A stretch of 64,000 bases of DNA from Leptolyngbyaceae cyanobacterium (GTDB lineage Bacteria > Cyanobacteriota > Cyanobacteriia > Phormidesmidales > Phormidesmidaceae). Made by a program: the position numbers and the translations under genes. Location: NCBI GenBank assembly GCA_965263355.1, contig CBDHHL010000056.1, positions 1,952,001 through 2,016,000 of the forward strand, read 5' to 3'. Below are positions 1 through 64,000 of this stretch, piece after piece. Every line of letters starts with the position of its first letter. Position 1 is the stretch's first letter. Below the pieces are notes generated by a model. The model did no database searches and was not told the DNA's origin. It saw only the letters and a program-made list of their open reading frames with translations.

Positions 1-38
1 TTCACACGCGAGGTTTCCCCACACGGTGCCCGATATTC
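1..38 (-). ncRNA. 5' part of a probable group I intron in tRNA-Arg(CCU); runs off the window edge
   Basis: After anticodon CCU the minus strand reads GAAUAUCGGGCACCGUGUGGGGAAACCUCGCGUGUGAA instead of the tRNA 3' half. CCU^GA pairs with UCGGG (P1, U.G at the splice site), followed by a GAAA-capped P2-like hairpin. Confidence 0.75.
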
Positions 39-75
39 AGGAGGCGGTTGCTCTATCCAGCTGAGCTACAGCCCC
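39..75 (-). tRNA. tRNA-Arg(CCT) 5' exon
   Basis: Minus strand GGGGCTG TA GCTC AGCTGGATA GAGC A ACCGC CT CCT gives the acceptor 5' strand, D-arm, anticodon stem 5' strand and anticodon CCT. Confidence 0.9.
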
Positions 76-158
76 AAAGCTGGTCTATATAAACATACAC
101 TTTATAGCCCGTCCGTAAGGATGCCGTCAGTAAATTCCGCAACATGGCGGAATGAAGC

Positions 159-932
159 TTAGTTTTCTACCCAGCGGGGCACATACTTCCAACCATTCTT
201 AAGAATTTTGCGATAAGGCTCAAAACCAGGCATCTTTTCACCCACTAGCTGCCAAAACGCCTTGGAATGGTTCATATGGACCGTATGACACAGTTCATGC
301 ACCAGAACGTAGTGCACCACTTCTTTAGGTAAAAACAGCAGCTTGTAGTTCAGACTAATGTTTTTACTACTAGAACAACTGGCCCAGCGCGTTTTCTGTC
401 CCCGTACCGACGGTCGCTTAAACGGTAGTTCCAGGTCAAAGCTCAGCTGTCGTAGCCAGGGCACTAATTCCCGATGTGCCTTATGACCTAACCACTCACA
501 CAGCACCTGATTACAGATAGACACCTGGTCAACATGACCCCGCACCTTTAATCCATGCCCCGGCAATGGAATACACAGGGTAGGCCCCTGATCAGCCTCA
601 TAACTGACCTGCCAAATTTCGCTGGGGTCAGTTTGGGCTAGGGGAGCTTGCCAGCGCAGTTCAAGTTTTTCTGGTTTTATGGTCTGCCAATCATTGGCCG
701 TATCCCGATGTTCACTTAGCAGCTGAGCCCGATTTTTTAGAATCCAATCGCGACGTTTGGCAATTAGCTCCGGTAACTTATTGCAGTTATACCGGGGCGG
801 GACCACCACCTCCACACTGCCATCCACGGCGATTTTGATCGACACATGTTTTGCCCGCTTGCTTTGACGGACAGTGTAATCAAATTCGTTTGATAAGGGG
901 GCGGATGGTGGAAACAGCTCTAACTGCACCAT
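159..932 (-). CDS. M48/YgjP (DUF45)-family zinc metallopeptidase-like protein
   Basis: QKTRWASCS, YVLVHELCH (HExxH) and NHSKAFW motifs. Confidence 0.85.
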   Translation of the reverse strand: MVQLELFPPSAPLSNEFDYTVRQSKRAKHVSIKIAVDGSVEVVVPPRYNCNKLPELIAKRRDWILKNRAQLLSEHRDTANDWQTIKPEKLELRWQAPLAQTDPSEIWQVSYEADQGPTLCIPLPGHGLKVRGHVDQVSICNQVLCEWLGHKAHRELVPWLRQLSFDLELPFKRPSVRGQKTRWASCSSSKNISLNYKLLFLPKEVVHYVLVHELCHTVHMNHSKAFWQLVGEKMPGFEPYRKILKNGWKYVPRWVEN

Positions 933-1154
933 GGCTAAGTTTGGGGTTTACGGGGTCCTAAGTTGAACTTACATGATGCCAGTAGATTCTAAGGCGTTCA
1001 ATCCAAAACTCAAAATTAAGCACTCAAAACGCCCATTGCCGATTGCCGACTGATCAAAAACTCCTTAAGCATGCCTCCATTTTGCTGCAGGAATGCCTAT
1101 TTGCCTTGATACTATGTGAACCAAGAAAATTGGCTTATAACCGAATCATTAAAT

Positions 1155-2432
1155 ATGGCCCAATTAAAAACGCGACTATGGGTATTGATAGCAGCAATGT
1201 TAATGTTGGGTGCCTGTGGTGGTGGTGATGGGGCGTCTTCTGAAAGTGACGAAAAAACCGTAACTATCCTGGGCGTAATTGTTGGAGAACAGCAGGAAAA
1301 ATTAGAAACAGCACTAAAACCCTTTGAAGAAGAAACGGGTATTGATGTCATCTACGAGGGTACCGATTCCTTCGCAACGTTATTACCCGAAAGAGTAGAG
1401 GCGGGGGATGCACCAGATATCGCCATGTTCCCACAGCCAGGTATGATGGCTAGTTTTGCCAATGCTGGGCAAATGGTCCCCATGACGGAATTTATAGACA
1501 AGGACACCCTAACCGAGGCCTTTGCAGAAAGTTGGTTATCTCTGACCACATTTAATGATGACCTCTATGGCATCTGGTATCGGGCTTCAGTAAAAAGTTT
1601 GGTGTGGTATAACCCAAAGGCGTTTGCCGCCCAGGGGTTTACGGTGCCAACGAGTTGGGATGAAATGCTTGCTCTTAGCGATCAGATTGTTGCGGCGGGT
1701 GTCATGCCGTGGTGTATCGGACTGGAAAGTGGTGAAGCCACGGGTTGGCCCGGTACTGACTGGATCGAAGATATCATGCTGCGCACAGCTGGACCGGAGA
1801 TTTACGACCAGTGGATCAACCATGAGATTCCATTTAATAATGATGCGGTTCAGGCAGCCTTTGAGCAGTTTGGCAAAATTGTTCTCAATGAAACCTACGT
1901 GGTAGGAGGAACAACTGGAGCCATTAGTACCCCCTTTGGCGATGCTCCGCAGGGATTATTTGGGGATATACCCACTTGTTATATGCACCGTCAAGCCAAC
2001 TTTATTAGCCGTTTCTTACCTGAGGATGTGAATCTGACAGAGGATGTGGATATCTTTTTGCTACCGAGCATTGATCCTGCTTACGGTACACCCGTTCTAG
2101 TTGCTGGGGATGTGTTCGGCATGTTTAACGATACTCCAGAAGCTCGGGCGTTCATGGAGTATTTGGCCACACCAATACCCCATAAAATTTGGGTGGGTCT
2201 GGGGGGATTCTTGTCACCCCACAAGCAGGTGAGTCTGGAGGCATACCCCGATGCTCTGAGCAAAAAACAAGCAGAGTTTTTGAGCGACGCTGAGACAATT
2301 CGGTTTGATGGTTCGGATATGATGCCAGAGGCTGTGGGTACTGGTACTTTCTGGGCCGGTGTGGTGGATTATGTGGCGGGTGAACCGGTGGAAGAGGTAT
2401 TGGATACGATTGAGGCGAGTTGGCCAGAATAA
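1155..2432 (+). CDS. ggtB: Alpha-glucoside (glucosylglycerol/trehalose/sucrose) ABC transporter substrate-binding lipoprotein
   Basis: Lipobox LGAC; PWCIGLESGEATGWPGTDWIED and RFDGSDMMP are typical of AglE/GgtB; start ATG 1155 preferred. Confidence 0.8.
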   Translation: MAQLKTRLWVLIAAMLMLGACGGGDGASSESDEKTVTILGVIVGEQQEKLETALKPFEEETGIDVIYEGTDSFATLLPERVEAGDAPDIAMFPQPGMMASFANAGQMVPMTEFIDKDTLTEAFAESWLSLTTFNDDLYGIWYRASVKSLVWYNPKAFAAQGFTVPTSWDEMLALSDQIVAAGVMPWCIGLESGEATGWPGTDWIEDIMLRTAGPEIYDQWINHEIPFNNDAVQAAFEQFGKIVLNETYVVGGTTGAISTPFGDAPQGLFGDIPTCYMHRQANFISRFLPEDVNLTEDVDIFLLPSIDPAYGTPVLVAGDVFGMFNDTPEARAFMEYLATPIPHKIWVGLGGFLSPHKQVSLEAYPDALSKKQAEFLSDAETIRFDGSDMMPEAVGTGTFWAGVVDYVAGEPVEEVLDTIEASWPE

Positions 2433-2461
2433 ATTTTCGGACAGTATGGAGGCGAAAATTT

Positions 2462-3511
2462 ATGCCCGATAATGTGTTGCGGGTTTTGACGGCGTTGGTT
2501 GCGATCGCACTTGGCTCCATTGGCACCTTTGCCATTTTCTACAGCCTTAACCTACTGGTAGAACAATTTTCCCGTCCCTGGAAAAACCGAATTTTACCCT
2601 GGATCTACATGGGGCCAGCGGTGCTAATGCTCACCGCCTATCTAGTGCTACCCACCCTGCGAACGTTGTATATCAGCTTTTTGGATAGCCGTTCACAAAA
2701 GTTTGTTGGGTTCAAGAACTATGTTTTTGCCCTGACTAACCCAGATATGGTGATTGCCTTTCGTAATAACCTGCTGTGGTTGGTACTAGTATCAGCCCTG
2801 AGCGTCAGTCTGGGGCTAATCATTGCGGTACTGGTGGACCGGGTAAACTACGAAGCAACTGCTAAGTCACTGATCTTTCTGCCCATGGCCATTTCCTTTG
2901 TGGGAGCAAGTGTAATTTGGCGGTTTGTCTATGCATTTAAACCGGCGGGCAGTGACCAAATTGGTTTTTTAAACGCAGTACGTCAGGTATTGGGGTTAGC
3001 GCCCTTGGGCTGGCTCATTGAACGGAATGGTTTACTGGAGCCCCTATGGGAAGCACTGGCAGTGCCGAGTATTCCTGGGTTACCCACCTTGTTACCGTTG
3101 AATACCCTGGCCTTAATTGTCATTATGATCTGGCTGCAAACCGGTTTTTGCATGGTGCTGCTGTCGGCAGCGGTGAAGGGTATTCCCAACGATGTGATTG
3201 AAGCGGCACGGATCGATGGGGCCAATGAGTTTCAGATTTTTCGGCGCATCATTGTGCCCATGATCATGCCTACCATCACGGTGGTGACCACAACAGTTGT
3301 AGTAGCTGTACTCAAGATATTTGACATTGTTTACGTGATGACCGGTGGCAACCTGGATACGGATGTGATTGCTAGCCGCATGATCAAAGAAATGTTTAAA
3401 TTTAGAAACTTTGGTCACGGCAGCGCCATTGCCACAGTCCTTCTCCTGGCAGTGATTCCAGTAATGATAACCAACATTCGTCGTTTTACTCAGCAGGAAG
3501 CCAACCGATGA
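2462..3511 (+). CDS. ggtC: Sugar ABC transporter permease
   Basis: EAARIDGA loop, multiple TM segments, GGAGG RBS before ATG 2462. Confidence 0.8.
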   Translation: MPDNVLRVLTALVAIALGSIGTFAIFYSLNLLVEQFSRPWKNRILPWIYMGPAVLMLTAYLVLPTLRTLYISFLDSRSQKFVGFKNYVFALTNPDMVIAFRNNLLWLVLVSALSVSLGLIIAVLVDRVNYEATAKSLIFLPMAISFVGASVIWRFVYAFKPAGSDQIGFLNAVRQVLGLAPLGWLIERNGLLEPLWEALAVPSIPGLPTLLPLNTLALIVIMIWLQTGFCMVLLSAAVKGIPNDVIEAARIDGANEFQIFRRIIVPMIMPTITVVTTTVVVAVLKIFDIVYVMTGGNLDTDVIASRMIKEMFKFRNFGHGSAIATVLLLAVIPVMITNIRRFTQQEANR

Positions 3512-4377
3512 AAATTGCCCGTGTGTCGACTCCTGGTTGGTTCAAACGGTTGCCATTGCATACAGCGGTAGTTACAATCGCACTCCTCTGGACCTTACCC
3601 ACGGTTGGTCTACTGATCAGTTCTTTCCGACGTCAGGATGATTTACTCCAAAACGGCTGGTGGACGGTTTTCAACCATCCCTTTGACCTGGCCCAGTTCC
3701 ACATCGGTAATTACGGGAATGTGTTAGCTAGCCAGGGCATGGGGCAGGCATTTTTGAACAGTTTGGTGATTTCAGTCCCGGCCACGGTGATGCCCATCTC
3801 CATCGCAACCTTTGCCGCCTATGCCCTGGCCTGGATGAAGTTTCCAGGACGTCAGGTGATCTTTGTAGCTATCGTCGGCTTATTAGTAGTACCGCTACAG
3901 ATGACGCTGATTCCAGTGTTGCGAGTGTATAACGAACTCGGTTTAGCCGGTAGTTTTCTGGCAGTATGGCTGGCCCATACAGGCTATGGACTACCGTTGG
4001 GTATATACCTGTTGCGTAACTACATTGCCTCGTTACCACGGGATCTAATTGAAGCAGCCGCCGTAGACGGGGCATCTCACCTGAAGATTTTTATGCGGTT
4101 GATTTTACCGCTGTCGATGCCTGCGATCGCATCCTTTGCTGTTTTCCAATTCCTCTGGGTCTGGAACGATCTGCTGGTGGCGCTCATATATCTAGGCGGC
4201 AACCAAAATGCAGCCCCGGTTACCCTGGTACTGCGCAACCTGGCAGGTGACCGAGGACAAGACTGGCACCTGCTGACAGCTGGAGCCTTTATCTCTATGG
4301 TGATACCGCTAGCAGTCTTTTTTGCCCTACAACGATATTTTGTGCGCGGACTGTTGGCGGGCTCTGTGAAAGGTTAG
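3508..4377 (+). CDS. ggtD: Sugar ABC transporter permease
   Basis: EAAAVDGA loop, FLWVWNDLL, C-terminal YFVRGLLAGSVKG; ATGA overlap with the upstream permease. Confidence 0.8.
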   Translation: MKIARVSTPGWFKRLPLHTAVVTIALLWTLPTVGLLISSFRRQDDLLQNGWWTVFNHPFDLAQFHIGNYGNVLASQGMGQAFLNSLVISVPATVMPISIATFAAYALAWMKFPGRQVIFVAIVGLLVVPLQMTLIPVLRVYNELGLAGSFLAVWLAHTGYGLPLGIYLLRNYIASLPRDLIEAAAVDGASHLKIFMRLILPLSMPAIASFAVFQFLWVWNDLLVALIYLGGNQNAAPVTLVLRNLAGDRGQDWHLLTAGAFISMVIPLAVFFALQRYFVRGLLAGSVKG

Positions 4378-4396
4378 TTTCCTGCAATTGCTAGCA

Positions 4397-4585
4397 CTAA
4401 ACAGACCGATAAAACGCTGAAGACTCTTGCCGGTTGACGCGCTGGTGAACTGTAGAAAATGATTGGGTGATTGCTGTGGTTGCTGCCTGAGGCATCTCTT
4501 GACGACAGTTTGAACAATACCAATAGATATTTCTATGACGAATATGACGTAGTAAAGAACTATTACAGCAAAGACAGTTATTCAT
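4397..4585 (-). CDS. Small zinc-ribbon protein (conserved cyanobacterial hypothetical)
   Basis: CLCC...LLRHIRH...YWYCSNCRQEMP gives two Cys pairs. Confidence 0.7.
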   Translation of the reverse strand: MNNCLCCNSSLLRHIRHRNIYWYCSNCRQEMPQAATTAITQSFSTVHQRVNRQESSAFYRSV

Positions 4586-5080
4586 AATCCCTTGATGCTG
4601 ATGTGACGAAGTGAGCTAAGAAAAATGACGCATCGAACTTGATGACGTCTAATAGTAAGCAATAAATGTGAGCAAACTATGAAGAACATCCCACTGTAAT
4701 GTGGCAAACAGTGCAAAAAGTCATCACAAAATCAAATCTTGTTGATTGGATTAGCATGAACAAACAACATTAGTCGTATCAGTAAGCTTGGTCTGTAGAA
4801 GGCTTGATGCGATCTATCTTTTTTGAGTCTGTTGTTGGGGTTCTTGATGACCACCGATGTCACCACCCACGTAATAGAGGCGTTGGTGTTAATGAGAGCA
4901 ATGTTTGTAATTAATTCCTGATGCTCACAAAATCTTCAGATTTTTTTTCTATACTAAATTTTATATAACACAAGCAGAGTCGCTTCCTTTGTCTTGCATT
5001 GCTCTACTTACATCAGTAGGTATGAAGTTGCCGATATTAGCGTCCAAAGTTCACCAACATTTTTAGAAAACAGATTAACT

Positions 5081-5458
5081 ATGCAATGCACTACCACGCC
5101 CGTCTCCCAGTTTTTATCAGATAAGGTTGCCAGCGTTTTATCAGGCTACCCCGTCTATCCCTATCAAGTTGCGTTAAACAATGAGGCTATCCAACGGTTA
5201 CTGCTGGATTATGTCGAATGCCAGCTTAAACAAGCCATGCCTACACTGGAGTCCGATGACCAGTGGCAACGCTTACCCCAATATGCCCACCAATTTGTGG
5301 ATTTAGAACTACGTTTAGAAAGCTACATCTATTGGGGTATTGAGTACATTATTCAGAATCAGTTTGATCTGTTATTGAGCACAGAAGAGCCTACAGAACT
5401 CTCTTGGACTGTGCAAGATATGACCCAAGCCTGTATGCCCTCCTATTGGTTTGGCTGA
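5081..5458 (+). CDS. Conserved cyanobacterial hypothetical protein (ComFB-like)
   Basis: YPVYPYQVA...LLDYV and C-terminal PSYWFG resemble a cyanobacterial family often labelled ComFB-like; start uncertain. Confidence 0.5.
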   Translation: MQCTTTPVSQFLSDKVASVLSGYPVYPYQVALNNEAIQRLLLDYVECQLKQAMPTLESDDQWQRLPQYAHQFVDLELRLESYIYWGIEYIIQNQFDLLLSTEEPTELSWTVQDMTQACMPSYWFG

Positions 5459-5527
5459 TACAGCCCCGCCAACAACAAGTAAATCGATGTGCTGATTGCA
5501 GCACTAACCCCCTAAAATACTATAAGA

Positions 5528-6295
5528 CTAATCGCTGCTGAGGACCTTCTCTTCTTCGTCCTCAGCAGCTTCTACAGCCGTTATAACGGGTACCTTCAAA
5601 GCAATTTCATCGGCCACATCAGGTTCCACACGTTTTGAGAAACCCCAGGCAAAGATGGCAGCAATCAGCATTACCATAGCCCAATAGGGCGGTACCCAAC
5701 TTTCATTGATTACCCGTGTTAATAGCCGCAAACCTACAAACGCGACGGTGACAAACCCTGCATCTTCAAGATGGACATACTCATTGAGCCAGCGAATAAA
5801 CAAACCGGCCATAAACCGCAGAGCAATAATTCCAATGGTGCCCCCCAATAAGATAATGGCCACTTCATCCGACAGGGCAATGGCAGTGGTTACGCTATCG
5901 AGAGAAAACGCCAGGTCCGTAAACGCAATAATTGGGATAGCTTGCCATAGGGAGGAAAACTTGGGGCCATGGTGCTGCTCATCATTGTCTCCGCTATCGC
6001 TGAAGTGTTGATACACCAGCCATAATAAATAGGCTGCTCCAGCCACCTCAAATTGCCAGAACTTGAGCACCCAGTTGGCCGTCAATATCAATAGCATACG
6101 TAGCACAAAGGCGACGATTAGCCCCAAATTAAGGGCTCGCTTTTGATCGTCTTTTGACTCTAAGCCTTGGGCAATGGCGGCCAGTGCGATCGCATTATCC
6201 GCTGATAAGACTGCTTCCAGCGCAATCAATACGGGTAATAGAAGTAATGTGTCCAGCCCTAAGTTAGGGGACCATTCAAGTAACTGATCTAACAT
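5528..6295 (-). CDS. TerC family membrane protein
   Basis: LEAVLSADNA and DLAFSLDSV motifs. Confidence 0.9.
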   Translation of the reverse strand: MLDQLLEWSPNLGLDTLLLLPVLIALEAVLSADNAIALAAIAQGLESKDDQKRALNLGLIVAFVLRMLLILTANWVLKFWQFEVAGAAYLLWLVYQHFSDSGDNDEQHHGPKFSSLWQAIPIIAFTDLAFSLDSVTTAIALSDEVAIILLGGTIGIIALRFMAGLFIRWLNEYVHLEDAGFVTVAFVGLRLLTRVINESWVPPYWAMVMLIAAIFAWGFSKRVEPDVADEIALKVPVITAVEAAEDEEEKVLSSD

Positions 6296-6431
6296 CTAGC
6301 CCTTACAGTGTGCGCTCCCTACAGTGAACATATCCTTGACAGTTGGGCCTAGCTCACCCTTGTTTAGAATAGAACAGATATAATCCGCTACCCCTCATCG
6401 ATCAGAGAAACTACTGATTTCCCACCTGCCT

Positions 6432-7097
6432 GTGATTTCCAACCTATTCGCTCAATTCCGCCATCAATATGCCAATGGCAGTTTGACCACCGAACTACTG
6501 ATGCATCACGCTGAGCAATACCTTGTTAAAGCAACTGTGACCCTTGGAGAACAGGTGGTGGCCACAGCATTAGCTGCCGACCAGAACTTGACTGTAGCAG
6601 ACGATCAGGCTAAGGCCAGAGTTCTTGCCATGTTAGGCTTTGAGGCTGCCGCATCGGTTCAACCATCAACCCTCCAACCACCACAGCAGGTCCCTGTCAC
6701 CAATACTAACGGTAGTGCATCTGATACCAATATTAGTGCGTCTGATGATGTAACGTCTGTCACCTCTGCAAAACTGCCTCAGACGACAGATAACGAAGAT
6801 ATTGGTCGTCCCATCGATAGTTTTACGCCCGATGAAGCACCTGCTCCATCTCAGGTTCCAGCGTCATCCTTGGCTGCCCCTACCCTAGAAAGCTTTGACG
6901 ACAGCCATCCGGTAGATTTGTCAGATATCATTGCTCAAACAGATGTAGAAATGGCCCGTCTGGGTTGGAGCAATGTTCAAGGGCGTACCTACTTGGAGAA
7001 GACATTTAACAAACGTTCCCGCCAGCAACTAACAGATGAAGAACTACTGACGTTTTTGCTCTATCTAGAATCCCAGACAACGCCAACTATGGATTAG
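6432..7097 (+). CDS. Conserved hypothetical protein (two domains joined by a P/S/T-rich linker)
   Basis: 221 aa ORF; C-terminal DLSDIIAQTDVEMARLGW...KRSRQQLTDEEL resembles a conserved cyanobacterial protein found next to clpP. Confidence 0.7.
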   Translation: MISNLFAQFRHQYANGSLTTELLMHHAEQYLVKATVTLGEQVVATALAADQNLTVADDQAKARVLAMLGFEAAASVQPSTLQPPQQVPVTNTNGSASDTNISASDDVTSVTSAKLPQTTDNEDIGRPIDSFTPDEAPAPSQVPASSLAAPTLESFDDSHPVDLSDIIAQTDVEMARLGWSNVQGRTYLEKTFNKRSRQQLTDEELLTFLLYLESQTTPTMD

Positions 7098-7102
7098 CAC
7101 AC

Positions 7103-7705
7103 TTATACAATGGTAGGTCGGCCACCGATAGCATGACGATCAATCACCTGGTCAATCAAACCATACTCAACCGCCTCGTTGGGGGACATAAAGAAATCGC
7201 GCTCAGTATCTTCAGTAATGCGCTCAATGGGTTGTCCAGTGTGAGCGGCCAGGGCATCATTCAAGGTTTTCTTGATGTAAAGAATTTCCTTGGCCTGAAT
7301 TTCAATATCAGTGGCTTGACCTTGGGCTCCCCCTAATGGTTGGTGAATCATAATCCGGGAGTTAGGCAGGCTCATCCGTTTGCCTTTGGTACCTGCACTT
7401 AGCAAAAAGGCTCCCATACTAGCGGCCAGCCCAACACAGATGGTAGAAACATCGGGCTTAATATGATTCATTGTGTCAAAGATGCCGAGACCGTCATATA
7501 CCGAACCACCGGGGGAATTGATATACAAATAGATATCTTTTTCCGGGTCCTCGGCTTCTAGAAACAGCATCTGCGCCACAATCAGGTTTGCTGACTCAGC
7601 GGTTACCTGCTGCCCTAGAAAAACAATGCGTTCCCTTAGAAGGCGGGAGTAAATGTCAAAGGCGCGTTCACCGCGACCCGACTGCTCAATAACGGTAGGA
7701 ATCAT
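7103..7705 (-). CDS. clpP: ATP-dependent Clp protease proteolytic subunit
   Basis: [39 protein letters not shown]. Confidence 0.97.
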
Positions 7706-8038
7706 AAAGGCCTAAGCGTATGGGTTCTCTTCTTACTGTTAACGATTGTACAGACTCACTCAGGCTAATGGGGGAGTGCGGATAACCGACTTGGACCTGC
7801 TTTCACCCGACTCATCCGACCAATCAGACACAGAATTCACAGAATTGAGAACACGCATCAACAATACAAAGGTGCAGGTATGACATGTGCACCAGCTATC
7901 GGCTGGTAACTCAGCGCCATCAAGGTCAGTTATCTTGCTAATTAACCTCAGGCCAAGAAACCGAATTTACGATTCAGATTCCGGTTCAACCAGCTAGTGC
8001 AGCATCAAAGCTAAAAACTCAGGTTGGTTACTGATGAA

Positions 8039-8099
8039 GTGAGACGGGTAAAGAGTGACTCTCCAGCCCTTTATAATCTTTACTCTTTACCCGTCTCAC
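8039..8099. repeat. 18-bp perfect inverted repeat (stem-loop)
   Basis: GTGAGACGGGTAAAGAGT (8039-8056) and ACTCTTTACCCGTCTCAC (8082-8099), 25-nt spacer. Confidence 0.8.
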
Positions 8100-8131
8100 C
8101 CGCAATGTTAGGTCTGACAGACCAATAGCGT

Positions 8132-8539
8132 TTAATCGGGCTCAAATGGTTGAAACCACTGCTGCTTCAGTCCCCAGTCCAACACTAAGCGGATCCCCAG
8201 AAATAGACCAAAGCTTTCAGCAATGGGGGCTGCCAATGCCAATAACTCAGAAAAAACGAAGCTGTTTGGGGACATACTTTCTAGCTGACCTAGGCTGCGT
8301 GTCAGGGCAAAGGCCCCCACAACACCACTTTTGAGATGGGGATTAGAGTCATTGCGGATAATATAGCGGTAGGTGACACCAAATAAAAAGGCAGAAACAG
8401 TAGCTACAGCGATATGTAAAACGTAGGCATTTGAGTTGAGTAAGCTAGGGCGCAATCCAAGCAATAAAGTACCCAAGCTAGTGCCCGTAAGTGCTGCCAC
8501 ACCGCCAGCCTTAATTGACTCAATCCGTTCTTGATCCAT
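8132..8539 (-). CDS. Conserved hypothetical membrane protein
   Basis: ERIESIKAG and LFGVTYRYIIRNDSNPHLKSG; hydrophobic segments. Confidence 0.7.
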   Translation of the reverse strand: MDQERIESIKAGGVAALTGTSLGTLLLGLRPSLLNSNAYVLHIAVATVSAFLFGVTYRYIIRNDSNPHLKSGVVGAFALTRSLGQLESMSPNSFVFSELLALAAPIAESFGLFLGIRLVLDWGLKQQWFQPFEPD

Positions 8540-8663
8540 GGTGTTGGTATCTGTTCTGCGTCAATTTTTCCATCACCCAAAAATCAGGCGTTAATCTACC
8601 GTATGATAAAGACAGCCGGTTAAGCGGCAATTTTAATTTAGTAAACAACGCACGTTAGGCGAT

Positions 8664-8753
8664 ATGGACATTTTGACACTCGGTTGGGTTGCATTGCTGG
8701 CTTTCTTTAGCTTCTCCATCTCGATGGTAATTTGGGGTCGCAACGGTTTCTAA
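8664..8753 (+). CDS. petN: Cytochrome b6f complex subunit PetN
   Basis: Hand-translated [29 protein letters not shown] (29 aa, below the ORF track cutoff). Confidence 0.95.
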
Positions 8754-8770
8754 CATACTGGTTTTAGTCA

Positions 8771-8965
8771 ATGACAGGTGAATTAGCAGCCCAAGCTTAT
8801 AGCATCTTAGCTATATCGGCGATGTTGCTTTTAGTTTTAGTAACTGGGGGTGTGATTTATTTAACGGCAATTGAGTGGCAAGACAAGCGTAAGCGCACTC
8901 AGGAAGCTTTGGATAATCGCGTACCTGTAAGCAAACGTAAAGGCAAACACAAGAGCAAAAAGTAG
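8771..8965 (+). CDS. Small single-TM hypothetical protein
   Basis: One TM helix ending YLTAIEWQDKRKR with a basic tail; co-oriented between petN and rsmB. Confidence 0.65.
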   Translation: MTGELAAQAYSILAISAMLLLVLVTGGVIYLTAIEWQDKRKRTQEALDNRVPVSKRKGKHKSKK

Positions 8966-8967
8966 TT

Positions 8968-10305
8968 TTGATATCGGCGCGACAGCTAGCCTTTACAGTA
9001 CTTAGAGAAATTGATAAAGGTGCATTTGCCGATGTTGCCCTAGAGCGTAATATCGGCAAATTTATATTATCTGCCGCCGATAGGAGATTGGCGACCGAAT
9101 TGATTTACGGTACCGTGCGACGACAGCGCACGCTGGATGCATTAATTGATCAACTGGGTAAACGCAGTGCAGCTCAACAACCTGCGGACCTACGACGGAT
9201 TTTACATATCGGGTTTTATCAGCTGCGATACCTGGATAATGTACCCAATCATGCTGTTGTAGATACAACAGTTCAACTTGCGAAACAACAGCGTTTAGGC
9301 AAGCTCAGTGGTGTGGTAAACGGCATGCTGCGACACTATATTCGCCTGCAGGATACAGGTGATCCACTGCGATTGCCGGTTGATCAAACGCAGTCTTTGG
9401 GAATTTTACATAGTTATCCCGACTGGATTATTCAGGCTTGGGAACAATTGCTACCTGCAGGCGATGTCGCCAGTCTATGTGAGTGGTTTAATCAAACACC
9501 AAAAATTGATTTGCGGGTCAATCCTTTGCAAACAACGCTTGAGCAGGTAGCTTCAGCCCTAACAGACCATGGGTTAACGGTAACCCCCCACTTGACTATT
9601 CCAAATGCGCTCAGAATTGTGGGGCCAACGGGTAACGTACGACAGCTGCCAGGTTATGGGGAAGGCTGGTGGATGGTTCAGGATAGCAGTGCTCAGTTAG
9701 TTAGTTATTTGGTGGATCCACAGCCTGGGGAAACCATTATTGATGCTTGCGCGGCTCCCGGTGGGAAAACGGCCCATATGGCAGAAATAATGGGGGATCA
9801 GGGGAGGGTGTTGGCATGCGATCGCACCTCCTCCCGTCTTAATAAGATCCGCCAAAACGCTAAACGGCTTCAGCTCAGCAGCATTACAACAGTTATGGGC
9901 GATAGCCGCAATCATCGTGAGTTTAAGGGCATCGCTGATCGTGTACTTCTGGATGTGCCCTGCTCAGGCTTAGGTACTCTACACCGTCATGCAGATGCCC
10001 GCTGGCGACAAACACCAAAGTCTATTAACAAACTAACCACCCTGCAGCGAGAACTTCTTGAGGCAGCTGTAGGGTGGGTCAAACCTGGTGGTGTGATGGT
10101 CTACTCTACCTGTACTCTACACCCTGATGAGAATCAAAATGTCATTCAAGCATTTTTGGCTGAGCATACTGACTGGCAAATTCAATCACCTGAGACGACT
10201 GCACCAGTTTTTCCCTTTGCACAGGAACCAGGTTGGAGTACGGTTTGGCCTCATCAACAGGATATGGATGGCTTTTTTATGGTGAAGCTACAACATGTCA
10301 GCTAA
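8968..10305 (+). CDS. rsmB: 16S rRNA m5C967 methyltransferase
   Basis: NusB-like N-terminus, DACAAPGGKT, LLDVPCSGLG, VYSTCT. Confidence 0.95.
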   Translation: MISARQLAFTVLREIDKGAFADVALERNIGKFILSAADRRLATELIYGTVRRQRTLDALIDQLGKRSAAQQPADLRRILHIGFYQLRYLDNVPNHAVVDTTVQLAKQQRLGKLSGVVNGMLRHYIRLQDTGDPLRLPVDQTQSLGILHSYPDWIIQAWEQLLPAGDVASLCEWFNQTPKIDLRVNPLQTTLEQVASALTDHGLTVTPHLTIPNALRIVGPTGNVRQLPGYGEGWWMVQDSSAQLVSYLVDPQPGETIIDACAAPGGKTAHMAEIMGDQGRVLACDRTSSRLNKIRQNAKRLQLSSITTVMGDSRNHREFKGIADRVLLDVPCSGLGTLHRHADARWRQTPKSINKLTTLQRELLEAAVGWVKPGGVMVYSTCTLHPDENQNVIQAFLAEHTDWQIQSPETTAPVFPFAQEPGWSTVWPHQQDMDGFFMVKLQHVS

Positions 10306-10788
10306 GTATTTTAGCTTCACTGTCAGAACAAATACTTTTCCCGGTTCTTATGTAAACAGCCGTGCTTCCCACTGCCTATGGTTCTTCAATGGTTGAATGT
10401 ACGGAAAGATAGCTCAATAGGTAGAGTCAAGATGTCGTGTTATTACTCTTATTCCAAGTAACGTACGCGCTGAATGTCTTATAGAAAATTCTGTTTAATC
10501 GCAACAGATACTAAATTTAGACGCCAATATCGATTTACTGAACCCAAAAACTGTTATTAAATCCTCTATTGCACAGTAATGATCCTGATAAAAAAGACAG
10601 ACAAACTGCTTGAACTAGGGTTAAGTATATACTTCTTGATTTCTCTTGAAGCTTAGATAAGAACCTATCAATCACCCTGGCTATCGAGAATTAGTTAAGC
10701 CATTGTAAGAACAACAAATGCATTGTGCGTAGTTGTTTTGCAAGCAAGCATTTATTTACATTGGACTTGGTTAGGAAGAGAGAAGAGT

Positions 10789-11529
10789 ATGAACACAAAG
10801 AGCCTATTGGCGTGCATCATAGGTGCTGCTGTTGTTGGTTTGGGGCTAGCCAATCCTGCTCAAGCCGATTTGATAAACTATAACTTTGAAGAAGGGAATG
10901 GTCTGCCATCATTGGATGATGTCAAGAATGATTGGCGAGATGATTATAAGTTTTTGAAGGAATCTGATGTGCCTGGTTGGCAAACCACTGATAGTCATAT
11001 TGAGATTTGGGAAAGTGGTTTTCTAGGTGTAGAAGCCGCTGACGGCAATTATTTCGCTGAAATCAATGCCCATAACTTTGGTAGTTTATTTCAAGAAGTA
11101 TCCGATATTGGTGCTGGTCAGCGGATGGGCTTCTCCTTTTTTCACCGTGCTCGCCAGGGTACCGATGTGATGAACTTGGCCATTACAGATCTAGGATTAG
11201 ATAATGTGTTTGGTACCTTAGACGATACAGTTCTGTTTACCAAAAACTATTCCGCAACAACGGAAGCATGGGTACAGAATACTAGCGAGAACGAAGATGC
11301 CATTATTACCCTGGGTAACAACATGCGCTTTGCTTATACAGCCGTATCTACTGGTTCTGGCAATAAATCTGTAGGAAATTTTCTGGATGTAGCTAATTTT
11401 GGCCTTGCGTCAGAAATCACTCCCGATGCTGATCCTCAAGACGTACCTGAGCCTGTTTCTGCACTTGCAATTTTCGCTATTGGTGCACTCTCGGTAGGGG
11501 GTACTTTGAATAAGAAGCAAGCTCATTAA
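10789..11529 (+). CDS. Secreted PEP-CTERM sorting-domain protein
   Basis: Signal peptide ending PAQA; C-terminal VPEP plus TM helix plus KK. Confidence 0.85.
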   Translation: MNTKSLLACIIGAAVVGLGLANPAQADLINYNFEEGNGLPSLDDVKNDWRDDYKFLKESDVPGWQTTDSHIEIWESGFLGVEAADGNYFAEINAHNFGSLFQEVSDIGAGQRMGFSFFHRARQGTDVMNLAITDLGLDNVFGTLDDTVLFTKNYSATTEAWVQNTSENEDAIITLGNNMRFAYTAVSTGSGNKSVGNFLDVANFGLASEITPDADPQDVPEPVSALAIFAIGALSVGGTLNKKQAH

Positions 11530-11572
11530 ATCCATGTTGTGAAGCCTCTCAACCCTTTTCTCATGTAAATAG

Positions 11573-11604
11573 TCCCCGTAGACGTTTGAGTCTGCGGGGA
11601 TTTT
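11573..11604 (+). terminator. Rho-independent terminator
   Basis: TCCCCGTAGAC-gtttga-GTCTGCGGGGA-TTTT between convergent genes. Confidence 0.7.
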
Positions 11605-11627
11605 AAGTGTTCAGTAACTATGATGTT

Positions 11628-11924
11628 TTACTGTTTGAAAGGATCGTATTCTGCCAACAATCTTTCTAATTTAGCTTCATCAATGCGGCTAATCATGCGC
11701 TTGGCTTCTTCTTGATCGCGAATTGTTTTAGATAAACTGACAGTCGAGCCCACTGAGAAGAGTAGTCCCATGCCCAGATAGCCTTTGAGCCAGGCATTGG
11801 CGGGTAAATAGACAATACCAATGGCAGTGGCAGAAATAGAAACAACAAACGATAGCCAGGTTTGGGCTATCCAGGCCGTGGTGTGGCTAGTGGGTGCGTT
11901 AAATTTCTTTACTGTTGTCGTCAT
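11628..11924 (-). CDS. YiaA/YiaB family membrane protein
   Basis: Two TM helices, KGYLGMG, SLSKTIRD; start at MTTTVK. Confidence 0.8.
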   Translation of the reverse strand: MTTTVKKFNAPTSHTTAWIAQTWLSFVVSISATAIGIVYLPANAWLKGYLGMGLLFSVGSTVSLSKTIRDQEEAKRMISRIDEAKLERLLAEYDPFKQ

Positions 11925-12133
11925 GGAGAATTTCCTTGGAACTGTGCATGGTTTTAGTATCTTCAATAAAACGATGAAGATGCCATGAGAGGGATCCAAG
12001 GAAACTCAGCCATCGGAAACAGGGCGTTTAGGGGCGAAGTAACCCGAAGTAAGCCGTTAAATTAAACTATGTCCACGTGCAGAATGCAGTTGTATCGTAA
12101 AGGCAACCCCAGATTGGACCTTGGGGCTATGGT

Positions 12134-13537
12134 TTAGTTGCGGGCAACACCTGCATCACGGGCAGCTTGCTTTACAGCCCCAGCAACGGCGGTGGCGACC
12201 CGAGGATCAAATACTGAGGGGATAATGTGGTCAGGGCGTAGTTCGTTATCGGGGATAAGCGTTGAGATAGCATGGGCCGCCTGTAAAAACATACCGGTGG
12301 TCATGGCCTCTGCTTGGCAGTCAATGGCACCGCGTAACAATCCAGGAAATGCCAATACGTTATTAATTTGGTTGGCATAATCACTACGTCCTGTGGCCAT
12401 AACAGCGACAATGCCATCCAGCAGTTCCGGCTGGATTTCAGGCACCGGGTTAGCCATGGCAAAGACAATGGGGTCCTTGGCCATGGATTGCACCATGTCT
12501 ACGGTGACCACACCGGGGGCACTCACTCCCATAAAGACATCGGCACCTACCATGGCATCGGCCAGGGTACCGCTTTGATCGACGACAAATTCTTGTTTAC
12601 GGGGGTTTAGGTCGGTGCGATCGCGACTAATAATACCCTTGGAATCACACACTGTAATATAGTTTACTCCGGCCTTCCTAAACAGTCTTGCCATGGCCAG
12701 CCCTGCCGCACCAGCCCCATTAATCACTAATTTAATTTCACCCATCTGGGGTTCTTTGCCCACCACTTTCAGCGCATTCACCAAAGCCGCCAGACTGACG
12801 ATGGCTGTTCCATGCTGATCGTCATGGAAGATAGGAATATCCAGCTCTTTTTGCAATCTTGCTTCAATCTCAAAACAACGAGGAGCGCTGATATCCTCTA
12901 GATTGATACCACCAAATACAGGCGCAATGCGTTTGACCGTCTCAACGATCTCATCGGTGTCCTGGGTGTCTAAACAAATGGGAAATCCATCCAACCCAGC
13001 AAATTCTTTAAACAGCATCGCCTTGCCTTCCATCACCGGCAACGCCCCTGCCGGACCTAAATTTCCCAGTCCCAGCACCGCACTGCCATCTGTGATGATA
13101 GCCACCGTATTGGATTTTATAGTCAGGTCGTATACCCGTTCTGGATGCTTGGCAATTTCAGAACATACCCGCCCCACACCAGGCGTATAGGCCATGGCCA
13201 GATCCTCCTGGCTACGTATCGGGGCCTTACACTCCATACGAATTTTGCCACCTTCATGGAGTTTAAAGGTACGGTCATGGACATTGACTATTTCAATGTA
13301 CTCAAGGGCACGGATAGCCTTAACAATTTCGTCAGCATGTTCGGCACTAGCAGCATCAACGCTGACATCTCGGGTAACATTGGCTCGACACCGTTCTACG
13401 ACATCGATATCGCCCAAATTCCCCCCTGCTTCTGCGATTGCCTGGGTAACCCTAGCTAACATACCTGCCTGGTTGGGCACATGCATACGAATGGTTAAAC
13501 TATAACTAGGGTTCGGTGTCAAACTGACCATTTTCAA
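12134..13537 (-). CDS. ACT-domain malic enzyme
   Basis: N-terminal ACT domain, AYTPGVG, PVMEGKA, NLEDI, FHDDQHGT, NGAGAAG. Confidence 0.93.
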   Translation of the reverse strand: MKMVSLTPNPSYSLTIRMHVPNQAGMLARVTQAIAEAGGNLGDIDVVERCRANVTRDVSVDAASAEHADEIVKAIRALEYIEIVNVHDRTFKLHEGGKIRMECKAPIRSQEDLAMAYTPGVGRVCSEIAKHPERVYDLTIKSNTVAIITDGSAVLGLGNLGPAGALPVMEGKAMLFKEFAGLDGFPICLDTQDTDEIVETVKRIAPVFGGINLEDISAPRCFEIEARLQKELDIPIFHDDQHGTAIVSLAALVNALKVVGKEPQMGEIKLVINGAGAAGLAMARLFRKAGVNYITVCDSKGIISRDRTDLNPRKQEFVVDQSGTLADAMVGADVFMGVSAPGVVTVDMVQSMAKDPIVFAMANPVPEIQPELLDGIVAVMATGRSDYANQINNVLAFPGLLRGAIDCQAEAMTTGMFLQAAHAISTLIPDNELRPDHIIPSVFDPRVATAVAGAVKQAARDAGVARN

Positions 13538-13703
13538 AACCTCAGATAAGGGGAATGGGTGTGTAGTAAAAAAATGTTAAGGCCTGACGGCACCATACTG
13601 CGACCCTTGGAATCATCCAAATAAAAAGCGTTCAAAAAATAATCCTCCGTAGGGCATTGCGTGCTCCTACATGTCCCCCTAACAACCATTGCTCCTGCCA
13701 ATT

Positions 13704-14441
13704 ATGCCTAGCCTTTACGCTGAAATCGAAATCGATGCCCCTGCCATGCATGTGTGGGATGCCCTGGTGCGCAAGGAAGACTGGCGCTATTGGAATACCT
13801 TTCTGTACGATTGTGATCCACGCTCAAACTTTATGTTAGGTCGGGAAGTTTTTCTGGCCATGCAACGGATTGAAGGGGATGCCGATACGGAATTTCAACC
13901 AGTGATAACTACACTGCGCCCTGGTAGCTGTCTGCGGTGGGTGTCGAAAATTCCAGGATTAAAAACAGAGCATTCGTTTGAAATGCAGGAAATTACTCCA
14001 GGACGTACGCGCTATTTGCATCGCGATATTTTTATCGGACCGTTATCGGGGGTATTTCTGCCGTTTATTCGCGACGATGAACGAGATGGCCTGCGACGGA
14101 TGGCGTTTCAGCTAAAGCGTTATGTGGAGAGCGGTGGTCAGCCCCAGCGGGATCCCTATGGGAGTCCTTATGGTAGAAACTATCGAGATACCTATGATCG
14201 GGGCTATGACGATCGCCGATATGACGATCGAGGCTATGGTCGCGGGTATCAGGATCGGGGCTATCAGGATCAAGGCTATGGTCGTGGGTATCAAGATCAA
14301 GGCAATGACCGACGATATCAGGGTCAGGGCTATGATGATCGTGGATATGGAGAACGAGGGCGCGATCGCAACTACCCAGATCGTGATTATCCAGACCGCA
14401 ACTACCGCGATGATCAAGGCTACCGTGACGAGCGATGGTAG
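13704..14441 (+). CDS. SRPBCC/START-fold protein with an R/G/Y/D-rich repeat tail
   Basis: EIEIDAP..HVWDAL...WN SRPBCC pattern; tail of roughly 95 aa of xGYDDR-like repeats. Confidence 0.8.
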   Translation: MPSLYAEIEIDAPAMHVWDALVRKEDWRYWNTFLYDCDPRSNFMLGREVFLAMQRIEGDADTEFQPVITTLRPGSCLRWVSKIPGLKTEHSFEMQEITPGRTRYLHRDIFIGPLSGVFLPFIRDDERDGLRRMAFQLKRYVESGGQPQRDPYGSPYGRNYRDTYDRGYDDRRYDDRGYGRGYQDRGYQDQGYGRGYQDQGNDRRYQGQGYDDRGYGERGRDRNYPDRDYPDRNYRDDQGYRDERW

Positions 14442-14571
14442 CTAATAGCCATCAATAGATGCAGTCACCTTTAAAGCCTGATGGTGAGAATTGATGCCTG
14501 AGTACTCCATCAACGGATTATTTTGAATTACTTGCAATAAAGAAAACGCGTCTGAATGCCCCACAGCATCA

Positions 14572-15549
14572 CTAGCGTTGTATTTCTACAGCTGCATTGT
14601 AGATCGCCTCATTTGCACGGACTGATTTCTCCAGATCTACTATTGGGTTGGGATAGTCTACGCCAAGCCTGATGTGGCACTGCTTTTGTTCGTCTGCATC
14701 CAGCTGCCAGGGACTATGGATTTTCTTACGTGGTAGTTTTTGTAATTCTGGTAGCCAATGTTTAACATACCTACCGTCGGGGTCATAATCCTTAGACTGC
14801 TTAGGAATATTGAAATATCGAAATCCTCGGGAGTCATTGCCAACACCAGCTGTATAGTTCCAATTGCCCCAGTTGCTGCAGACGTCATAGTCTACGAGCA
14901 ACGATTCAAACCATTCTGCCCCCATACGCCAGTCGATACCAAGGTTTTTAGTTAAAAAACTGGCCACATTTTGTCGTCCCCGGTTTGACATAAAACCAGT
15001 GGCAGCTAACTCACGCATATTGGCATCCACGAGCGGATAGCCTGTTTCTCCACGGGTCCACAGTTCAAATCGTGGCCAATCTTGTTTCCATGCCATGCGC
15101 AGTCCTCGGAGTCCCGAAGGATAAAAAACAGTGTCACCATACTTAGCACAGGTGAATCGAAAAAAGTCTCGCCACAGTAATTCAAATATAAGCCAGTAGG
15201 TGGAATCATTACGTACACGCTCAGCTTCATAGATGCCGACTTCCCTATAGATGTAACGAGGTGAAAGACAACCTAAGGCTAGCCAAGGAGAAAATTTAGA
15301 TGAGTAATCTGCCCCGAGCATGCCATTACGAGTTTGCTTGTAGACTCGTAACCTATCAACATCCCAAAAGTAGTGCTTTAAACGATTGATTGCCTCAGTC
15401 TCACCACCTTTGAAGGCAAGTACACCACGCGAGTCGAGCACTCTTTTTTCCAACCCTAGTGCTGCTAATGTAGGCAGTTCACCTGGGTTAATTTCAGGCA
15501 ATGGAGAGAATGCCTTAGGTGTGGCAAAGGGGGGATAGAATGTTAACAA
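14572..15549 (-). pseudogene. Cryptochrome DASH, 5'-truncated (FAD-binding domain only)
   Basis: [56 protein letters not shown]. The N-terminal photolyase domain is absent: an in-frame stop lies 5 codons upstream and a divergent gene starts about 30 bp away. Confidence 0.75.
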
Positions 15550-15582
15550 TTTATTCTCATACTAGAAAGGAATATATTTTTG

Positions 15583-16038
15583 ATGGCGATTAAGGTGGGT
15601 GACACAGCTCCTGATTTTACATTACAGTCCCAAACAGGAGAATCGATAACGCTATCTAGCTACAGAGAACAGAAGGCAGTAGTGCTGTACTTTTATCCAA
15701 AGGATGACACACCAGGCTGCACCAAAGAGTCCTGTACATTCCGTGATAGCTTCCAAGACTTTCAAGGCCTAGGTGCTGAAGTAATTGGTATTAGTAGTGA
15801 CTCTCCAGACTCTCATCAGAAGTTTGCCAGTAAGTACAGCTTGCCTTTCACCTTGGTAAGTGACACTAATTCGGATGTTCGTAAGGCGTATGGTGTGCCT
15901 GCCACCCTGGGGTTGTTGCCTGGTCGGGTTACCTATGTGATTGATAAAACTGGAACTGTTCGTCACATGTTTAACTCTCAGTTCAATCCCAAAAAGCATG
16001 TTGACGAAGCGCTAACTGTCTTGAAGGGACTGACTTAA
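15583..16038 (+). CDS. bcp: Peroxiredoxin Q / BCP
   Basis: VLYFYPKDDTPGCTKESC. Confidence 0.93.
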   Translation: MAIKVGDTAPDFTLQSQTGESITLSSYREQKAVVLYFYPKDDTPGCTKESCTFRDSFQDFQGLGAEVIGISSDSPDSHQKFASKYSLPFTLVSDTNSDVRKAYGVPATLGLLPGRVTYVIDKTGTVRHMFNSQFNPKKHVDEALTVLKGLT

Positions 16039-16077
16039 TTACGTAATCTCAGTTAGCCATCAGATCTGGTGCAGTCT

Positions 16078-18327
16078 TTATCCTTGTTGTTTAATTTGTT
16101 TATTCATCCAAGTAATTACAGCGGGGGAGCGAGCTGTGAAGGTAATCAAATAGTCTTGTGCGGTATCGCTCTGTTGTTGCACCTTGGCGTAGATGTCAGT
16201 TTCACAGATTTCTGTAGGAGCAGAGGGCGATTGAATTAGCAATTTGATATTGGTGAGTAGGTGCAACGGCTCCAATCCCTCAATATGTAACAATGCCGTT
16301 TTGGCAGATAACTTTTGCAGACTGCCATTATGGTGTTGTGCCCCCACCTGTTTACCTTCCAGGGCTACGTATTCGATGGGAATAGCTTCAATTAAAGGTT
16401 GTAGAGGTAGCTCTTCTAGGGTTAATGAAAGGTTATACAAGTCACCGCCAATACCATTGACATCGTAGATGGTAATGGGTCGTTTGATGCCTTTTGGATA
16501 GATGTCAACTTTACTTTGGATGGCAAGGCGATGGTTGTTGATATTACCAATTTCTTGGTGAGTATCTTCGGAAATAAAGATTTGCCCCCCTGTGGTGTAA
16601 GACTCGATGCGAAAAGTAAGATTAACAGCGCCCCCAATAACGCTATACTTCGTACGCTTTTCGGAACCGATATTGCCAACGACGACACACCCAGTGTTAA
16701 TGCCAATGCCCATTTCCTGTTCGGGAAAGCCGTTGAGACGCATAGATTTATTGACATTGACCATGGCTTGTTGCATTGCGATCGCACAAGCCACAGCCCG
16801 GTCTGGATGATTATCGTTGGCCACCCGATTGGGCGCTCCAAAGATAACTAAAATGCCATCTCCCATAAATTCATCAATCACCCCCTCATAGTCATTGATA
16901 ACGTCGGACATGTAGCCCAAATACAAGTTCAATATCTTGACCACTTGTTCCGGGGGGAGCTGTTCTGACAACGCAGTAAACCCTCGCAAGTCAGAGGTCA
17001 GAATGGTAATCTTGCGGGTCTCTCCACCGAGTTTGAGGTTATCAGGGTCATCTAGCAGATTAGCGACGATTTGATCGCTAAGATAGCGGCTAAAGGTACG
17101 ACGAATCTGGCTAGCACTATGGGCGAGATAGGTGTTTACGCCAGTCGTTGCGCCCGCTAAAGCCATTAAAGGCGGGATCACCGGGATCCACCAGCCTGCT
17201 AAAAATAGACCATAGGTGCTCAAGACTAGCGTAGAGGTCAGGGTTATCAGCAGAAACAACTGCTGGACCAGTGCCCGTTTTCCAGGATTGCGCTGTAGCC
17301 AGGTGACTATAGCCCCTACTGTGGCCCACAGAAAAATCCAGCAGTATTCTATGGGATCTGGCCAGGTACGAATTAAGGCCTTGCCATCCAAGGCTGCACT
17401 AATAATTTGACTGGTTAAGTTGGCATGGATTTCCACCCCAGCCATAGGCTTAGGCAAGTTCAGTTGCTTAGTGCTGTGGGGGACAAAAAACCTGTCTTTG
17501 AGACTTTCTGCCACAGGCCCAATTAAAATTATCCGATCTTTAGCCCAGTCATCGGGGAGCTGATCGTCTAAAACGTCCTGCATGGAGACCGTTTCAAATA
17601 GTCCGCTACCACCACGATAATTAATTAAAATTTGATAGCCTCGGATATCCGCATCCACATAGCCGCCATCGTTGGGGCCCAGACGCCGAAAGGTAGTTCC
17701 GTTGAGCTGCCAGACATTGGGCGTGTCTGTTGCTTCCGGGGAAATGCCTTCAGGTTCAAGATAAAGTAAGGCCAAATAAAGGGCCAGCGTAGGCAGGATA
17801 TCACCGGCTGGAGTTTCGAGCTGCAGTAATCCCCGGCGAACGGTATTGTCATTGTCCACCACCCCCGTTTCATTCACACCGATTTGGCCAAGTTCTGCTA
17901 AGACGGGCGGCGGGTTAAAAGCGTCTCGATTTTTGTCTTCTTCTGTAACCTTATAAATCCCGATCAAGTTAGGAGTACTACGAAATACCGCCTCTAGTGC
18001 TTGATGACCAGGCTCTACGGGGATATCCCGAATAATGTCGAGACCAATGGCACGGGGCGATTGAGCCGCTAACTTACTGATGGCTTCCGCATAGACAGCA
18101 TCGGGCAGAATTGCTTGTCTCTGCTGACGGATATCCTCTTCATCGATGCCTACAATAGCGATACGTGAATCTTTTTCCTCGGCTCGCCATTGTAGATACT
18201 GATCGTAGGCCCACCACTCCAGCGGTTGCAACACCCCTACTGACCTCAGCAGAATTACCAAGATGGTAATGGCCGGTGTGGCAATGACCACCCCCCGCCA
18301 TTGCCAAAATAACCGTTTGAGATTCAT
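16078..18327 (-). CDS. CHASE2-domain class III adenylate/guanylate cyclase
   Basis: CHASE2 (IAIVGIDE, GLDI, GVEIHA), three TMs, SDLRGFT, EFMGDG, GINTG..VVGNIGS, GGAVNLTFRIES. Confidence 0.92.
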   Translation of the reverse strand: MNLKRLFWQWRGVVIATPAITILVILLRSVGVLQPLEWWAYDQYLQWRAEEKDSRIAIVGIDEEDIRQQRQAILPDAVYAEAISKLAAQSPRAIGLDIIRDIPVEPGHQALEAVFRSTPNLIGIYKVTEEDKNRDAFNPPPVLAELGQIGVNETGVVDNDNTVRRGLLQLETPAGDILPTLALYLALLYLEPEGISPEATDTPNVWQLNGTTFRRLGPNDGGYVDADIRGYQILINYRGGSGLFETVSMQDVLDDQLPDDWAKDRIILIGPVAESLKDRFFVPHSTKQLNLPKPMAGVEIHANLTSQIISAALDGKALIRTWPDPIEYCWIFLWATVGAIVTWLQRNPGKRALVQQLFLLITLTSTLVLSTYGLFLAGWWIPVIPPLMALAGATTGVNTYLAHSASQIRRTFSRYLSDQIVANLLDDPDNLKLGGETRKITILTSDLRGFTALSEQLPPEQVVKILNLYLGYMSDVINDYEGVIDEFMGDGILVIFGAPNRVANDNHPDRAVACAIAMQQAMVNVNKSMRLNGFPEQEMGIGINTGCVVVGNIGSEKRTKYSVIGGAVNLTFRIESYTTGGQIFISEDTHQEIGNINNHRLAIQSKVDIYPKGIKRPITIYDVNGIGGDLYNLSLTLEELPLQPLIEAIPIEYVALEGKQVGAQHHNGSLQKLSAKTALLHIEGLEPLHLLTNIKLLIQSPSAPTEICETDIYAKVQQQSDTAQDYLITFTARSPAVITWMNKQIKQQG

Positions 18328-19166
18328 TGATCGGCACGGCCATTAATGCCATCTAACAGGCGTTGAAGGCTAGTTTGAGTGGCTTGACTGTCCTGAGTTT
18401 CTTCTGAGACTACCTGGTTGGGTACAGGTGGCGTTGAAGTTTCAACCGTCAGTGCGGACTGACTTACAATCGGTGCTGCTGCCACCTGGTCAAGGCCGAC
18501 TGATGATAGTAGCTCTGTCCAAGTGTTAGGATTTTGAGTCCGAACAGTGGCAGCCAGGGTAATGGTTTCTTGCCAGGCCCCTGCTTGGGCATAGAGTTCA
18601 GCTTGGGCCACAGGATCATCGTTGGCATCCAACTGGGTTAAAAAGTCTGTACTTGCGTCAAGGCGCTGAATGCCCCCTCCCAATGCCACATCTTCATCCC
18701 GTTCGTTCGGGTCACACACGAGGGCAAAATCCCAATAATATATTCTGCCCGCCTCAAACATGGGGGTGATGCCGTCACCTTGATAGGTAGGCATGGTGAC
18801 TTGGATTGTGCCAGGGGTATTCGGCAAGTCCAATGCCTTTTGGTAAACCTGATTGCCATCGCTATCGACAATGGTCAGCTCGGCATCCTTGGTATTGGTT
18901 TGAGGAATGTAAAACCAGAGGGATAAGGGAATATCAGTATCAGCCCCAAATGCGGTTGCGATCGCATTTTGAGGTAATAACGATGTTAAAGAGGGACGAA
19001 CCGACGGATCTAGACAAATTTCTCCCCTTGTCCCAAAGGATGGGGTCCGGGCCGGTGCATCTAAGCCACTTGTTTCTGGAAATTTGACGGCATCACTAGG
19101 ACTGGCGACGGTAGCTACCATCAGCACAGCAAGGGACGTTTGAATAAAGCGCGAACGAATAGACAT
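18324..19166 (-). CDS. DUF928 family secreted protein
   Basis: Signal peptide, GTRG..C, LWFYIP, LYAQAGAWQE, WTELLSSVGL; 4-bp overlap with the CHASE2 cyclase. Confidence 0.85.
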   Translation of the reverse strand: MSIRSRFIQTSLAVLMVATVASPSDAVKFPETSGLDAPARTPSFGTRGEICLDPSVRPSLTSLLPQNAIATAFGADTDIPLSLWFYIPQTNTKDAELTIVDSDGNQVYQKALDLPNTPGTIQVTMPTYQGDGITPMFEAGRIYYWDFALVCDPNERDEDVALGGGIQRLDASTDFLTQLDANDDPVAQAELYAQAGAWQETITLAATVRTQNPNTWTELLSSVGLDQVAAAPIVSQSALTVETSTPPVPNQVVSEETQDSQATQTSLQRLLDGINGRADQ

Positions 19167-19506
19167 GACGATTTTTTCTCTGACAACATCTGGTTAGGTG
19201 GAAATTTGCGATAAGTGTGTTGACATTTATCTTTTCTTACCTATAGCTACATAGCGTTCAGAATTTGTTTCGGTAACTTTTGAATAGACCAGTAGGAAAA
19301 CTGTCTGCCAAAAGCAAGGGCAGAATTGCGTTCCCAGCTCTCTGAAATTAACCGAGTTAACCGCTGTAATTCCTTAGCAGCAGCAGCATAGGGATTAAGA
19401 ACGTCAACCTATCACTAATAATTTGCTAACGAAAATCATTCCGTTGGTTATACATAAATCAATGTATTCGTTATTACATACAGATCATCGCCAACGTCTA
19501 GCCATC

Positions 19507-20454
19507 CTAGTCATCCACTTCAAATGATACTTCCAGATCAATTGACCGCTCACTTGCATCCAAGCCAAAATATTCAGCTTCGATACCTTCAATATTTGTG
19601 CCAGACTCTAGCGATACTAAAGACGTGATCGAACCCAGGGACAACAAATCACCTGGCCTTAATTCTACGCCTTGAGTTTGTAAGGTGTCGCGTAGCCAGC
19701 GCACCGCATTAATTGGATGTCCCAAAAGGGCTGTGCTATCGCCCTCAACCAAAAATTGCCCCCGATCATTTTTGAGTACGACCCGAATATTTGCTAGCTG
19801 AGCTAGACCATTATCTGCAGGGGCCAGCTCCACCGGATCACCAACGATGCCATATCGAGCCCCGACATTGACAGCCACTAAGGCTCCCGCAGTAACGTCA
19901 GCATCTTCTTCGTAGATCAGATCGGGCAATTCTAGAAAGGGGATGACAGCATCTAAGCCAGCCAATAGTTCTAAGTCGGTTTCGGCTTGATTGATATCGG
20001 CACTGCCGACCCGTACCATTAAATCGCCTTCAGCTTGGGGACGGCTGCCAAACTCCAGTGGCAAACTGTCACCGCTTTCAAGCAACATACTTTCAAGTAG
20101 GAAACCATATAGTGGATGACTTATTCCCAACTGAGACTGGGCTTGGGGGTTTGTCAACGCAACCTTATAGCCAACAATAGAGCCTTCCTCTCCGGCCTGG
20201 CTGATGAGACGTCGCACAAAGTTGCCATGAACCGAGTTAATTTGTCTGGATGATAAACCGTCAGTCAGGATAGGTGCAGGGTAACCGGCTGAGTAATGTT
20301 GAAACAGTGACACTGCCACTAAATCTGTATAGCTTTGGGCTAACCGCAGCGTTTGTAAGGGTTTCGGTAACGTGTCTTTAGCTTGAATTGCGGTGGCTCC
20401 ACTCGCCAAGATAATGCCGATGCCAATGCCCTGTAGCCAGCGCCAGTATTTCAT
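19507..20454 (-). CDS. 2-keto-4-pentenoate hydratase-like (FAH superfamily) protein with signal peptide
   Basis: VGYKVALT, EGDLMV, LGHPINAVRWL, LRPGDLLSLGS; signal peptide ending AIQA. Confidence 0.8.
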   Translation of the reverse strand: MKYWRWLQGIGIGIILASGATAIQAKDTLPKPLQTLRLAQSYTDLVAVSLFQHYSAGYPAPILTDGLSSRQINSVHGNFVRRLISQAGEEGSIVGYKVALTNPQAQSQLGISHPLYGFLLESMLLESGDSLPLEFGSRPQAEGDLMVRVGSADINQAETDLELLAGLDAVIPFLELPDLIYEEDADVTAGALVAVNVGARYGIVGDPVELAPADNGLAQLANIRVVLKNDRGQFLVEGDSTALLGHPINAVRWLRDTLQTQGVELRPGDLLSLGSITSLVSLESGTNIEGIEAEYFGLDASERSIDLEVSFEVDD

Positions 20455-21018
20455 TTTCCGCTCCCTTACGTTTAGTGACTTATGTAACCGTTGATTTGAT
20501 CGAGTTGTATATCTATCCGTCTAAACCACGTCCAATTTCAAACCTGTAGATTCTTTACCGAAAAAACGACCGTTCTGGATGTGGACAAGGTTTATTTAAT
20601 TAGAAATCCCCAAGAACGCTAGAAGTTAAGAAAACTCACTTTTGGAGATTACATAGCATACAAAGCTTTTGTCACCATGACACCCGTAAAGGTGACGCCT
20701 GAGTAATTGGCTTGATACAGACTGATACGCAATCCTGGTTAATTGCCCCAGATATCCCAGGGCACCAGGCTTCGACAGTAAGCTCAGCCGACCTCCACCA
20801 GGGATTGTCCCTACAGACTTTGCTACTTTTAATCGGAACTCACAGATTCGGACTGAGTACGACATATGCATCGCTTATATTGCAGGGTTTTCTCACCTTT
20901 CTAATCCTTGATGCTGATCTCCTAGAGCATTTTGTTACTGTATATAAAGACATCTACGATCATTCCCATAGGCGATATTACGACCGTTATGTCCGTTGTC
21001 TTAGCGAAGTCATAATCC

Positions 21019-21348
21019 ATGAAGGCGGTAGTTTTGAATTCGACCGTTCAGGCCATTTCTGCGTCACCTACAGTGACGCAGGAAAGGGCTAATCAAGTTA
21101 CTCGACAGCCGTATCCTAACTACAAGGTGATTGTGCTTAATGATGATTTCAATACGTTTCAGCATGTGGCTGAGACGCTAGTGAAATATATCCCTCATAT
21201 GACACCAGATCAGGCTTGGAAGTTAACCAATCAGGTGCATTATGAGGGCCAAGCAACCGTATGGGTGGGGCCATTAGAGCAGGCAGAGCTTTACCACAGT
21301 CAGTTGATTCGTGCGGGATTGACTATGGCTCCTTTAGAGAAGGCTTAA
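21019..21348 (+). CDS. clpS: Clp protease adaptor ClpS
   Basis: YKVIVLNDDFNTF, QVHYEGQA. Confidence 0.92.
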   Translation: MKAVVLNSTVQAISASPTVTQERANQVTRQPYPNYKVIVLNDDFNTFQHVAETLVKYIPHMTPDQAWKLTNQVHYEGQATVWVGPLEQAELYHSQLIRAGLTMAPLEKA

Positions 21349-21352
21349 TCCG

Positions 21353-21649
21353 ATGGCCTCTGCTGATAAGGAGCCGACTGGGCGAGTAGTTTTAAACCAT
21401 TCCACCCATATACCCGGGTTGATTGCCATCCTGCATAAGCTGGCAGCTCATGCAGACATTAAAACCTTGACACCAGCCGTCATTAGTCGAGGGCGTTCTA
21501 ATGCGCCTAAATTGCGTCTAAAGGTATCAGTACCTATTCTGGGGGGGTTTAAGTTGATTGCCCGTAAAGGGTCATCGATTCAAGAAGTTTTCGTCATTAC
21601 TGATTTGACTGCAGAACAGCTCACAGCAGCCATTGACGCGGTTATGTAA
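21353..21649 (+). CDS. DUF2103 family protein
   Basis: GRVVLNHSTHIPGL, ARKGSSIQEVF. Confidence 0.8.
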   Translation: MASADKEPTGRVVLNHSTHIPGLIAILHKLAAHADIKTLTPAVISRGRSNAPKLRLKVSVPILGGFKLIARKGSSIQEVFVITDLTAEQLTAAIDAVM

Positions 21650-21688
21650 GCGTACAAAGCAACGGTCATACCGAATGGATCATGGACA

Positions 21689-22840
21689 ATGGCCAATCAG
21701 CAGTACCCATCAGACAATAAACAATGCCAAGAAGGCAAGGCACAGTTTTCGATCGCAAACGCCTTTTATCGCCCCTCCAGCCAAATAGGTCGTGATTTAG
21801 CCGTACTGGCCGCTAATCTCTACCGACAGCAGCATGGACAATTGCGAGTGATTGATGCGATGACGGGTTGCGGGGTGCGATCGCTACGCTACCATTTGGA
21901 AGCGGGTGCAGACTGGGTCTGGGCAAACGAAGGCAATCCGGAACTGGCAGGCTTGCTGCGTCGCAACTTGCGCCGGGGAATGACAGCAGGTTCCTATGAC
22001 ATTACCCACCAGGATGCCAACCAGCTATTTTTTAGGTGTGCCCAGCAGCAGGACTATTACGACCTGATTGACCTTGACAGCTTTGGCAGCCCTACAGCGT
22101 TTATCAACACAGCACTTTGGGCGATTAAGCTGGGGGGACTACTCTATCTCACCAGTACCGATGGCCGAACGACCAGTGGCCATGCCCTAGAAAAAAGCGT
22201 TCAGGTTTATGGGGCCTGTGCCCGCAGTCATCCGGCGGTGCATGAACAGGGGCTACGACTACTAATAGGGTGTGCCGCCCAGCAAGCGGCTGCCAAAGGA
22301 TTTCAGATTGAGCCAGTATTTTCGATTTTTAATGGGTCGATCCATCGGGTGATGGTGCGAGTGATCACAGGCACCTGGCAACATGAAAACTATGGTTTTT
22401 TGGCCTATTGCCATAGCTGTGGACAGTTTCGTACGGCTAATTGGCGACAATTGGGGCAGCTAGCATGTGATGGTTGTGGTGCGGCCCCAGTAGTCAGTGG
22501 ACCGATGTGGCTGGGGCCACTCCATGATGTAGCCTATATAGGCCAAATGGCGGCCTTAGCAACCCAGTGGAATTGGCCATCGCAAATTCACCGATTGTTG
22601 ACGATAATGAGCCAAGAAGCTGCTCTGCCCCCCTATTACTATCCTTTAGCGGAGATTGGTCGTCGAGGACAGATGGACATTCCAGCAAGGGAGCCGTTGA
22701 TTGAGGGAATTTGCGATCGCACCGATGCCTCAGGCGATCACTACCGTGCCACGCGTACCCACCTAAATCCTCAAGCGATTAAAACCAATGCTCCCCTAAG
22801 GGACTGCCTGGCAGTTGCTCGCTCCTTATCTGTTGGTTAA
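21689..22840 (+). CDS. Trm1-like tRNA (guanine-N2)-methyltransferase
   Basis: FYRP...RDL, DAMTGCGVRSLRY, DLIDLDSFGSP, LTSTD, CxxC...CxxC, GPMWLGPL. Confidence 0.8.
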   Translation: MANQQYPSDNKQCQEGKAQFSIANAFYRPSSQIGRDLAVLAANLYRQQHGQLRVIDAMTGCGVRSLRYHLEAGADWVWANEGNPELAGLLRRNLRRGMTAGSYDITHQDANQLFFRCAQQQDYYDLIDLDSFGSPTAFINTALWAIKLGGLLYLTSTDGRTTSGHALEKSVQVYGACARSHPAVHEQGLRLLIGCAAQQAAAKGFQIEPVFSIFNGSIHRVMVRVITGTWQHENYGFLAYCHSCGQFRTANWRQLGQLACDGCGAAPVVSGPMWLGPLHDVAYIGQMAALATQWNWPSQIHRLLTIMSQEAALPPYYYPLAEIGRRGQMDIPAREPLIEGICDRTDASGDHYRATRTHLNPQAIKTNAPLRDCLAVARSLSVG

Positions 22841-22847
22841 TTGAGAC

Positions 22848-22958
22848 TAATACGCAATCCAGACTGATAGCGTCCGGCATCAAAGGGCATCCACAAGGGA
22901 GTGCCCCTACAGGATTATCCATTTTGAATCGGGTTAAATAAATTCGGATTTGGTATAA
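22848..22958. mobile_element. Short MITE-like element containing a GTAG-type REP palindrome
   Basis: Imperfect terminal inverted repeats TAATACGCAATCC and GGATTTGGTATAA; internal GGGCATCCACAAGGGAGTGCCCCTAC (22885-22910). Confidence 0.5.
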
Positions 22959-23000
22959 CTTCCTATTCCGTCGGTTTGCTTAGCAAGTTGTTGGCAAAAA

Positions 23001-23636
23001 CTAACTGGCGAGGGTTTCTGTGTAAGACTCTTCTAACACAGCGCCAAAATTCTGTTTTGCATAGGTATTCTTCATGTGTTTCTTGACCGTATTCAATGCA
23101 ATATTAAGTTTTGCCGCGATTTTTTGATATGTGTAACCAATTCGGTGAAGTGCCCATACATCGGCTTCACGAGGACTGAAGTCGTACCGAATTGTTTCGG
23201 TAATGGCAAGATTTTCCCAGGATTGTTTTTGGTTTTCTAAAATCACCAAAATATGGGGATCAACATTGTTGCCTAGGTTAAACCATCTTACCCGAATACG
23301 AATATGGTCATAAGATTGTTTAAGGGTTAATTCCGATTCGGCGATAGTCAGATGATTAGGAAAGTTTTTGCGACTATTAATCAAGATCTGACATGTTTTC
23401 CAAATTTCTTGAGGAATCTGGTTTATACAAGGTTGATATTGGGCGATGCGATCGCAAATACTACAAGCAAGCGTATTACTACCTACCCATTGACCGCCTT
23501 CAGTCAAAATTAAAATGCCATCAATCCAGTTAGCAAAAACAGAATCTATGGGACTATTGGTCTTCGGTATAAGCTGATTGGGTAACGATGTAGATGGATA
23601 GCTAGAAAGCGTGCTTAAGGAACTTTGAGATGTCAT
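23001..23636 (-). CDS. LuxR-type HTH transcriptional regulator
   Basis: C-terminal FSPREADV...YQKIAAKLNIALNTVKKHMKN; PAS-like N-terminal region. Confidence 0.85.
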   Translation of the reverse strand: MTSQSSLSTLSSYPSTSLPNQLIPKTNSPIDSVFANWIDGILILTEGGQWVGSNTLACSICDRIAQYQPCINQIPQEIWKTCQILINSRKNFPNHLTIAESELTLKQSYDHIRIRVRWFNLGNNVDPHILVILENQKQSWENLAITETIRYDFSPREADVWALHRIGYTYQKIAAKLNIALNTVKKHMKNTYAKQNFGAVLEESYTETLAS

Positions 23637-23905
23637 GGTCCTCTCAGGATGATCAAACTTGGGGACAAAAAGTCGAGAAATCCGAGGCCCATTAAGGGGC
23701 TAACGACAGGGGTAGATGCGTCAGTTACTACTATTTAATACGGTGAACCAGGTAAATCTATGCACACTTCTACCAATCTCATATCAGCTTTCTGTCTGAC
23801 TCAATAAATGACCAAGTTACTTTTGCAAATCATTCTTCATGGTTATAGATTTGTGTCATTTTCCCGAACGGCAATATTACCCCCTCTTCATTAAAAAACC
23901 TTGCA

Positions 23906-25405
23906 CTAAGTCTTGTTCAATACTGTATCCAAAAAATCAATGGGGGTGATTAAAAGATGAGGATATTTCACATCGCCCAGGCGTTTGCCCTGTTGATAGT
24001 GATACTCCATCAAGCATTGAGGAATCTCTGGCGAGTCATATATTTTAATTGGTTGCAGTTGTCCTAAAAGACGGGCGTGGCGATAATGAAAACTACGGCA
24101 GAGTAACTTTTCTAAAGTCTGAGCTAATTGATCTGCAGGTTGACTGATTTGGTCAATTAATAAACTATAGTGGGGATGCGGCAATCGGCTAGGGACAAGA
24201 CATTTGAATGTAGTATTTACTAGATTTAGCTGGGTTAGCACCTGACTGACAAAATCAAGGGTTAGTTTTTCACCCACCATATCGCTGGTGTTATTGCTGC
24301 GACCGATAAAGCATAAACAGGGCGTAGTCTGATAATAGTGGGTGGGTTGGATGCGATCGCACATCCGGTAGCGATACAGTCCCCCCTTCTGGGAAATAAT
24401 CACACTATAGGTCTGTCCTAGTTCTAGCTCATGAAGTAAATAAATCTGGCCCGCGTCATCCTCAAACTCAAAGAAAACTTCTGTGACTAAAGGCACACAG
24501 CCGTTTGCTCGCATCAGGGGAACCGTCATGGGCGCTTCCGTTGCTAACAGCCCCTTACCCTGGATCAGAGTGTTAGGAAAATGCACCCGCAACCCACTGA
24601 CCTGATCTGCTGCCATGGCACTATCCCAACAAGAGATCAACTTGAGCTGAGGCCATAGTGCTTGCCAGTCAATTATTTCGTGATTTAACAACTGCGACCG
24701 TTCTGCGGAAAGCTGACCGTTGAGCTGAGATCGCAATGTCTGACGATGTGTTTGAATATAGTCAAGTTGTACTGTTAGAAAACTAGGACTCCAAATAGAA
24801 ATAATCTCCAGGCTTTCTTCTAGCAACAGCGTTTTACATAGGGTAGATTGAAACACTTCTGGTGGTTGAGGTTTATGGGCATCGGGGGGTAATACCAGAA
24901 ACGGTTTTAGCAGCCAGCGTAACCATGGATCTAAGTATTCAGAATCGTCCTGTAAACCTTCGGTAGTTTCTCCTGGAGCCAACAGCTTAGGAGAGATACA
25001 CATATATACTTTACCCGTCTTAAAGGTGGGACCATGGGTAATCAAATCATGGGCCCAGATACAAAACAACGTGTTAAACGACTTTCTCAGGGCATGCGTA
25101 TAGGGGATACGTTTGGCTGGGCCACTACTGCCTGATGTTTGCTCATAGAAGAGAATTGGGTCTGGGGTCAGAGTATGTTTATTCTCTATCCAGGGATGCA
25201 AATCTTCATAGGTCACAATAGGTAGCTTGTGCCAGTCCTCGACCGAGATAATTCCTAAGGACTGGCCATAGTCACTCTGACTGAGTTGTTGAACCAGTAC
25301 TCTTTGTAACTCTCGTTGTGCCGTCTGAGGCTGAGACAATGCCTGATAAAAACGGTTTGCGGTAGGTGCCAACAGGGCACCAATCCCTTTAATCAGCCAC
25401 TGCAT
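23906..25405 (-). CDS. GH3 family acyl-acid amido synthetase-like protein
   Basis: LPIVTYED, QTSGSSG..KRIP, LLATEA, GGLYRY..D, FIGR, GEK; GAGGAG RBS before ATG 25405. Confidence 0.88.
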   Translation of the reverse strand: MQWLIKGIGALLAPTANRFYQALSQPQTAQRELQRVLVQQLSQSDYGQSLGIISVEDWHKLPIVTYEDLHPWIENKHTLTPDPILFYEQTSGSSGPAKRIPYTHALRKSFNTLFCIWAHDLITHGPTFKTGKVYMCISPKLLAPGETTEGLQDDSEYLDPWLRWLLKPFLVLPPDAHKPQPPEVFQSTLCKTLLLEESLEIISIWSPSFLTVQLDYIQTHRQTLRSQLNGQLSAERSQLLNHEIIDWQALWPQLKLISCWDSAMAADQVSGLRVHFPNTLIQGKGLLATEAPMTVPLMRANGCVPLVTEVFFEFEDDAGQIYLLHELELGQTYSVIISQKGGLYRYRMCDRIQPTHYYQTTPCLCFIGRSNNTSDMVGEKLTLDFVSQVLTQLNLVNTTFKCLVPSRLPHPHYSLLIDQISQPADQLAQTLEKLLCRSFHYRHARLLGQLQPIKIYDSPEIPQCLMEYHYQQGKRLGDVKYPHLLITPIDFLDTVLNKT

Positions 25406-26042
25406 GGTTGGCCTCCTCGGTCTCACTATCTGGCTCACCGATGGTTTTATTGGGGTAGAGTTCACTACCTGCTGCTAAAAAGCTGCCCGCTGTTATGGTA
25501 GCTCCTGGGCCAATATATGAGCCTGCGCCAATAAAGCTGTCATCACCAATGGTGATGGGTTTTAGGTATAGCATTAAGTTGTCGCGGCGAGGTTTAACAA
25601 TATGACTGTAGAGTCCCACCTGATGGCCAAAGACAACGTTATCGCCAATGGTTAACAGCCCCCGATCGGCAATTTCTAAGCCCGGTGTCCAGTAGACTTG
25701 TTTGCCTATCTGGGCTCCCCATAGGCGTAACCATATGGAAAATAGACCGGGCACTAGCCTTAATAGGGTTTCTAATGCTGGGAAAGCGATATAAATGAGT
25801 TGTAATTGGTGGCTTCCCCACCAGGGAGAATAATTTTCTCCCTGGAGATAGCTGATGCCATTTTTGAGGGGATAGATTTGCTGGTGGAGTCGATAGACAA
25901 GAACGGGAAACCCGTAAAGAAAGAAAATACATAGCATTAAACTCCACAGGCTATGCTCCCAGATACTGTAGACGAGGGAGAGACCGGCTAAGCCCAACGT
26001 TAGGGCTGGGAAAAAGGATAAAAACTTACTTAACAGGGTCAT
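25389..26042 (-). CDS. Membrane-anchored hexapeptide-repeat acyltransferase
   Basis: WGAQIGKQV, LTIGDNVVFG, ITIGDDSFIGAGSYIGPGATI (left-handed beta-helix). Confidence 0.8.
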   Translation of the reverse strand: MTLLSKFLSFFPALTLGLAGLSLVYSIWEHSLWSLMLCIFFLYGFPVLVYRLHQQIYPLKNGISYLQGENYSPWWGSHQLQLIYIAFPALETLLRLVPGLFSIWLRLWGAQIGKQVYWTPGLEIADRGLLTIGDNVVFGHQVGLYSHIVKPRRDNLMLYLKPITIGDDSFIGAGSYIGPGATITAGSFLAAGSELYPNKTIGEPDSETEEANHAVAD

Positions 26043-26253
26043 GATTAGAGCGGGAGCGGGGACCTACCCAGATAGCGGCCCCGGTGACCAGGGGAATTAA
26101 GGCAAAGATGCCACCAAAGAGCAGGGGATATGTTTTAGCTGCGGGCACAGTTAAAACGATGGCAAAGACTAGACCGCAGTAAAGTAATGCGGCAAAGGGA
26201 ATGGCGCAGATGATCCAGAACATCAGGCGCTCATTGGATTCTATCGATGACAT
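26026..26253 (-). CDS. Small two-TM membrane protein
   Basis: 75 aa, two hydrophobic helices, overlaps the downstream acyltransferase start. Confidence 0.65.
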   Translation of the reverse strand: MSSIESNERLMFWIICAIPFAALLYCGLVFAIVLTVPAAKTYPLLFGGIFALIPLVTGAAIWVGPRSRSNHDPVK

Positions 26254-26318
26254 AGGGTAGAACCAGGTAATGAATTGGATAGGAGTTCAGTCTAGCGAAT
26301 GGGGATGGGCAAGTGTTG

Positions 26319-27134
26319 TCATTGATCGGTATCAATCATTTTTTTGGTGTGCTTTGAGCAAATGGCAAAATCGGCTGCCTGGGGTCCCTCCGTGTTCACG
26401 TTCGTAGGATCTATCGGATAAATCAGTTGTCTCCATAATCTCAACTTACTGTTCTCACCTAGAGTAGATGGCCACTGGACTGACTGATATAAGGTGCCGT
26501 GAAGGCGATCCCACAGCTTAAAATTGGCACCATAATTACAGGCATGCGCAGCACTATGATGATGCCAGCCATGGTCCTGAGGCAACACTAACCAGGGCGA
26601 TAGCCAACCATACAATCGACTGTCTATGGCCGGACTAAACTGACTATGTCGCCACAGGTCTAAGGCTGCAGTCAAGCTAATACCCACAAGGTAAGCGTCA
26701 GGATCATCTAACACATAAATAAACAATCCGTGCACCCACAAGTACACAATCAAAAAACTACTCCACAGTGTATTGCGCGACGTGCCTAAGACATCCATGG
26801 TGCTCACTGTATGATGCACCTGATGGGCAAACCACCCCCAGCGACTGTGGAGAAATCGATGGTTCCAGTAGTAGAGATAGTCGACTGCAACAAAACTCAA
26901 CAGAAATGCTAAACCACCAGACAATAAAACACAATGGCTCCATCCAGGAAATAGTTGCTGATACAACCACTGCAGTAGGGTGAGCTGTAATAGGGGAATC
27001 AAGAGACCCTGAATCCATAGACCAGTACTGTCTAGAATCCAGTCCCTAAAAGGTTTTTGCACCAATTCTGACCAGCTTCGCCAGAGGGTGAGCCCCACAA
27101 GAAGAACAAAAGTACCAAAAACAACCATGGTCAT
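26319..27134 (-). CDS. Sterol desaturase / fatty acid hydroxylase family protein
   Basis: His boxes YWNHRFLH, HQVHH, WRH, DHGWHH; NYG...LWDRLHGT. Confidence 0.9.
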   Translation of the reverse strand: MTMVVFGTFVLLVGLTLWRSWSELVQKPFRDWILDSTGLWIQGLLIPLLQLTLLQWLYQQLFPGWSHCVLLSGGLAFLLSFVAVDYLYYWNHRFLHSRWGWFAHQVHHTVSTMDVLGTSRNTLWSSFLIVYLWVHGLFIYVLDDPDAYLVGISLTAALDLWRHSQFSPAIDSRLYGWLSPWLVLPQDHGWHHHSAAHACNYGANFKLWDRLHGTLYQSVQWPSTLGENSKLRLWRQLIYPIDPTNVNTEGPQAADFAICSKHTKKMIDTDQ

Positions 27135-27142
27135 AATTTGGC

Positions 27143-28183
27143 CTATACCCAAAACATGACGTCAGCAGACTTGTCGGGCAAGGTGCGAGGATCCTTGCCT
27201 GCAGCAATGGCATCTCGAATGGATTCGACAAAAATGTGAATGGTGTCAGCTGGGGTGTGGTGAAAGTGAGTGCCGTATTTTGCGATCGCATCCCCCTGCA
27301 CTCCTAACGCCACAATATCTTGATCAATAATGCGTTGTGCCGTCCACCGCACCAGGGGTTTTGCTAGCCAATTCCATAGGCCATAGTTAAAGGTGACATC
27401 GGTATACACCAGCGTAGAAGTCTCTGTTTCTGGAATCGACTGACTGGTAATAAAACAGCGCCGATGAGGCCCCATGGTGTACTCTACACTCGTCACATTG
27501 GGCATATGAAAAGAGTCTCGATGGTAGATTTCATTACCCTGTGGGTTTAAAAACCAACGCGACCAGCCCAGGTTATTGGTCTCATTGCGATAGGTCGCTG
27601 TCACGGTGCCCCGGTGTCGAGTTACCGTCATCGCCAGCTGCTGTTGTCGCGCTGTGCGAAAGATGCCAGGATGCACCGAGACCGTATGGGGAATGTCGAT
27701 AAAGTTCTCAGCGCAGTTCGTCACACTATTAGCAAACCGATTGATTACCCGCACGGTTTCCCAACCCGGTGCTTGATAATGGGGCATGGCAAACGGCGGC
27801 ATATCCAATGTGCCCCGCAGCCTCACATACACATACCCATCTTGCTCGCAGGTGTCATAGGTTTTAGCACAGCGATTGGGGATAGGCGTAATCTGCGCTC
27901 CTTCAGCAGGGACATTGGTGACCTGCCCTGTCTGGTCATATTGCCAACCATGGTAGGGACATTGCAGTTGCCCTTGATTGACGTGCCCTCCAGACAGTCG
28001 CGTATTGCGATGGAGACAGCGATCCCGTAAGGCCACTGGCTGACCATTGGCACCGCGAAAAATCACCAGCCATTCATCTAGAACAGTGCGGTGCAAAACC
28101 GTTTTAGCATTGAGCTGGGCGCTAAGGGCAACGACATACCAAAAGTCTTCAAACTGAATTGGGATAGTGATCGGAGGTTCCAT
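27143..28183 (-). CDS. Rieske non-heme iron oxygenase 3
   Basis: DRCLHR...CPYHGW Rieske motif; ENFIDIPHTVSVH mononuclear Fe motif. Confidence 0.92.
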   Translation of the reverse strand: MEPPITIPIQFEDFWYVVALSAQLNAKTVLHRTVLDEWLVIFRGANGQPVALRDRCLHRNTRLSGGHVNQGQLQCPYHGWQYDQTGQVTNVPAEGAQITPIPNRCAKTYDTCEQDGYVYVRLRGTLDMPPFAMPHYQAPGWETVRVINRFANSVTNCAENFIDIPHTVSVHPGIFRTARQQQLAMTVTRHRGTVTATYRNETNNLGWSRWFLNPQGNEIYHRDSFHMPNVTSVEYTMGPHRRCFITSQSIPETETSTLVYTDVTFNYGLWNWLAKPLVRWTAQRIIDQDIVALGVQGDAIAKYGTHFHHTPADTIHIFVESIRDAIAAGKDPRTLPDKSADVMFWV

Positions 28184-28457
28184 AGGGACAAATTTCCAGG
28201 TCGCGGGTGACGTCAAGCTGACAGGCAAGGCGGGCATTAGGACAGTCTGGGGCCAGCAGGTCCAGCAGTTCTTGTTCATCGGTATCTGCTGGCGGAACGT
28301 CACCGGTAACCGTGACTAAACAGGTACCGCAGATGCCAGTGCGACAGCCAAATAGGATGGGAGAATTTTGGATGGTGAGAACGTCAGCCAGAGGCACGTG
28401 TGGGTTGAGGATCATGGCGGCATGATCGGTGTTAGGAAAAGAGATTTTACAGGACAT
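28149..28457 (-). CDS. 2Fe-2S ferredoxin
   Basis: FGCRTGICGTC...RLACQ. Confidence 0.9.
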   Translation of the reverse strand: MSCKISFPNTDHAAMILNPHVPLADVLTIQNSPILFGCRTGICGTCLVTVTGDVPPADTDEQELLDLLAPDCPNARLACQLDVTRDLEICPYGTSDHYPNSV

Positions 28458-28461
28458 TGCC

Positions 28462-29583
28462 TCATCCCCTCCGACTATGCTCAGGTGAAAGCCCAACGCC
28501 TTCTGCCTGGGGAGAAGGAGAGATAGCGCTTAGACGTTGTTTTTTGGATAAAGTAGGTTCGTTGTTCAAGGCCCCTCTCCCTAGTACGGACCACTTGGAA
28601 GGCACTAACCCATTCACATATCTGACATAGTGAGCGATGGGCGCATCTACTGGCAACAGTCGCTCGGTACTAAAGCGAATATTGTCGTAAATCATGCCAT
28701 CTTCACCGCGTAGAGCATAGTAGCTCAACCGTGTTAGCCACAACAGTAGATGAGTCATTATCCACCCAAGTAAACCTGGGCGTTTCTTGGTCACATAAAT
28801 CGGTTGAATCAATGTTTCTCTCATACCTGTCTCTTCTGAGACCATCGGTCGATAGGCATAGAGCATATGTAGTTCAGGCAGCCAACGCACCTCTTTCATC
28901 ATGGTAAGCAGCCCCAAACAGCCATGGGCATAGCGCATGGAATAGGCATAGCGGGGACCTAAAATGGCTCGACCTAATCGTTCTCGCCAGTTAGTATTGA
29001 GAAACTCGCCGCTGAGGGTAAAGTCAATTTGTTCCCCCTCTTGCTGCAGTGACAGTTCTAAGTCGACGGGCAAATGGTGGACTGTTTGCAGGTGCTGCAC
29101 ATCAATGCCATTAATCATACAAATGTGATGATGACACTTGCGAGTCAGGGGCTTGTCTGCAACCACCGCTAACTCATGGCCCTTGAGTTGATCAAAGTCT
29201 GCAACAGGCATCGGTGCCACCTGATCTGGGTAAATCCAAATAAACCCATACTTTTCTTCCGTGGCATAGGACGATAACGTCGCACTGGGGGGGATATGTT
29301 CCTGGCAGGGAATGTCCTGGCATTGGCCCTCTCCATCAAAGGCCCAGTGATGGAAAAAACAACGGACCTGGTTACCGTCAACCCTGCCGATGCCTAAGTC
29401 GGTGCCCATATGGGGGCAATAGGCGTCCAATGCCCGGACTTGACCATCCTCACCCCGGAATAGGGCAATGTGTTGACCACAAATGTCAAAGGATTTAACG
29501 GTTTCTTTAGGAATTTCTTTGGATGCTGCCACCAGGTACCATCCTTTAGCCACTATATCCCAATTGTTAAATAGTGTTGTCAT
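28462..29583 (-). CDS. Rieske non-heme iron oxygenase 2
   Basis: YCPHMG...CFFHHW; NGIDVQHLQTVH. Confidence 0.92.
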   Translation of the reverse strand: MTTLFNNWDIVAKGWYLVAASKEIPKETVKSFDICGQHIALFRGEDGQVRALDAYCPHMGTDLGIGRVDGNQVRCFFHHWAFDGEGQCQDIPCQEHIPPSATLSSYATEEKYGFIWIYPDQVAPMPVADFDQLKGHELAVVADKPLTRKCHHHICMINGIDVQHLQTVHHLPVDLELSLQQEGEQIDFTLSGEFLNTNWRERLGRAILGPRYAYSMRYAHGCLGLLTMMKEVRWLPELHMLYAYRPMVSEETGMRETLIQPIYVTKKRPGLLGWIMTHLLLWLTRLSYYALRGEDGMIYDNIRFSTERLLPVDAPIAHYVRYVNGLVPSKWSVLGRGALNNEPTLSKKQRLSAISPSPQAEGVGLSPEHSRRG

Positions 29584-30814
29584 GGGTTTTTTCCATATGT
29601 ACATTAATATTTCCGCCTGCGGCAGGTGATATTGGCGATACAGCGTCAAATTTTGCCAAAACCATATCTTGAAAAAATCTGCTCAAGGCTCTCTGCTGTA
29701 TCTGCAAATACTTATCAATCGAGGCCTTGCCCATAATTGCCATAGTGCGATTACTCGACCAGACGTAATCCAACGGTTCTAAATATGCTTGGTAAGATGA
29801 TCTGGCCTCTTGGTGGGTTTTATAGCTGCGGTGTAAGCCATCGGATTCTTGGGTAAAGCATGCCTGCATCATGTGTTTTGCGTCGGCCTCATCCATGGCA
29901 AAGATGTGCGATCGCAACAATTTATACACCCTGGAATACAATGCTGGATCGTGCCAAAAAATACCATTCACCGCCACTGAAAATTGCTGATGATCGTGCT
30001 GACACCCCCGAATGCCAAGATTAGCCACCAGAGTTTCAAACCGGGTGGGTTGGGGTAAACACTGAATCACTTCATGGGACAGTAGGGTGGAACTATTAAA
30101 GTGAAAACTCTCATCCATAAAGTGATAAAACGAGATTTTAGATGGAATAGGGGTATTTTCTGGATCGTCTTGGGTTTGATAGTAGCGACTGAGCTGATGC
30201 TGCACGAGTTTGCCATTGAGGGTACGCAGACCTCGGACAGTAAAATATTGACAAGCGAGAAAACTATTACAGGCTGAAATCAGTCCAAATGCCTGCAGCT
30301 GTAGTCTCTTCCACCATAGTTTAAGGGAATTTGTATCCCCAAAAATCATGGTTTCTGTAAAGGGTCCCCGCATGGGGTAGCTAAAGAGTCGCTGCCCCAA
30401 TAATGTTTGCTCCGTTTGTTCTGCCACAGTCTGAAATGCACTGATATGGGCCCGCTCTTGGGAAGATTCTAGATCCAGCATGTCGCAAACAGTCCGAAAC
30501 CCCTCGTGGGCATAGAGCGCAGCCGCACTGGTTTGGTTAAAAAAGATAGTGGCAATCTCAGCCGAGATAATTTGGCAGTAATAGGCCACCCAATAAAGCT
30601 GATTCAACACCGTTCGTTGGGACTCGCTGGATTGGTCCCACAGAGGGGTGCCGTACAGTAGTGAAAAAACCTCAGGGTTCCAATAGTGATCACGGCACTG
30701 GTCATAGCTAAATGCCTGACCAGCATTATCTAACAGCGTTGTATGGTCTTGCTGCTGATTGCGCCGATAGTTAATGTCTAGCCGACGTTGCAGCAGGGGA
30801 TTCTTGCTATCCAT
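29567..30814 (-). CDS. CylC/AurF-like dimetal-carboxylate enzyme (putative halogenase or N-oxygenase)
   Basis: YWNPE.FSLLYGTPLW, QIISAEIAT, ESSQERAH and YHFMDESFH match the pattern I recognise from cyanobacterial CylC homologs. Confidence 0.75.
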   Translation of the reverse strand: MDSKNPLLQRRLDINYRRNQQQDHTTLLDNAGQAFSYDQCRDHYWNPEVFSLLYGTPLWDQSSESQRTVLNQLYWVAYYCQIISAEIATIFFNQTSAAALYAHEGFRTVCDMLDLESSQERAHISAFQTVAEQTEQTLLGQRLFSYPMRGPFTETMIFGDTNSLKLWWKRLQLQAFGLISACNSFLACQYFTVRGLRTLNGKLVQHQLSRYYQTQDDPENTPIPSKISFYHFMDESFHFNSSTLLSHEVIQCLPQPTRFETLVANLGIRGCQHDHQQFSVAVNGIFWHDPALYSRVYKLLRSHIFAMDEADAKHMMQACFTQESDGLHRSYKTHQEARSSYQAYLEPLDYVWSSNRTMAIMGKASIDKYLQIQQRALSRFFQDMVLAKFDAVSPISPAAGGNINVHMEKTHDNTI

Positions 30815-31748
30815 AACTAGCAGCTTCCTCCGCACTTAGGGGTGTAAATAAATCTTGGCTTTCTAACTGGTGAACAATGTCATAATTAGTCTTGGTCATT
30901 AGGGATTTTAGGAGCTGCAGCCTCTGATGACTATGGCCGACGGTGTCTAACTGTTGCAAAATTTGCATGCGTTGAGGACGCGAGAGATGGCCTTTAGTGG
31001 TTGCGATCGCACTTAATACCCGCTGTGGTCCCACCCGCACCATCTGCAAAAAGGCAGCCAAACAGTCCACAATGGCAGTCTCACTATCGCAGGATAGCTC
31101 CGCCTGGTTAAACAAGATCACCCCCACTCCATGGTGCCGAGACTCTACCTGTAAAAAACTGTGAAACAACTCCCTCAGAGCAGCATCCGTACAGCTCCTG
31201 GCTAAGCTGCGATAATGGGTCAACCCCCACCCCTCTAGCACCACTTGCAATACAAATAGCAGCACAGTTTTGTCAGCACTCTCGACAATCTCGGACAGTA
31301 ACTGTAAGAATGGATCCTTGGGTGCAGCAGATACGCCATCTACTGCAAGATAGGGCAGGACATAGGGTTGCAGCTGGGCCAGATGAGTTGTTTCATCCGC
31401 CGTGAACAAACTGTATAACATTCGTTCTTGAGTGCTCTCGGCCATTAATACCATCTTGGCCATATAGCCCACACCAGCCTGCTCAATCCATAAAGATTCT
31501 TGTAACAGTAGCTGATTAAGTCGTTGTAAAATTTGTTGCTGCTCCAGAACAGTAGCTGCTTGAAAAATAGACACCCGATTTAAGGCGAAATAGTCTGCTG
31601 GCCAGTAGATAGGACATTCACCAGCCATAGACCTCCCAAGCAGATCTGGTTCTCCTAGGGCAGCCATCAAAACCCGATTGAGCTTGTTATCTGAGTCGAG
31701 GGTTGGCAAGTCAAAACCAGCTATTTGACCATGGTTTATTCCCATCAT
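30807..31748 (-). CDS. Ferritin-like diiron protein
   Basis: IEQAG..Y, ADETTH, LEGWG...Y and VESRH give two E...ExxH sets; GAGGAG RBS and ATGA overlap. Confidence 0.8.
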   Translation of the reverse strand: MMGINHGQIAGFDLPTLDSDNKLNRVLMAALGEPDLLGRSMAGECPIYWPADYFALNRVSIFQAATVLEQQQILQRLNQLLLQESLWIEQAGVGYMAKMVLMAESTQERMLYSLFTADETTHLAQLQPYVLPYLAVDGVSAAPKDPFLQLLSEIVESADKTVLLFVLQVVLEGWGLTHYRSLARSCTDAALRELFHSFLQVESRHHGVGVILFNQAELSCDSETAIVDCLAAFLQMVRVGPQRVLSAIATTKGHLSRPQRMQILQQLDTVGHSHQRLQLLKSLMTKTNYDIVHQLESQDLFTPLSAEEAASYG

Positions 31749-32806
31749 GTCACACTCCTCCAGTCTCCCCAAGTCAATGCCTTTTGCCGATTGGTATGTT
31801 GGGCAAACTGCAAGATCGATTGGTCTGCTTTTAGGGGTGTTTTAAAATCAAACCGAATGCCTTGAAATACTTGAATATCTCCAGTTGCAAAGTAGGCAGC
31901 AACCTGTCGAGTAATCCATAGAACAACAGGATTAATTAGTTTGCCACTAAAGCGTTTTGGCGTGATTAATATAGTCCAGCCCTCGGTTCTGCCCCCTGCC
32001 ATGGGCCGCAGAGCAAACATAATATGAAAGTGAAAAAAGTCTGGCCCTACGGTGACGGTGCCCGTACTGCCATACCAGTAGCACATTTTATAGGTCACCT
32101 CATTTTTATAGAGCGGACGAATCAATTTGACAAACCGGGAAGCCTCACCGCCACGGGTTGTATTATCTAGACAAAGAGCATTGTCATTCAAAATCCTGGC
32201 CTTAAACCGGACCTCCAGGGGGAGATTATGGACTGAATTAAAATGATGAGCATCAATGGCATTGACCATCAACACATTGGGATGACAATTACGCTCAAAG
32301 CGATAACTTAACACCGCATCACAGTCGACCCCAGCTAGCTCCGGTACATAGGGTGATGGCTGCCCCGGTTGCTCACCAGTCCAAACCCAAATCATGCCAT
32401 ATTGTTCAGCTGTCGGCCATGCATATAGTTTGGCGTTAGCCATCACATCACGGTGGTCACCACAGACAGGGATCTCAAGGCACTGCCCCGTAGTATCAAA
32501 CTGCCAATGATGTAGAGGACAACGAATTGTCTCACCATCTACCTTGCCCTGGGCTAATGCTGCTCCCATATGAGGACAGTAGCCATCTAAGGCAATCACT
32601 TGCCGACGACGCGTCCGATAGAGAACCAGGTCTCTTCCCATCAAGGTTAACGATTTTACCTGTCCAACTTTCAACTCGCGACAGGGCATCGCCCAATACC
32701 AGCCTTCAATAAAGCGATCAGGCCGATTAAAAACAGGATTTTTCTCACCATTTGACACCAACCGACTGATGAGATTTTGAGACACGGTTACAGAGTGACT
32801 ATTCAT
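31745..32806 (-). CDS. Rieske non-heme iron oxygenase 1
   Basis: YCPHMG...CPLHHW; NAIDAHHFNSVH. Confidence 0.92.
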   Translation of the reverse strand: MNSHSVTVSQNLISRLVSNGEKNPVFNRPDRFIEGWYWAMPCRELKVGQVKSLTLMGRDLVLYRTRRRQVIALDGYCPHMGAALAQGKVDGETIRCPLHHWQFDTTGQCLEIPVCGDHRDVMANAKLYAWPTAEQYGMIWVWTGEQPGQPSPYVPELAGVDCDAVLSYRFERNCHPNVLMVNAIDAHHFNSVHNLPLEVRFKARILNDNALCLDNTTRGGEASRFVKLIRPLYKNEVTYKMCYWYGSTGTVTVGPDFFHFHIMFALRPMAGGRTEGWTILITPKRFSGKLINPVVLWITRQVAAYFATGDIQVFQGIRFDFKTPLKADQSILQFAQHTNRQKALTWGDWRSVT

Positions 32807-32810
32807 ACTC

Positions 32811-33560
32811 CTAGGCCACTAAGGTTTGATTGCGACCAAACCACATCCGTCGCCCAGCGGCTGTCAGGTTCTCGGCACAGATTTCTGTCAGGCATACCAA
32901 TTCATCTCCCTGGCTATGGTCCGGATTGGCTCGCTCAAAGAATTGAATATGGGGGTCAGACTTTCGCTCTGGTGGCACTGTTCCCAAAATAGGCGATAAC
33001 TTTTGGGGCTGCGCAAAACGTACAATTCCGATGGTTGGATTATAGTTATCGCCAAATTGTTGTCGAGCTAAGGTATCCATCAGTTGTTGCATGGGCTCTG
33101 GTGTCGGCTGATCGTAGCAAGGGTAAAATGTTTGCCAAAATGTTGGCAGCAGTCGATAGGTGCGAAACCCCGAAGATATAAGTAACCAAAAGAGACGTTT
33201 CTCGGGGTGGCGCAGCTGATTGATCGCCTGAATCCAGGCCCGTGGTAACGTAGCACTACTCCAGGCGGAGGGATCCACAATGGTATCGCCAGAGTACACA
33301 ACACTAATGGGTTCTCCCTTGACCGTGACATCGTAAAGTCGCAGTGTGGAAAATCCTTTTAATTGGTTGAGTTTATTTTTGATCAATAAAACCCAGTTTT
33401 TACCCGCTAAATCGGCGGCAAACGTGGTTAAATTTACACCGCTAAAATGATGCTGCAGTAGACGATACATGGCAACACGATCGTCATTTTCTAATTGAGT
33501 AATGGACACCAGTTGGGAATACATCATGGCTGACAAATAAATTGATTGTGTTTCCCTCAA
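32811..33560 (-). CDS. GNAT-like hypothetical protein, first gene of the cluster
   Basis: LKGFST, VVYSGDTIVDPSAWSS, WLLISSGFRTYR, NP...GDELVCL; the acyltransferase fold is inferred. Confidence 0.6.
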   Translation of the reverse strand: MRETQSIYLSAMMYSQLVSITQLENDDRVAMYRLLQHHFSGVNLTTFAADLAGKNWVLLIKNKLNQLKGFSTLRLYDVTVKGEPISVVYSGDTIVDPSAWSSATLPRAWIQAINQLRHPEKRLFWLLISSGFRTYRLLPTFWQTFYPCYDQPTPEPMQQLMDTLARQQFGDNYNPTIGIVRFAQPQKLSPILGTVPPERKSDPHIQFFERANPDHSQGDELVCLTEICAENLTAAGRRMWFGRNQTLVA

Positions 33561-33843
33561 TCAAGCCCCTTGTACATAAAGTAGGACTTTGCACTCCTAA
33601 TTGCATTTAGCCCTATTTCGCTGGGAATACGCCATGAGGCCCATGAACTTATACCGCAGAACTGGTCCTAGCAAGAAAGTCGGCGAAGTGATCCGAAGCT
33701 GCCAATTGAGATCGGACCGTGGATATTCGGATTAAAATGGCCTGAACTTTATAAAGGTTGTGTAAAAAAACCTTGAATACCGTAACTTCGTTTGAACGAA
33801 TCGCTAAGTTGAGACTAGTTGATCTACATTTCTAACTGATTGC

Positions 33844-34281
33844 ATGTACTCACTACAGTCTGTTAAGGCTCGCGAAAAATCTAACAAAAAGATGGCAAAT
33901 GTCGTTGTAGTGGGGGCTGTAGGCGCGGTCATGGCCGTGGGTACATGGGTGGTCCTGTTTACGACCGGTGCAATTACCTTAGGCGGCGTTCCCTACTCAG
34001 TATTGATGACGGTATGGCAAAACCCAGCGGCGCGCTCAGCCCTTTTGGGGGGCGAGGCCACTAAATTGCACGACCTGATGGGCGAATTGGGCATTGAATA
34101 TGCCATCAAGGAATATTATCGCGATCGCATCAAGGATCCGGTCAAACTAGACCAGCACATCCACCAAATTTTGTTTGATCGAACGGGTTATGTAGGTGAA
34201 GCGTATACGGTCAAAGGCCGCACCCTAGTGCTGAAAGATCCGTCTAAAATTGAGAAACTTCAAAATTGTCCAAATTGTTAA
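33844..34281 (+). CDS. Conserved hypothetical protein with N-terminal TM segment
   Basis: LGGVP, LDQHIHQILFDRTGYVG; start may be the ATG at 33892. Confidence 0.65.
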   Translation: MYSLQSVKAREKSNKKMANVVVVGAVGAVMAVGTWVVLFTTGAITLGGVPYSVLMTVWQNPAARSALLGGEATKLHDLMGELGIEYAIKEYYRDRIKDPVKLDQHIHQILFDRTGYVGEAYTVKGRTLVLKDPSKIEKLQNCPNC

Positions 34282-35879
34282 AAAGGCATTTTTGATTTGA
34301 TTTGATTGATCAATAGTTTTGCCTCAGGAATACCTAACAGCAAAGCTGCTCCTGAAAATACCCCTAGACTGATTGCCCCCGCACCACACAGGACAATCAG
34401 GTTAATTAAAAAGCCTTCGGTGCCCAGCCAGGTCTCTAGACCTAAACGACTACCCCAGGCAGCTAGCCCCGATAGACCACTGCTAATCAGTAGCAAGACT
34501 AGCGGTCTAGCCCAGTCTAGCCAGGGTAAACCATTTATTTTGCGAGATAGCAAAATCAGCAGAGCCACCATAGATACCAGATTGACACCTACGGTAGCAA
34601 GCACTAAACCTGGGGCACCATAACGGCTGATTAAAATAAAGTCCAACAGAGCATTAAGGCCAATGTTAAATAAGCTAATGCGGAACGGGGTATCGCCATC
34701 GCCAAGGGCATAAAACACACGCACCAACACATCCCGACCCAAGTAGACAAACATGCCGACGCCGTAGGCAATTAACACTGAGGTCACTAACTGGGAGGCA
34801 CTTTTATCAAAGGCTCCCCGTTCGTACACCACTCGCACCATAGGCAAGGCCAGGGTAATAAATAGGGCACTCAGCGGCAACATGGTTAGCGCAGTCAGCA
34901 ATAGTCCTTGTCGAATTCGCTGCTTAAGTTCATCCCAATGGATCGGGTCCGCTAGACGGGCAAAAATAGGTAAAAAGGGCACCAAGATTACGTTGGAAAT
35001 AATGCCCAGGGGCGTCTGTACTAATAAGTTTGCATAGTCCAGAGCCGCAATTGTCCCCGGTAGAGCGGCGGCAAAAAACAGATCCACCTGCACATTGATC
35101 TGCATCATGCCCGATGAAAAGGTGGCTGGCCCCAACACGTTGAGGACGTCTTTAACCGCCGGGTCCTTAGTATTAAACCGCAGCCGCAGCCGTCCTAATC
35201 CCTGCTGCCAAAGCACAGGCACCTGAACCAGCCACTGTAGAACCGCCCCCACCAGGGTGCCAATGGCTAAAGCCGCACCACCGACAAGGGCATAACGCGG
35301 TTCTGCAATTTTGTTGCCTAAGGTAAAAAACACCACCCCTAAGGACACAATTACCGCACTGCTGGAAAACAATGGACTAATGGAGGGTAACCAGTAATGG
35401 TCAGCCGCATTCAGAGTGCCAAACCCAATGCCAATGAGACCGGCAAACATGGCCATAGGGGCCATAATCCGCAGCTGCAAAATAGCAATGTCGCGGGTAA
35501 TGGCTCCAGCTTCAGTATTTTCGCTCAAACGATTTCCTAAGACACCAATAATGGATGGTGCAAAAATCACAATGGCCAGGGTGACAAATAATAGGCCAAT
35601 GCCCACTAGCGTAGTAATAGTTTCTACCAGGGGGGCAATCTCATCTTTTTTACGGTTGGCCACACCGCGCACAATGGCACTGTGAAACGGGCCATTGATG
35701 CCCCCTAATAGAACCAGCAAAAATCCTGGGATAGCGTAGGCCAAACCATAGGCATCCGCCACTGGGCCAACGGCAAATGTGGCAGCAATCGCCTGGGTCC
35801 TTACTAAGCCAAAGACTTTACTAATTAGGGTTGCGATCGCAACAATACCGGCAATGCCAGCTAAAGAACGTTTGGTCAC
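34278..35879 (-). CDS. murJ: Lipid II flippase MurJ
   Basis: ATLISKVFGLVR, GGINGPFHSA, YERGAF, RVFYALGD. Confidence 0.95.
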   Translation of the reverse strand: MTKRSLAGIAGIVAIATLISKVFGLVRTQAIAATFAVGPVADAYGLAYAIPGFLLVLLGGINGPFHSAIVRGVANRKKDEIAPLVETITTLVGIGLLFVTLAIVIFAPSIIGVLGNRLSENTEAGAITRDIAILQLRIMAPMAMFAGLIGIGFGTLNAADHYWLPSISPLFSSSAVIVSLGVVFFTLGNKIAEPRYALVGGAALAIGTLVGAVLQWLVQVPVLWQQGLGRLRLRFNTKDPAVKDVLNVLGPATFSSGMMQINVQVDLFFAAALPGTIAALDYANLLVQTPLGIISNVILVPFLPIFARLADPIHWDELKQRIRQGLLLTALTMLPLSALFITLALPMVRVVYERGAFDKSASQLVTSVLIAYGVGMFVYLGRDVLVRVFYALGDGDTPFRISLFNIGLNALLDFILISRYGAPGLVLATVGVNLVSMVALLILLSRKINGLPWLDWARPLVLLLISSGLSGLAAWGSRLGLETWLGTEGFLINLIVLCGAGAISLGVFSGAALLLGIPEAKLLINQIKSKMPF

Positions 35880-36195
35880 TACATCCTCAACACTGAATAT
35901 TCAACTATGGCGTGTTGTGGAGCCAATCACAAACCTTTAGATCACAAACAACAAACCGGGAGACACAACCACCCTGCCCCTCTGCCAGTTTCCATTCCGC
36001 GATTTCACAGGAATTAGAGGCTATCAAGTTTCGAACATCCGTTCAATACGTATTTTTACGGTTAAAATTTTCTATCAATAGAAAAAAAGGCTGGATTTCC
36101 ACAGTTTTGATATCTAAAAACCTAATCTGGTCAGCGTTTGACCAAACTTCCCAACCTACACTGAACTAACACCTGTTTCTCAAACTTTATTCCCT

Positions 36196-36912
36196 ATGCC
36201 TCCGACCACAGTCTATGAGTTCCCCCCATTGCTAGAAGGCATCCTGATCAAGCGCTACAAGCGCTTTATGGCCGATATTGAACTGACATCTGGGGAAATG
36301 ATCACAGCCCATTGCCCCAATACTGGCCCCATGACTGGCGTCTGCCATGTCAACGGGCGCGTGATGGTATCCCACAGCGATAATCCCAAACGCAAACTTG
36401 CCTACACTTGGGAGCTGGCGGAGGTCAATGACAATGGTCCAACTTGGGTGGGGGTAAATACGGCCTTACCAAATCGGGTTATTCAAGCGGCCCTTGAGCA
36501 GCATCTATTTGAACAGTTAGGAGTCTACGACACGGTCAAACGGGAGGTGCCCTATGGCACTAAGAGCCGGATTGATTTTTTGTTGACCACCGATGAACAG
36601 CCAATATATGTGGAGGTAAAAAATTCTACTTGGGCTCAAGGGCGACTTTGTTTATTTCCAGATACGGTGACCACCCGAGGGCAAAAACATCTGCGGGAAC
36701 TGACTGCTCTCATACCAGATGCCCGTGCGGTTATGTTGTATTTCATCAATCGAGGCGATTGTGACCAATTTGCCCCTGGGGACAGTGCAGACCCTGACTA
36801 TGGTCAACTCCTCAGGGATGCGATCGCAGCAGGTGTTGAGATTCTGCCTTGTCGATTTAGCATTTCTCCCACTGACATTCAATACCTAGGTCTAGCCAAA
36901 TTAGTTCTATAA
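36196..36912 (+). CDS. sfsA: SfsA nuclease-family protein
   Basis: KRYKRFMAD, AHCPNTGPM, EVKN, FPDTVTTRGQKHLREL. Confidence 0.95.
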   Translation: MPPTTVYEFPPLLEGILIKRYKRFMADIELTSGEMITAHCPNTGPMTGVCHVNGRVMVSHSDNPKRKLAYTWELAEVNDNGPTWVGVNTALPNRVIQAALEQHLFEQLGVYDTVKREVPYGTKSRIDFLLTTDEQPIYVEVKNSTWAQGRLCLFPDTVTTRGQKHLRELTALIPDARAVMLYFINRGDCDQFAPGDSADPDYGQLLRDAIAAGVEILPCRFSISPTDIQYLGLAKLVL

Positions 36913-37040
36913 CTCAGACTGTATACCGCTGCAAATAGTACAGACAAACTAAAATAAAAATTTTGTAGTCTACCATTGCATTTTTTGACACATAGTTTTT
37001 TGTAGTTAGTGTTACCTTTTGACCGTGCTGTTGATTCTTA

Positions 37041-37116
37041 TTTTCCCCCGAACTTTTCCCCATAAAATCCACAAACTTTCCACAGGGCACCAGGGGTTTT
37101 CCACAGGTTTTCCACA
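37041..37116 (+). promoter_or_regulatory. Cluster of cyanobacterial-type DnaA boxes (TTTTCCACA)
   Basis: Perfect boxes at 37097 and 37108; one-mismatch boxes at 37054 and 37076; weaker boxes at 37041 and 37065; same strand, mostly 11-bp spacing, AT-rich flanks. Confidence 0.65.
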
Positions 37117-37471
37117 GGTTAGAACCAAGCATATACAGATAGCTCAATTCTGGGGATAGCGACATGTCCCTAAAGATTATGAGAAAGAAGCCAAAAAGAA
37201 TAAACTAATATTACAAAAAAGGTCTAAAACCCTATTGAATTGGTCATGGCCAGTTTGCTAATTGTGGGATTAAAAATCATATTGCCATTGACAATCCCCC
37301 TCACCATTAGCACAATCATTTGGCCACCCTTGATTATCTCAATTCCAACGACACTTAAAATTTGACGTTCAAGGTATCGATAGGATTGAAATTTCTAGTT
37401 GTGCCCCACTGCCGTTCCATTCCTTGAATTCTCAGAACCTACGTGCTGCAACTATTGAGGTTTTCCCATCC

Positions 37472-37672
37472 ATGAAAGTTACTGTTAGTATCCTGACGGA
37501 GATTCCTGAAGAACTTCATGAATCGCTTAAAAGGTATTTAGAAACTCATCCCGCATGGGATCAAGATCGAGTGCTTGCGGCAGCGCTGTCATTGTTCCTT
37601 TTACAAAACGGTGACAGCGATCGTCGAACCTCTAGAGTTTATCTAGACACCTTGTTCAACTACGCTGCTTAG
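37472..37672 (+). CDS. DUF2811 family protein
   Basis: EIPEELHESL..YLETHPAWDQDRV..AALSLFLLQNG. Confidence 0.85.
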   Translation: MKVTVSILTEIPEELHESLKRYLETHPAWDQDRVLAAALSLFLLQNGDSDRRTSRVYLDTLFNYAA

Positions 37673-37746
37673 TTACTTGTTAGAGAAACGTGGCCTAGTT
37701 AGTTACGATTCATCTGACTTCTTAAATTAAAAAAAAGTAGTCAATA

Positions 37747-37804
37747 AATTTTCCCTCACTAGGCCAGTATCTTTTTTCGGAGACTGATTCAGTGAGGGAA
37801 AATT
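37747..37804. repeat. Long stem-loop downstream of the DUF2811 gene
   Basis: AATTTTCCCTCACT and AGTGAGGGAAAATT perfect 14-bp arms plus inner CAGTATC/GAGACTG pairing. Confidence 0.65.
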
Positions 37805-37967
37805 AGTAGATAAGTTTCAACAACTAAAAATCAAAGGCATTAGACTATATGTTCAATATGGTCAAAGTCTTCTTTAATCCAATTCTGAGAGCTAAAAGCT
37901 CTTCAGTCCTTACGATCTAGGAGGCTTGGGTATATTAGTATCAATGCAATAGTTTGTAGCTCGATCC

Positions 37968-38696
37968 ATGGCTGAGCCCTCTGCCCAAACCAGTACGCGT
38001 TATCCCTCTAGTCAAGCTGCCCAAAAATTAAAAAACATTTTTCAGCAGATTACCGACCAGAGTTGCCCCCATCACTATAATTTCCACATGCATACCCATT
38101 GTTCCGATGGGAAGCTCAGCCCTAGTGAGCTAATGGAGCAAGCTATTGGATTGCAGCTAAAGGGATTTGCCATTACTGACCACCATACTATTCGCGGCTA
38201 TCAGCAAGCATGTCAGTGGATAGAAAACTGGCGTTGGAAACATCCATCCAGTTGGTCTCCCAGTCGGGTGGGGGTAAAATTACCGAGAATTTGGTGCGGT
38301 GTTGAAATTACGTCTAGTTTGCTAGATGTGGATGTTCATATCTTGGGTTATGCCTTTAACCCAGAGCATCAAAGCCTGAAACAGTACCTGCAAGGGGCTG
38401 CCCCTAGCGGAGAACAACGACATGCCAACCAAGTGATCCAGGCGATTCAATCAGCTGGAGGCATAGCTGTTTTAGCCCATCCGGTCAGGTACCGTCTTTC
38501 TCCTGAAGAACTTATCCCAGCGGCAGCAGCGTTGGGCATTGATGGTGTCGAAACTTACTATGCCTATGATCATCCTGCTGAATGGCGGCCAACACCCAAA
38601 AAGACAGAACGTGTACAAACCCTAGCAGCAACCTACGATTTGCTCAGCACATGTGGCACAGACAGTCATGGTATGACCCTAACACGACGGATTTAG
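37968..38696 (+). CDS. PHP domain phosphoesterase
   Basis: FHMHTHCSDG, AITDHH, GVEI, VHILGY, LAHP, GTDSH. Confidence 0.9.
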   Translation: MAEPSAQTSTRYPSSQAAQKLKNIFQQITDQSCPHHYNFHMHTHCSDGKLSPSELMEQAIGLQLKGFAITDHHTIRGYQQACQWIENWRWKHPSSWSPSRVGVKLPRIWCGVEITSSLLDVDVHILGYAFNPEHQSLKQYLQGAAPSGEQRHANQVIQAIQSAGGIAVLAHPVRYRLSPEELIPAAAALGIDGVETYYAYDHPAEWRPTPKKTERVQTLAATYDLLSTCGTDSHGMTLTRRI

Positions 38697-38731
38697 GCAT
38701 AAACTGCATCATCCAAGTTAAAATTTGGGGC

Positions 38732-39925
38732 TTACTCTTCTGAAACAGGGGTTTCTGGATTATTGCGTACTGTTTCAAAAATCTCTTCAGCACTTCTACA
38801 GTTCTCGTCGTCGTAGTTTACGACCAACTCAAAGGGATAGCGAACGATATTCTCGGTTTCGGGAAATTCACTACTCATTAGGGTGTCTAAAGCAGCCTGA
38901 TTCAGGTAATCATATCCTGTGCTCCGGAGCACCGTCGGCTTACTAGGGGTCCCATCTGGAGCTACTAAAACACCGATTTCCCCATTGATTGGCGGAGTTT
39001 GAGCACAGAGGTTAAACTCTGCATCTATGGTCAGCTCCCCGATTTCCGCTGTTTCAATGGTGCCCTCACTGTCTTCATCCGGTTGAACTTGCCATGCTTG
39101 GTAGTTAGCCTCTACCTCTTCGACAGTGGTGTTTGTAGGGTCATACTTGAATTTGGCCGTTAGCCTCTCCAGACGAGAGGGCTCAGGTGTGAGCTCTGTG
39201 TTGGCAGCGATCTCAAGATTTTCACCATCTTGAGCATCGTCCGCTGGTAAATCGGACGCTTCAGGCAGTTCAGGTAGCCCCTCTGGAACGTCAGTCTGCT
39301 CAGCATCAGCCGCCGCCAGTTGTTGTTCGAGTTCAAGTTCCCTTGCTAGTGTATCTTCGCTTGTATCGTTAATAACACTGGGCGGGGGTTGAGGAATATC
39401 GGTAATCACCGCAGTGCGTCTATCGCTACTTTGCTCCGATCTAGAAGGGGTATTCCGAATGGAAAGACTCGGTGGTGTAGTGTATGGATTACGGAACGGA
39501 CGGTTACGACTTAATCGATTAGGTGGTTTAGACGATGGCGTAGTTAGACGACTGTTGGAACGATCAAAAATACTTGAGCGATTGAATATGCTTGCATTGG
39601 GCAGGTTATTGACCGAAGGTCTTGGCGTTCTAATATCAGGTATAGAGGGCAACTGTGGAGGACTGAAGTCAGGTAGCCGTGCTTGATCTGCTGCGGACAG
39701 GGTCACCAGTGGCACTGTGCGAGGTGCAGATAGGCCATCTTCCTCACTAAACGCAGCAAATGACACAGAAGAAAAGCGCGGAATAGCAGTAAACAACACC
39801 GCGTGAAAGCTCAATGATGCGATCGCAGCAACGCTGTAGGGACCAGTTAAAATAGCTGTGATTTTTCCAACAATGGTTGTCGCTATAGATGAACGCTGGG
39901 AAGATAACTCGGATGATTTAGGCAT
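38732..39925 (-). CDS. TonB-like protein (TM anchor, Pro-rich linker, TonB C-terminal-like domain)
   Basis: SLSFHAVL TM motif; VLRSTGYDYLNQAA. Confidence 0.65.
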   Translation of the reverse strand: MPKSSELSSQRSSIATTIVGKITAILTGPYSVAAIASLSFHAVLFTAIPRFSSVSFAAFSEEDGLSAPRTVPLVTLSAADQARLPDFSPPQLPSIPDIRTPRPSVNNLPNASIFNRSSIFDRSNSRLTTPSSKPPNRLSRNRPFRNPYTTPPSLSIRNTPSRSEQSSDRRTAVITDIPQPPPSVINDTSEDTLARELELEQQLAAADAEQTDVPEGLPELPEASDLPADDAQDGENLEIAANTELTPEPSRLERLTAKFKYDPTNTTVEEVEANYQAWQVQPDEDSEGTIETAEIGELTIDAEFNLCAQTPPINGEIGVLVAPDGTPSKPTVLRSTGYDYLNQAALDTLMSSEFPETENIVRYPFELVVNYDDENCRSAEEIFETVRNNPETPVSEE

Positions 39926-40119
39926 GACACATTGAGGGCACTATTCCCCAGTGCAAAGGAGCACCGAGATAATCAGCAAAGAAACCTAAGGGAATCTTCA
40001 ATCTTTCAATCAGGATAGACAATTTAAGGACAAGTTGTATCACAGTTAGCCAGTTACAGAATTGACAAACCAGCGTTTCTCCATGGGAAAGGCTATGTCA
40101 ACGCACTATCGCGACACCC

Positions 40120-42123
40120 TTATGATATTTGCAATCCACCAGACGGTTTATCTTGAGGTCCATTATCTTGAGGTCCGTTAGTCTCCTCAGCGGGACTAGT
40201 CACATCCTTCGCATCTGGTGGGGTAGTGGGTGGAGAAACGATGTTTGGAGGGGGTTCTGCCGAAGGAGGCAAAGTATCTGTCACCAATCTCCCTGTGCGT
40301 TTGCCTCCCGATAACCGCTTGAGCAGTTGTGGCGTAGGATCGTGCATCAAGTAGGTGACCGTATCCCCTGGCTGCCAAGCCCCCTGGCCCAAGAGCACAT
40401 CGAGTTTGCCATTCCGCTGCAAGGTAATTGGCAGCATATCGCCACTGGCAATTAAATTATTGAGCTTTTCTTGTTGTTTTTCAAAATCTTCAGACTGGAG
40501 CTGTGTGGTTTTTAATTCAGCCGCATCATCTTTGAGATAAGTATTCCAGGTTCTAATGGCCAGGGGAGTGGGTGTGACCTTGCCGCCTTTACCATTAGGT
40601 TTAGCTTCTGTCTCCTTATCAGTGCGGGGTAGCACCGCCAACACTCGAGGCGGTTGAAACTCTTCAGCCGCCCGTTCAGCTACCACAGAGTTAACTTCGC
40701 CATTGGTAGTCAAAGCAATAAATGTCCCAATGGAGCTAAGGCCTGCCTCATCCAATAACTCTGCATCCAAAGCACTGCTCAAATACACTCGCAGACCATC
40801 CTGTCTGGCCAATTCGCAAGCTTCTTCATCAGTGTCAAACATAACCACCGACTCACCCTGTTGGTTAAATAATTGCCCCACCAATCGACCTACCGGATTA
40901 CAGCCGACAATAACTACACCCGTTGCATCTGCCTGGGTGATACTCAAGAACCTTGCTACGCCACGGGCCGTTAACCCCTGGATAAACACCGTCATAATGA
41001 TGGTCAAAAACACCAGTGCCTTAATAGAATCACCACCATTGATGCCTCGATCAGTCAGTAAAATAGCAAACAATGACGCCACCGAAGCCGACACAATACC
41101 GCGGGGAGCAATCCAACTCAGAAAAATTTTTTGCCGCCAGTTGAGATCGCTATTAAGGGTGCAAGCATAAATATTGAGAGGGCGCACCACTAGCATCAAG
41201 GTAAGGACTGTAAACACCGAGCCCACCCCCAAGGCAAAGACACTGTCAATGGACAGATCGGCTGCCAGCAAAATAAATAGAACAGAAACAGACAATACCG
41301 TGAGCTGCCCCTTAAACCGTCGTAGCAAGCGCTCATCTGGAACAGATAGAGCCCTCAAGACAAGTCCGGCAGTAACGGTAGCCATTAAGCCAGATTCACT
41401 GCGCACATCCTGAGCCAAACCAAATAGGCCCCAAACACTGGCTAGCACCACCAGATTACGCAATTCCTCTGATAGAAAATCTGCCCGTTTAAGAAACTGC
41501 CCCAAAAGGGCTCCACCAATACCGCCAATCGCTGCGCCAATGCTAAGTCGCTGGGCTAACCCACCGACAATAAACCCAACATCAGTATCGCCATTCAGCA
41601 AAATATCTAGCACGACTACGGCTAAAATTGCTCCAACGGGATCGATCAGTACCCCCTCTCCTTCCAGAATGGTGGCGACTTTTTTCTCCACTTGCACCTG
41701 ACGCAAGAGCGGCGTAATCACCGTTGGCCCAGTTACCACAACCAGGGAACCATACAGAAACGCTAACGGCCACGGAAACTCACCAAACCAATGGGCCGCC
41801 ATACCACCCCCCAGCAAGGTAATAAACGTACCGATGGTGATTAAGTTACGTAAACTTCCAGATACCTGACCGAGTTCTTTTAGCTCTAGGTTGAGGCCAC
41901 CTTCAAATAAAATCAGGGCGACACAGAGGGAAACGATCACTTCCAAACCAATTCCCAAGGATTTCGGATCAATGACTCCAAGGGTATCGGGACCTAAGAC
42001 CACCCCAAAACAGAGCAAAAAGATGATACTAGGCAACCGCAAATATTCAGCGATAACCTGGGCAGTGATACCTGCGAGGACCGCTAATACAATTTGCAGG
42101 GTGATATCAAACGGGGTTGCCAT
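40120..42123 (-). CDS. CPA1 cation:proton antiporter with TrkA-N (RCK) domain
   Basis: LILFEGGL, VTGPTVI, EGVLIDP, APRGIV, IVGCNPVG. Confidence 0.9.
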   Translation of the reverse strand: MATPFDITLQIVLAVLAGITAQVIAEYLRLPSIIFLLCFGVVLGPDTLGVIDPKSLGIGLEVIVSLCVALILFEGGLNLELKELGQVSGSLRNLITIGTFITLLGGGMAAHWFGEFPWPLAFLYGSLVVVTGPTVITPLLRQVQVEKKVATILEGEGVLIDPVGAILAVVVLDILLNGDTDVGFIVGGLAQRLSIGAAIGGIGGALLGQFLKRADFLSEELRNLVVLASVWGLFGLAQDVRSESGLMATVTAGLVLRALSVPDERLLRRFKGQLTVLSVSVLFILLAADLSIDSVFALGVGSVFTVLTLMLVVRPLNIYACTLNSDLNWRQKIFLSWIAPRGIVSASVASLFAILLTDRGINGGDSIKALVFLTIIMTVFIQGLTARGVARFLSITQADATGVVIVGCNPVGRLVGQLFNQQGESVVMFDTDEEACELARQDGLRVYLSSALDAELLDEAGLSSIGTFIALTTNGEVNSVVAERAAEEFQPPRVLAVLPRTDKETEAKPNGKGGKVTPTPLAIRTWNTYLKDDAAELKTTQLQSEDFEKQQEKLNNLIASGDMLPITLQRNGKLDVLLGQGAWQPGDTVTYLMHDPTPQLLKRLSGGKRTGRLVTDTLPPSAEPPPNIVSPPTTPPDAKDVTSPAEETNGPQDNGPQDKPSGGLQIS

Positions 42124-42297
42124 CGACTAAGTTCTGGGGCTGCCTCATAAGCGAAGCCTAGACAATAAAACACTACGGGTAAATCAATGCAATAACTTGT
42201 ACAAGCCTCGCATAGTATTTAAATCCTTAATTTAACATCTAATGTGTGAAAGAAACTGTGAGGCAATACAGTCATTCAAGTATCCAGCCACAATCAG

Positions 42298-42323
42298 AAA
42301 AAAAGGGTGGAACAAATCCACCC
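42298..42323 (-). terminator. Rho-independent terminator with no convincing upstream CDS
   Basis: Minus strand GGGTGGA-TTTGT-TCCACCC-TTTTTTT. Confidence 0.7.
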
Positions 42324-42658
42324 AAATCACAGGAGTTATAAGGAGATACGACAATACGACCGCCGGTAGCTATACCAAGATCGAATGTCATGTTGGGAAG
42401 CATTGGTCAACAGACGAAAAACACAAAAAATTCGCGTTAGTACGCCGCCGAAGAACCGACAACCCACGCATATATATTACTGGGAGTTTTTTCAAAACGG
42501 TCAGTTTACAGAGAAAGCTGTAAGATTTTTTTTTCAATAGATAGTATTGAACGTAAACAACATTACAGCCTGTATCAACTCTAAAATCGATCTTAACAAT
42601 TGCTTGCATTCCTATAAGAAGTGGCTATTTTAGGTTTAAATCCCCTTCTTTAAAGCAA

Positions 42659-43084
42659 GTGCTGCGCCATCGCAATTTTTTCAAAGATCGAGCCCTGCGC
42701 TCTCAAAAGCTGGTTCAAAAAATAGACCTAAGCGAAGTTTATCCTTGTCCGACTTGCCGACATCGGGGCCAGATTCAGGGAATTACACTGACCGAGGCAT
42801 TCGGTTGCGATCGCTGCCAGCAAATTTATATCATTCGGGATGGCGGCTTTGGTTTGGAGCAATTATCTGGTGCGCATCCCTATCGGCGGCTTTGGCGTTG
42901 GACTGGCCACCAATGGAAGCAATATGGCCAGCTGCAAGCGTCGGGGTGGTTAGGCCTGCTGGTAATTGTCGCTACATTGCTAGCCATTTCCGGCTTTTGG
43001 TTCCTTTTATCGACATCTTTTCGAATACTGGCCGTTCTGATCGCTGGTTTAGCTGTTGGCGCTTTCCTGGCATCACGACGTTGA
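42659..43084 (+). CDS. Zinc-ribbon membrane protein (conserved hypothetical)
   Basis: YPCPTCR...LTEAFGCDRCQQI, WRWTGHQW, two C-terminal TMs. Confidence 0.75.
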   Translation: MLRHRNFFKDRALRSQKLVQKIDLSEVYPCPTCRHRGQIQGITLTEAFGCDRCQQIYIIRDGGFGLEQLSGAHPYRRLWRWTGHQWKQYGQLQASGWLGLLVIVATLLAISGFWFLLSTSFRILAVLIAGLAVGAFLASRR

Positions 43085-43105
43085 GATTACTGGACGCCCC
43101 TATCC

Positions 43106-43945
43106 CTAGCCCAACAACGTAGTTTTCATCTCTTCTGGCTTTGGCAGTTTCACCTTGGTAGCCAGACCTAGCTTAGATAGCAGCTGAATCGTCATCCAAG
43201 TCACATCAATTTCCCACCACTTCAGACCATGGCGTGCTGAAAACTGAAACGCATGGTGGTTATTGTGCCAACCTTCCCCATAGGTAACTACAGCAACCCA
43301 CCAGCAATTGGTAGAGTAGTCCCCAGCGTCATAGGTTTGGTATCCAAACTTATGAGTAGCACTGTTTACAAACCAAGTGCAGTGATAAACCACCACTAGC
43401 CTCACAAAAATTCCCCAAAGGACGAAGGACCAGCCGCCAATCAGATATAGCAACAAGCCCAGGGCAATCTGCATGAGCACAAAGTAATTTTCGCAAAACA
43501 AATAAAACGGATCAGTTGCAATATCTTTAGTTAGCCGTGGAACTTCTCCATCAGCTGGAACTTCAAAAAAGATCCACCCCATGTGGCTCCACCAAAACCC
43601 CTTAGTGGAACTGTGGTGATCAATGGGTTGATCGGAATGAGCATGGTGATGACGATGGAGACCGATCCATTCAATCGGACCATGCTGACACGCTAGACTG
43701 CCGCAGAAAACAAAAAAATATTCCAGCCACTTAGGTACTTTGAAACTACGGTGGGCGACCAGGCGATGCCATCCCAAAGTAATGCCCAGACAACCTGTAA
43801 GCCAATGTAAAAAGAGCGCTATAGTAACAGCGCCCCAACTAAAATTTGCAGGTAAAAAAGCAAGTAGAGCAATCATATGTACAGCTACCATAAAGATTGC
43901 TGTAGGCCAATTAATAGGAGGTTTTGGAACGTTTGCAACAGTCAT
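43106..43945 (-). CDS. desC: Acyl-lipid delta-9 desaturase
   Basis: GWHRLVAHRSF, HRHHH, GEGWHNNHH. Confidence 0.9.
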   Translation of the reverse strand: MTVANVPKPPINWPTAIFMVAVHMIALLAFLPANFSWGAVTIALFLHWLTGCLGITLGWHRLVAHRSFKVPKWLEYFFVFCGSLACQHGPIEWIGLHRHHHAHSDQPIDHHSSTKGFWWSHMGWIFFEVPADGEVPRLTKDIATDPFYLFCENYFVLMQIALGLLLYLIGGWSFVLWGIFVRLVVVYHCTWFVNSATHKFGYQTYDAGDYSTNCWWVAVVTYGEGWHNNHHAFQFSARHGLKWWEIDVTWMTIQLLSKLGLATKVKLPKPEEMKTTLLG

Positions 43946-44019
43946 GAAAAAATCTCAGCGTTAACGTAGAGGCCAACTTGCGTCACAATTAGAGCCCGCG
44001 TCATTAGCCAGGGAAGCGA

Positions 44020-45264
44020 GTGAGTAACCTGAAGACACTGCAGCCGACAGAACAAGCACTATTTTCGATTTTTTATGCAATTGACTCCCAGGTCAAGATA
44101 AATATTGCCCGAATATTGGCGGCATTTCGACAGCATAAGGTAGGAACTCACCATTTTTCAGGGGTTTCAGGATATGGTCACGATGATTTGGGGCGACAAA
44201 CCCTGGATCGAGTATTTGCTACCGTGGTTGCAGCCGAAGCCGCTGCAGTCCGGGTCCAATTTGTATCCGGTACCCATGCGATCACCTGTGCCCTATTTGG
44301 TGTCCTGCGTCCCGGTGATGAACTATTGGCGGTCACTGGGGCTCCCTATGACACGTTAGAGGAAGTTATCGGTATCCGTGGCAATAATCAAGGTTCTCTT
44401 CAAGAATTTGGGATTAGCTACCGCGAGCTGCCCCTCACAGATAACGCAACTATCAATTGGGCCAGCTTAGCAACGGCAATTCAGCCCAATACCAAAATGG
44501 TACTGATCCAACGTTCCTGTGGCTACAGCTGGCGCACCAGTTTAACCATTGATGACATTGGTCAAATCGTACAGTTAATTAAGGCCCAAAACCCAGACAC
44601 CGTTTGCTTTGTCGACAACTGCTACGGCGAGTTTGTAGACACCCGTGAACCCACAGCCGTAGGGGCAGATCTGATGGCTGGGTCTCTGATTAAAAATCCA
44701 GGCGGCACAATCGTAACTACAGGTGGCTATGTGGCTGGGCGAGCTGACCTGGTTGAGGCGGCGACCTGTCGCCTGACATCTCCCGGCATTGGCAGTTCTG
44801 GCGGTTCTACTTTGAATCAAAGTCGGTTACTTTTTCAAGGGTTATTTCTCGCCCCACAGATGGTCGGAGAAGCACTTAAAGGCAATTACTTACTCGCTCA
44901 CACCTTTAGTCAGTTAGGCTACGCTGTTAACCCACCAGTGGATGCGTCTCAGAGAGATGTGATTCAAGCAATTCGACTGGAAGACCCCGATAAACTGGTG
45001 GCCTTTTGCCGAGCGATCCAGCAGAACTCACCAGTTGAGGCCTATGTCGATCCAGTGCCAGCGGGAATGCCTGGTTATGAAAGTCAGTTGGTTATGGCTG
45101 GCGGTACGTTTATCGACGGTAGTACCTCAGAACTTTCAGCAGATGGGCCATTGCGTAAACCCTATGTGGTGTATTGCCAGGGAGGGACCCATTGGACCCA
45201 TGTTGCGATCGCAGCCGAAGCTGCCGCTAACGCCATCGGTCCCGCCAAGAAACCCGACCCTTAA
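44020..45264 (+). CDS. YnbB / methionine gamma-lyase-family PLP enzyme (aluminium resistance family)
   Basis: GYGHDDLGR, VSGTHAI, DNCYGEF, GSLIKNPGG, GSTSELSADGP. Confidence 0.9.
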   Translation: MSNLKTLQPTEQALFSIFYAIDSQVKINIARILAAFRQHKVGTHHFSGVSGYGHDDLGRQTLDRVFATVVAAEAAAVRVQFVSGTHAITCALFGVLRPGDELLAVTGAPYDTLEEVIGIRGNNQGSLQEFGISYRELPLTDNATINWASLATAIQPNTKMVLIQRSCGYSWRTSLTIDDIGQIVQLIKAQNPDTVCFVDNCYGEFVDTREPTAVGADLMAGSLIKNPGGTIVTTGGYVAGRADLVEAATCRLTSPGIGSSGGSTLNQSRLLFQGLFLAPQMVGEALKGNYLLAHTFSQLGYAVNPPVDASQRDVIQAIRLEDPDKLVAFCRAIQQNSPVEAYVDPVPAGMPGYESQLVMAGGTFIDGSTSELSADGPLRKPYVVYCQGGTHWTHVAIAAEAAANAIGPAKKPDP

Positions 45265-45313
45265 ATTGTTAAGATAACTACATACAACTACCCACCAGCG
45301 TCCCAAATCCCAA

Positions 45314-45958
45314 ATGATTACCGTTGCAATACCCAAGGGCTCGTTGCTCAAAGACACCATCCGGATGCTTCGAGGAGCTGGATTAGATTTTAGTGGATTC
45401 TTAGACAGTAGTAATCGTCAGCTACAAATTGAGGAAAGTACTGGCCGCGCCAAAGGATTGCTGGTTAGGGCGCAAGATGTACCGGTTTATGTCGAATATG
45501 GTCAGGCCCAGCTGGGCATCGTCGGTTATGACGTGCTCTACGAAAAAGAACCCAATGTGGCGCAGTTGGCAGATTTAGGATTTGGCTACTGCCGATTTTC
45601 TGTAGCCGTCAAAAAAGATGGGCCTTACCGTTCTGCCCTCGACTTGCCTCCCCACTGCCGCGTTGCTTCCAAATTTGTCAACACCGCCCGTCGTTACTTT
45701 CAAAGTATTGACCTACCAGTTGAAATTATTCCCCTCTATGGGTCTGTAGAATTAGGCCCGATTACCGGCATGTCTGAGGCAATTGTCGATTTAGTCTCCA
45801 CTGGACGCACACTAAAAGAAAACAATCTAATTGAGCTAGAAGTACTCTTCGAAAGTACAGCCCGTCTCGTTGCTCATCCTCTGAGCTATCGTTTAAATGT
45901 GGATAATCTCAGCGAGTATGTTGATTTAATTCGTCAGCAAGCGATGGTAACAGCTTAG
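45314..45958 (+). CDS. hisG: ATP phosphoribosyltransferase (short form)
   Basis: [24 protein letters not shown]. Confidence 0.95.
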
Positions 45959-45964
45959 GCGCTC

Positions 45965-47779
45965 ATGATTGTTATAAAACAACAAGGTTCATCAACCTAC
46001 GATTGGCAGCTTTTTAAGCGGCTTCTCCCCTATATTCTCCAGGAGAAACGGCATCTTGTTTTGCCGTTATTACTCCTAATCCCGTTGGCGTTTGCCCAGG
46101 CACTGCAGCCAGTGTTAATTGGTCAGGCAATCTCGGTCATTGGTCAGGAATCAGGAGCCTGGGATTTTCTGATAAATCGGCCTTTGCAAGAGGCATTGAA
46201 TATTCTCATTTTGCTGTTGTTATTGTGCATTGGCACTCGGTTAGCTCTGGATGGATGGCAGAGTTTTTTAGTGCAAAAGGTAGGACAGGATATTACCCGT
46301 AATATCCGTAATGACATGTTTCACCATGTGTTAGCCCTATCAATGCGATTCTTTGATCGTACCCCTGTGGGTCGGTTAATTACCCGGCTAACCAGCGATG
46401 TTAATGCCTTGGGAGATGTTTTCTCCACGGGTGCTATTGGCATCTTTAGCGACATGTTCTCCATTGTGGTATCGGTGGTGATAATGTTGTGGATCGACTG
46501 GCGCTTAGGCTTGATGTTGATGTTTTTGCTGGTACCGGTAACCAGTATCATCATTTACTTTCAGCAGCAGTATCGTAAGGCTAATTATCAGGCCCGTGAG
46601 GAGCTATCGGCCCTGAACTCTAATCTGCAGGAAAATATTGCTGGGATTGAAGTGGTCCAGTTGTTTCGGCGGGAGAGCTTTAATGCCAACCTGTTTCGTT
46701 CCACGAATGAACGGTACATGATGGCTGTGGATCGCACCATTTTTTATGATTCGGCGGTATCAGCTACGTTAGAGTGGATTGCGTTAGTTGCGATCGCAAG
46801 CGTTCTCGGCATCGGTGGCTGGCTAGTTCTGGGCAAGAACCTAGAAATTGGGATCTTGACCACGTTTATTCTGTTTGCCCAGCGTTTATTTGAACCCTTG
46901 CGTCAGTTCGCCGATAAATTCACAGCAATTCAGGCAGGTTTTACCGCCGTTGAGCGTTTAAACGATTTGCTCAATGAACCTATCGACATTCAAGACATTG
47001 AAGATCCGGCAGTGTTGCCTGACCCCATTGATGAACAAGGCAATGTGCTACCTGGAGAGATTCACTTTGACCATGTGTCCTTTGGCTATAAGGCCAATGA
47101 ATACGTGCTCAACCAGCTAGATTTCACCATTCGCCCTGGTGAGAAAGTAGCATTAGTCGGTCCTACGGGAGCAGGCAAAAGCTCAATTATTCGACTCCTC
47201 TGTCGTCTTTACGAAGTCAATGAGGGGAAAATCTTGTTAGATGGCGTGGATATTCGTGAGCTAGCCCAAGAAGACTTGCGTACCCGCATGGCCATTATTT
47301 TGCAAGATGGATTTCTCTTCTCAGGAGACGTGAATAGTAACATTACGTTGGGAGAAGATTATACACCAGCCCAGATTCGTCATGCAGCTGAATCGACTAA
47401 TGTAGCTCGCTTTATCGAAAAATTACCCCAGGGGTACGACACCATGTTACGCGAGCGCGGCACAAATCTCTCTGGTGGTGAAAAACAGCTCTTGGCCTTT
47501 GCCCGTGCTGCCATTCGTAACCCTGGCATTTTGGTGTTGGATGAAGCCACGGCAAATTTAGATGTGGGAACTGAAGCTCAAATTCAGTCAGCATTGAATA
47601 CACTGTTGAAAAATCGTACAGCAATTATTATTGCTCACCGGCTATCCACCATTCGTAACGTTGATCGAATTTTAGTGCTAAAGCAGGGGTATCTTGTAGA
47701 ACAGGGTAGCCATGATCAGCTGTTGGCCCAGAATGGTTTATATGCGAGCTTGCATAAACTGCAGATGCTTGGCCAATAA
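45965..47779 (+). CDS. ABC exporter, fused permease/ATP-binding
   Basis: GPTGAGKS, LSGGEKQ, LDEAT, IAHRLSTI. Confidence 0.92.
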   Translation: MIVIKQQGSSTYDWQLFKRLLPYILQEKRHLVLPLLLLIPLAFAQALQPVLIGQAISVIGQESGAWDFLINRPLQEALNILILLLLLCIGTRLALDGWQSFLVQKVGQDITRNIRNDMFHHVLALSMRFFDRTPVGRLITRLTSDVNALGDVFSTGAIGIFSDMFSIVVSVVIMLWIDWRLGLMLMFLLVPVTSIIIYFQQQYRKANYQAREELSALNSNLQENIAGIEVVQLFRRESFNANLFRSTNERYMMAVDRTIFYDSAVSATLEWIALVAIASVLGIGGWLVLGKNLEIGILTTFILFAQRLFEPLRQFADKFTAIQAGFTAVERLNDLLNEPIDIQDIEDPAVLPDPIDEQGNVLPGEIHFDHVSFGYKANEYVLNQLDFTIRPGEKVALVGPTGAGKSSIIRLLCRLYEVNEGKILLDGVDIRELAQEDLRTRMAIILQDGFLFSGDVNSNITLGEDYTPAQIRHAAESTNVARFIEKLPQGYDTMLRERGTNLSGGEKQLLAFARAAIRNPGILVLDEATANLDVGTEAQIQSALNTLLKNRTAIIIAHRLSTIRNVDRILVLKQGYLVEQGSHDQLLAQNGLYASLHKLQMLGQ

Positions 47780-47847
47780 GGCTAGCCCGCTGTATAGATC
47801 AATAAACGAGATGGGCGACGCATGTAGATATTTGACAACTTTGAGAA

Positions 47848-49058
47848 TTAACTTTCTCCTATGCCAGGAGCGTTTTTAGCAATCACTGGCTCTCCTGTTT
47901 GAGCAACTTGCTCAAGAATATCTGCAGCTCGCTCGACCCCGCCGGATGCTTGAATTATTTTTTGCATCCGCTGAGCATTTTCACGATAGCTGGCTTCGTT
48001 GAGAACCTCTGTAATCGCTCTACGGAGTGTTGTTTCGTCAAGTTTAGTCAGTTGGATCCTTTTTCCTGCTTTGGTGCGTGCTAGCCTTGCTGCAATTCCT
48101 GGTTGCTCATTGGTGATGGGAATCGCTACCAGAGGAACGCCACAACTAAGGGCAGTGAGCACCGTATTCATCCCAGCATGGGTAACAACAACCTGGGATC
48201 GCTCGATCAGTTTCTGATGAGGTGCGAATGGTACAACAATAGGATCTCCAGGGAGATCGATTGATTGCGATTCTGGATTACCCAGTGAGATAACGAGCTG
48301 AGCTTCTAATGTTGAACAGGCTTGAGCAATACACTTAAAAATTTCCGGTCGCTGGTTTTGGAGCGTTCCTAATGAAGCATAGATGAGAGGTTGCCCATTG
48401 AGGCGGTCATAGGGAAAGTCAGTCTCTGTCCCGGATGGATCTTTTTAGGTAGACTGGCAAAAAGTGACACACCTCCAGGACGTATACGGCAAGTTCGGCG
48501 TTGTTCACAGATTTCTCTCCACAGATCGCGTAATAGAAAATTGACGAGTGCGTTTCCAAATCGATTGCGTAAACGCGCCCATGGTGTTGCTGAGTAAGCC
48601 CAGTGAGTGGAGTAGGGTGGAACAGCTGGTTCACGGTGAACCAGCATCGCGTTGCAGACTGTAACGAAGGGTAAGTCAAGATAGTCAGCTACAGTCGCGA
48701 TCGATGTAGTAATCTGATCAACAATCAGTACCTCAATATTTGCTGCGCGTATCGCTTGTGGTGCTTCGCGAAATAGCATCTCTGTTTCATGCTTAAAAAA
48801 GTCAATCGTGAATTTGAGTCCTGCCCTACCAGTTAACGTCCCCAGAGTTTTGTATTTGCGATCAATACTCCCTCTTGGATAGTCAAGCACACCAATTTCA
48901 CAGGTTGTGAGTTCGAGGTTTTCTACCTTTGCCAAAGCATCAGGCACACCAAATAGAGTAACCGAGTGACCACGACGCTGGAGTTCGAGAGCAAGAACGC
49001 ATATAGGGTTAAGGTGTCCGATAGCAGGTGGACAGAAAATTCCAAATCGTGTCATCAT
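47848..49058 (-). pseudogene. GT1 (MGT/UDP-glycosyltransferase family) pseudogene with internal deletion and frameshift
   Basis: The N-half has PPAIGHLNP. The frame changes near 48445-48495 and the C-half continues in another frame (DFPYDRLNGQPLIYASLGTLQN...THAGMNTV...EQPG). The usual linker appears shortened. Confidence 0.85.
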
Positions 49059-49128
49059 TAATTCTTTACCTCTTCCTCAATTGCTCTGAACTATAAGCGA
49101 TGAGTACATGACCTAAGTCTAGTGTGAA

Positions 49129-49217
49129 GTCTAACGTTGCCCAGCACCCGCCGCAGATAACCTTTGCCTAATAACCGAGCCACTTCCGGCAGTCAGATTG
49201 TATGGACGTTATTAGGC
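49129..49217 (-). mobile_element. Degenerate attC-like (integron cassette) recombination site
   Basis: Minus strand GCCTAAT-AACGT-CCATACAA...GTGCTGG-GCAAC-GTTAGAC fits R''/5 nt/L''(8)...L'(7)/5 nt/R', starting 14 bp after the TIR stop. Confidence 0.5.
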
Positions 49218-49231
49218 TGTTATTCTAAAGC

Positions 49232-50113
49232 TTAATTGGCTAAACGCTGTTCAATCGCTTTAAACAGCTCAGCAAAATCTGATTCGGTATGAATATCAGG
49301 AGTGAGTGTATTCATATCTTTGAGAATTTCTACCAGTTCGGCAATGGTGTTGCGAATTTGAGTGTAGAGATCAATAGATTCTCGAAAGCCTTGCATATTG
49401 GCTGAGCCAACAGTTTTCATGGCTTCGTCAAGGTCAGCGATTTCTTTTTCCCAATGTTGAATGTAGCGAATACGTTTCACTGGCTTATAGATTTCGGCAT
49501 CGGCAAGTACAATTGGAAAAATTCTGTCGCGGTAGTCACCATTAGCAGCAATTTCCACCAACTCAAACATGCAGTTCTCTGACTTAAGATATTTGTCACT
49601 GATAATGACAATGACTGCTTTCCCTTTACCAATTTGCTCCATAAACTCTTTGATACTGCCCTTAAAGCCCAGATCATTCTTATCCCGAATCAAGGTGATT
49701 TCCGAAGCTTGAAACGCTTCATCTATTTTATTCGCCATCGCTTCACTGTCCCCCTTCCAGGCATAGGAGATAAACACTTCTTTCGCTGTCGAAAAAGGCT
49801 TCGGTGGTCCCGGCAGTGCAGGTGGTTTGATTTTTTGTACTAGAGACGTTTTGTCAGGCAGGGTAATTCCAAGATTATCTAAAGAAACATAGTTACTTAA
49901 AACCTGAAAAATAGAATTTAGCCCTTTTCCAGTCGGTCCTTTCACCCAATCCAGGAGTTCTTTTGCTCGTTGCCCCTGAGGCGCTTGAGACGATGACATC
50001 ACCCCTGCAGGTAAATCCAGAGCAAAGATCATTTCTTCAAATTGAGCAGGGGGCATGGCTCCCAGACTTTGAATGAGCTTTAAGCGTGACCTGGGATCAA
50101 GATTCATAGCCAT
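49232..50113 (-). CDS. TIR domain protein with N-terminal helical adaptor-like domain
   Basis: EVFISYAW, IRDK, VIISDKYLKSENCMFEL (putative catalytic Glu), IFPIV. Confidence 0.88.
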   Translation of the reverse strand: MAMNLDPRSRLKLIQSLGAMPPAQFEEMIFALDLPAGVMSSSQAPQGQRAKELLDWVKGPTGKGLNSIFQVLSNYVSLDNLGITLPDKTSLVQKIKPPALPGPPKPFSTAKEVFISYAWKGDSEAMANKIDEAFQASEITLIRDKNDLGFKGSIKEFMEQIGKGKAVIVIISDKYLKSENCMFELVEIAANGDYRDRIFPIVLADAEIYKPVKRIRYIQHWEKEIADLDEAMKTVGSANMQGFRESIDLYTQIRNTIAELVEILKDMNTLTPDIHTESDFAELFKAIEQRLAN

Positions 50114-50320
50114 TTGTACCGTTTGCTTTTAAGTTTTTCTGAGAATATCAGAGGTGTCTTGAAGGGGTAGTCCTTGTTGACTAATATTACATCGCACCAA
50201 TGTATTACCCAAGAACGATGCGTTAGTGGTCAACGGTCTCTCACAAAAATGTTGTTAGCAAATAGATAGATACCTTAATTAGCAAGCGCACAGCCAGGGT
50301 ATAGTACCGTTGCAACGCAC

Positions 50321-50391
50321 CGCTTTCATGATTTATCTGGTGCGTTACTAATCGCTTTCATGATTTATCTGGTGCGTTACTAATCGCTTTC
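50321..50391. repeat. 32-bp exact tandem duplication within a degenerate REP-like region
   Basis: CGCTTTCATGATTTATCTGGTGCGTTACTAAT twice (50321, 50353) plus CGCTTTC. Confidence 0.85.
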
Positions 50392-50440
50392 GCATCAGCT
50401 ATAACCTGTGGGCTATACAGCACCCTACATAATGCCAGCC

Positions 50441-52378
50441 CTAAATATCCAAATCGGCCATTTTGAGCTTAGGACCGTAGGTTTCAATAAACTCACGACG
50501 AGGTGCAACACGATCCCCCATAAGCACCGTAAAGATTCGTTCTGCCTCAGCCGCGTCTTCAATCTCTACTTTCTTTAGCGTGCGACTCTCAGGATTCATG
50601 GTGGTATCCCACAGCTGTTGGGGCATCATCTCACCTAACCCCTTAAATCGCTGCACATTATATTTTGCATTGTCAGGCAAAGCGCTAATGCCTCGCTGCA
50701 GTTCCTGATCGCTATAGCAGTAAGTATGACTTCGTCCCCGTTCTAGCTTGTATAAGGGAGGGCAAGCAATATAGACAAAGCCCTGATCAATCAGCGCCCG
50801 CTGATAGCGATAGAAAAATGTAAGCAACAGCGTACGAATATGGGCTCCGTCCACGTCCGCATCTGTCATCAGACAAATGCGGTGATAGCGCAGCTGTGAT
50901 GAGTCAAAATCCTCCCCCTTGATACCGAGTCCCAGGGCCGTAATCAAGGACTGCACTTCGTTGTTCTTATAGATCTTCGAATCATCAGTCTTTTCAATAT
51001 TGAGAATCTTGCCTCGCAACGGCAAAATAGCTTGAAAGCGACGATCACGTCCCTGTTTAGCACTTCCCCCTGCAGAATCCCCCTCAACAATAAAGATTTC
51101 TGACTCAGCCGGGTCGCGAGAGCTACAGTCTGCCAGCTTACCAGGCAAGGTAGACGACTCCAAAACTGACTTCCGCCTTACTAAATCACGGGCTCGACGG
51201 GCTGCTTCCGCAGCATTAAAAGACTGAATCGCTTTTTCTAGAATCGAATCCACAACGCTGGGATTAAAGTCTAGATACTCACTCAGGGTTTCCCCAATGA
51301 GCGAATCCACAATCCCGCGAACCTCAGTATTACCCAGCTTGGTTTTAGTCTGGCCTTCAAATTCCGGTTCTGGCACCTTAACGGAAATCACCGCCGTCAA
51401 CCCTTCACGAATATTCTCCCCCGCTAGATTTGCCTCATTTTCTTTACGCTTATTACGCTTGCGGGCAAAATTATTCATGGTGCGGGTAAGCACCGCTTTG
51501 AGACCCTCTAGATGGGTACCGCCATCAACGGTGCGAATGTTGTTGGCAAAGCCCATCAGATTGTCAGAATAGGCGTCTACAGACCACTGCAGAGCAGCTT
51601 CCACCTGTACTCCATTTTTCTCACCATCCACATAGATAATGTCAGGATGAATGGGCTGCTTCTCTTTATTAATGTATTCAACGTACTCTCGGATACCGCC
51701 TTCATAGAAATATCGGTTTATCTTAGGCTGATCAGCCTTGAGCAGTTCTAGGCGATGATCAGTAAAGGTAATATCCACACCGGCATTGAGATACGCCAAC
51801 TCCCGTAAACGACCAGCTAGGGTATTGTAATCAAACTCAATGGTCTCAGTAAAAATAAGACTGTCGGGCTTAAAGCTGACCGATGTGCCGGTACGACTGC
51901 CTGCACTACTCTTGACCGCTAGCTCACCCTGGGCATCTCCGCGCTCATAGCGCTGCTTATGCTCTTTCTTATTACGCCAAACGGTTACTTCCACCCATTC
52001 AGACAGGGCATTGACCACTGACACACCGACACCGTGGAGACCGCCAGATACTTTATAGCCGCCGCCGCCAAACTTACCGCCCGCGTGCAGTACGGTCATC
52101 ACAGTTTCTAAGGCAGACTTACCCGTACGAGAATGGACATCGGTAGGAATCCCCCGCCCATCGTCAGTCACCGTAACGGAGCCATCTGCGTTTAGGTCAA
52201 TGGTAATGTTGCTGCAGTAACCTGCTAATGCCTCGTCTACGGAGTTGTCAACAACCTCGTAAACTAGGTGATGCAAACCCCGCGGCCCAGTAGTACCAAT
52301 GTACATACCCGGTCGCTTGCGTACAGGCTCCAGGCCTTCGAGCACCTGAATCTGATCGGCACCATAGTCGGTTGTCAT
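50441..52378 (-). CDS. gyrB: DNA gyrase subunit B
   Basis: [50 protein letters not shown]. Confidence 0.98.
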
Positions 52379-52549
52379 GCTTTCCTATCTCCTAAGACGG
52401 TTGTAAAGCCGCAGTAGCATTAGAAATGAAATTGTGCCCCCGAATTTTAGCACAACCATGTTAAAAGCGATTCTGAATGGGTTTTAGAACGCGTATTTAT
52501 TAGGGATGGATCAAAAAAATTTACACATATTTTTAATAGGTCAGTTTCA

Positions 52550-53476
52550 TTGACTAATCTAACGTCTAAATTCAGTTCTTATGTACCATTACTTATTATA
52601 GTCGTTGGGCCAACGGCTGTAGGTAAGTCTGGTCTAGCCTTACAGCTAGCTGAGCGATTAAACGGCGTAATCTTAGGGGCAGATTCGCGGCAAATATATC
52701 GCGAGTTTGATATTGGCACCGCCAAGCCATCTTTAGCAGACCGGCAACAGGTACCGCATTACTTAGTGGATATATGCGAGCCGACTGAAACTTTAACAGT
52801 TGCTGATTATCAAGCCAAGGCCCAAATGTTAATTCAGCAAATACATGGACAAAAAACACATGTGCCTTTGTTGGTTGGTGGCACGGGACTGTATGTGAGT
52901 GCGATCGCAAAAGGTTTAATTATTCCCCGAGTCGCACCACAACCCTCACTGCGACAGCAGCTAACCAGTGTAGGACAACCCCAGTGTTATGCATTTTTGT
53001 GCCAGGTTGATCCGGTCGCTGCAAAACGAATTCACCCTAATGATGCGGTTCGAACCCTCCGGGCGCTAGAAGTCTACTATGCCACTGGACGCCCTATTTC
53101 AGTTCAACAGGGCGAAAATCCACCGAATTATCCCCTTACATATGTGGGGTTAGATTGTGGTGATGCTTTACGTCAGCGCATTGCTCAACGCACTCAATAT
53201 ATGTTGGAGGCTGGCTTTGTGACTGAGGTGGAATCATTGATCAATCGTTACGGCAAGAATTTGCCATTGTTAGACACCCTGGGATATGCGGAAATTAAGC
53301 AGTATTTAGCTGGGGAAATAACTTTAGATGAAGCGATTGTTTTAATTGTTCGTCATACACAACAGTTTGCGAAGCGGCAGAGGACTTGGTTTCGGAAAGT
53401 GGATGGGATTGAGTGGTTTGATTCGAACGCGTCTGATTTGATCGATCGGGTTTGGCAATATGTTCAAGGATTTTAG
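52550..53476 (+). CDS. miaA: tRNA dimethylallyltransferase
   Basis: GPTAVGKS, DSRQIY, IGTAKP, VGGTGLY, AKRQRTWF. Confidence 0.97.
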   Translation: MTNLTSKFSSYVPLLIIVVGPTAVGKSGLALQLAERLNGVILGADSRQIYREFDIGTAKPSLADRQQVPHYLVDICEPTETLTVADYQAKAQMLIQQIHGQKTHVPLLVGGTGLYVSAIAKGLIIPRVAPQPSLRQQLTSVGQPQCYAFLCQVDPVAAKRIHPNDAVRTLRALEVYYATGRPISVQQGENPPNYPLTYVGLDCGDALRQRIAQRTQYMLEAGFVTEVESLINRYGKNLPLLDTLGYAEIKQYLAGEITLDEAIVLIVRHTQQFAKRQRTWFRKVDGIEWFDSNASDLIDRVWQYVQGF

Positions 53477-53565
53477 ACCTACAAAATGCCAAGAAAGTCT
53501 TTCAAGTTAAATAGTTACATTCACCTCAAAAGGTTTTAACAGCAATGGCATACCTGTTCTTTTAC

Positions 53566-55212
53566 TTATTTCCTCAACCCATGACTCTTACCAATCACCC
53601 AATGCCGCCGAAAATACCTTGATAAACTCGATTCTTCCAACGTCAAACAAATCGGTCGCCCATGGGGACAAGTACGTGGATTCTTCGTCCGCTGCCAATC
53701 ATCCAAAAGTGTTTGCATAGCCTCTAATGCCAACGGCGTACCATTCCGAATCGCCGTGCGACAAGCCGTTGCCACCATCGCCTCATCAATATCCCCTCCT
53801 AAACTCATTTCAAGTAAGGCATCGGCACAATCTTCTCGCTCCACTAGAGGAACCGGCACCGATCTTACGGCCCAAAGATTTTCTCCAAATAAATCAATCT
53901 CTAAATTTAACCGCTTTAGCTGTTCTACCTGCCGAGCACTAAGCTGACTCAGAATAATAGCAGGCTCTACAGGAACTGTTTTCCAATGCGCCTTAATCTG
54001 CTCATAAATCACCCGCTCATGGGCAATGTGCTGCTCCACCAGACACAGACCACCGCTGTGCTCGGCCACGATGTAGGTGTCTTGAACCTGGGCGACGGCT
54101 TTGAGCTGACTTGGTAGCTCGTGGCCACTAAAGCCATACCCCCCCGCCGCCTCAGCCACCTTAAAGAGCTGTTTAGTACGCTGGGTTTGGGCATTGTCTA
54201 CCACGTTTGATAGCCGTAATGTCTTTTCAACCGCAGTGGCAAGGCGATCGCACCACCCCTCCATATCTTGCAGATAAATCTCCGACTTAGCCGGATTCCG
54301 ATTCCAGTCAATCTGCTGGGACGGTACCCGCAGATGCAAAAAGCACACCGGATAGCGATCGCGGGGTAACGTCCGTCGAAAGTTATAGATCAATGACTGC
54401 ACTAAAACAGGTGCACTCACCGTCCGACCATTAATCGCCACCCGCACCCAGTCCGGACGACGACGATGACAGCGATCCGGCAACCCCACCAGCAAATCTA
54501 GCTGGCTCTGGGCACAGCCTAAATCCTCAGCGCTAAGGCTCACCTGTGCCAAATCATGGACGGTGACATCTCGTAAAATCTGGGGCAACATCGTTTTAGC
54601 CGTCGACCCAGGCCACAGAGTAAACCAAGCCCGGTCAGTATGGGCCACCTGCCAAGTCACCTGGGGATGGCAAAGGGCTAACTGCTGCACTGTTTGCTGC
54701 ACTTGACGCAGCTGTTGAGCCACGGCTGGCAACACCTGACGTCGGTTGGGGAGTCGGGCAAAAAGATTATCAGCGGTGACTACGGTGCCGGGGGCAATCC
54801 CCACTTCTTCAATCCCTAAAACCAACCCCTCAGAACCATAGTTCACCCGCCAGCCCATATCTCCTGCTACCCGGCTGCGAATCTCTAACTCCGACAGCTG
54901 GGCCAGACTATGTAATGCCTCACCGCGAAACCCAAGACTATGAATTTGCCTCAGATCGTCACAGGTACGAATCTTACTAGTGCTATGGGCCGTCGCCGCC
55001 TGTTCTAAATCAGCGCGATTGATCCCGGTACCATTGTCGGTCACCCGCACCCGCCATAGGTCTGGCCACAAATGAATAGCAATCCTGGTCGCTCCAGCAT
55101 CTAGCGCATTCTCAGATAGCTCTCGCGCAACCGCCGCCAGAGAGTCAATCACTTCTCCAGCGGCAATCAAACTGATCACATCCTGGGACAGGCGTTGAAT
55201 AGGTGAAGCAAT
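53566..55212 (-). CDS. mutL: DNA mismatch repair protein MutL (probable ATT start)
   Basis: IAAGEVI, ENALDAGA, HSTSKI, LGFRGEAL, EQHIAHER, CPHGRP; the conserved IQRL segment lies upstream of GTG 55179. Confidence 0.95.
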   Translation of the reverse strand: MASPIQRLSQDVISLIAAGEVIDSLAAVARELSENALDAGATRIAIHLWPDLWRVRVTDNGTGINRADLEQAATAHSTSKIRTCDDLRQIHSLGFRGEALHSLAQLSELEIRSRVAGDMGWRVNYGSEGLVLGIEEVGIAPGTVVTADNLFARLPNRRQVLPAVAQQLRQVQQTVQQLALCHPQVTWQVAHTDRAWFTLWPGSTAKTMLPQILRDVTVHDLAQVSLSAEDLGCAQSQLDLLVGLPDRCHRRRPDWVRVAINGRTVSAPVLVQSLIYNFRRTLPRDRYPVCFLHLRVPSQQIDWNRNPAKSEIYLQDMEGWCDRLATAVEKTLRLSNVVDNAQTQRTKQLFKVAEAAGGYGFSGHELPSQLKAVAQVQDTYIVAEHSGGLCLVEQHIAHERVIYEQIKAHWKTVPVEPAIILSQLSARQVEQLKRLNLEIDLFGENLWAVRSVPVPLVEREDCADALLEMSLGGDIDEAMVATACRTAIRNGTPLALEAMQTLLDDWQRTKNPRTCPHGRPICLTLEESSLSRYFRRHWVIGKSHGLRK

Positions 55213-55275
55213 GGTAATAGTAAACGCTCCGTAGGTGTTAATGTTCTTCTAACGCTATCGCGAAAGACGAATTTT

Positions 55276-55878
55276 ATGATCTCAGAGATCTATAAGCCAG
55301 CCTCAATTGCTAAGATTCAAGCCGAGAAGGGCAAAATGCGTCGGTCGTTACTAAAGGCACGTCAGGCAATCCCCCCCCAGGTTTGGCGACAGAAGTGCGA
55401 TCGCATTTGTACCCATCTAGGCCAATGGCCTACCTTCCAAAAAGCACGTACGACATTGGCCTATTGCAGCTTTCGCAATGAACCAGACCTCGGCAGCCTA
55501 CTGGCCCAGCAACGCTCTTGGGGACTTCCTCGTTGCCAGGGGAAAACGCTTATTTGGCATCGATGGTTTCCCACCTGTCGTTGGCCCTTACGCTCTGGCA
55601 CCTATGGCATTACCGAACCAGATCCCACATCACCAGTGGTGGATCCACGTCGAGTAGACTTAATTTTAGTGCCAGCCGTCGCCTGTGATGTCAAAGGCTA
55701 CCGCTTAGGCTACGGTGGTGGCTTCTATGATCGCATGCTCAGTCAACCCAGCTGGCAGGGCAAACCCACTATTGGTATTGTGTTCGAGTTTGCTCGCTTA
55801 CCCCAGATTCCCAAAAACAGTTGGGACCGCCCTTTAGATGGTATCTGTACCGAAAGTGGCTTGTTTCTGGCGGACTAG
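55276..55878 (+). CDS. 5-formyltetrahydrofolate cyclo-ligase
   Basis: YGITEP, DLILVPAVA, RLGYGGGFYDR. Confidence 0.92.
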   Translation: MISEIYKPASIAKIQAEKGKMRRSLLKARQAIPPQVWRQKCDRICTHLGQWPTFQKARTTLAYCSFRNEPDLGSLLAQQRSWGLPRCQGKTLIWHRWFPTCRWPLRSGTYGITEPDPTSPVVDPRRVDLILVPAVACDVKGYRLGYGGGFYDRMLSQPSWQGKPTIGIVFEFARLPQIPKNSWDRPLDGICTESGLFLAD

Positions 55879-56276
55879 TCATGAACCAACTTCACAGTTT
55901 GCTAGCTGGACTTTATTGAATTTTTTTCATCAACTGAACAGTGGGTTACTCACTAGATTTTCTTAAAACAGTCCGTACTTTCACGGTTAAAGTTAGAGGG
56001 CAGACTGCGGCAGCAACAGATATTGCACTAAGTGCACATTGATCCTGATAACCATAACGATAAAAACGGCTAAGTCACTGCATCAATTGGATAAAAAATC
56101 CATAAAGGCACTGATAGATTTAACCAACTTCACCATCTTTAAGAATGCGCACTTTATGCCTTCTTTATCCTTATAGCCAGATGGGATTGCGTAAGTAAAA
56201 AGTAATGATGACTGAGTTACCTTTATTCATCAGCTGAATCACTTACCCGCCAATATTAGACGCAAAGGTTATATCT

Positions 56277-56567
56277 ATGCCATCCGTTACTAATCCGTCC
56301 ACTCAAACGTTTCATCCAGGCTTTTGCACTGCAACGATAAAACCTGCCCACACATTTCGCTTAGGCGAAATTTTAGTTCGCCATGGCTCTATCTCTAAAG
56401 AGCAGCTAGAGCAAGTAATTCTAGCCCAAGCCCAGCAAACTGACTGTCATTTCAAATATAAGCTGGGTGAAATGTTACTCTCTAAAAAAATGATTACTAC
56501 TCAAGAATTAAGAGCTGGGTTAAAAGAACAATTTTGGCGTAATCATGGTTTCTGGGTGATCGACTAA
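56277..56567 (+). CDS. Stand-alone MshEN-motif protein (putative c-di-GMP receptor)
   Basis: RLGEILVRHGSISKEQLEQVILAQ and KLGEMLLSKKMITTQELRAGLKEQ. Confidence 0.7.
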   Translation: MPSVTNPSTQTFHPGFCTATIKPAHTFRLGEILVRHGSISKEQLEQVILAQAQQTDCHFKYKLGEMLLSKKMITTQELRAGLKEQFWRNHGFWVID

Positions 56568-56580
56568 GCTCAACGGACAA

Positions 56581-57606
56581 TCAGGATAGAATTCCTGAGA
56601 GCACCAATTTACCAACCATCTGACGTGATTCTAGACGCTCATGGGCTTTTGCCAAGTTATCAGGACTCAGTAGCCCCAAATGCTCCGTCATCGTACTTTT
56701 AACAACACCCCGCTCTATAAGGTCGGCCACCCGATTCAGTAACTCATGTTGTGAACGCATATCGACTGTCTCATAAAGAGCTTTGGTAAACATAAACTCC
56801 CAGGCAAAGGCAACACTTTTATTTTTCAATAAATTTAGATCAGGAGGTGTTTTAGTCGAAACTACAGCGCAAATTCCCCCCTGAGGCTTAATCAAATCAG
56901 CCATAACTTGCCAGTAGTAATTCGTATCATTAAGACAGAGAATATAATCAACAGCTTTTATCCCTAGTCTCTCCAACTCAGCCTTCAAATCACCATGATG
57001 ATTGACACAGTGAGCGGCACCTAACTGCATACACCATTTTCTCGAAACCCCTCTAGACGCTGTTGCAATTACTTGCAAACCAGCATACCTGGCCAACTGA
57101 ATTGCCATTGAGCCAACACCACCCGCAGCACCAATAATTAGCAGAGTAGCGTTATTACTCCCAGTCTCAGAAGAGATCTTCAAACGTTCAAAAAGAGACT
57201 CCCAAGCAGTAATAGTGGTTAATGGCAACGCTGCTGCCTCTTCAAAAGACAGGCGCTTTGGCTTATAGCCAACAATACGCTCATCGACCAAGTGATACTC
57301 ACTATTACAGCCAGGTCTTGCAATACTGCCAGCATAGTAAACCTCATCTCCAGGTTGAAACAGGGTAACCTGCTGCCCCACAGCTGTCACAACGCCAGCC
57401 GCATCCCAACCCAGAATTTTAGGTGTCATCAATCGCCCTTGTACAGAAGCACGAACTTTACAGTCAATCGGATTTACGGACACTGCTCGCACCTGAACCT
57501 GCAAGTCTCGCTCACCCAGCTTTGGCATCGCCAGGTAACACTCCATAAAACAGTCGGGATGGCCTACAGGCAGGAATTGACTCACTCCAAACGCTTTCAT
57601 CATCAT
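56581..57606 (-). CDS. MDR-superfamily quinone oxidoreductase-like protein (zinc-binding ADH family)
   Basis: VSVNPID.K, GWDAAG, LPLTTITAWE, GAAGGVGS, WEFMF. Confidence 0.9.
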   Translation of the reverse strand: MMMKAFGVSQFLPVGHPDCFMECYLAMPKLGERDLQVQVRAVSVNPIDCKVRASVQGRLMTPKILGWDAAGVVTAVGQQVTLFQPGDEVYYAGSIARPGCNSEYHLVDERIVGYKPKRLSFEEAAALPLTTITAWESLFERLKISSETGSNNATLLIIGAAGGVGSMAIQLARYAGLQVIATASRGVSRKWCMQLGAAHCVNHHGDLKAELERLGIKAVDYILCLNDTNYYWQVMADLIKPQGGICAVVSTKTPPDLNLLKNKSVAFAWEFMFTKALYETVDMRSQHELLNRVADLIERGVVKSTMTEHLGLLSPDNLAKAHERLESRQMVGKLVLSGILS

Positions 57607-58129
57607 AGCAATCACTTGAACACCCCAATTACAAGGCCTACTTTTGCTCCTCCTGTTCTTCCGACAACCTAGCAAAACCTTAATTCAGCCTGAATACGCC
57701 ACAAGACATCGCAAAGCACCAATTCATGACAAAGGAGGCCACTATCAGCATAGAGCGGACTAGATGTCGTTAATCGTCCACCAACAAAAAGGACAACAAA
57801 ATAGTATACACAAACACATATCTGTCATTCCCTAACCTTAAAAAAAGTCTTCTAGCTCACAGACTAACTAGACAACGATGTGGTTATGTTCTAAACAGAA
57901 TACGCAGTACCTATGAGCCTATAGGCACTCCCTTTATTCTACGAAAAATAAAAATTGTTATTTCAGCCTTCATAACTCAAAACTTATCTTGTCTGATGTA
58001 GCCTAAGTTACTTATTTGTAGACAGTTACGAATCTTTTATCTTTGGACACTTCTAGTAAGTTTTTTGTGGTTTTGTCTGATATTGTAAAGTTTATTATAT
58101 ATTGCGGTTGCTATTTACTTGGAACAACA

Positions 58130-59902
58130 ATGGCAAATACTACCCAAGCTGTTAAAGCATTTATTTCAGCTTACGACAGTACTACTTTGGCATCTCAAAA
58201 GTTAGATGATGCCATTGAAGCTATGTGTTGTAGCAAATCTTTCAGAAGTTTGATTCTCGCATTGGTCAAAAGTCCTGCTTTCTCTGAAGAACTTGGAAAA
58301 GAGTTTGAAGAAGCGGGTGCAATCTTAGGACTATCCGCCTGTCGTAGCCTACGCAGTTGTCTCAACTTTTCCATTGGGCAATTTTTTGGGCTTTTGGCTG
58401 AGGTGATTTCTGCTTTTGATCAAGCAGCGGGGGAGAGATGGAGCAGGTTCGCTAATCGCTTACATGGGTCCAATTTTGGGGTTGGCAAGCTCCTAGAGCG
58501 TCTTCTGCGCAGCGCCGAAAGCAGTTTTTACAAGGACTTAGCTGCTAAACTAGTTGATGAAAATCCCCATGCGGTTTATCCCACCTCTAGCTATCGTGAG
58601 AGTCAGGCTAACGTAGTCAGCACCGATGACGACCAAGTCATTGAAGCCGTGATGACAGCACGAACATTTACATCTATTCGTGTGGTTGAAAATACGCTAG
58701 AGCCAGAACAAACAGTGTTGCGTGACATGTACATTAGCCATGGTCGCTGCATTTGCTTAGTCGATAAAAATGTTGAAAGCTATTATGGCGAAAAGATTGA
58801 AGCCTATTTCAACTATCACGGTATTCACTTGGAGAAGCTTGTATACCGAGCCATGGAAGTCGATAAGGGCATTCGTACTGTGGAACGGATGTTAGGAGAT
58901 TTCAAACGGCTTGGCGTCTGTCGCCATGAACCCGTTTTGCTCATTGGTGGTGGGGTTATCGCCGATACCGGTGGTCTTGCCTGTGCCCTTTACCACCGAA
59001 ATACCCCCTACGTTATGCTTTCTACATCTATTGTGGCAGGCATTGATGCAGGTCCTTCTCCCCGCACATGCTGCGATGGTTTTGGTTACAAAAATCTCTT
59101 CGGCGCATATCATGCGCCAGTTCTATCCTTAACTGACCGTTTCTTCTTTAAGACACTGCGGGAAGGTTGGCTACGCCATGGCATTATAGAAATCATCAAA
59201 ATGGCTGCAATCAAGGATCTGGAGCTATTTGAATATCTCGAACAGGCTGGACCAGAACTAATTGAAACTCGTTTTGGTACTCTCAATTGTGAACCGGGCT
59301 CCAACATTAGTGTTCTTTCTCAGAAAATTCTTGGAGCTGCACTCAGAAGTTATGTTGAGGCAGAATACGGCAATCTCTATGAAACCCACCAATGTCGTCC
59401 TCATGCCTATGGACATACCTGGTCTCCCGGTTTCGAGATTGAAGCAGGGTTACTACATGGTCACGCCGTCGCTATAGGCATGGGCTTTGGTGCTTACCTC
59501 AGCTACTGCGAAAACTGGATTACTGCTGAGCAATTCCATCGAATTTTAAAGCTGATCAGTTCCTTTGGCCTTAGTCTCTGGCATGATGTTCTCCTGAATA
59601 AGGAAACCCTGTGGGCCTCCCAGGAAAAGATTATTCAAAAGCGCGGTGGGAACTTGGCAGCTCCCTTACCCAAGGGTGAAATTGGTAAATGCGGCTATCT
59701 CAACTCCTTAACCCAGGAAGAACTGTACGCCGCTATCAGCGCTTACCGTGAAATTTGCCAAGACTACCCACGTCAGGGCGTCGGCATTGACCCACTGTGC
59801 AGTGATGTTGGCCTCGAAGATCCATCTACTATAGGTCATAGCCTAATGGAAACCGCCAAAGAACACTCCACAGAAACAGCCGAAGTTCTATTTCCTGTAT
59901 AG
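58130..59902 (+). CDS. Sedoheptulose 7-phosphate cyclase, divergent DDG-synthase (MysA)-like, with N-terminal extension
   Basis: GGGVIADTGG, KNLFGAYH, EIIKMA, AYGHTWSP, LLHGHAV (DDGS-type, unlike AroB HGEAV). Confidence 0.8.
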   Translation: MANTTQAVKAFISAYDSTTLASQKLDDAIEAMCCSKSFRSLILALVKSPAFSEELGKEFEEAGAILGLSACRSLRSCLNFSIGQFFGLLAEVISAFDQAAGERWSRFANRLHGSNFGVGKLLERLLRSAESSFYKDLAAKLVDENPHAVYPTSSYRESQANVVSTDDDQVIEAVMTARTFTSIRVVENTLEPEQTVLRDMYISHGRCICLVDKNVESYYGEKIEAYFNYHGIHLEKLVYRAMEVDKGIRTVERMLGDFKRLGVCRHEPVLLIGGGVIADTGGLACALYHRNTPYVMLSTSIVAGIDAGPSPRTCCDGFGYKNLFGAYHAPVLSLTDRFFFKTLREGWLRHGIIEIIKMAAIKDLELFEYLEQAGPELIETRFGTLNCEPGSNISVLSQKILGAALRSYVEAEYGNLYETHQCRPHAYGHTWSPGFEIEAGLLHGHAVAIGMGFGAYLSYCENWITAEQFHRILKLISSFGLSLWHDVLLNKETLWASQEKIIQKRGGNLAAPLPKGEIGKCGYLNSLTQEELYAAISAYREICQDYPRQGVGIDPLCSDVGLEDPSTIGHSLMETAKEHSTETAEVLFPV

Positions 59903-59912
59903 GAAAACCTCT

Positions 59913-59940
59913 GTAGGGGCATTGCATGTAATGCCCCTAC
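59913..59940. repeat. GTAG-family REP palindrome
   Basis: GTAGGGGCATTGCATGTAATGCCCCTAC, one mismatch from a perfect palindrome. Confidence 0.75.
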
Positions 59941-59990
59941 TTACTACATAATTGTCATCCCTTTTGCTTACACGAACGCTTGAGATTGTC

Positions 59991-61016
59991 ATGGCGCATC
60001 CTCCCTTTGATATTGTTATTCCACTATTTCGTACCCGCTGGAACACTCGCGCTGTTTTAGAAGGCTTAACTTTTCACTATCAACCTCAAGCGATCCACAT
60101 TATTACCCTGCCTGATGAGGTAGCCTCTTTAGCGCAAATATCTAAAGAGTGGAAAACTGCCCCCCTTCATATTCATAACGAAGAAATATTTTTCCAAACA
60201 GTTGGGTTAACTAAAACCTCTATTTGCGCCGAACTAAACCTGGGTAAATCACTCTACAACCCTGGCTGGTTTTATCAGCAGCTCTTAAAACTTGGCGCGT
60301 TTGAAGGCCTTCCTGACCTCAGTGAATGGTACTTAGTTTGGGACAGCGATCTGCTACCTGTAGCAACCTGGCCAACATTACGTGGTGAAGGGGACAATTT
60401 AGAACATATGTTTGCTCTGTTGCAGCATAATGCCTATGGCAATCCCACCATTGTTGGGAAATGGGAAACTTGGATTCAATCAGTCTTAGGAGTACCCCCC
60501 TTAACAGATGAGACAGGAACCTTTGTGCCCCACCACATGTGGTTTAAGCAAGACCATCTGAAATCATTTGCCCAACAGATTAATAACTACTACGAATCTA
60601 CGGCTCATTGGCTGCTATTGATGATGCGCTCAGCCAATGATTTTGGTACCTTTAGTGAGTATTGGGCCTACGTTTCATGGGTAGCCAACCAAACGCCGAC
60701 AGACATTGCCTTTTATCCCTATGCCCAATACGGAGAAACCACCGAACGCTTCTTTGATGATGGTACAGGCCTATTCTCCACAACCCTGAGAACCAGTCTA
60801 TCGATAGAGCCTAATGGACCAGATGATGGCTTTTCTCCTGCCTATACAGAGGTGAATACATTCATCCAGACTGAGTATGGCGAAGATGCATTACCCTCTT
60901 CAATTGCCTTTGAAAGCAGCCCTCGCCATTTGAAAAAGAATAGCGAGACTATGCACATTGAAGAAACACGCTCTCGCTGGAATCCACGAATGGCAGGAGA
61001 ACCAGCGGCAGTTTAA
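59991..61016 (+). CDS. DUF6492-like / GT-A-like hypothetical protein
   Basis: FDIVIP, GWFYQQLLKL, YLVWDSD (DxD), HHM, FSEY. Confidence 0.6.
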   Translation: MAHPPFDIVIPLFRTRWNTRAVLEGLTFHYQPQAIHIITLPDEVASLAQISKEWKTAPLHIHNEEIFFQTVGLTKTSICAELNLGKSLYNPGWFYQQLLKLGAFEGLPDLSEWYLVWDSDLLPVATWPTLRGEGDNLEHMFALLQHNAYGNPTIVGKWETWIQSVLGVPPLTDETGTFVPHHMWFKQDHLKSFAQQINNYYESTAHWLLLMMRSANDFGTFSEYWAYVSWVANQTPTDIAFYPYAQYGETTERFFDDGTGLFSTTLRTSLSIEPNGPDDGFSPAYTEVNTFIQTEYGEDALPSSIAFESSPRHLKKNSETMHIEETRSRWNPRMAGEPAAV

Positions 61017-61070
61017 CAAATGGCAAGTAGCAAGCGATAAGTAGCAAGTAACGCACAAAAGAAACGCTCG

Positions 61071-61901
61071 TTACTTTTCAATTAAGCTCACCGCTGCCTG
61101 CTTCACTACCTCTAACAGCTCTAGAGAAAGATGCAAACTGTTAAGGTCAACATCCCCCGCCTTGGGCTTGGGTTGAGGACCATGGTAATCGCTTCCCCCT
61201 GTCATCAATAAGCCATACTGGTCACACAGGTCTTCCAGTACTCGTTCTTCACTGATACTGTGCTGCGGGTGATATACCTCTACACCCATCAGGCCAGCGT
61301 TGACTAATTCGGGCAGTACCTCTTCCACGATACCTCCTTGGAATAGATAGGGATGGGCCCAAACTGGCACTGCGCCACAACTTATCAGAAGTTCGATACC
61401 TTCTTGGGCGGTAAACTTCTCATAGGGCACATAGGCAGGACCATGATCGCCAATAAACCGTTGGAATGCATCCTGTTGAGAGGTGACGTGGCCAGCTGCC
61501 AGCAGCGCATTGGCAATGTGGGGACGACCGGGGGCCATATTGCCAGGCATAGAGGGTAATTCAATGGGAAACCCCAGCTCAGTGAGCTTATCTACCATTT
61601 TCTGTGCCCGACGATGACGGCCCTGAATTCGTTCATTTAAGGGGGCCTCTATCTTTTGCGGATCTGGATAGAAGCCCAGAATATGCATAGACCGCTCGTT
61701 GTAAGTTGTACTTAGTTCGATACCGGGGACAATTTCTAAACCATAGGTTTGGGCAGCACTACGGGCCTCATCCCAACCAGAAATGGTGTCGTGATCAGTG
61801 ATGGCTAACGCCTTTACTCCTTTGGCTGCCGCTCGCTCGACTAGCTTTGTCGGGGTCAAGGTACCGTCTGAAAATGTAGTGTGACAGTGGAGTTCGAGCA
61901 T
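61071..61901 (-). CDS. PHP domain phosphoesterase
   Basis: LHCHTTFSDG, AITDHD, GIELS, GRPHIA, AHP, GGSDYHG. Confidence 0.92.
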   Translation of the reverse strand: MLELHCHTTFSDGTLTPTKLVERAAAKGVKALAITDHDTISGWDEARSAAQTYGLEIVPGIELSTTYNERSMHILGFYPDPQKIEAPLNERIQGRHRRAQKMVDKLTELGFPIELPSMPGNMAPGRPHIANALLAAGHVTSQQDAFQRFIGDHGPAYVPYEKFTAQEGIELLISCGAVPVWAHPYLFQGGIVEEVLPELVNAGLMGVEVYHPQHSISEERVLEDLCDQYGLLMTGGSDYHGPQPKPKAGDVDLNSLHLSLELLEVVKQAAVSLIEK

Positions 61902-61941
61902 AGGGTAAAAGGGGAAAGGAAAGAGGTAAAGGAGTAAGGAC

Positions 61942-61960
61942 GTAGGGTGGGCACGGCCCA
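61942..61960 (+). repeat. GTAG-family REP half-element
   Basis: GTAGGGTGGGCACGGCCCA. Confidence 0.45.
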
Positions 61961-62100
61961 ATAGATTCATCGCCCAACGCTATTTCAATTATGGACAGAT
62001 TTAGATCGTAATGTCCCAGGCAAAAAAATAAGGATTTGTTGATGCAGCCTGGTATTCACTCAATGGTCTGTGTAGGGTATGCATAACCAACACACAACTA

Positions 62101-63042
62101 TCAAATTAATGAACCAACAATCATGCCACCTAATAAAATAAATCCAAGAATGACATTTTGTCGAAAGATGTGCCCATATACATGGGCAGGCTGTCGTTTG
62201 GTTCGCAGCTTACGATAATGGGTAAACCAAATACTACAGGCTATAGCCCAAGTAATTATAAAAGGAGAACCTAAGGCTTTATAAATGCCTAACCACAACA
62301 ACAAAATTGCCGTGCCCATAAACAACAACCCAACGACCTCAGGGGTACTCGACCCAAAAAAGCGCGCACTGGAATTCACTCCCAGCTGCGCATCATACTT
62401 GCGATCAGGAATCGCATAGACTGTATCAAACCCAAGGGTCCAAAGAACCGTTGCCCCCCACAATAGCCAAGCAGGAAGGTCCAACCTGCCAGACACCGCA
62501 CTCCATGGAATCAAAACAGCAAATCCCCAAGCAATGGCTAGGACTAACTGAGGCACAGGAAACACCCGTTTAGCTAGGGGATACAACAGAATAACAGGTG
62601 ATGCTAAAAAACACAGCAAAATACTCAACGGATTGAGATACAGGGCAAAGCCTATGGCACAGAAAAAGGCGACGACTGCAATTCCAATTCCCGTTTTCAC
62701 CGTCAATGCCCGCGAAGCTAGGGGTCGATTTCGCGTCCGCTCCACCTTTGGATCAATATTTCGATCCCATAGATCATTCACCACACAGCCCCCTGCACTC
62801 GTCGCTAGGGTGCCACAGATAATTACCACCAACAGCAGCCAATCAGGCTTACCATCAGCAGCTAAAAAAAGCGCCCATAGAGCTGGAACCATCAAAATCA
62901 GACGGCCTGTAGGTTTATCCCAACGCATCAAGCGGATAACCGTTTTCCAGGTAGGTTCAACAGGTGACGAAGACGGAGCCATGGAGACAGGGAGTTTAGG
63001 TAAGCTAGTTTCTTCTAAGAATATCTTTCCGCTTGTTACCAA
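62101..63042 (-). CDS. plqA: 4-hydroxybenzoate solanesyltransferase (UbiA family, plastoquinone synthesis)
   Basis: LMRWDKPTG, NDLWDRNID..VERTRNRPLAS, YPLAKR, DTVYA..D...D. Confidence 0.9.
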   Translation of the reverse strand: MVTSGKIFLEETSLPKLPVSMAPSSSPVEPTWKTVIRLMRWDKPTGRLILMVPALWALFLAADGKPDWLLLVVIICGTLATSAGGCVVNDLWDRNIDPKVERTRNRPLASRALTVKTGIGIAVVAFFCAIGFALYLNPLSILLCFLASPVILLYPLAKRVFPVPQLVLAIAWGFAVLIPWSAVSGRLDLPAWLLWGATVLWTLGFDTVYAIPDRKYDAQLGVNSSARFFGSSTPEVVGLLFMGTAILLLWLGIYKALGSPFIITWAIACSIWFTHYRKLRTKRQPAHVYGHIFRQNVILGFILLGGMIVGSLI

Positions 63043-63342
63043 GGAAAGGGGGTGCCATCAAGAAAGCAGGGTAAATAAAGCCACCTAGAAAGGTACATCC
63101 CTTAGGAAGCCGCTGAGAGCAGCTAAAAACTCTAAAATGCTTTTCACTTATATTTTTATTTACCAAAACAGTCATTTGATTTAGGCAAGCTGCCTAAATC
63201 ACTCTTCCTAGTCTTCTTTCATCAACTAGTCATTTAGACCATACTTCGTTAAAAGTTCTAAATTTATTAACGCCACATACCTATTGCATTCAATTTAAAT
63301 CTTAGTCATATTTTTACAAAGCACTTGAAGGCACTCCATTAT

Positions 63343-63363
63343 TTATGGTTAAAATAACCATAA
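63343..63363. promoter_or_regulatory. Probable NrtR operator upstream of pncB
   Basis: TTATGGTTAAAATAACCATAA, a 21-bp palindrome with a GT-N7-AC core, 21 bp before the pncB ATG. Confidence 0.6.
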
Positions 63364-63384
63364 ATAACAATAAACTTCCCGATA

Positions 63385-64000
63385 ATGAATGATGCTTCAC
63401 TTCTAATGCAGTCCGATGAGTATGGACTTCTGACTGATTTATACCAACTGACCATGGCGGCCTGCTACGTAGGGGAAGGGCTAGACCAGCGTCGGGCTAG
63501 TTTTGAGTTATTTGTCCGCCGTTTGCCAACGGACTTTGGTTATCTGATCGCAGCAGGACTGGCATCCGCTCTAGATTATCTGGAAAGATTTCAGTTCACA
63601 GCTGAGCAGCTGGCAGCCCTCAAGGCAACGGACATTTTTGTGGGGTCTCCCACAGAGTTCTGGAATCGGTTAGAAACCGGTCAGTTTTCAGGCGACGTGT
63701 GGGCGGTGCCAGAAGGTACGGCTATCTTTGCCCATGAACCGATTTTGCGGGTGGAAGCTCCTCTGTGGCAGGCGCAAATCGTCGAAACCTATTTGCTCAA
63801 TACCATTAACTATCAGACCTTAATTGCCACACGGGCAGCACGGCTAAGAGATGTGGCTGGTCCAGAGTCCACACTACTAGAGTTTGGCACTAGACGAGCC
63901 TTTAGTCCTCAGGCCTCACTGTGGGCCGCACGGGCTGCCTTAGCCGGGGGGTTGGATGCCACTTCCAACGTCCTGGCGGCACTGAAGTTGGGGCGCAAAC
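63385..64000 (+). CDS. pncB: Nicotinate phosphoribosyltransferase (partial, runs off the window)
   Basis: Hand-translated MNDASLLMQSDEYGLLTDLYQLTMAACY...FELFVRRLP...ETYLLN...LLEFGTRRA. Confidence 0.93.
   Translation, partial: MNDASLLMQSDEYGLLTDLYQLTMAACYVGEGLDQRRASFELFVRRLPTDFGYLIAAGLASALDYLERFQFTAEQLAALKATDIFVGSPTEFWNRLETGQFSGDVWAVPEGTAIFAHEPILRVEAPLWQAQIVETYLLNTINYQTLIATRAARLRDVAGPESTLLEFGTRRAFSPQASLWAARAALAGGLDATSNVLAALKLGRK

Follow-up and report, generated by a model that had tools for sequence, protein, structure and literature searches.

An eleven-gene cyanobacterial cluster of Rieske, diiron and GH3-family enzymes, possibly for an oxidized amino-lipid

Introduction

What might a compact set of iron-dependent oxygenases, acyltransferases and an amide-forming ligase produce in the absence of polyketide synthase (PKS) or nonribosomal peptide synthetase (NRPS) genes? 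The question is raised by a gene cluster on the minus strand of the 64-kb stretch of cyanobacterial DNA analysed here ("the window"), for which a preliminary description had proposed a tailored, then acylated or amidated, possibly chlorinated product. Here we combine domain, structural and comparative evidence on the cluster and weigh the explanations of its role.

Gene content and organization

The cluster spans 33560 to 23906, and ORF calls and Pfam place genes A to K in tight succession in the order listed, followed by the LuxR-type gene L:

A, 32811..33560, minus strand: GNAT-fold acyltransferase-like protein, 249-aa ORF (AlphaFold2, Foldseek and VIA)
B, 31745..32806, minus strand: Rieske oxygenase 1, KshA/SxtT-like (Pfam Rieske, 5.3e-23)
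C, 30807..31772, minus strand: ferritin-like diiron-carboxylate protein (Pfam Ferritin_2, 1.4e-4, below cut-off)
D, 29567..30835, minus strand: CylC-like dimetal-carboxylate enzyme of the Rieske/PriA clade (Pfam AurF, 3.8e-4, below cut-off)
E, 28462..29649, minus strand: Rieske oxygenase 2 (Pfam Rieske, 1e-24)
F, 28149..28496, minus strand: plant-type 2Fe-2S ferredoxin (Pfam Fer2, 9.3e-9)
G, 27143..28303, minus strand: Rieske oxygenase 3 with VanA-type catalytic domain (Pfam Rieske, 1.3e-24; VanA_C, 1.5e-7)
H, 26319..27152, minus strand: membrane diiron protein of the FA_hydroxylase ("sterol desaturase") family (Pfam FA_hydroxylase, 2.9e-23)
I, 26026..26253, minus strand: lineage-specific small membrane protein, 75 aa (hydrophobic segments)
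J, 25389..26042, minus strand: hexapeptide-repeat acyltransferase with N-terminal membrane anchor (Pfam Hexapep, 6.8e-11)
K, 23906..25465, minus strand: GH3-family adenylating amide synthetase (Pfam GH3, 1.5e-24; GH3_M, 1.1e-13; GH3_C, 5.1e-6)
L, 23001..23636, minus strand: GerE/LuxR-type helix-turn-helix protein (Pfam GerE, 4e-8, residues 153–194)
Upstream of A, 33596..33770, minus strand: conserved, promoter-like non-coding blocks (alignment of 9 upstream regions)

The preliminary description spoke of ten genes; there are eleven, although its own list named all of them, in this order, and every one was recovered by ORF calling and Pfam where it had been placed. Its picture of mostly overlapping or nearly abutting genes is also borne out: when the longest ORFs are taken, neighbouring genes at 9 of the 10 junctions between A and K overlap or leave a 4-bp gap, and with the conserved later starts they either overlap or lie no more than 8 bp apart. 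Wider spacings separate H from I (65 bp) and K from L (269 bp). The likely starts are ATG 33527 or 33524 for A (a probable, conserved start, from homologue starts in the alignment), ATG 31748 for C (overlapping the B stop codon as ATGA), ATG 30814 for D, near 29583 for E, ATG 28457 for F (about 102 aa; homologues have 94–105 aa), 28183 for G (346 aa, with a 35-nt overlap with F, as at locus L001) and ATG 25405 for K.

As had been stated, the domain scan of the 64-kb window found no PKS or NRPS: PKS, NRPS, ACP and AMP-binding domains occur in none of the 34 other window ORFs of at least 200 aa, and no ORF anywhere in the window exceeds 749 aa. Exporter, resistance and carrier-protein genes are absent from both cluster and window, and by Pfam the cluster contains no transporter, ring-cleavage or beta-oxidation gene and no substrate-responsive regulator.

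Class membership, conservation and distribution

The cluster is a further member of the "Rieske-containing CylC-homologue" class catalogued in 2021 (Eusebio et al. 2021, BMC Genomics 22:633; PMC8406957). In that account, the class makes up 36 of 95 clusters, has no known product, contains two to four Rieske proteins per cluster and is reported chiefly in Nostocales and Oscillatoriales; the preliminary description was thus right about the literature. In our literature search no subsequent publication assigned a product to the class, and GH3 has 0 occurrences in the main text of PMC8406957. One Rieske/PriA-clade CylC homologue, three Rieske proteins, a sterol-desaturase/FA-hydroxylase protein, acyltransferases, a cyanobacterial host and the lack of FAAL, ACP and PKS are all shared with the class, whose homologues outside cyanobacteria are rare but existing. 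Nothing architectural differs; the window copy comes from a marine lineage resembling Leptothoe/Leptolyngbya PCC 7375, and its small membrane gene and LuxR-type neighbour are lineage-specific.

This co-oriented, eleven-gene cyanobacterial cluster is real and strongly conserved. All ten families A–H, J and K are found together in 18 of 47 genome loci, one of them in Bacteriovoracaceae, in a count where many incomplete loci are short contigs; the arrangement is therefore not due to chance. Across Cyanobacteriota the genes are conserved as a set, and this set recurs, rearranged, in Oligoflexus (9 of 10 families), Bacteriovoracaceae and Accumulibacter. When the phylum is sampled evenly, a D orthologue is present in 35 of 401 genomes, and among 34 sampled neighbourhoods D is accompanied by A in 26, B in 27, C in 28, F in 29, G in 27, H in 25, J in 24 and K in 21. 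Co-conservation, which the preliminary description had proposed as a test, is thus observed; together with the A–GH3 pairing and the Gln difference in D described below, it is new here. The least fixed member is E, near D in 17 of the 34 neighbourhoods and variable in position, while F lies immediately 3' of D, or of E, in 29. Other versions of the cluster are accompanied by Mpo1-like (2-hydroxy-fatty-acid dioxygenase family), MMPL and SDR genes; 10 of 47 loci carry the SDR gene within the cluster, and it is missing from the window lineage.

Two genes are of narrower distribution. Gene I is found at 80–89% identity in 8 close-relative loci and 2 metagenome loci, and in 0 of the 34 sampled neighbourhoods. 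L, in which Pfam matches neither an autoinducer-binding domain nor anything else in the N-terminal 150 residues, follows K in 7 loci, all from the closest relatives (the Leptothoe/PCC 7375 group), and is present in 0 of 34 neighbourhoods of the phylum sample. A LuxR gene does stand next to the cluster, as described earlier, but the link is lineage-specific and not general.

The iron-dependent enzymes

Both metal sites are intact in all three Rieske proteins. B has CxH..CxxH (residue 77) and NxxDxxHx4H (residue 182), the mononuclear-iron motif being kept in 41 of 41 homologues; 27 of 27 homologues of E, which is 31% identical to B, have both motifs, as do 28 of 28 homologues of G. The best PDB matches are KshA (3.3e-26) and SxtDIOX/SxtT for B, and NdmA, SxtDIOX and DdmC for G. 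Several paralogous alpha-only Rieske oxygenases are likewise found in three-component systems such as the NdmA/B/C caffeine demethylases and SxtT/GxtA/SxtDIOX; as there, the Rieske and mononuclear-iron motifs are intact, and the paralogues presumably act on different positions of one scaffold. Unlike NdmA/B/C-type systems, the cluster encodes no dedicated reductase, and its Rieske proteins are joined by two soluble and one membrane diiron enzyme.

D is 84% identical to Leptothoe/Leptolyngbya proteins, 63–71% identical across cyanobacterial families and 52–55% identical to homologues in Bdellovibrionota and Accumulibacter; the whole family reduces to 150 representatives at 50% identity clustering. 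It is homologous over its full length, at 27–36% identity, to CylC and NocO, described as proven dimetal-carboxylate (diiron) alkyl halogenases in PMC12101540, and, with QERAH and HFMDESFH motifs, it retains the E, QExxH and HxxDExxH pattern, 8 of the 9 signature residues named there (aligned positions in D: E86, Q119, E120, H123, Q205, H231, D234, E235 and H238). The ninth, equivalent to NocO-E252, is Gln in 124 of 124 members of the D clade, whereas 23 of 23 canonical homologues have Glu there. D also lacks two insertions (about 60 residues in total) that 4 of the 5 aligned canonical sequences contain, and has no FAAL–ACP neighbours of the kind present at canonical loci L048, L050 and L052; its clade is separate from the canonical, FAAL-ACP-linked homologues (SH-aLRT 100). 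Chlorination is one possible reaction of D.

The diiron ligands are kept in C as well as in D. E84/E89, E119xxH122, E172 and E202xxH205 of C are invariant in 24 sequences, and its AlphaFold2 model (pLDDT 87.8) is a helical bundle with weak Foldseek matches to a PaaA-like protein, AurF, CmlI, R2 and ADO; an acyl-ACP desaturase among its Atlas look-alikes (0.94) serves as a lead only. H keeps three His boxes (HRFLH, HQVHH and HGWHHH), and its sole NCBIfam match is OlsE, far below cut-off (40.9 bits versus 475). Hydrophobic segments predict that H, I and J are membrane proteins; J has two at its N-terminus, and its NCBIfam matches (Pls/PosA terminal domain, WcaF and LacA) are weak and all below cut-off.

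A conserved pair of GNAT-fold and GH3 genes

A has no match in Pfam or NCBIfam. Its AlphaFold2 model (mean pLDDT 90.1) matches AAC(2')-Ia in Foldseek (E 2.7e-6), and VIA-align ranks NatD at Z 12.6, with LasI (11.5) and FeeM (10.7) within the tie range. As modelled, the GNAT fold leaves the acyl donor and acceptor unspecified, since acetyltransferases score at least as well as FeeM and LasI. All three Pfam GH3 domains of K are above cut-off, and GH3 nucleotide motifs 1 and 3 are recognizable (TSGSSGPAK and GLYRYRMCD); a pattern search of K for motif 2 gave no match, no NCBIfam model matched, and PDB matches to plant GH3 proteins are weak (E 4e-8).

The pairing of A with a GH3 gene extends well beyond the Rieske/CylC class. 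Metagenome searches with A gave 51 evaluable loci: 21 show the gene order of the full cluster, and in 27 of the 30 of other architecture GH3 directly follows A; the rest include L115 (GH3 within 2 kb) and L094 (a Rieske gene, another ORF, then GH3). Tailoring sets at these other loci are Rieske, AurF-like, FA_desaturase or several B12-radical-SAM genes. Because the pair is conserved across far more distant clusters, A and K are more likely builders of the scaffold than finishers, and the order given in the preliminary description, with acylation or amidation last, is probably reversed.

The bacterial GH3 protein OlsH converts fatty acid, ATP and ornithine to N-acyl ornithine, and is presented as the only characterised bacterial GH3, yielding an N-acyl-ornithine lipid (PMC12493201, 2025). 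The FA_hydroxylase superfamily includes OlsE, which hydroxylates ornithine lipids; the same review states that such lipids have not so far been identified in cyanobacteria (PMC12971839). K resembles OlsH in family, in motifs 1 and 3 and in described operon context, with an acyltransferase and lipid-modifying enzymes. The partner of OlsH is an alpha/beta-hydrolase, whereas K is accompanied by a GNAT-fold protein and a hexapeptide transferase; by Pfam the cluster has neither an OlsI-type alpha/beta-hydrolase nor the OlsG methyltransferase, and, unlike the OlsH operon, it has six oxygenases attached.

What the cluster may produce

Since the only characterised bacterial GH3 makes an N-acyl-ornithine lipid, we tentatively favor an oxidised, possibly chlorinated, amide-linked (amino-)lipid made by the GH3 enzyme, the GNAT-fold protein and six iron enzymes, a reading that may well prove wrong, gene neighbourhood being indirect evidence. 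Like OlsH, K would adenylate a free fatty or fatty-derived acid and couple it with an amine or amino acid; further acyl or acetyl groups might be added by A and membrane-anchored J; and H, B/E/G and C/D could functionalise C–H bonds in the acyl chain or in the head group. F would supply electrons to the oxygenases and, as no reductase is encoded in the cluster, would be reduced by host enzymes. The substrate of D is probably not ACP-bound, its reaction being chlorination, hydroxylation or desaturation, and the product would be membrane-associated, not a classical PKS/NRPS metabolite. Of the "lipid or aromatic" scaffold suggested earlier, lipid is favored and aromatic disfavored on account of the three membrane-embedded proteins, the lipid-acting superfamily of H, and the Mpo1-like and MMPL genes of other versions.

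An unlikely competitor is a specialised-metabolite cluster, in which a fatty or aromatic acid becomes a diffusible, possibly chlorinated toxin, signal or allelochemical, with GH3 acting late under the LuxR-type regulator. The homology of D to proven halogenases (8 of 9 signature residues; PMC12101540), its patchy distribution (35 of 401 genomes) and the adjoining LuxR-type gene in the window and 7 close-relative loci fit such a product. However, exporter, resistance, PKS/NRPS and carrier-protein genes are absent from cluster and window, D is conserved to a degree unusual for a specialised pathway, three proteins are membrane-bound, GNAT–GH3 is a conserved core and no late add-on, and the LuxR gene, which has no autoinducer-domain match, occurs in none of the 34 sampled neighbourhoods.

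Ferredoxin and Rieske genes are typically arranged together in degradative systems, as they are here, and the nearest solved Rieske relatives include KshA, NdmA/B, DdmC and phthalate dioxygenase. Yet a catabolic or detoxifying pathway, breaking down or demethylating an imported lipid, osmolyte or aromatic with GH3 and GNAT conjugating an intermediate, seems very unlikely: the cluster lacks the transporter, ring-cleavage, beta-oxidation and regulatory genes named above, the functions of its two acyltransferases and its ATP-dependent amide ligase are anabolic, and biosynthetic SxtT and SxtDIOX stand in the same Rieske match lists. Tailoring of a triterpenoid (hopanoid or sterol), photosynthetic pigment or quinone is highly improbable. 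It would accommodate the sterol C4-methyl oxidase SdmA as best NCBIfam match of B, E and G (66–80 bits against a cut-off of 600), the SDR gene, recalling SdmB, in 10 of 47 loci, and H, whose FA_hydroxylase family includes sterol and carotenoid enzymes. But that SDR gene is missing from the window lineage, non-phototrophs (Oligoflexus, Bacteriovoracaceae and Accumulibacter) carry the cluster, and a squalene-hopene or oxidosqualene cyclase domain was not found in 3 of 5 cluster-carrying genomes scanned, including the 9.4-Mb Leptolyngbya sp. PCC 7375, the other two being MAGs that may be incomplete.

Upstream region and residence in the genome

The conserved blocks upstream of A gave no Rfam match. 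They include GGCTAAAT at 33612, and GGCTAA[AC]T occurs upstream of A in the window and 15 close-relative loci at variable distance from the start. The four HIP1 sites from which long residence had been proposed (24353, 27282, 29908 and 31003) were all found, with another at 23448 in the LuxR gene; the window has 26 against 0.57 expected from shuffles. Long residence is plausible, as HIP1 density and GC of the cluster are in line with those of the remainder of the window and the topology of the D tree tracks taxonomy.

Organization of the cluster

ORF calling places the eleven ORFs of the cluster on the minus strand, from 33560 down to 23906, with a LuxR-type gene after them at 23636–23001. The order of genes in the preliminary description was exact throughout, as follows.

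Genes of the cluster (minus strand, 33560–23906) and the gene after it, in order, with Pfam matches
A: GNAT-fold protein; no Pfam match
B: Rieske protein; Rieske
C: ferritin-like diiron protein; Ferritin_2, E 1.4e-4, under the curated cut-off
D: CylC-like protein; AurF, E 3.8e-4, under the curated cut-off
E: Rieske protein; Rieske
F: ferredoxin; Fer2
G: Rieske protein; Rieske and the VanA_C catalytic domain
H: sterol-desaturase-family protein; FA_hydroxylase
I: small membrane protein; no Pfam match
J: hexapeptide transferase; Hexapep
K: GH3 protein; three GH3 domains
L: LuxR-type gene, 23636–23001, minus strand; GerE

When the longest ORFs are taken, nine of the ten junctions from A to K are an overlap or a 4-bp gap. 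With starts supported by homologues they become overlaps of 4–35 nt or gaps of at most 8 bp, H–I (65 bp) being the exception, and K and L are 269 bp apart. The four HIP1 sites previously placed at 24353, 27282, 29908 and 31003 are indeed there. The cluster region (10.6 kb) holds five such sites, a density equal to that of the rest of the window (26 observed in all versus 0.57 expected), and its GC content is unremarkable.

The window is otherwise ordinary chromosome, with gyrB, mutL, miaA, clpP, hisG, rsmB and murJ, and its longest ORF has 749 aa. No PKS, NRPS or carrier domain was found in the window; PP-binding, AMP-binding and ketosynthase models matched neither the cluster nor the 34 other ORFs, which upholds the earlier view that no PKS or NRPS is present. 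Elsewhere in the window, a CHASE2-adenylate/guanylate cyclase (749 aa) adjoins a DUF928 protein (16078–19166), and a TIR-domain protein of 293 aa is encoded at 49232–50113. At 58043–63042, a DUF6492 protein comes after a protein of 619 aa that has a long N-terminal extension and a DHQ-synthase domain, with a PHP-domain protein and a UbiA prenyltransferase on the opposite strand.

Membership of a catalogued class

Eusebio et al. (2021; PMC8406957) sorted 95 clusters with CylC homologues into seven architectures. The Rieske-containing class accounted for 36 of the 95 in that cyanobacterial survey, none of them with a product; its clusters have a single CylC homologue together with between two and four Rieske proteins, and most also encode a member of the sterol-desaturase family. 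The CylC homologues of the class form one clade with the “PriA-containing” type of Synechocystis, and fall into the same sequence-similarity cluster as the rare homologues from outside cyanobacteria (PMC8406957). Our cluster has a single D within the Rieske/PriA clade, three Rieske proteins and one FA_hydroxylase protein, and neither a carrier protein nor FAAL nor PKS adjoins D. Since the description of the class fits, the statement in the preliminary description that Rieske-containing CylC clusters without a product had been noted is right, and the window holds a further member. GH3 is absent from the main text of PMC8406957, and neither a later product assignment for the class nor a GNAT–GH3 pairing was found in the literature searched. 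The cluster is thus a real, conserved and still-orphan pathway, a new member of a catalogued class, for which the hypothesis on the core chemistry developed below is testable and somewhat new.

Co-conservation of the cluster genes

A scan with D at one genome per species gave 47 loci, of which 18 hold all ten of the families A–H, J and K. Seventeen of these are cyanobacterial and have the gene order of the window; the other is from Bacteriovoracaceae and is rearranged. Three loci of Oligoflexus have nine of the ten families, and D, F, G, H, J and K are present in Accumulibacter loci. Among 401 genomes sampled evenly across the phylum, 45 gave a match to D, comprising 35 orthologues (53–83% identity) and 10 genomes with paralogues only (30–38%). 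Near 34 of the orthologues, several of which lie on short contigs, we found A in 26 cases, B in 27, C in 28, E in 17, F in 29, G in 27, H in 25, J in 24 and K in 21; on the same footing, I, L, MurJ and the neighbouring gene N were near none of the 34.

Two sub-modules recur, A-B-C and D-F-G-H-J-K, while the position of E varies. Only A-B-C-D stay clustered in L070–L072 (loci of the sampled genomes G150, G188 and G117), which probably represent the “PriA-containing” Synechocystis type of the 2021 paper. Both G117 and G150 have a further paralogue as well, at 31% identity, which in L051 stands in a bartoloside-like context.

Some loci carry additional genes. An SDR gene occurs in 10 of the 47, just upstream of C, following B in cyanobacteria and A elsewhere; it gave no tblastn match in the window, and is absent from the closest relatives of the window too. 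Mpo1-like and MMPL genes are found in some non-cyanobacterial versions.

Additional genes at D loci of other genomes
L017:8159-9001, SDR gene
L023:7986-8834, SDR gene
L043:8173-9030, SDR gene
L039:17754-18635, SDR gene
L034:2088-2942, SDR gene
L039:16440-16865, Mpo1-like gene
L042 and L074, Mpo1-like, fused to amidohydrolase
L076, MMPL gene

D and the CylC/NocO halogenases

The E, QExxH and HxxDExxH motifs of the halogenase NocO are reported to be conserved and, from its mutagenesis, to be needed for chlorination, and its E252 is predicted to lie outside the first sphere, leaving a chloride site (PMC12101540). Aligned with its paralogues, D keeps E86, Q119-E120-x-x-H123 and H231-x-x-D234-E235-x-x-H238. 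The position of E252 (in the numbering of that paper, mapped by alignment spacing) is Gln205 in D, which has eight of the nine residues of the active-site signature of the CylC/NocO halogenases. In a larger alignment the E252 equivalent is Gln in all 124 D-type sequences, members of the Rieske/PriA clade, versus Glu in all 23 canonical-like ones; three remoter sequences differ at other positions. Two insertions present in four of the five aligned canonical sequences are both missing from D. The CylC/NocO halogenases chlorinate with a diiron cofactor and act on fatty acyl chains bound to ACP, for which FAAL and ACP are encoded next to them. The genomic context of D differs as well: of the paralogue loci from the 401-genome sample, L048, L050 and L052 have the canonical FAAL-ACP-CylC(-PKS) layout, with FAAL and ACP genes that the window lacks, and the fourth, L051, has a bartoloside-like layout.

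As judged from its sequence, D is thus related to the halogenases but departs from their signature at one of the residues compared. A quick maximum-likelihood tree (IQ-TREE, 45 sequences) sets the D-type sequences apart from the canonical ones with SH-aLRT 100. All 34 rows from cyanobacteria group together (95) to the exclusion of the other phyla, and the window falls in a 17-row group of Leptothoe and Leptolyngbya PCC 7375 (99).

The superfamily of D is small, with 150 representatives at E ≤0.001 among 1.84 billion sequences, and its homologues carry the precomputed family PF28091. That the family is small and tightly conserved points to a defined, selectively important chemistry. The difference of Glu and Gln amounts to a natural experiment on what separates halogenation from other diiron outcomes.

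Motifs and folds of the other proteins

Both the Rieske site (CxH...CxxH) and the mononuclear-iron site ((D/E)xxHx4H) are kept in B, E and G, the latter also in all homologues (41/41, 27/27 and 28/28, respectively). Among solved structures, B is closest to KshA and SxtT/SxtDIOX, and G to NdmA, SxtDIOX and DdmC. The cluster has no gene for a ferredoxin reductase. H has the His boxes HRFLH, HQVHH and HGWHHH and three hydrophobic segments, and scores 83.2 bits against FA_hydroxylase (cut-off 31); its sole NCBIfam match, far under the cut-off, is to the ornithine-lipid hydroxylase OlsE. Hydrophobic segments occur in H, I and J.

K matches the N-terminal, middle and C-terminal GH3 domains (PF03321, 87.3 bits; PF23571, 51.5; PF23572, 27.6), all above the cut-off of 23.6. 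Against the reference motifs SSGTSxGxxK, YxxSE and GLYRYRxGD, motif 1 (TSGSSGPAK) and motif 3 (GLYRYRMCD) are seen and motif 2 was unmatched by the patterns used; among 25 homologues of K, motif 1 is found in 19 and motif 3 in 18.

The structure model of C (pLDDT 87.8) is a helical bundle, for which Foldseek gave weak matches to a PaaA-like protein, AurF, CmlI, R2 and aldehyde-deformylating oxygenase, and its ligands are the classical invariant set E, ExxH, E, ExxH. Atlas look-alikes of C include acyl-ACP desaturases at 0.94, which we record as a lead.

The model of A, built from 24 homologues (mean pLDDT 90.1), is a GNAT fold: Foldseek returned 177 matches at E ≤0.001, AAC(2')-Ia first, and those listed are GNAT-type acetyltransferases. 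By sequence, the window protein matches no Pfam GNAT family at E ≤0.01, and a Pfam scan of all 24 family members gave nothing significant (Acetyltransf_9 at E 0.044 in two). In VIA-align, NatD has the highest Z score (12.6); LasI, an AHL synthase (11.5), and FeeM, an N-acyl-amino-acid synthase (10.7), score in the same band, so the fold of A does not indicate donor or acceptor.

The GNAT–GH3 core

Searching metagenome contigs with the A alignment left 80 loci, 29 of which are short of downstream sequence. Among the 51 that could be evaluated, 21 have the full-cluster order and in 27 A is immediately followed by a GH3 gene; a further locus (L115) has it within 2 kb, another (L094) reads A, Rieske, another ORF and then GH3, and one has nothing recognisable after A. 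In the remoter loci, where A is 40–57% identical, the tailoring sets are other ones: one comprises Rieske, AurF-like and membrane FA_desaturase genes, and another a SPASM radical-SAM gene along with several genes for B12-binding radical-SAM proteins. The first of these sets is seen in L146, L153 and L160, which encode on the same strand a VanA-type Rieske protein, a 238-aa ORF, the A-like protein, GH3, an AurF-like diiron protein, a membrane FA_desaturase and a Rieske protein. Upstream of these three lie a 1035-aa FG-GAP/UnbV_ASPIC protein and, on the opposite strand, a TPR/Trans_reg_C regulator. In L132, L135, L140, L157 and L163 the A-like–GH3 pair stands amid several B12-binding radical-SAM genes, one SPASM radical-SAM gene and one Rieske gene, and this set may be the oxygen-independent tailoring counterpart of the iron-oxygenase set.

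The A–K pair is thus what stays constant in a wider family of clusters. Its retention across differing tailoring sets argues that A and K build the scaffold, which the oxygenases decorate.

A possible amino-lipid pathway

OlsH, the only biochemically characterised bacterial GH3 enzyme, joins a free fatty acid to ornithine with ATP, and its product is then O-acylated by a second enzyme (PMC12493201). H and OlsE are members of one superfamily (PMC12971839). From the precedent of OlsH, the kinship of H with OlsE, the presence of three membrane proteins and, in other versions of the cluster, of accessory genes of lipid type, we infer, tentatively and with less than even confidence, that the cluster encodes an amide-linked lipid pathway. 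K would activate and amidate a fatty acid, A and J would transfer further acyl groups, and H, B, E, G, C and D would functionalise C-H bonds with electrons supplied via F. The authors of the 2021 survey remarked that substrate activation is missing from clusters of this class (PMC8406957); GH3 may be its supplier. In the OlsH/OlsI pathway the GH3 gene shares an operon with OlsG and with OlsI, an alpha/beta-hydrolase O-acyltransferase, whereas neither is found from A to L, where Pfam detects no alpha/beta-hydrolase or methyltransferase domain.

A triterpenoid substrate is unlikely, because the squalene-hopene cyclase domain was not found in three of five owner genomes (two of the five being MAGs), and a role tied to photosynthesis is unlikely because the owners include non-phototrophs. 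A siderophore, which an N-oxygenase with an acyltransferase might make, was dropped for want of a transporter.

The amide-linked lipid pathway might be extended further, to a proposal that we consider rather unlikely as a whole: that of an ancient, undescribed class of bacterial membrane lipids. GH3 and a dedicated GNAT-fold protein would build an amino-lipid scaffold without ACP, a core common to cyanobacteria, Bdellovibrionota, Accumulibacter and many soil bacteria, and C-H bonds of the scaffold would be functionalised by oxygen-dependent iron enzymes in this cluster and by B12-radical-SAM enzymes in clusters of other lineages. D, CylC-like but with Gln in place of Glu, would then act on a lipid that is free or in the membrane, either as the first diiron halogenase independent of a carrier protein or as a diiron enzyme of different outcome.

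According to a 2026 review, no ornithine lipids have been identified in cyanobacteria (PMC12971839). If the GH3–GNAT core makes an amino lipid, cyanobacteria would gain a further lipid class, the GH3 genes widespread in bacteria would have a function, and there would be a CylC-type enzyme able to work without a carrier protein, an independence whose value for biocatalysis was highlighted in the 2021 survey (PMC8406957).

Regulation and the upstream region

The only Pfam match of L is the GerE HTH (residues 153–194); the autoinducer-binding domain of LuxR-type quorum-sensing regulators was not matched, and the N-terminal 150 residues have no Pfam match. L follows the cluster in the closest relatives only. 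In Leptolyngbya sp. PCC 7375 an SBP_bac_3/ion-channel (iGluR-like) gene (L001:16925-18061) lies between the GH3 and LuxR-type genes, where the window has its 269-bp gap.

An Rfam scan of 22000–36500 at E up to 1 gave no match and thus no clue to a riboswitch, and scans for promoters and terminators were uninformative (20 and 9 sites versus 18.3 and 11.3 expected). Alignment of nine upstream regions of close relatives revealed conserved non-coding blocks upstream of A (33596–33770, minus strand), including AACCTTTATAAA-like and TTCAT..GCCTCAT..TATTC..GGCTAAAT stretches. Upstream of A, the window and 15 relatives share the motif GGCTAA[AC]T, whose distance from the start codon varies, so the blocks are more likely a promoter with operator sites than a structured leader. 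Divergent from A, a 145-aa ORF on the plus strand (33844–34281), without known family and with one hydrophobic segment, is 73–88% conserved among close relatives and is present in two copies in L001 and L002.
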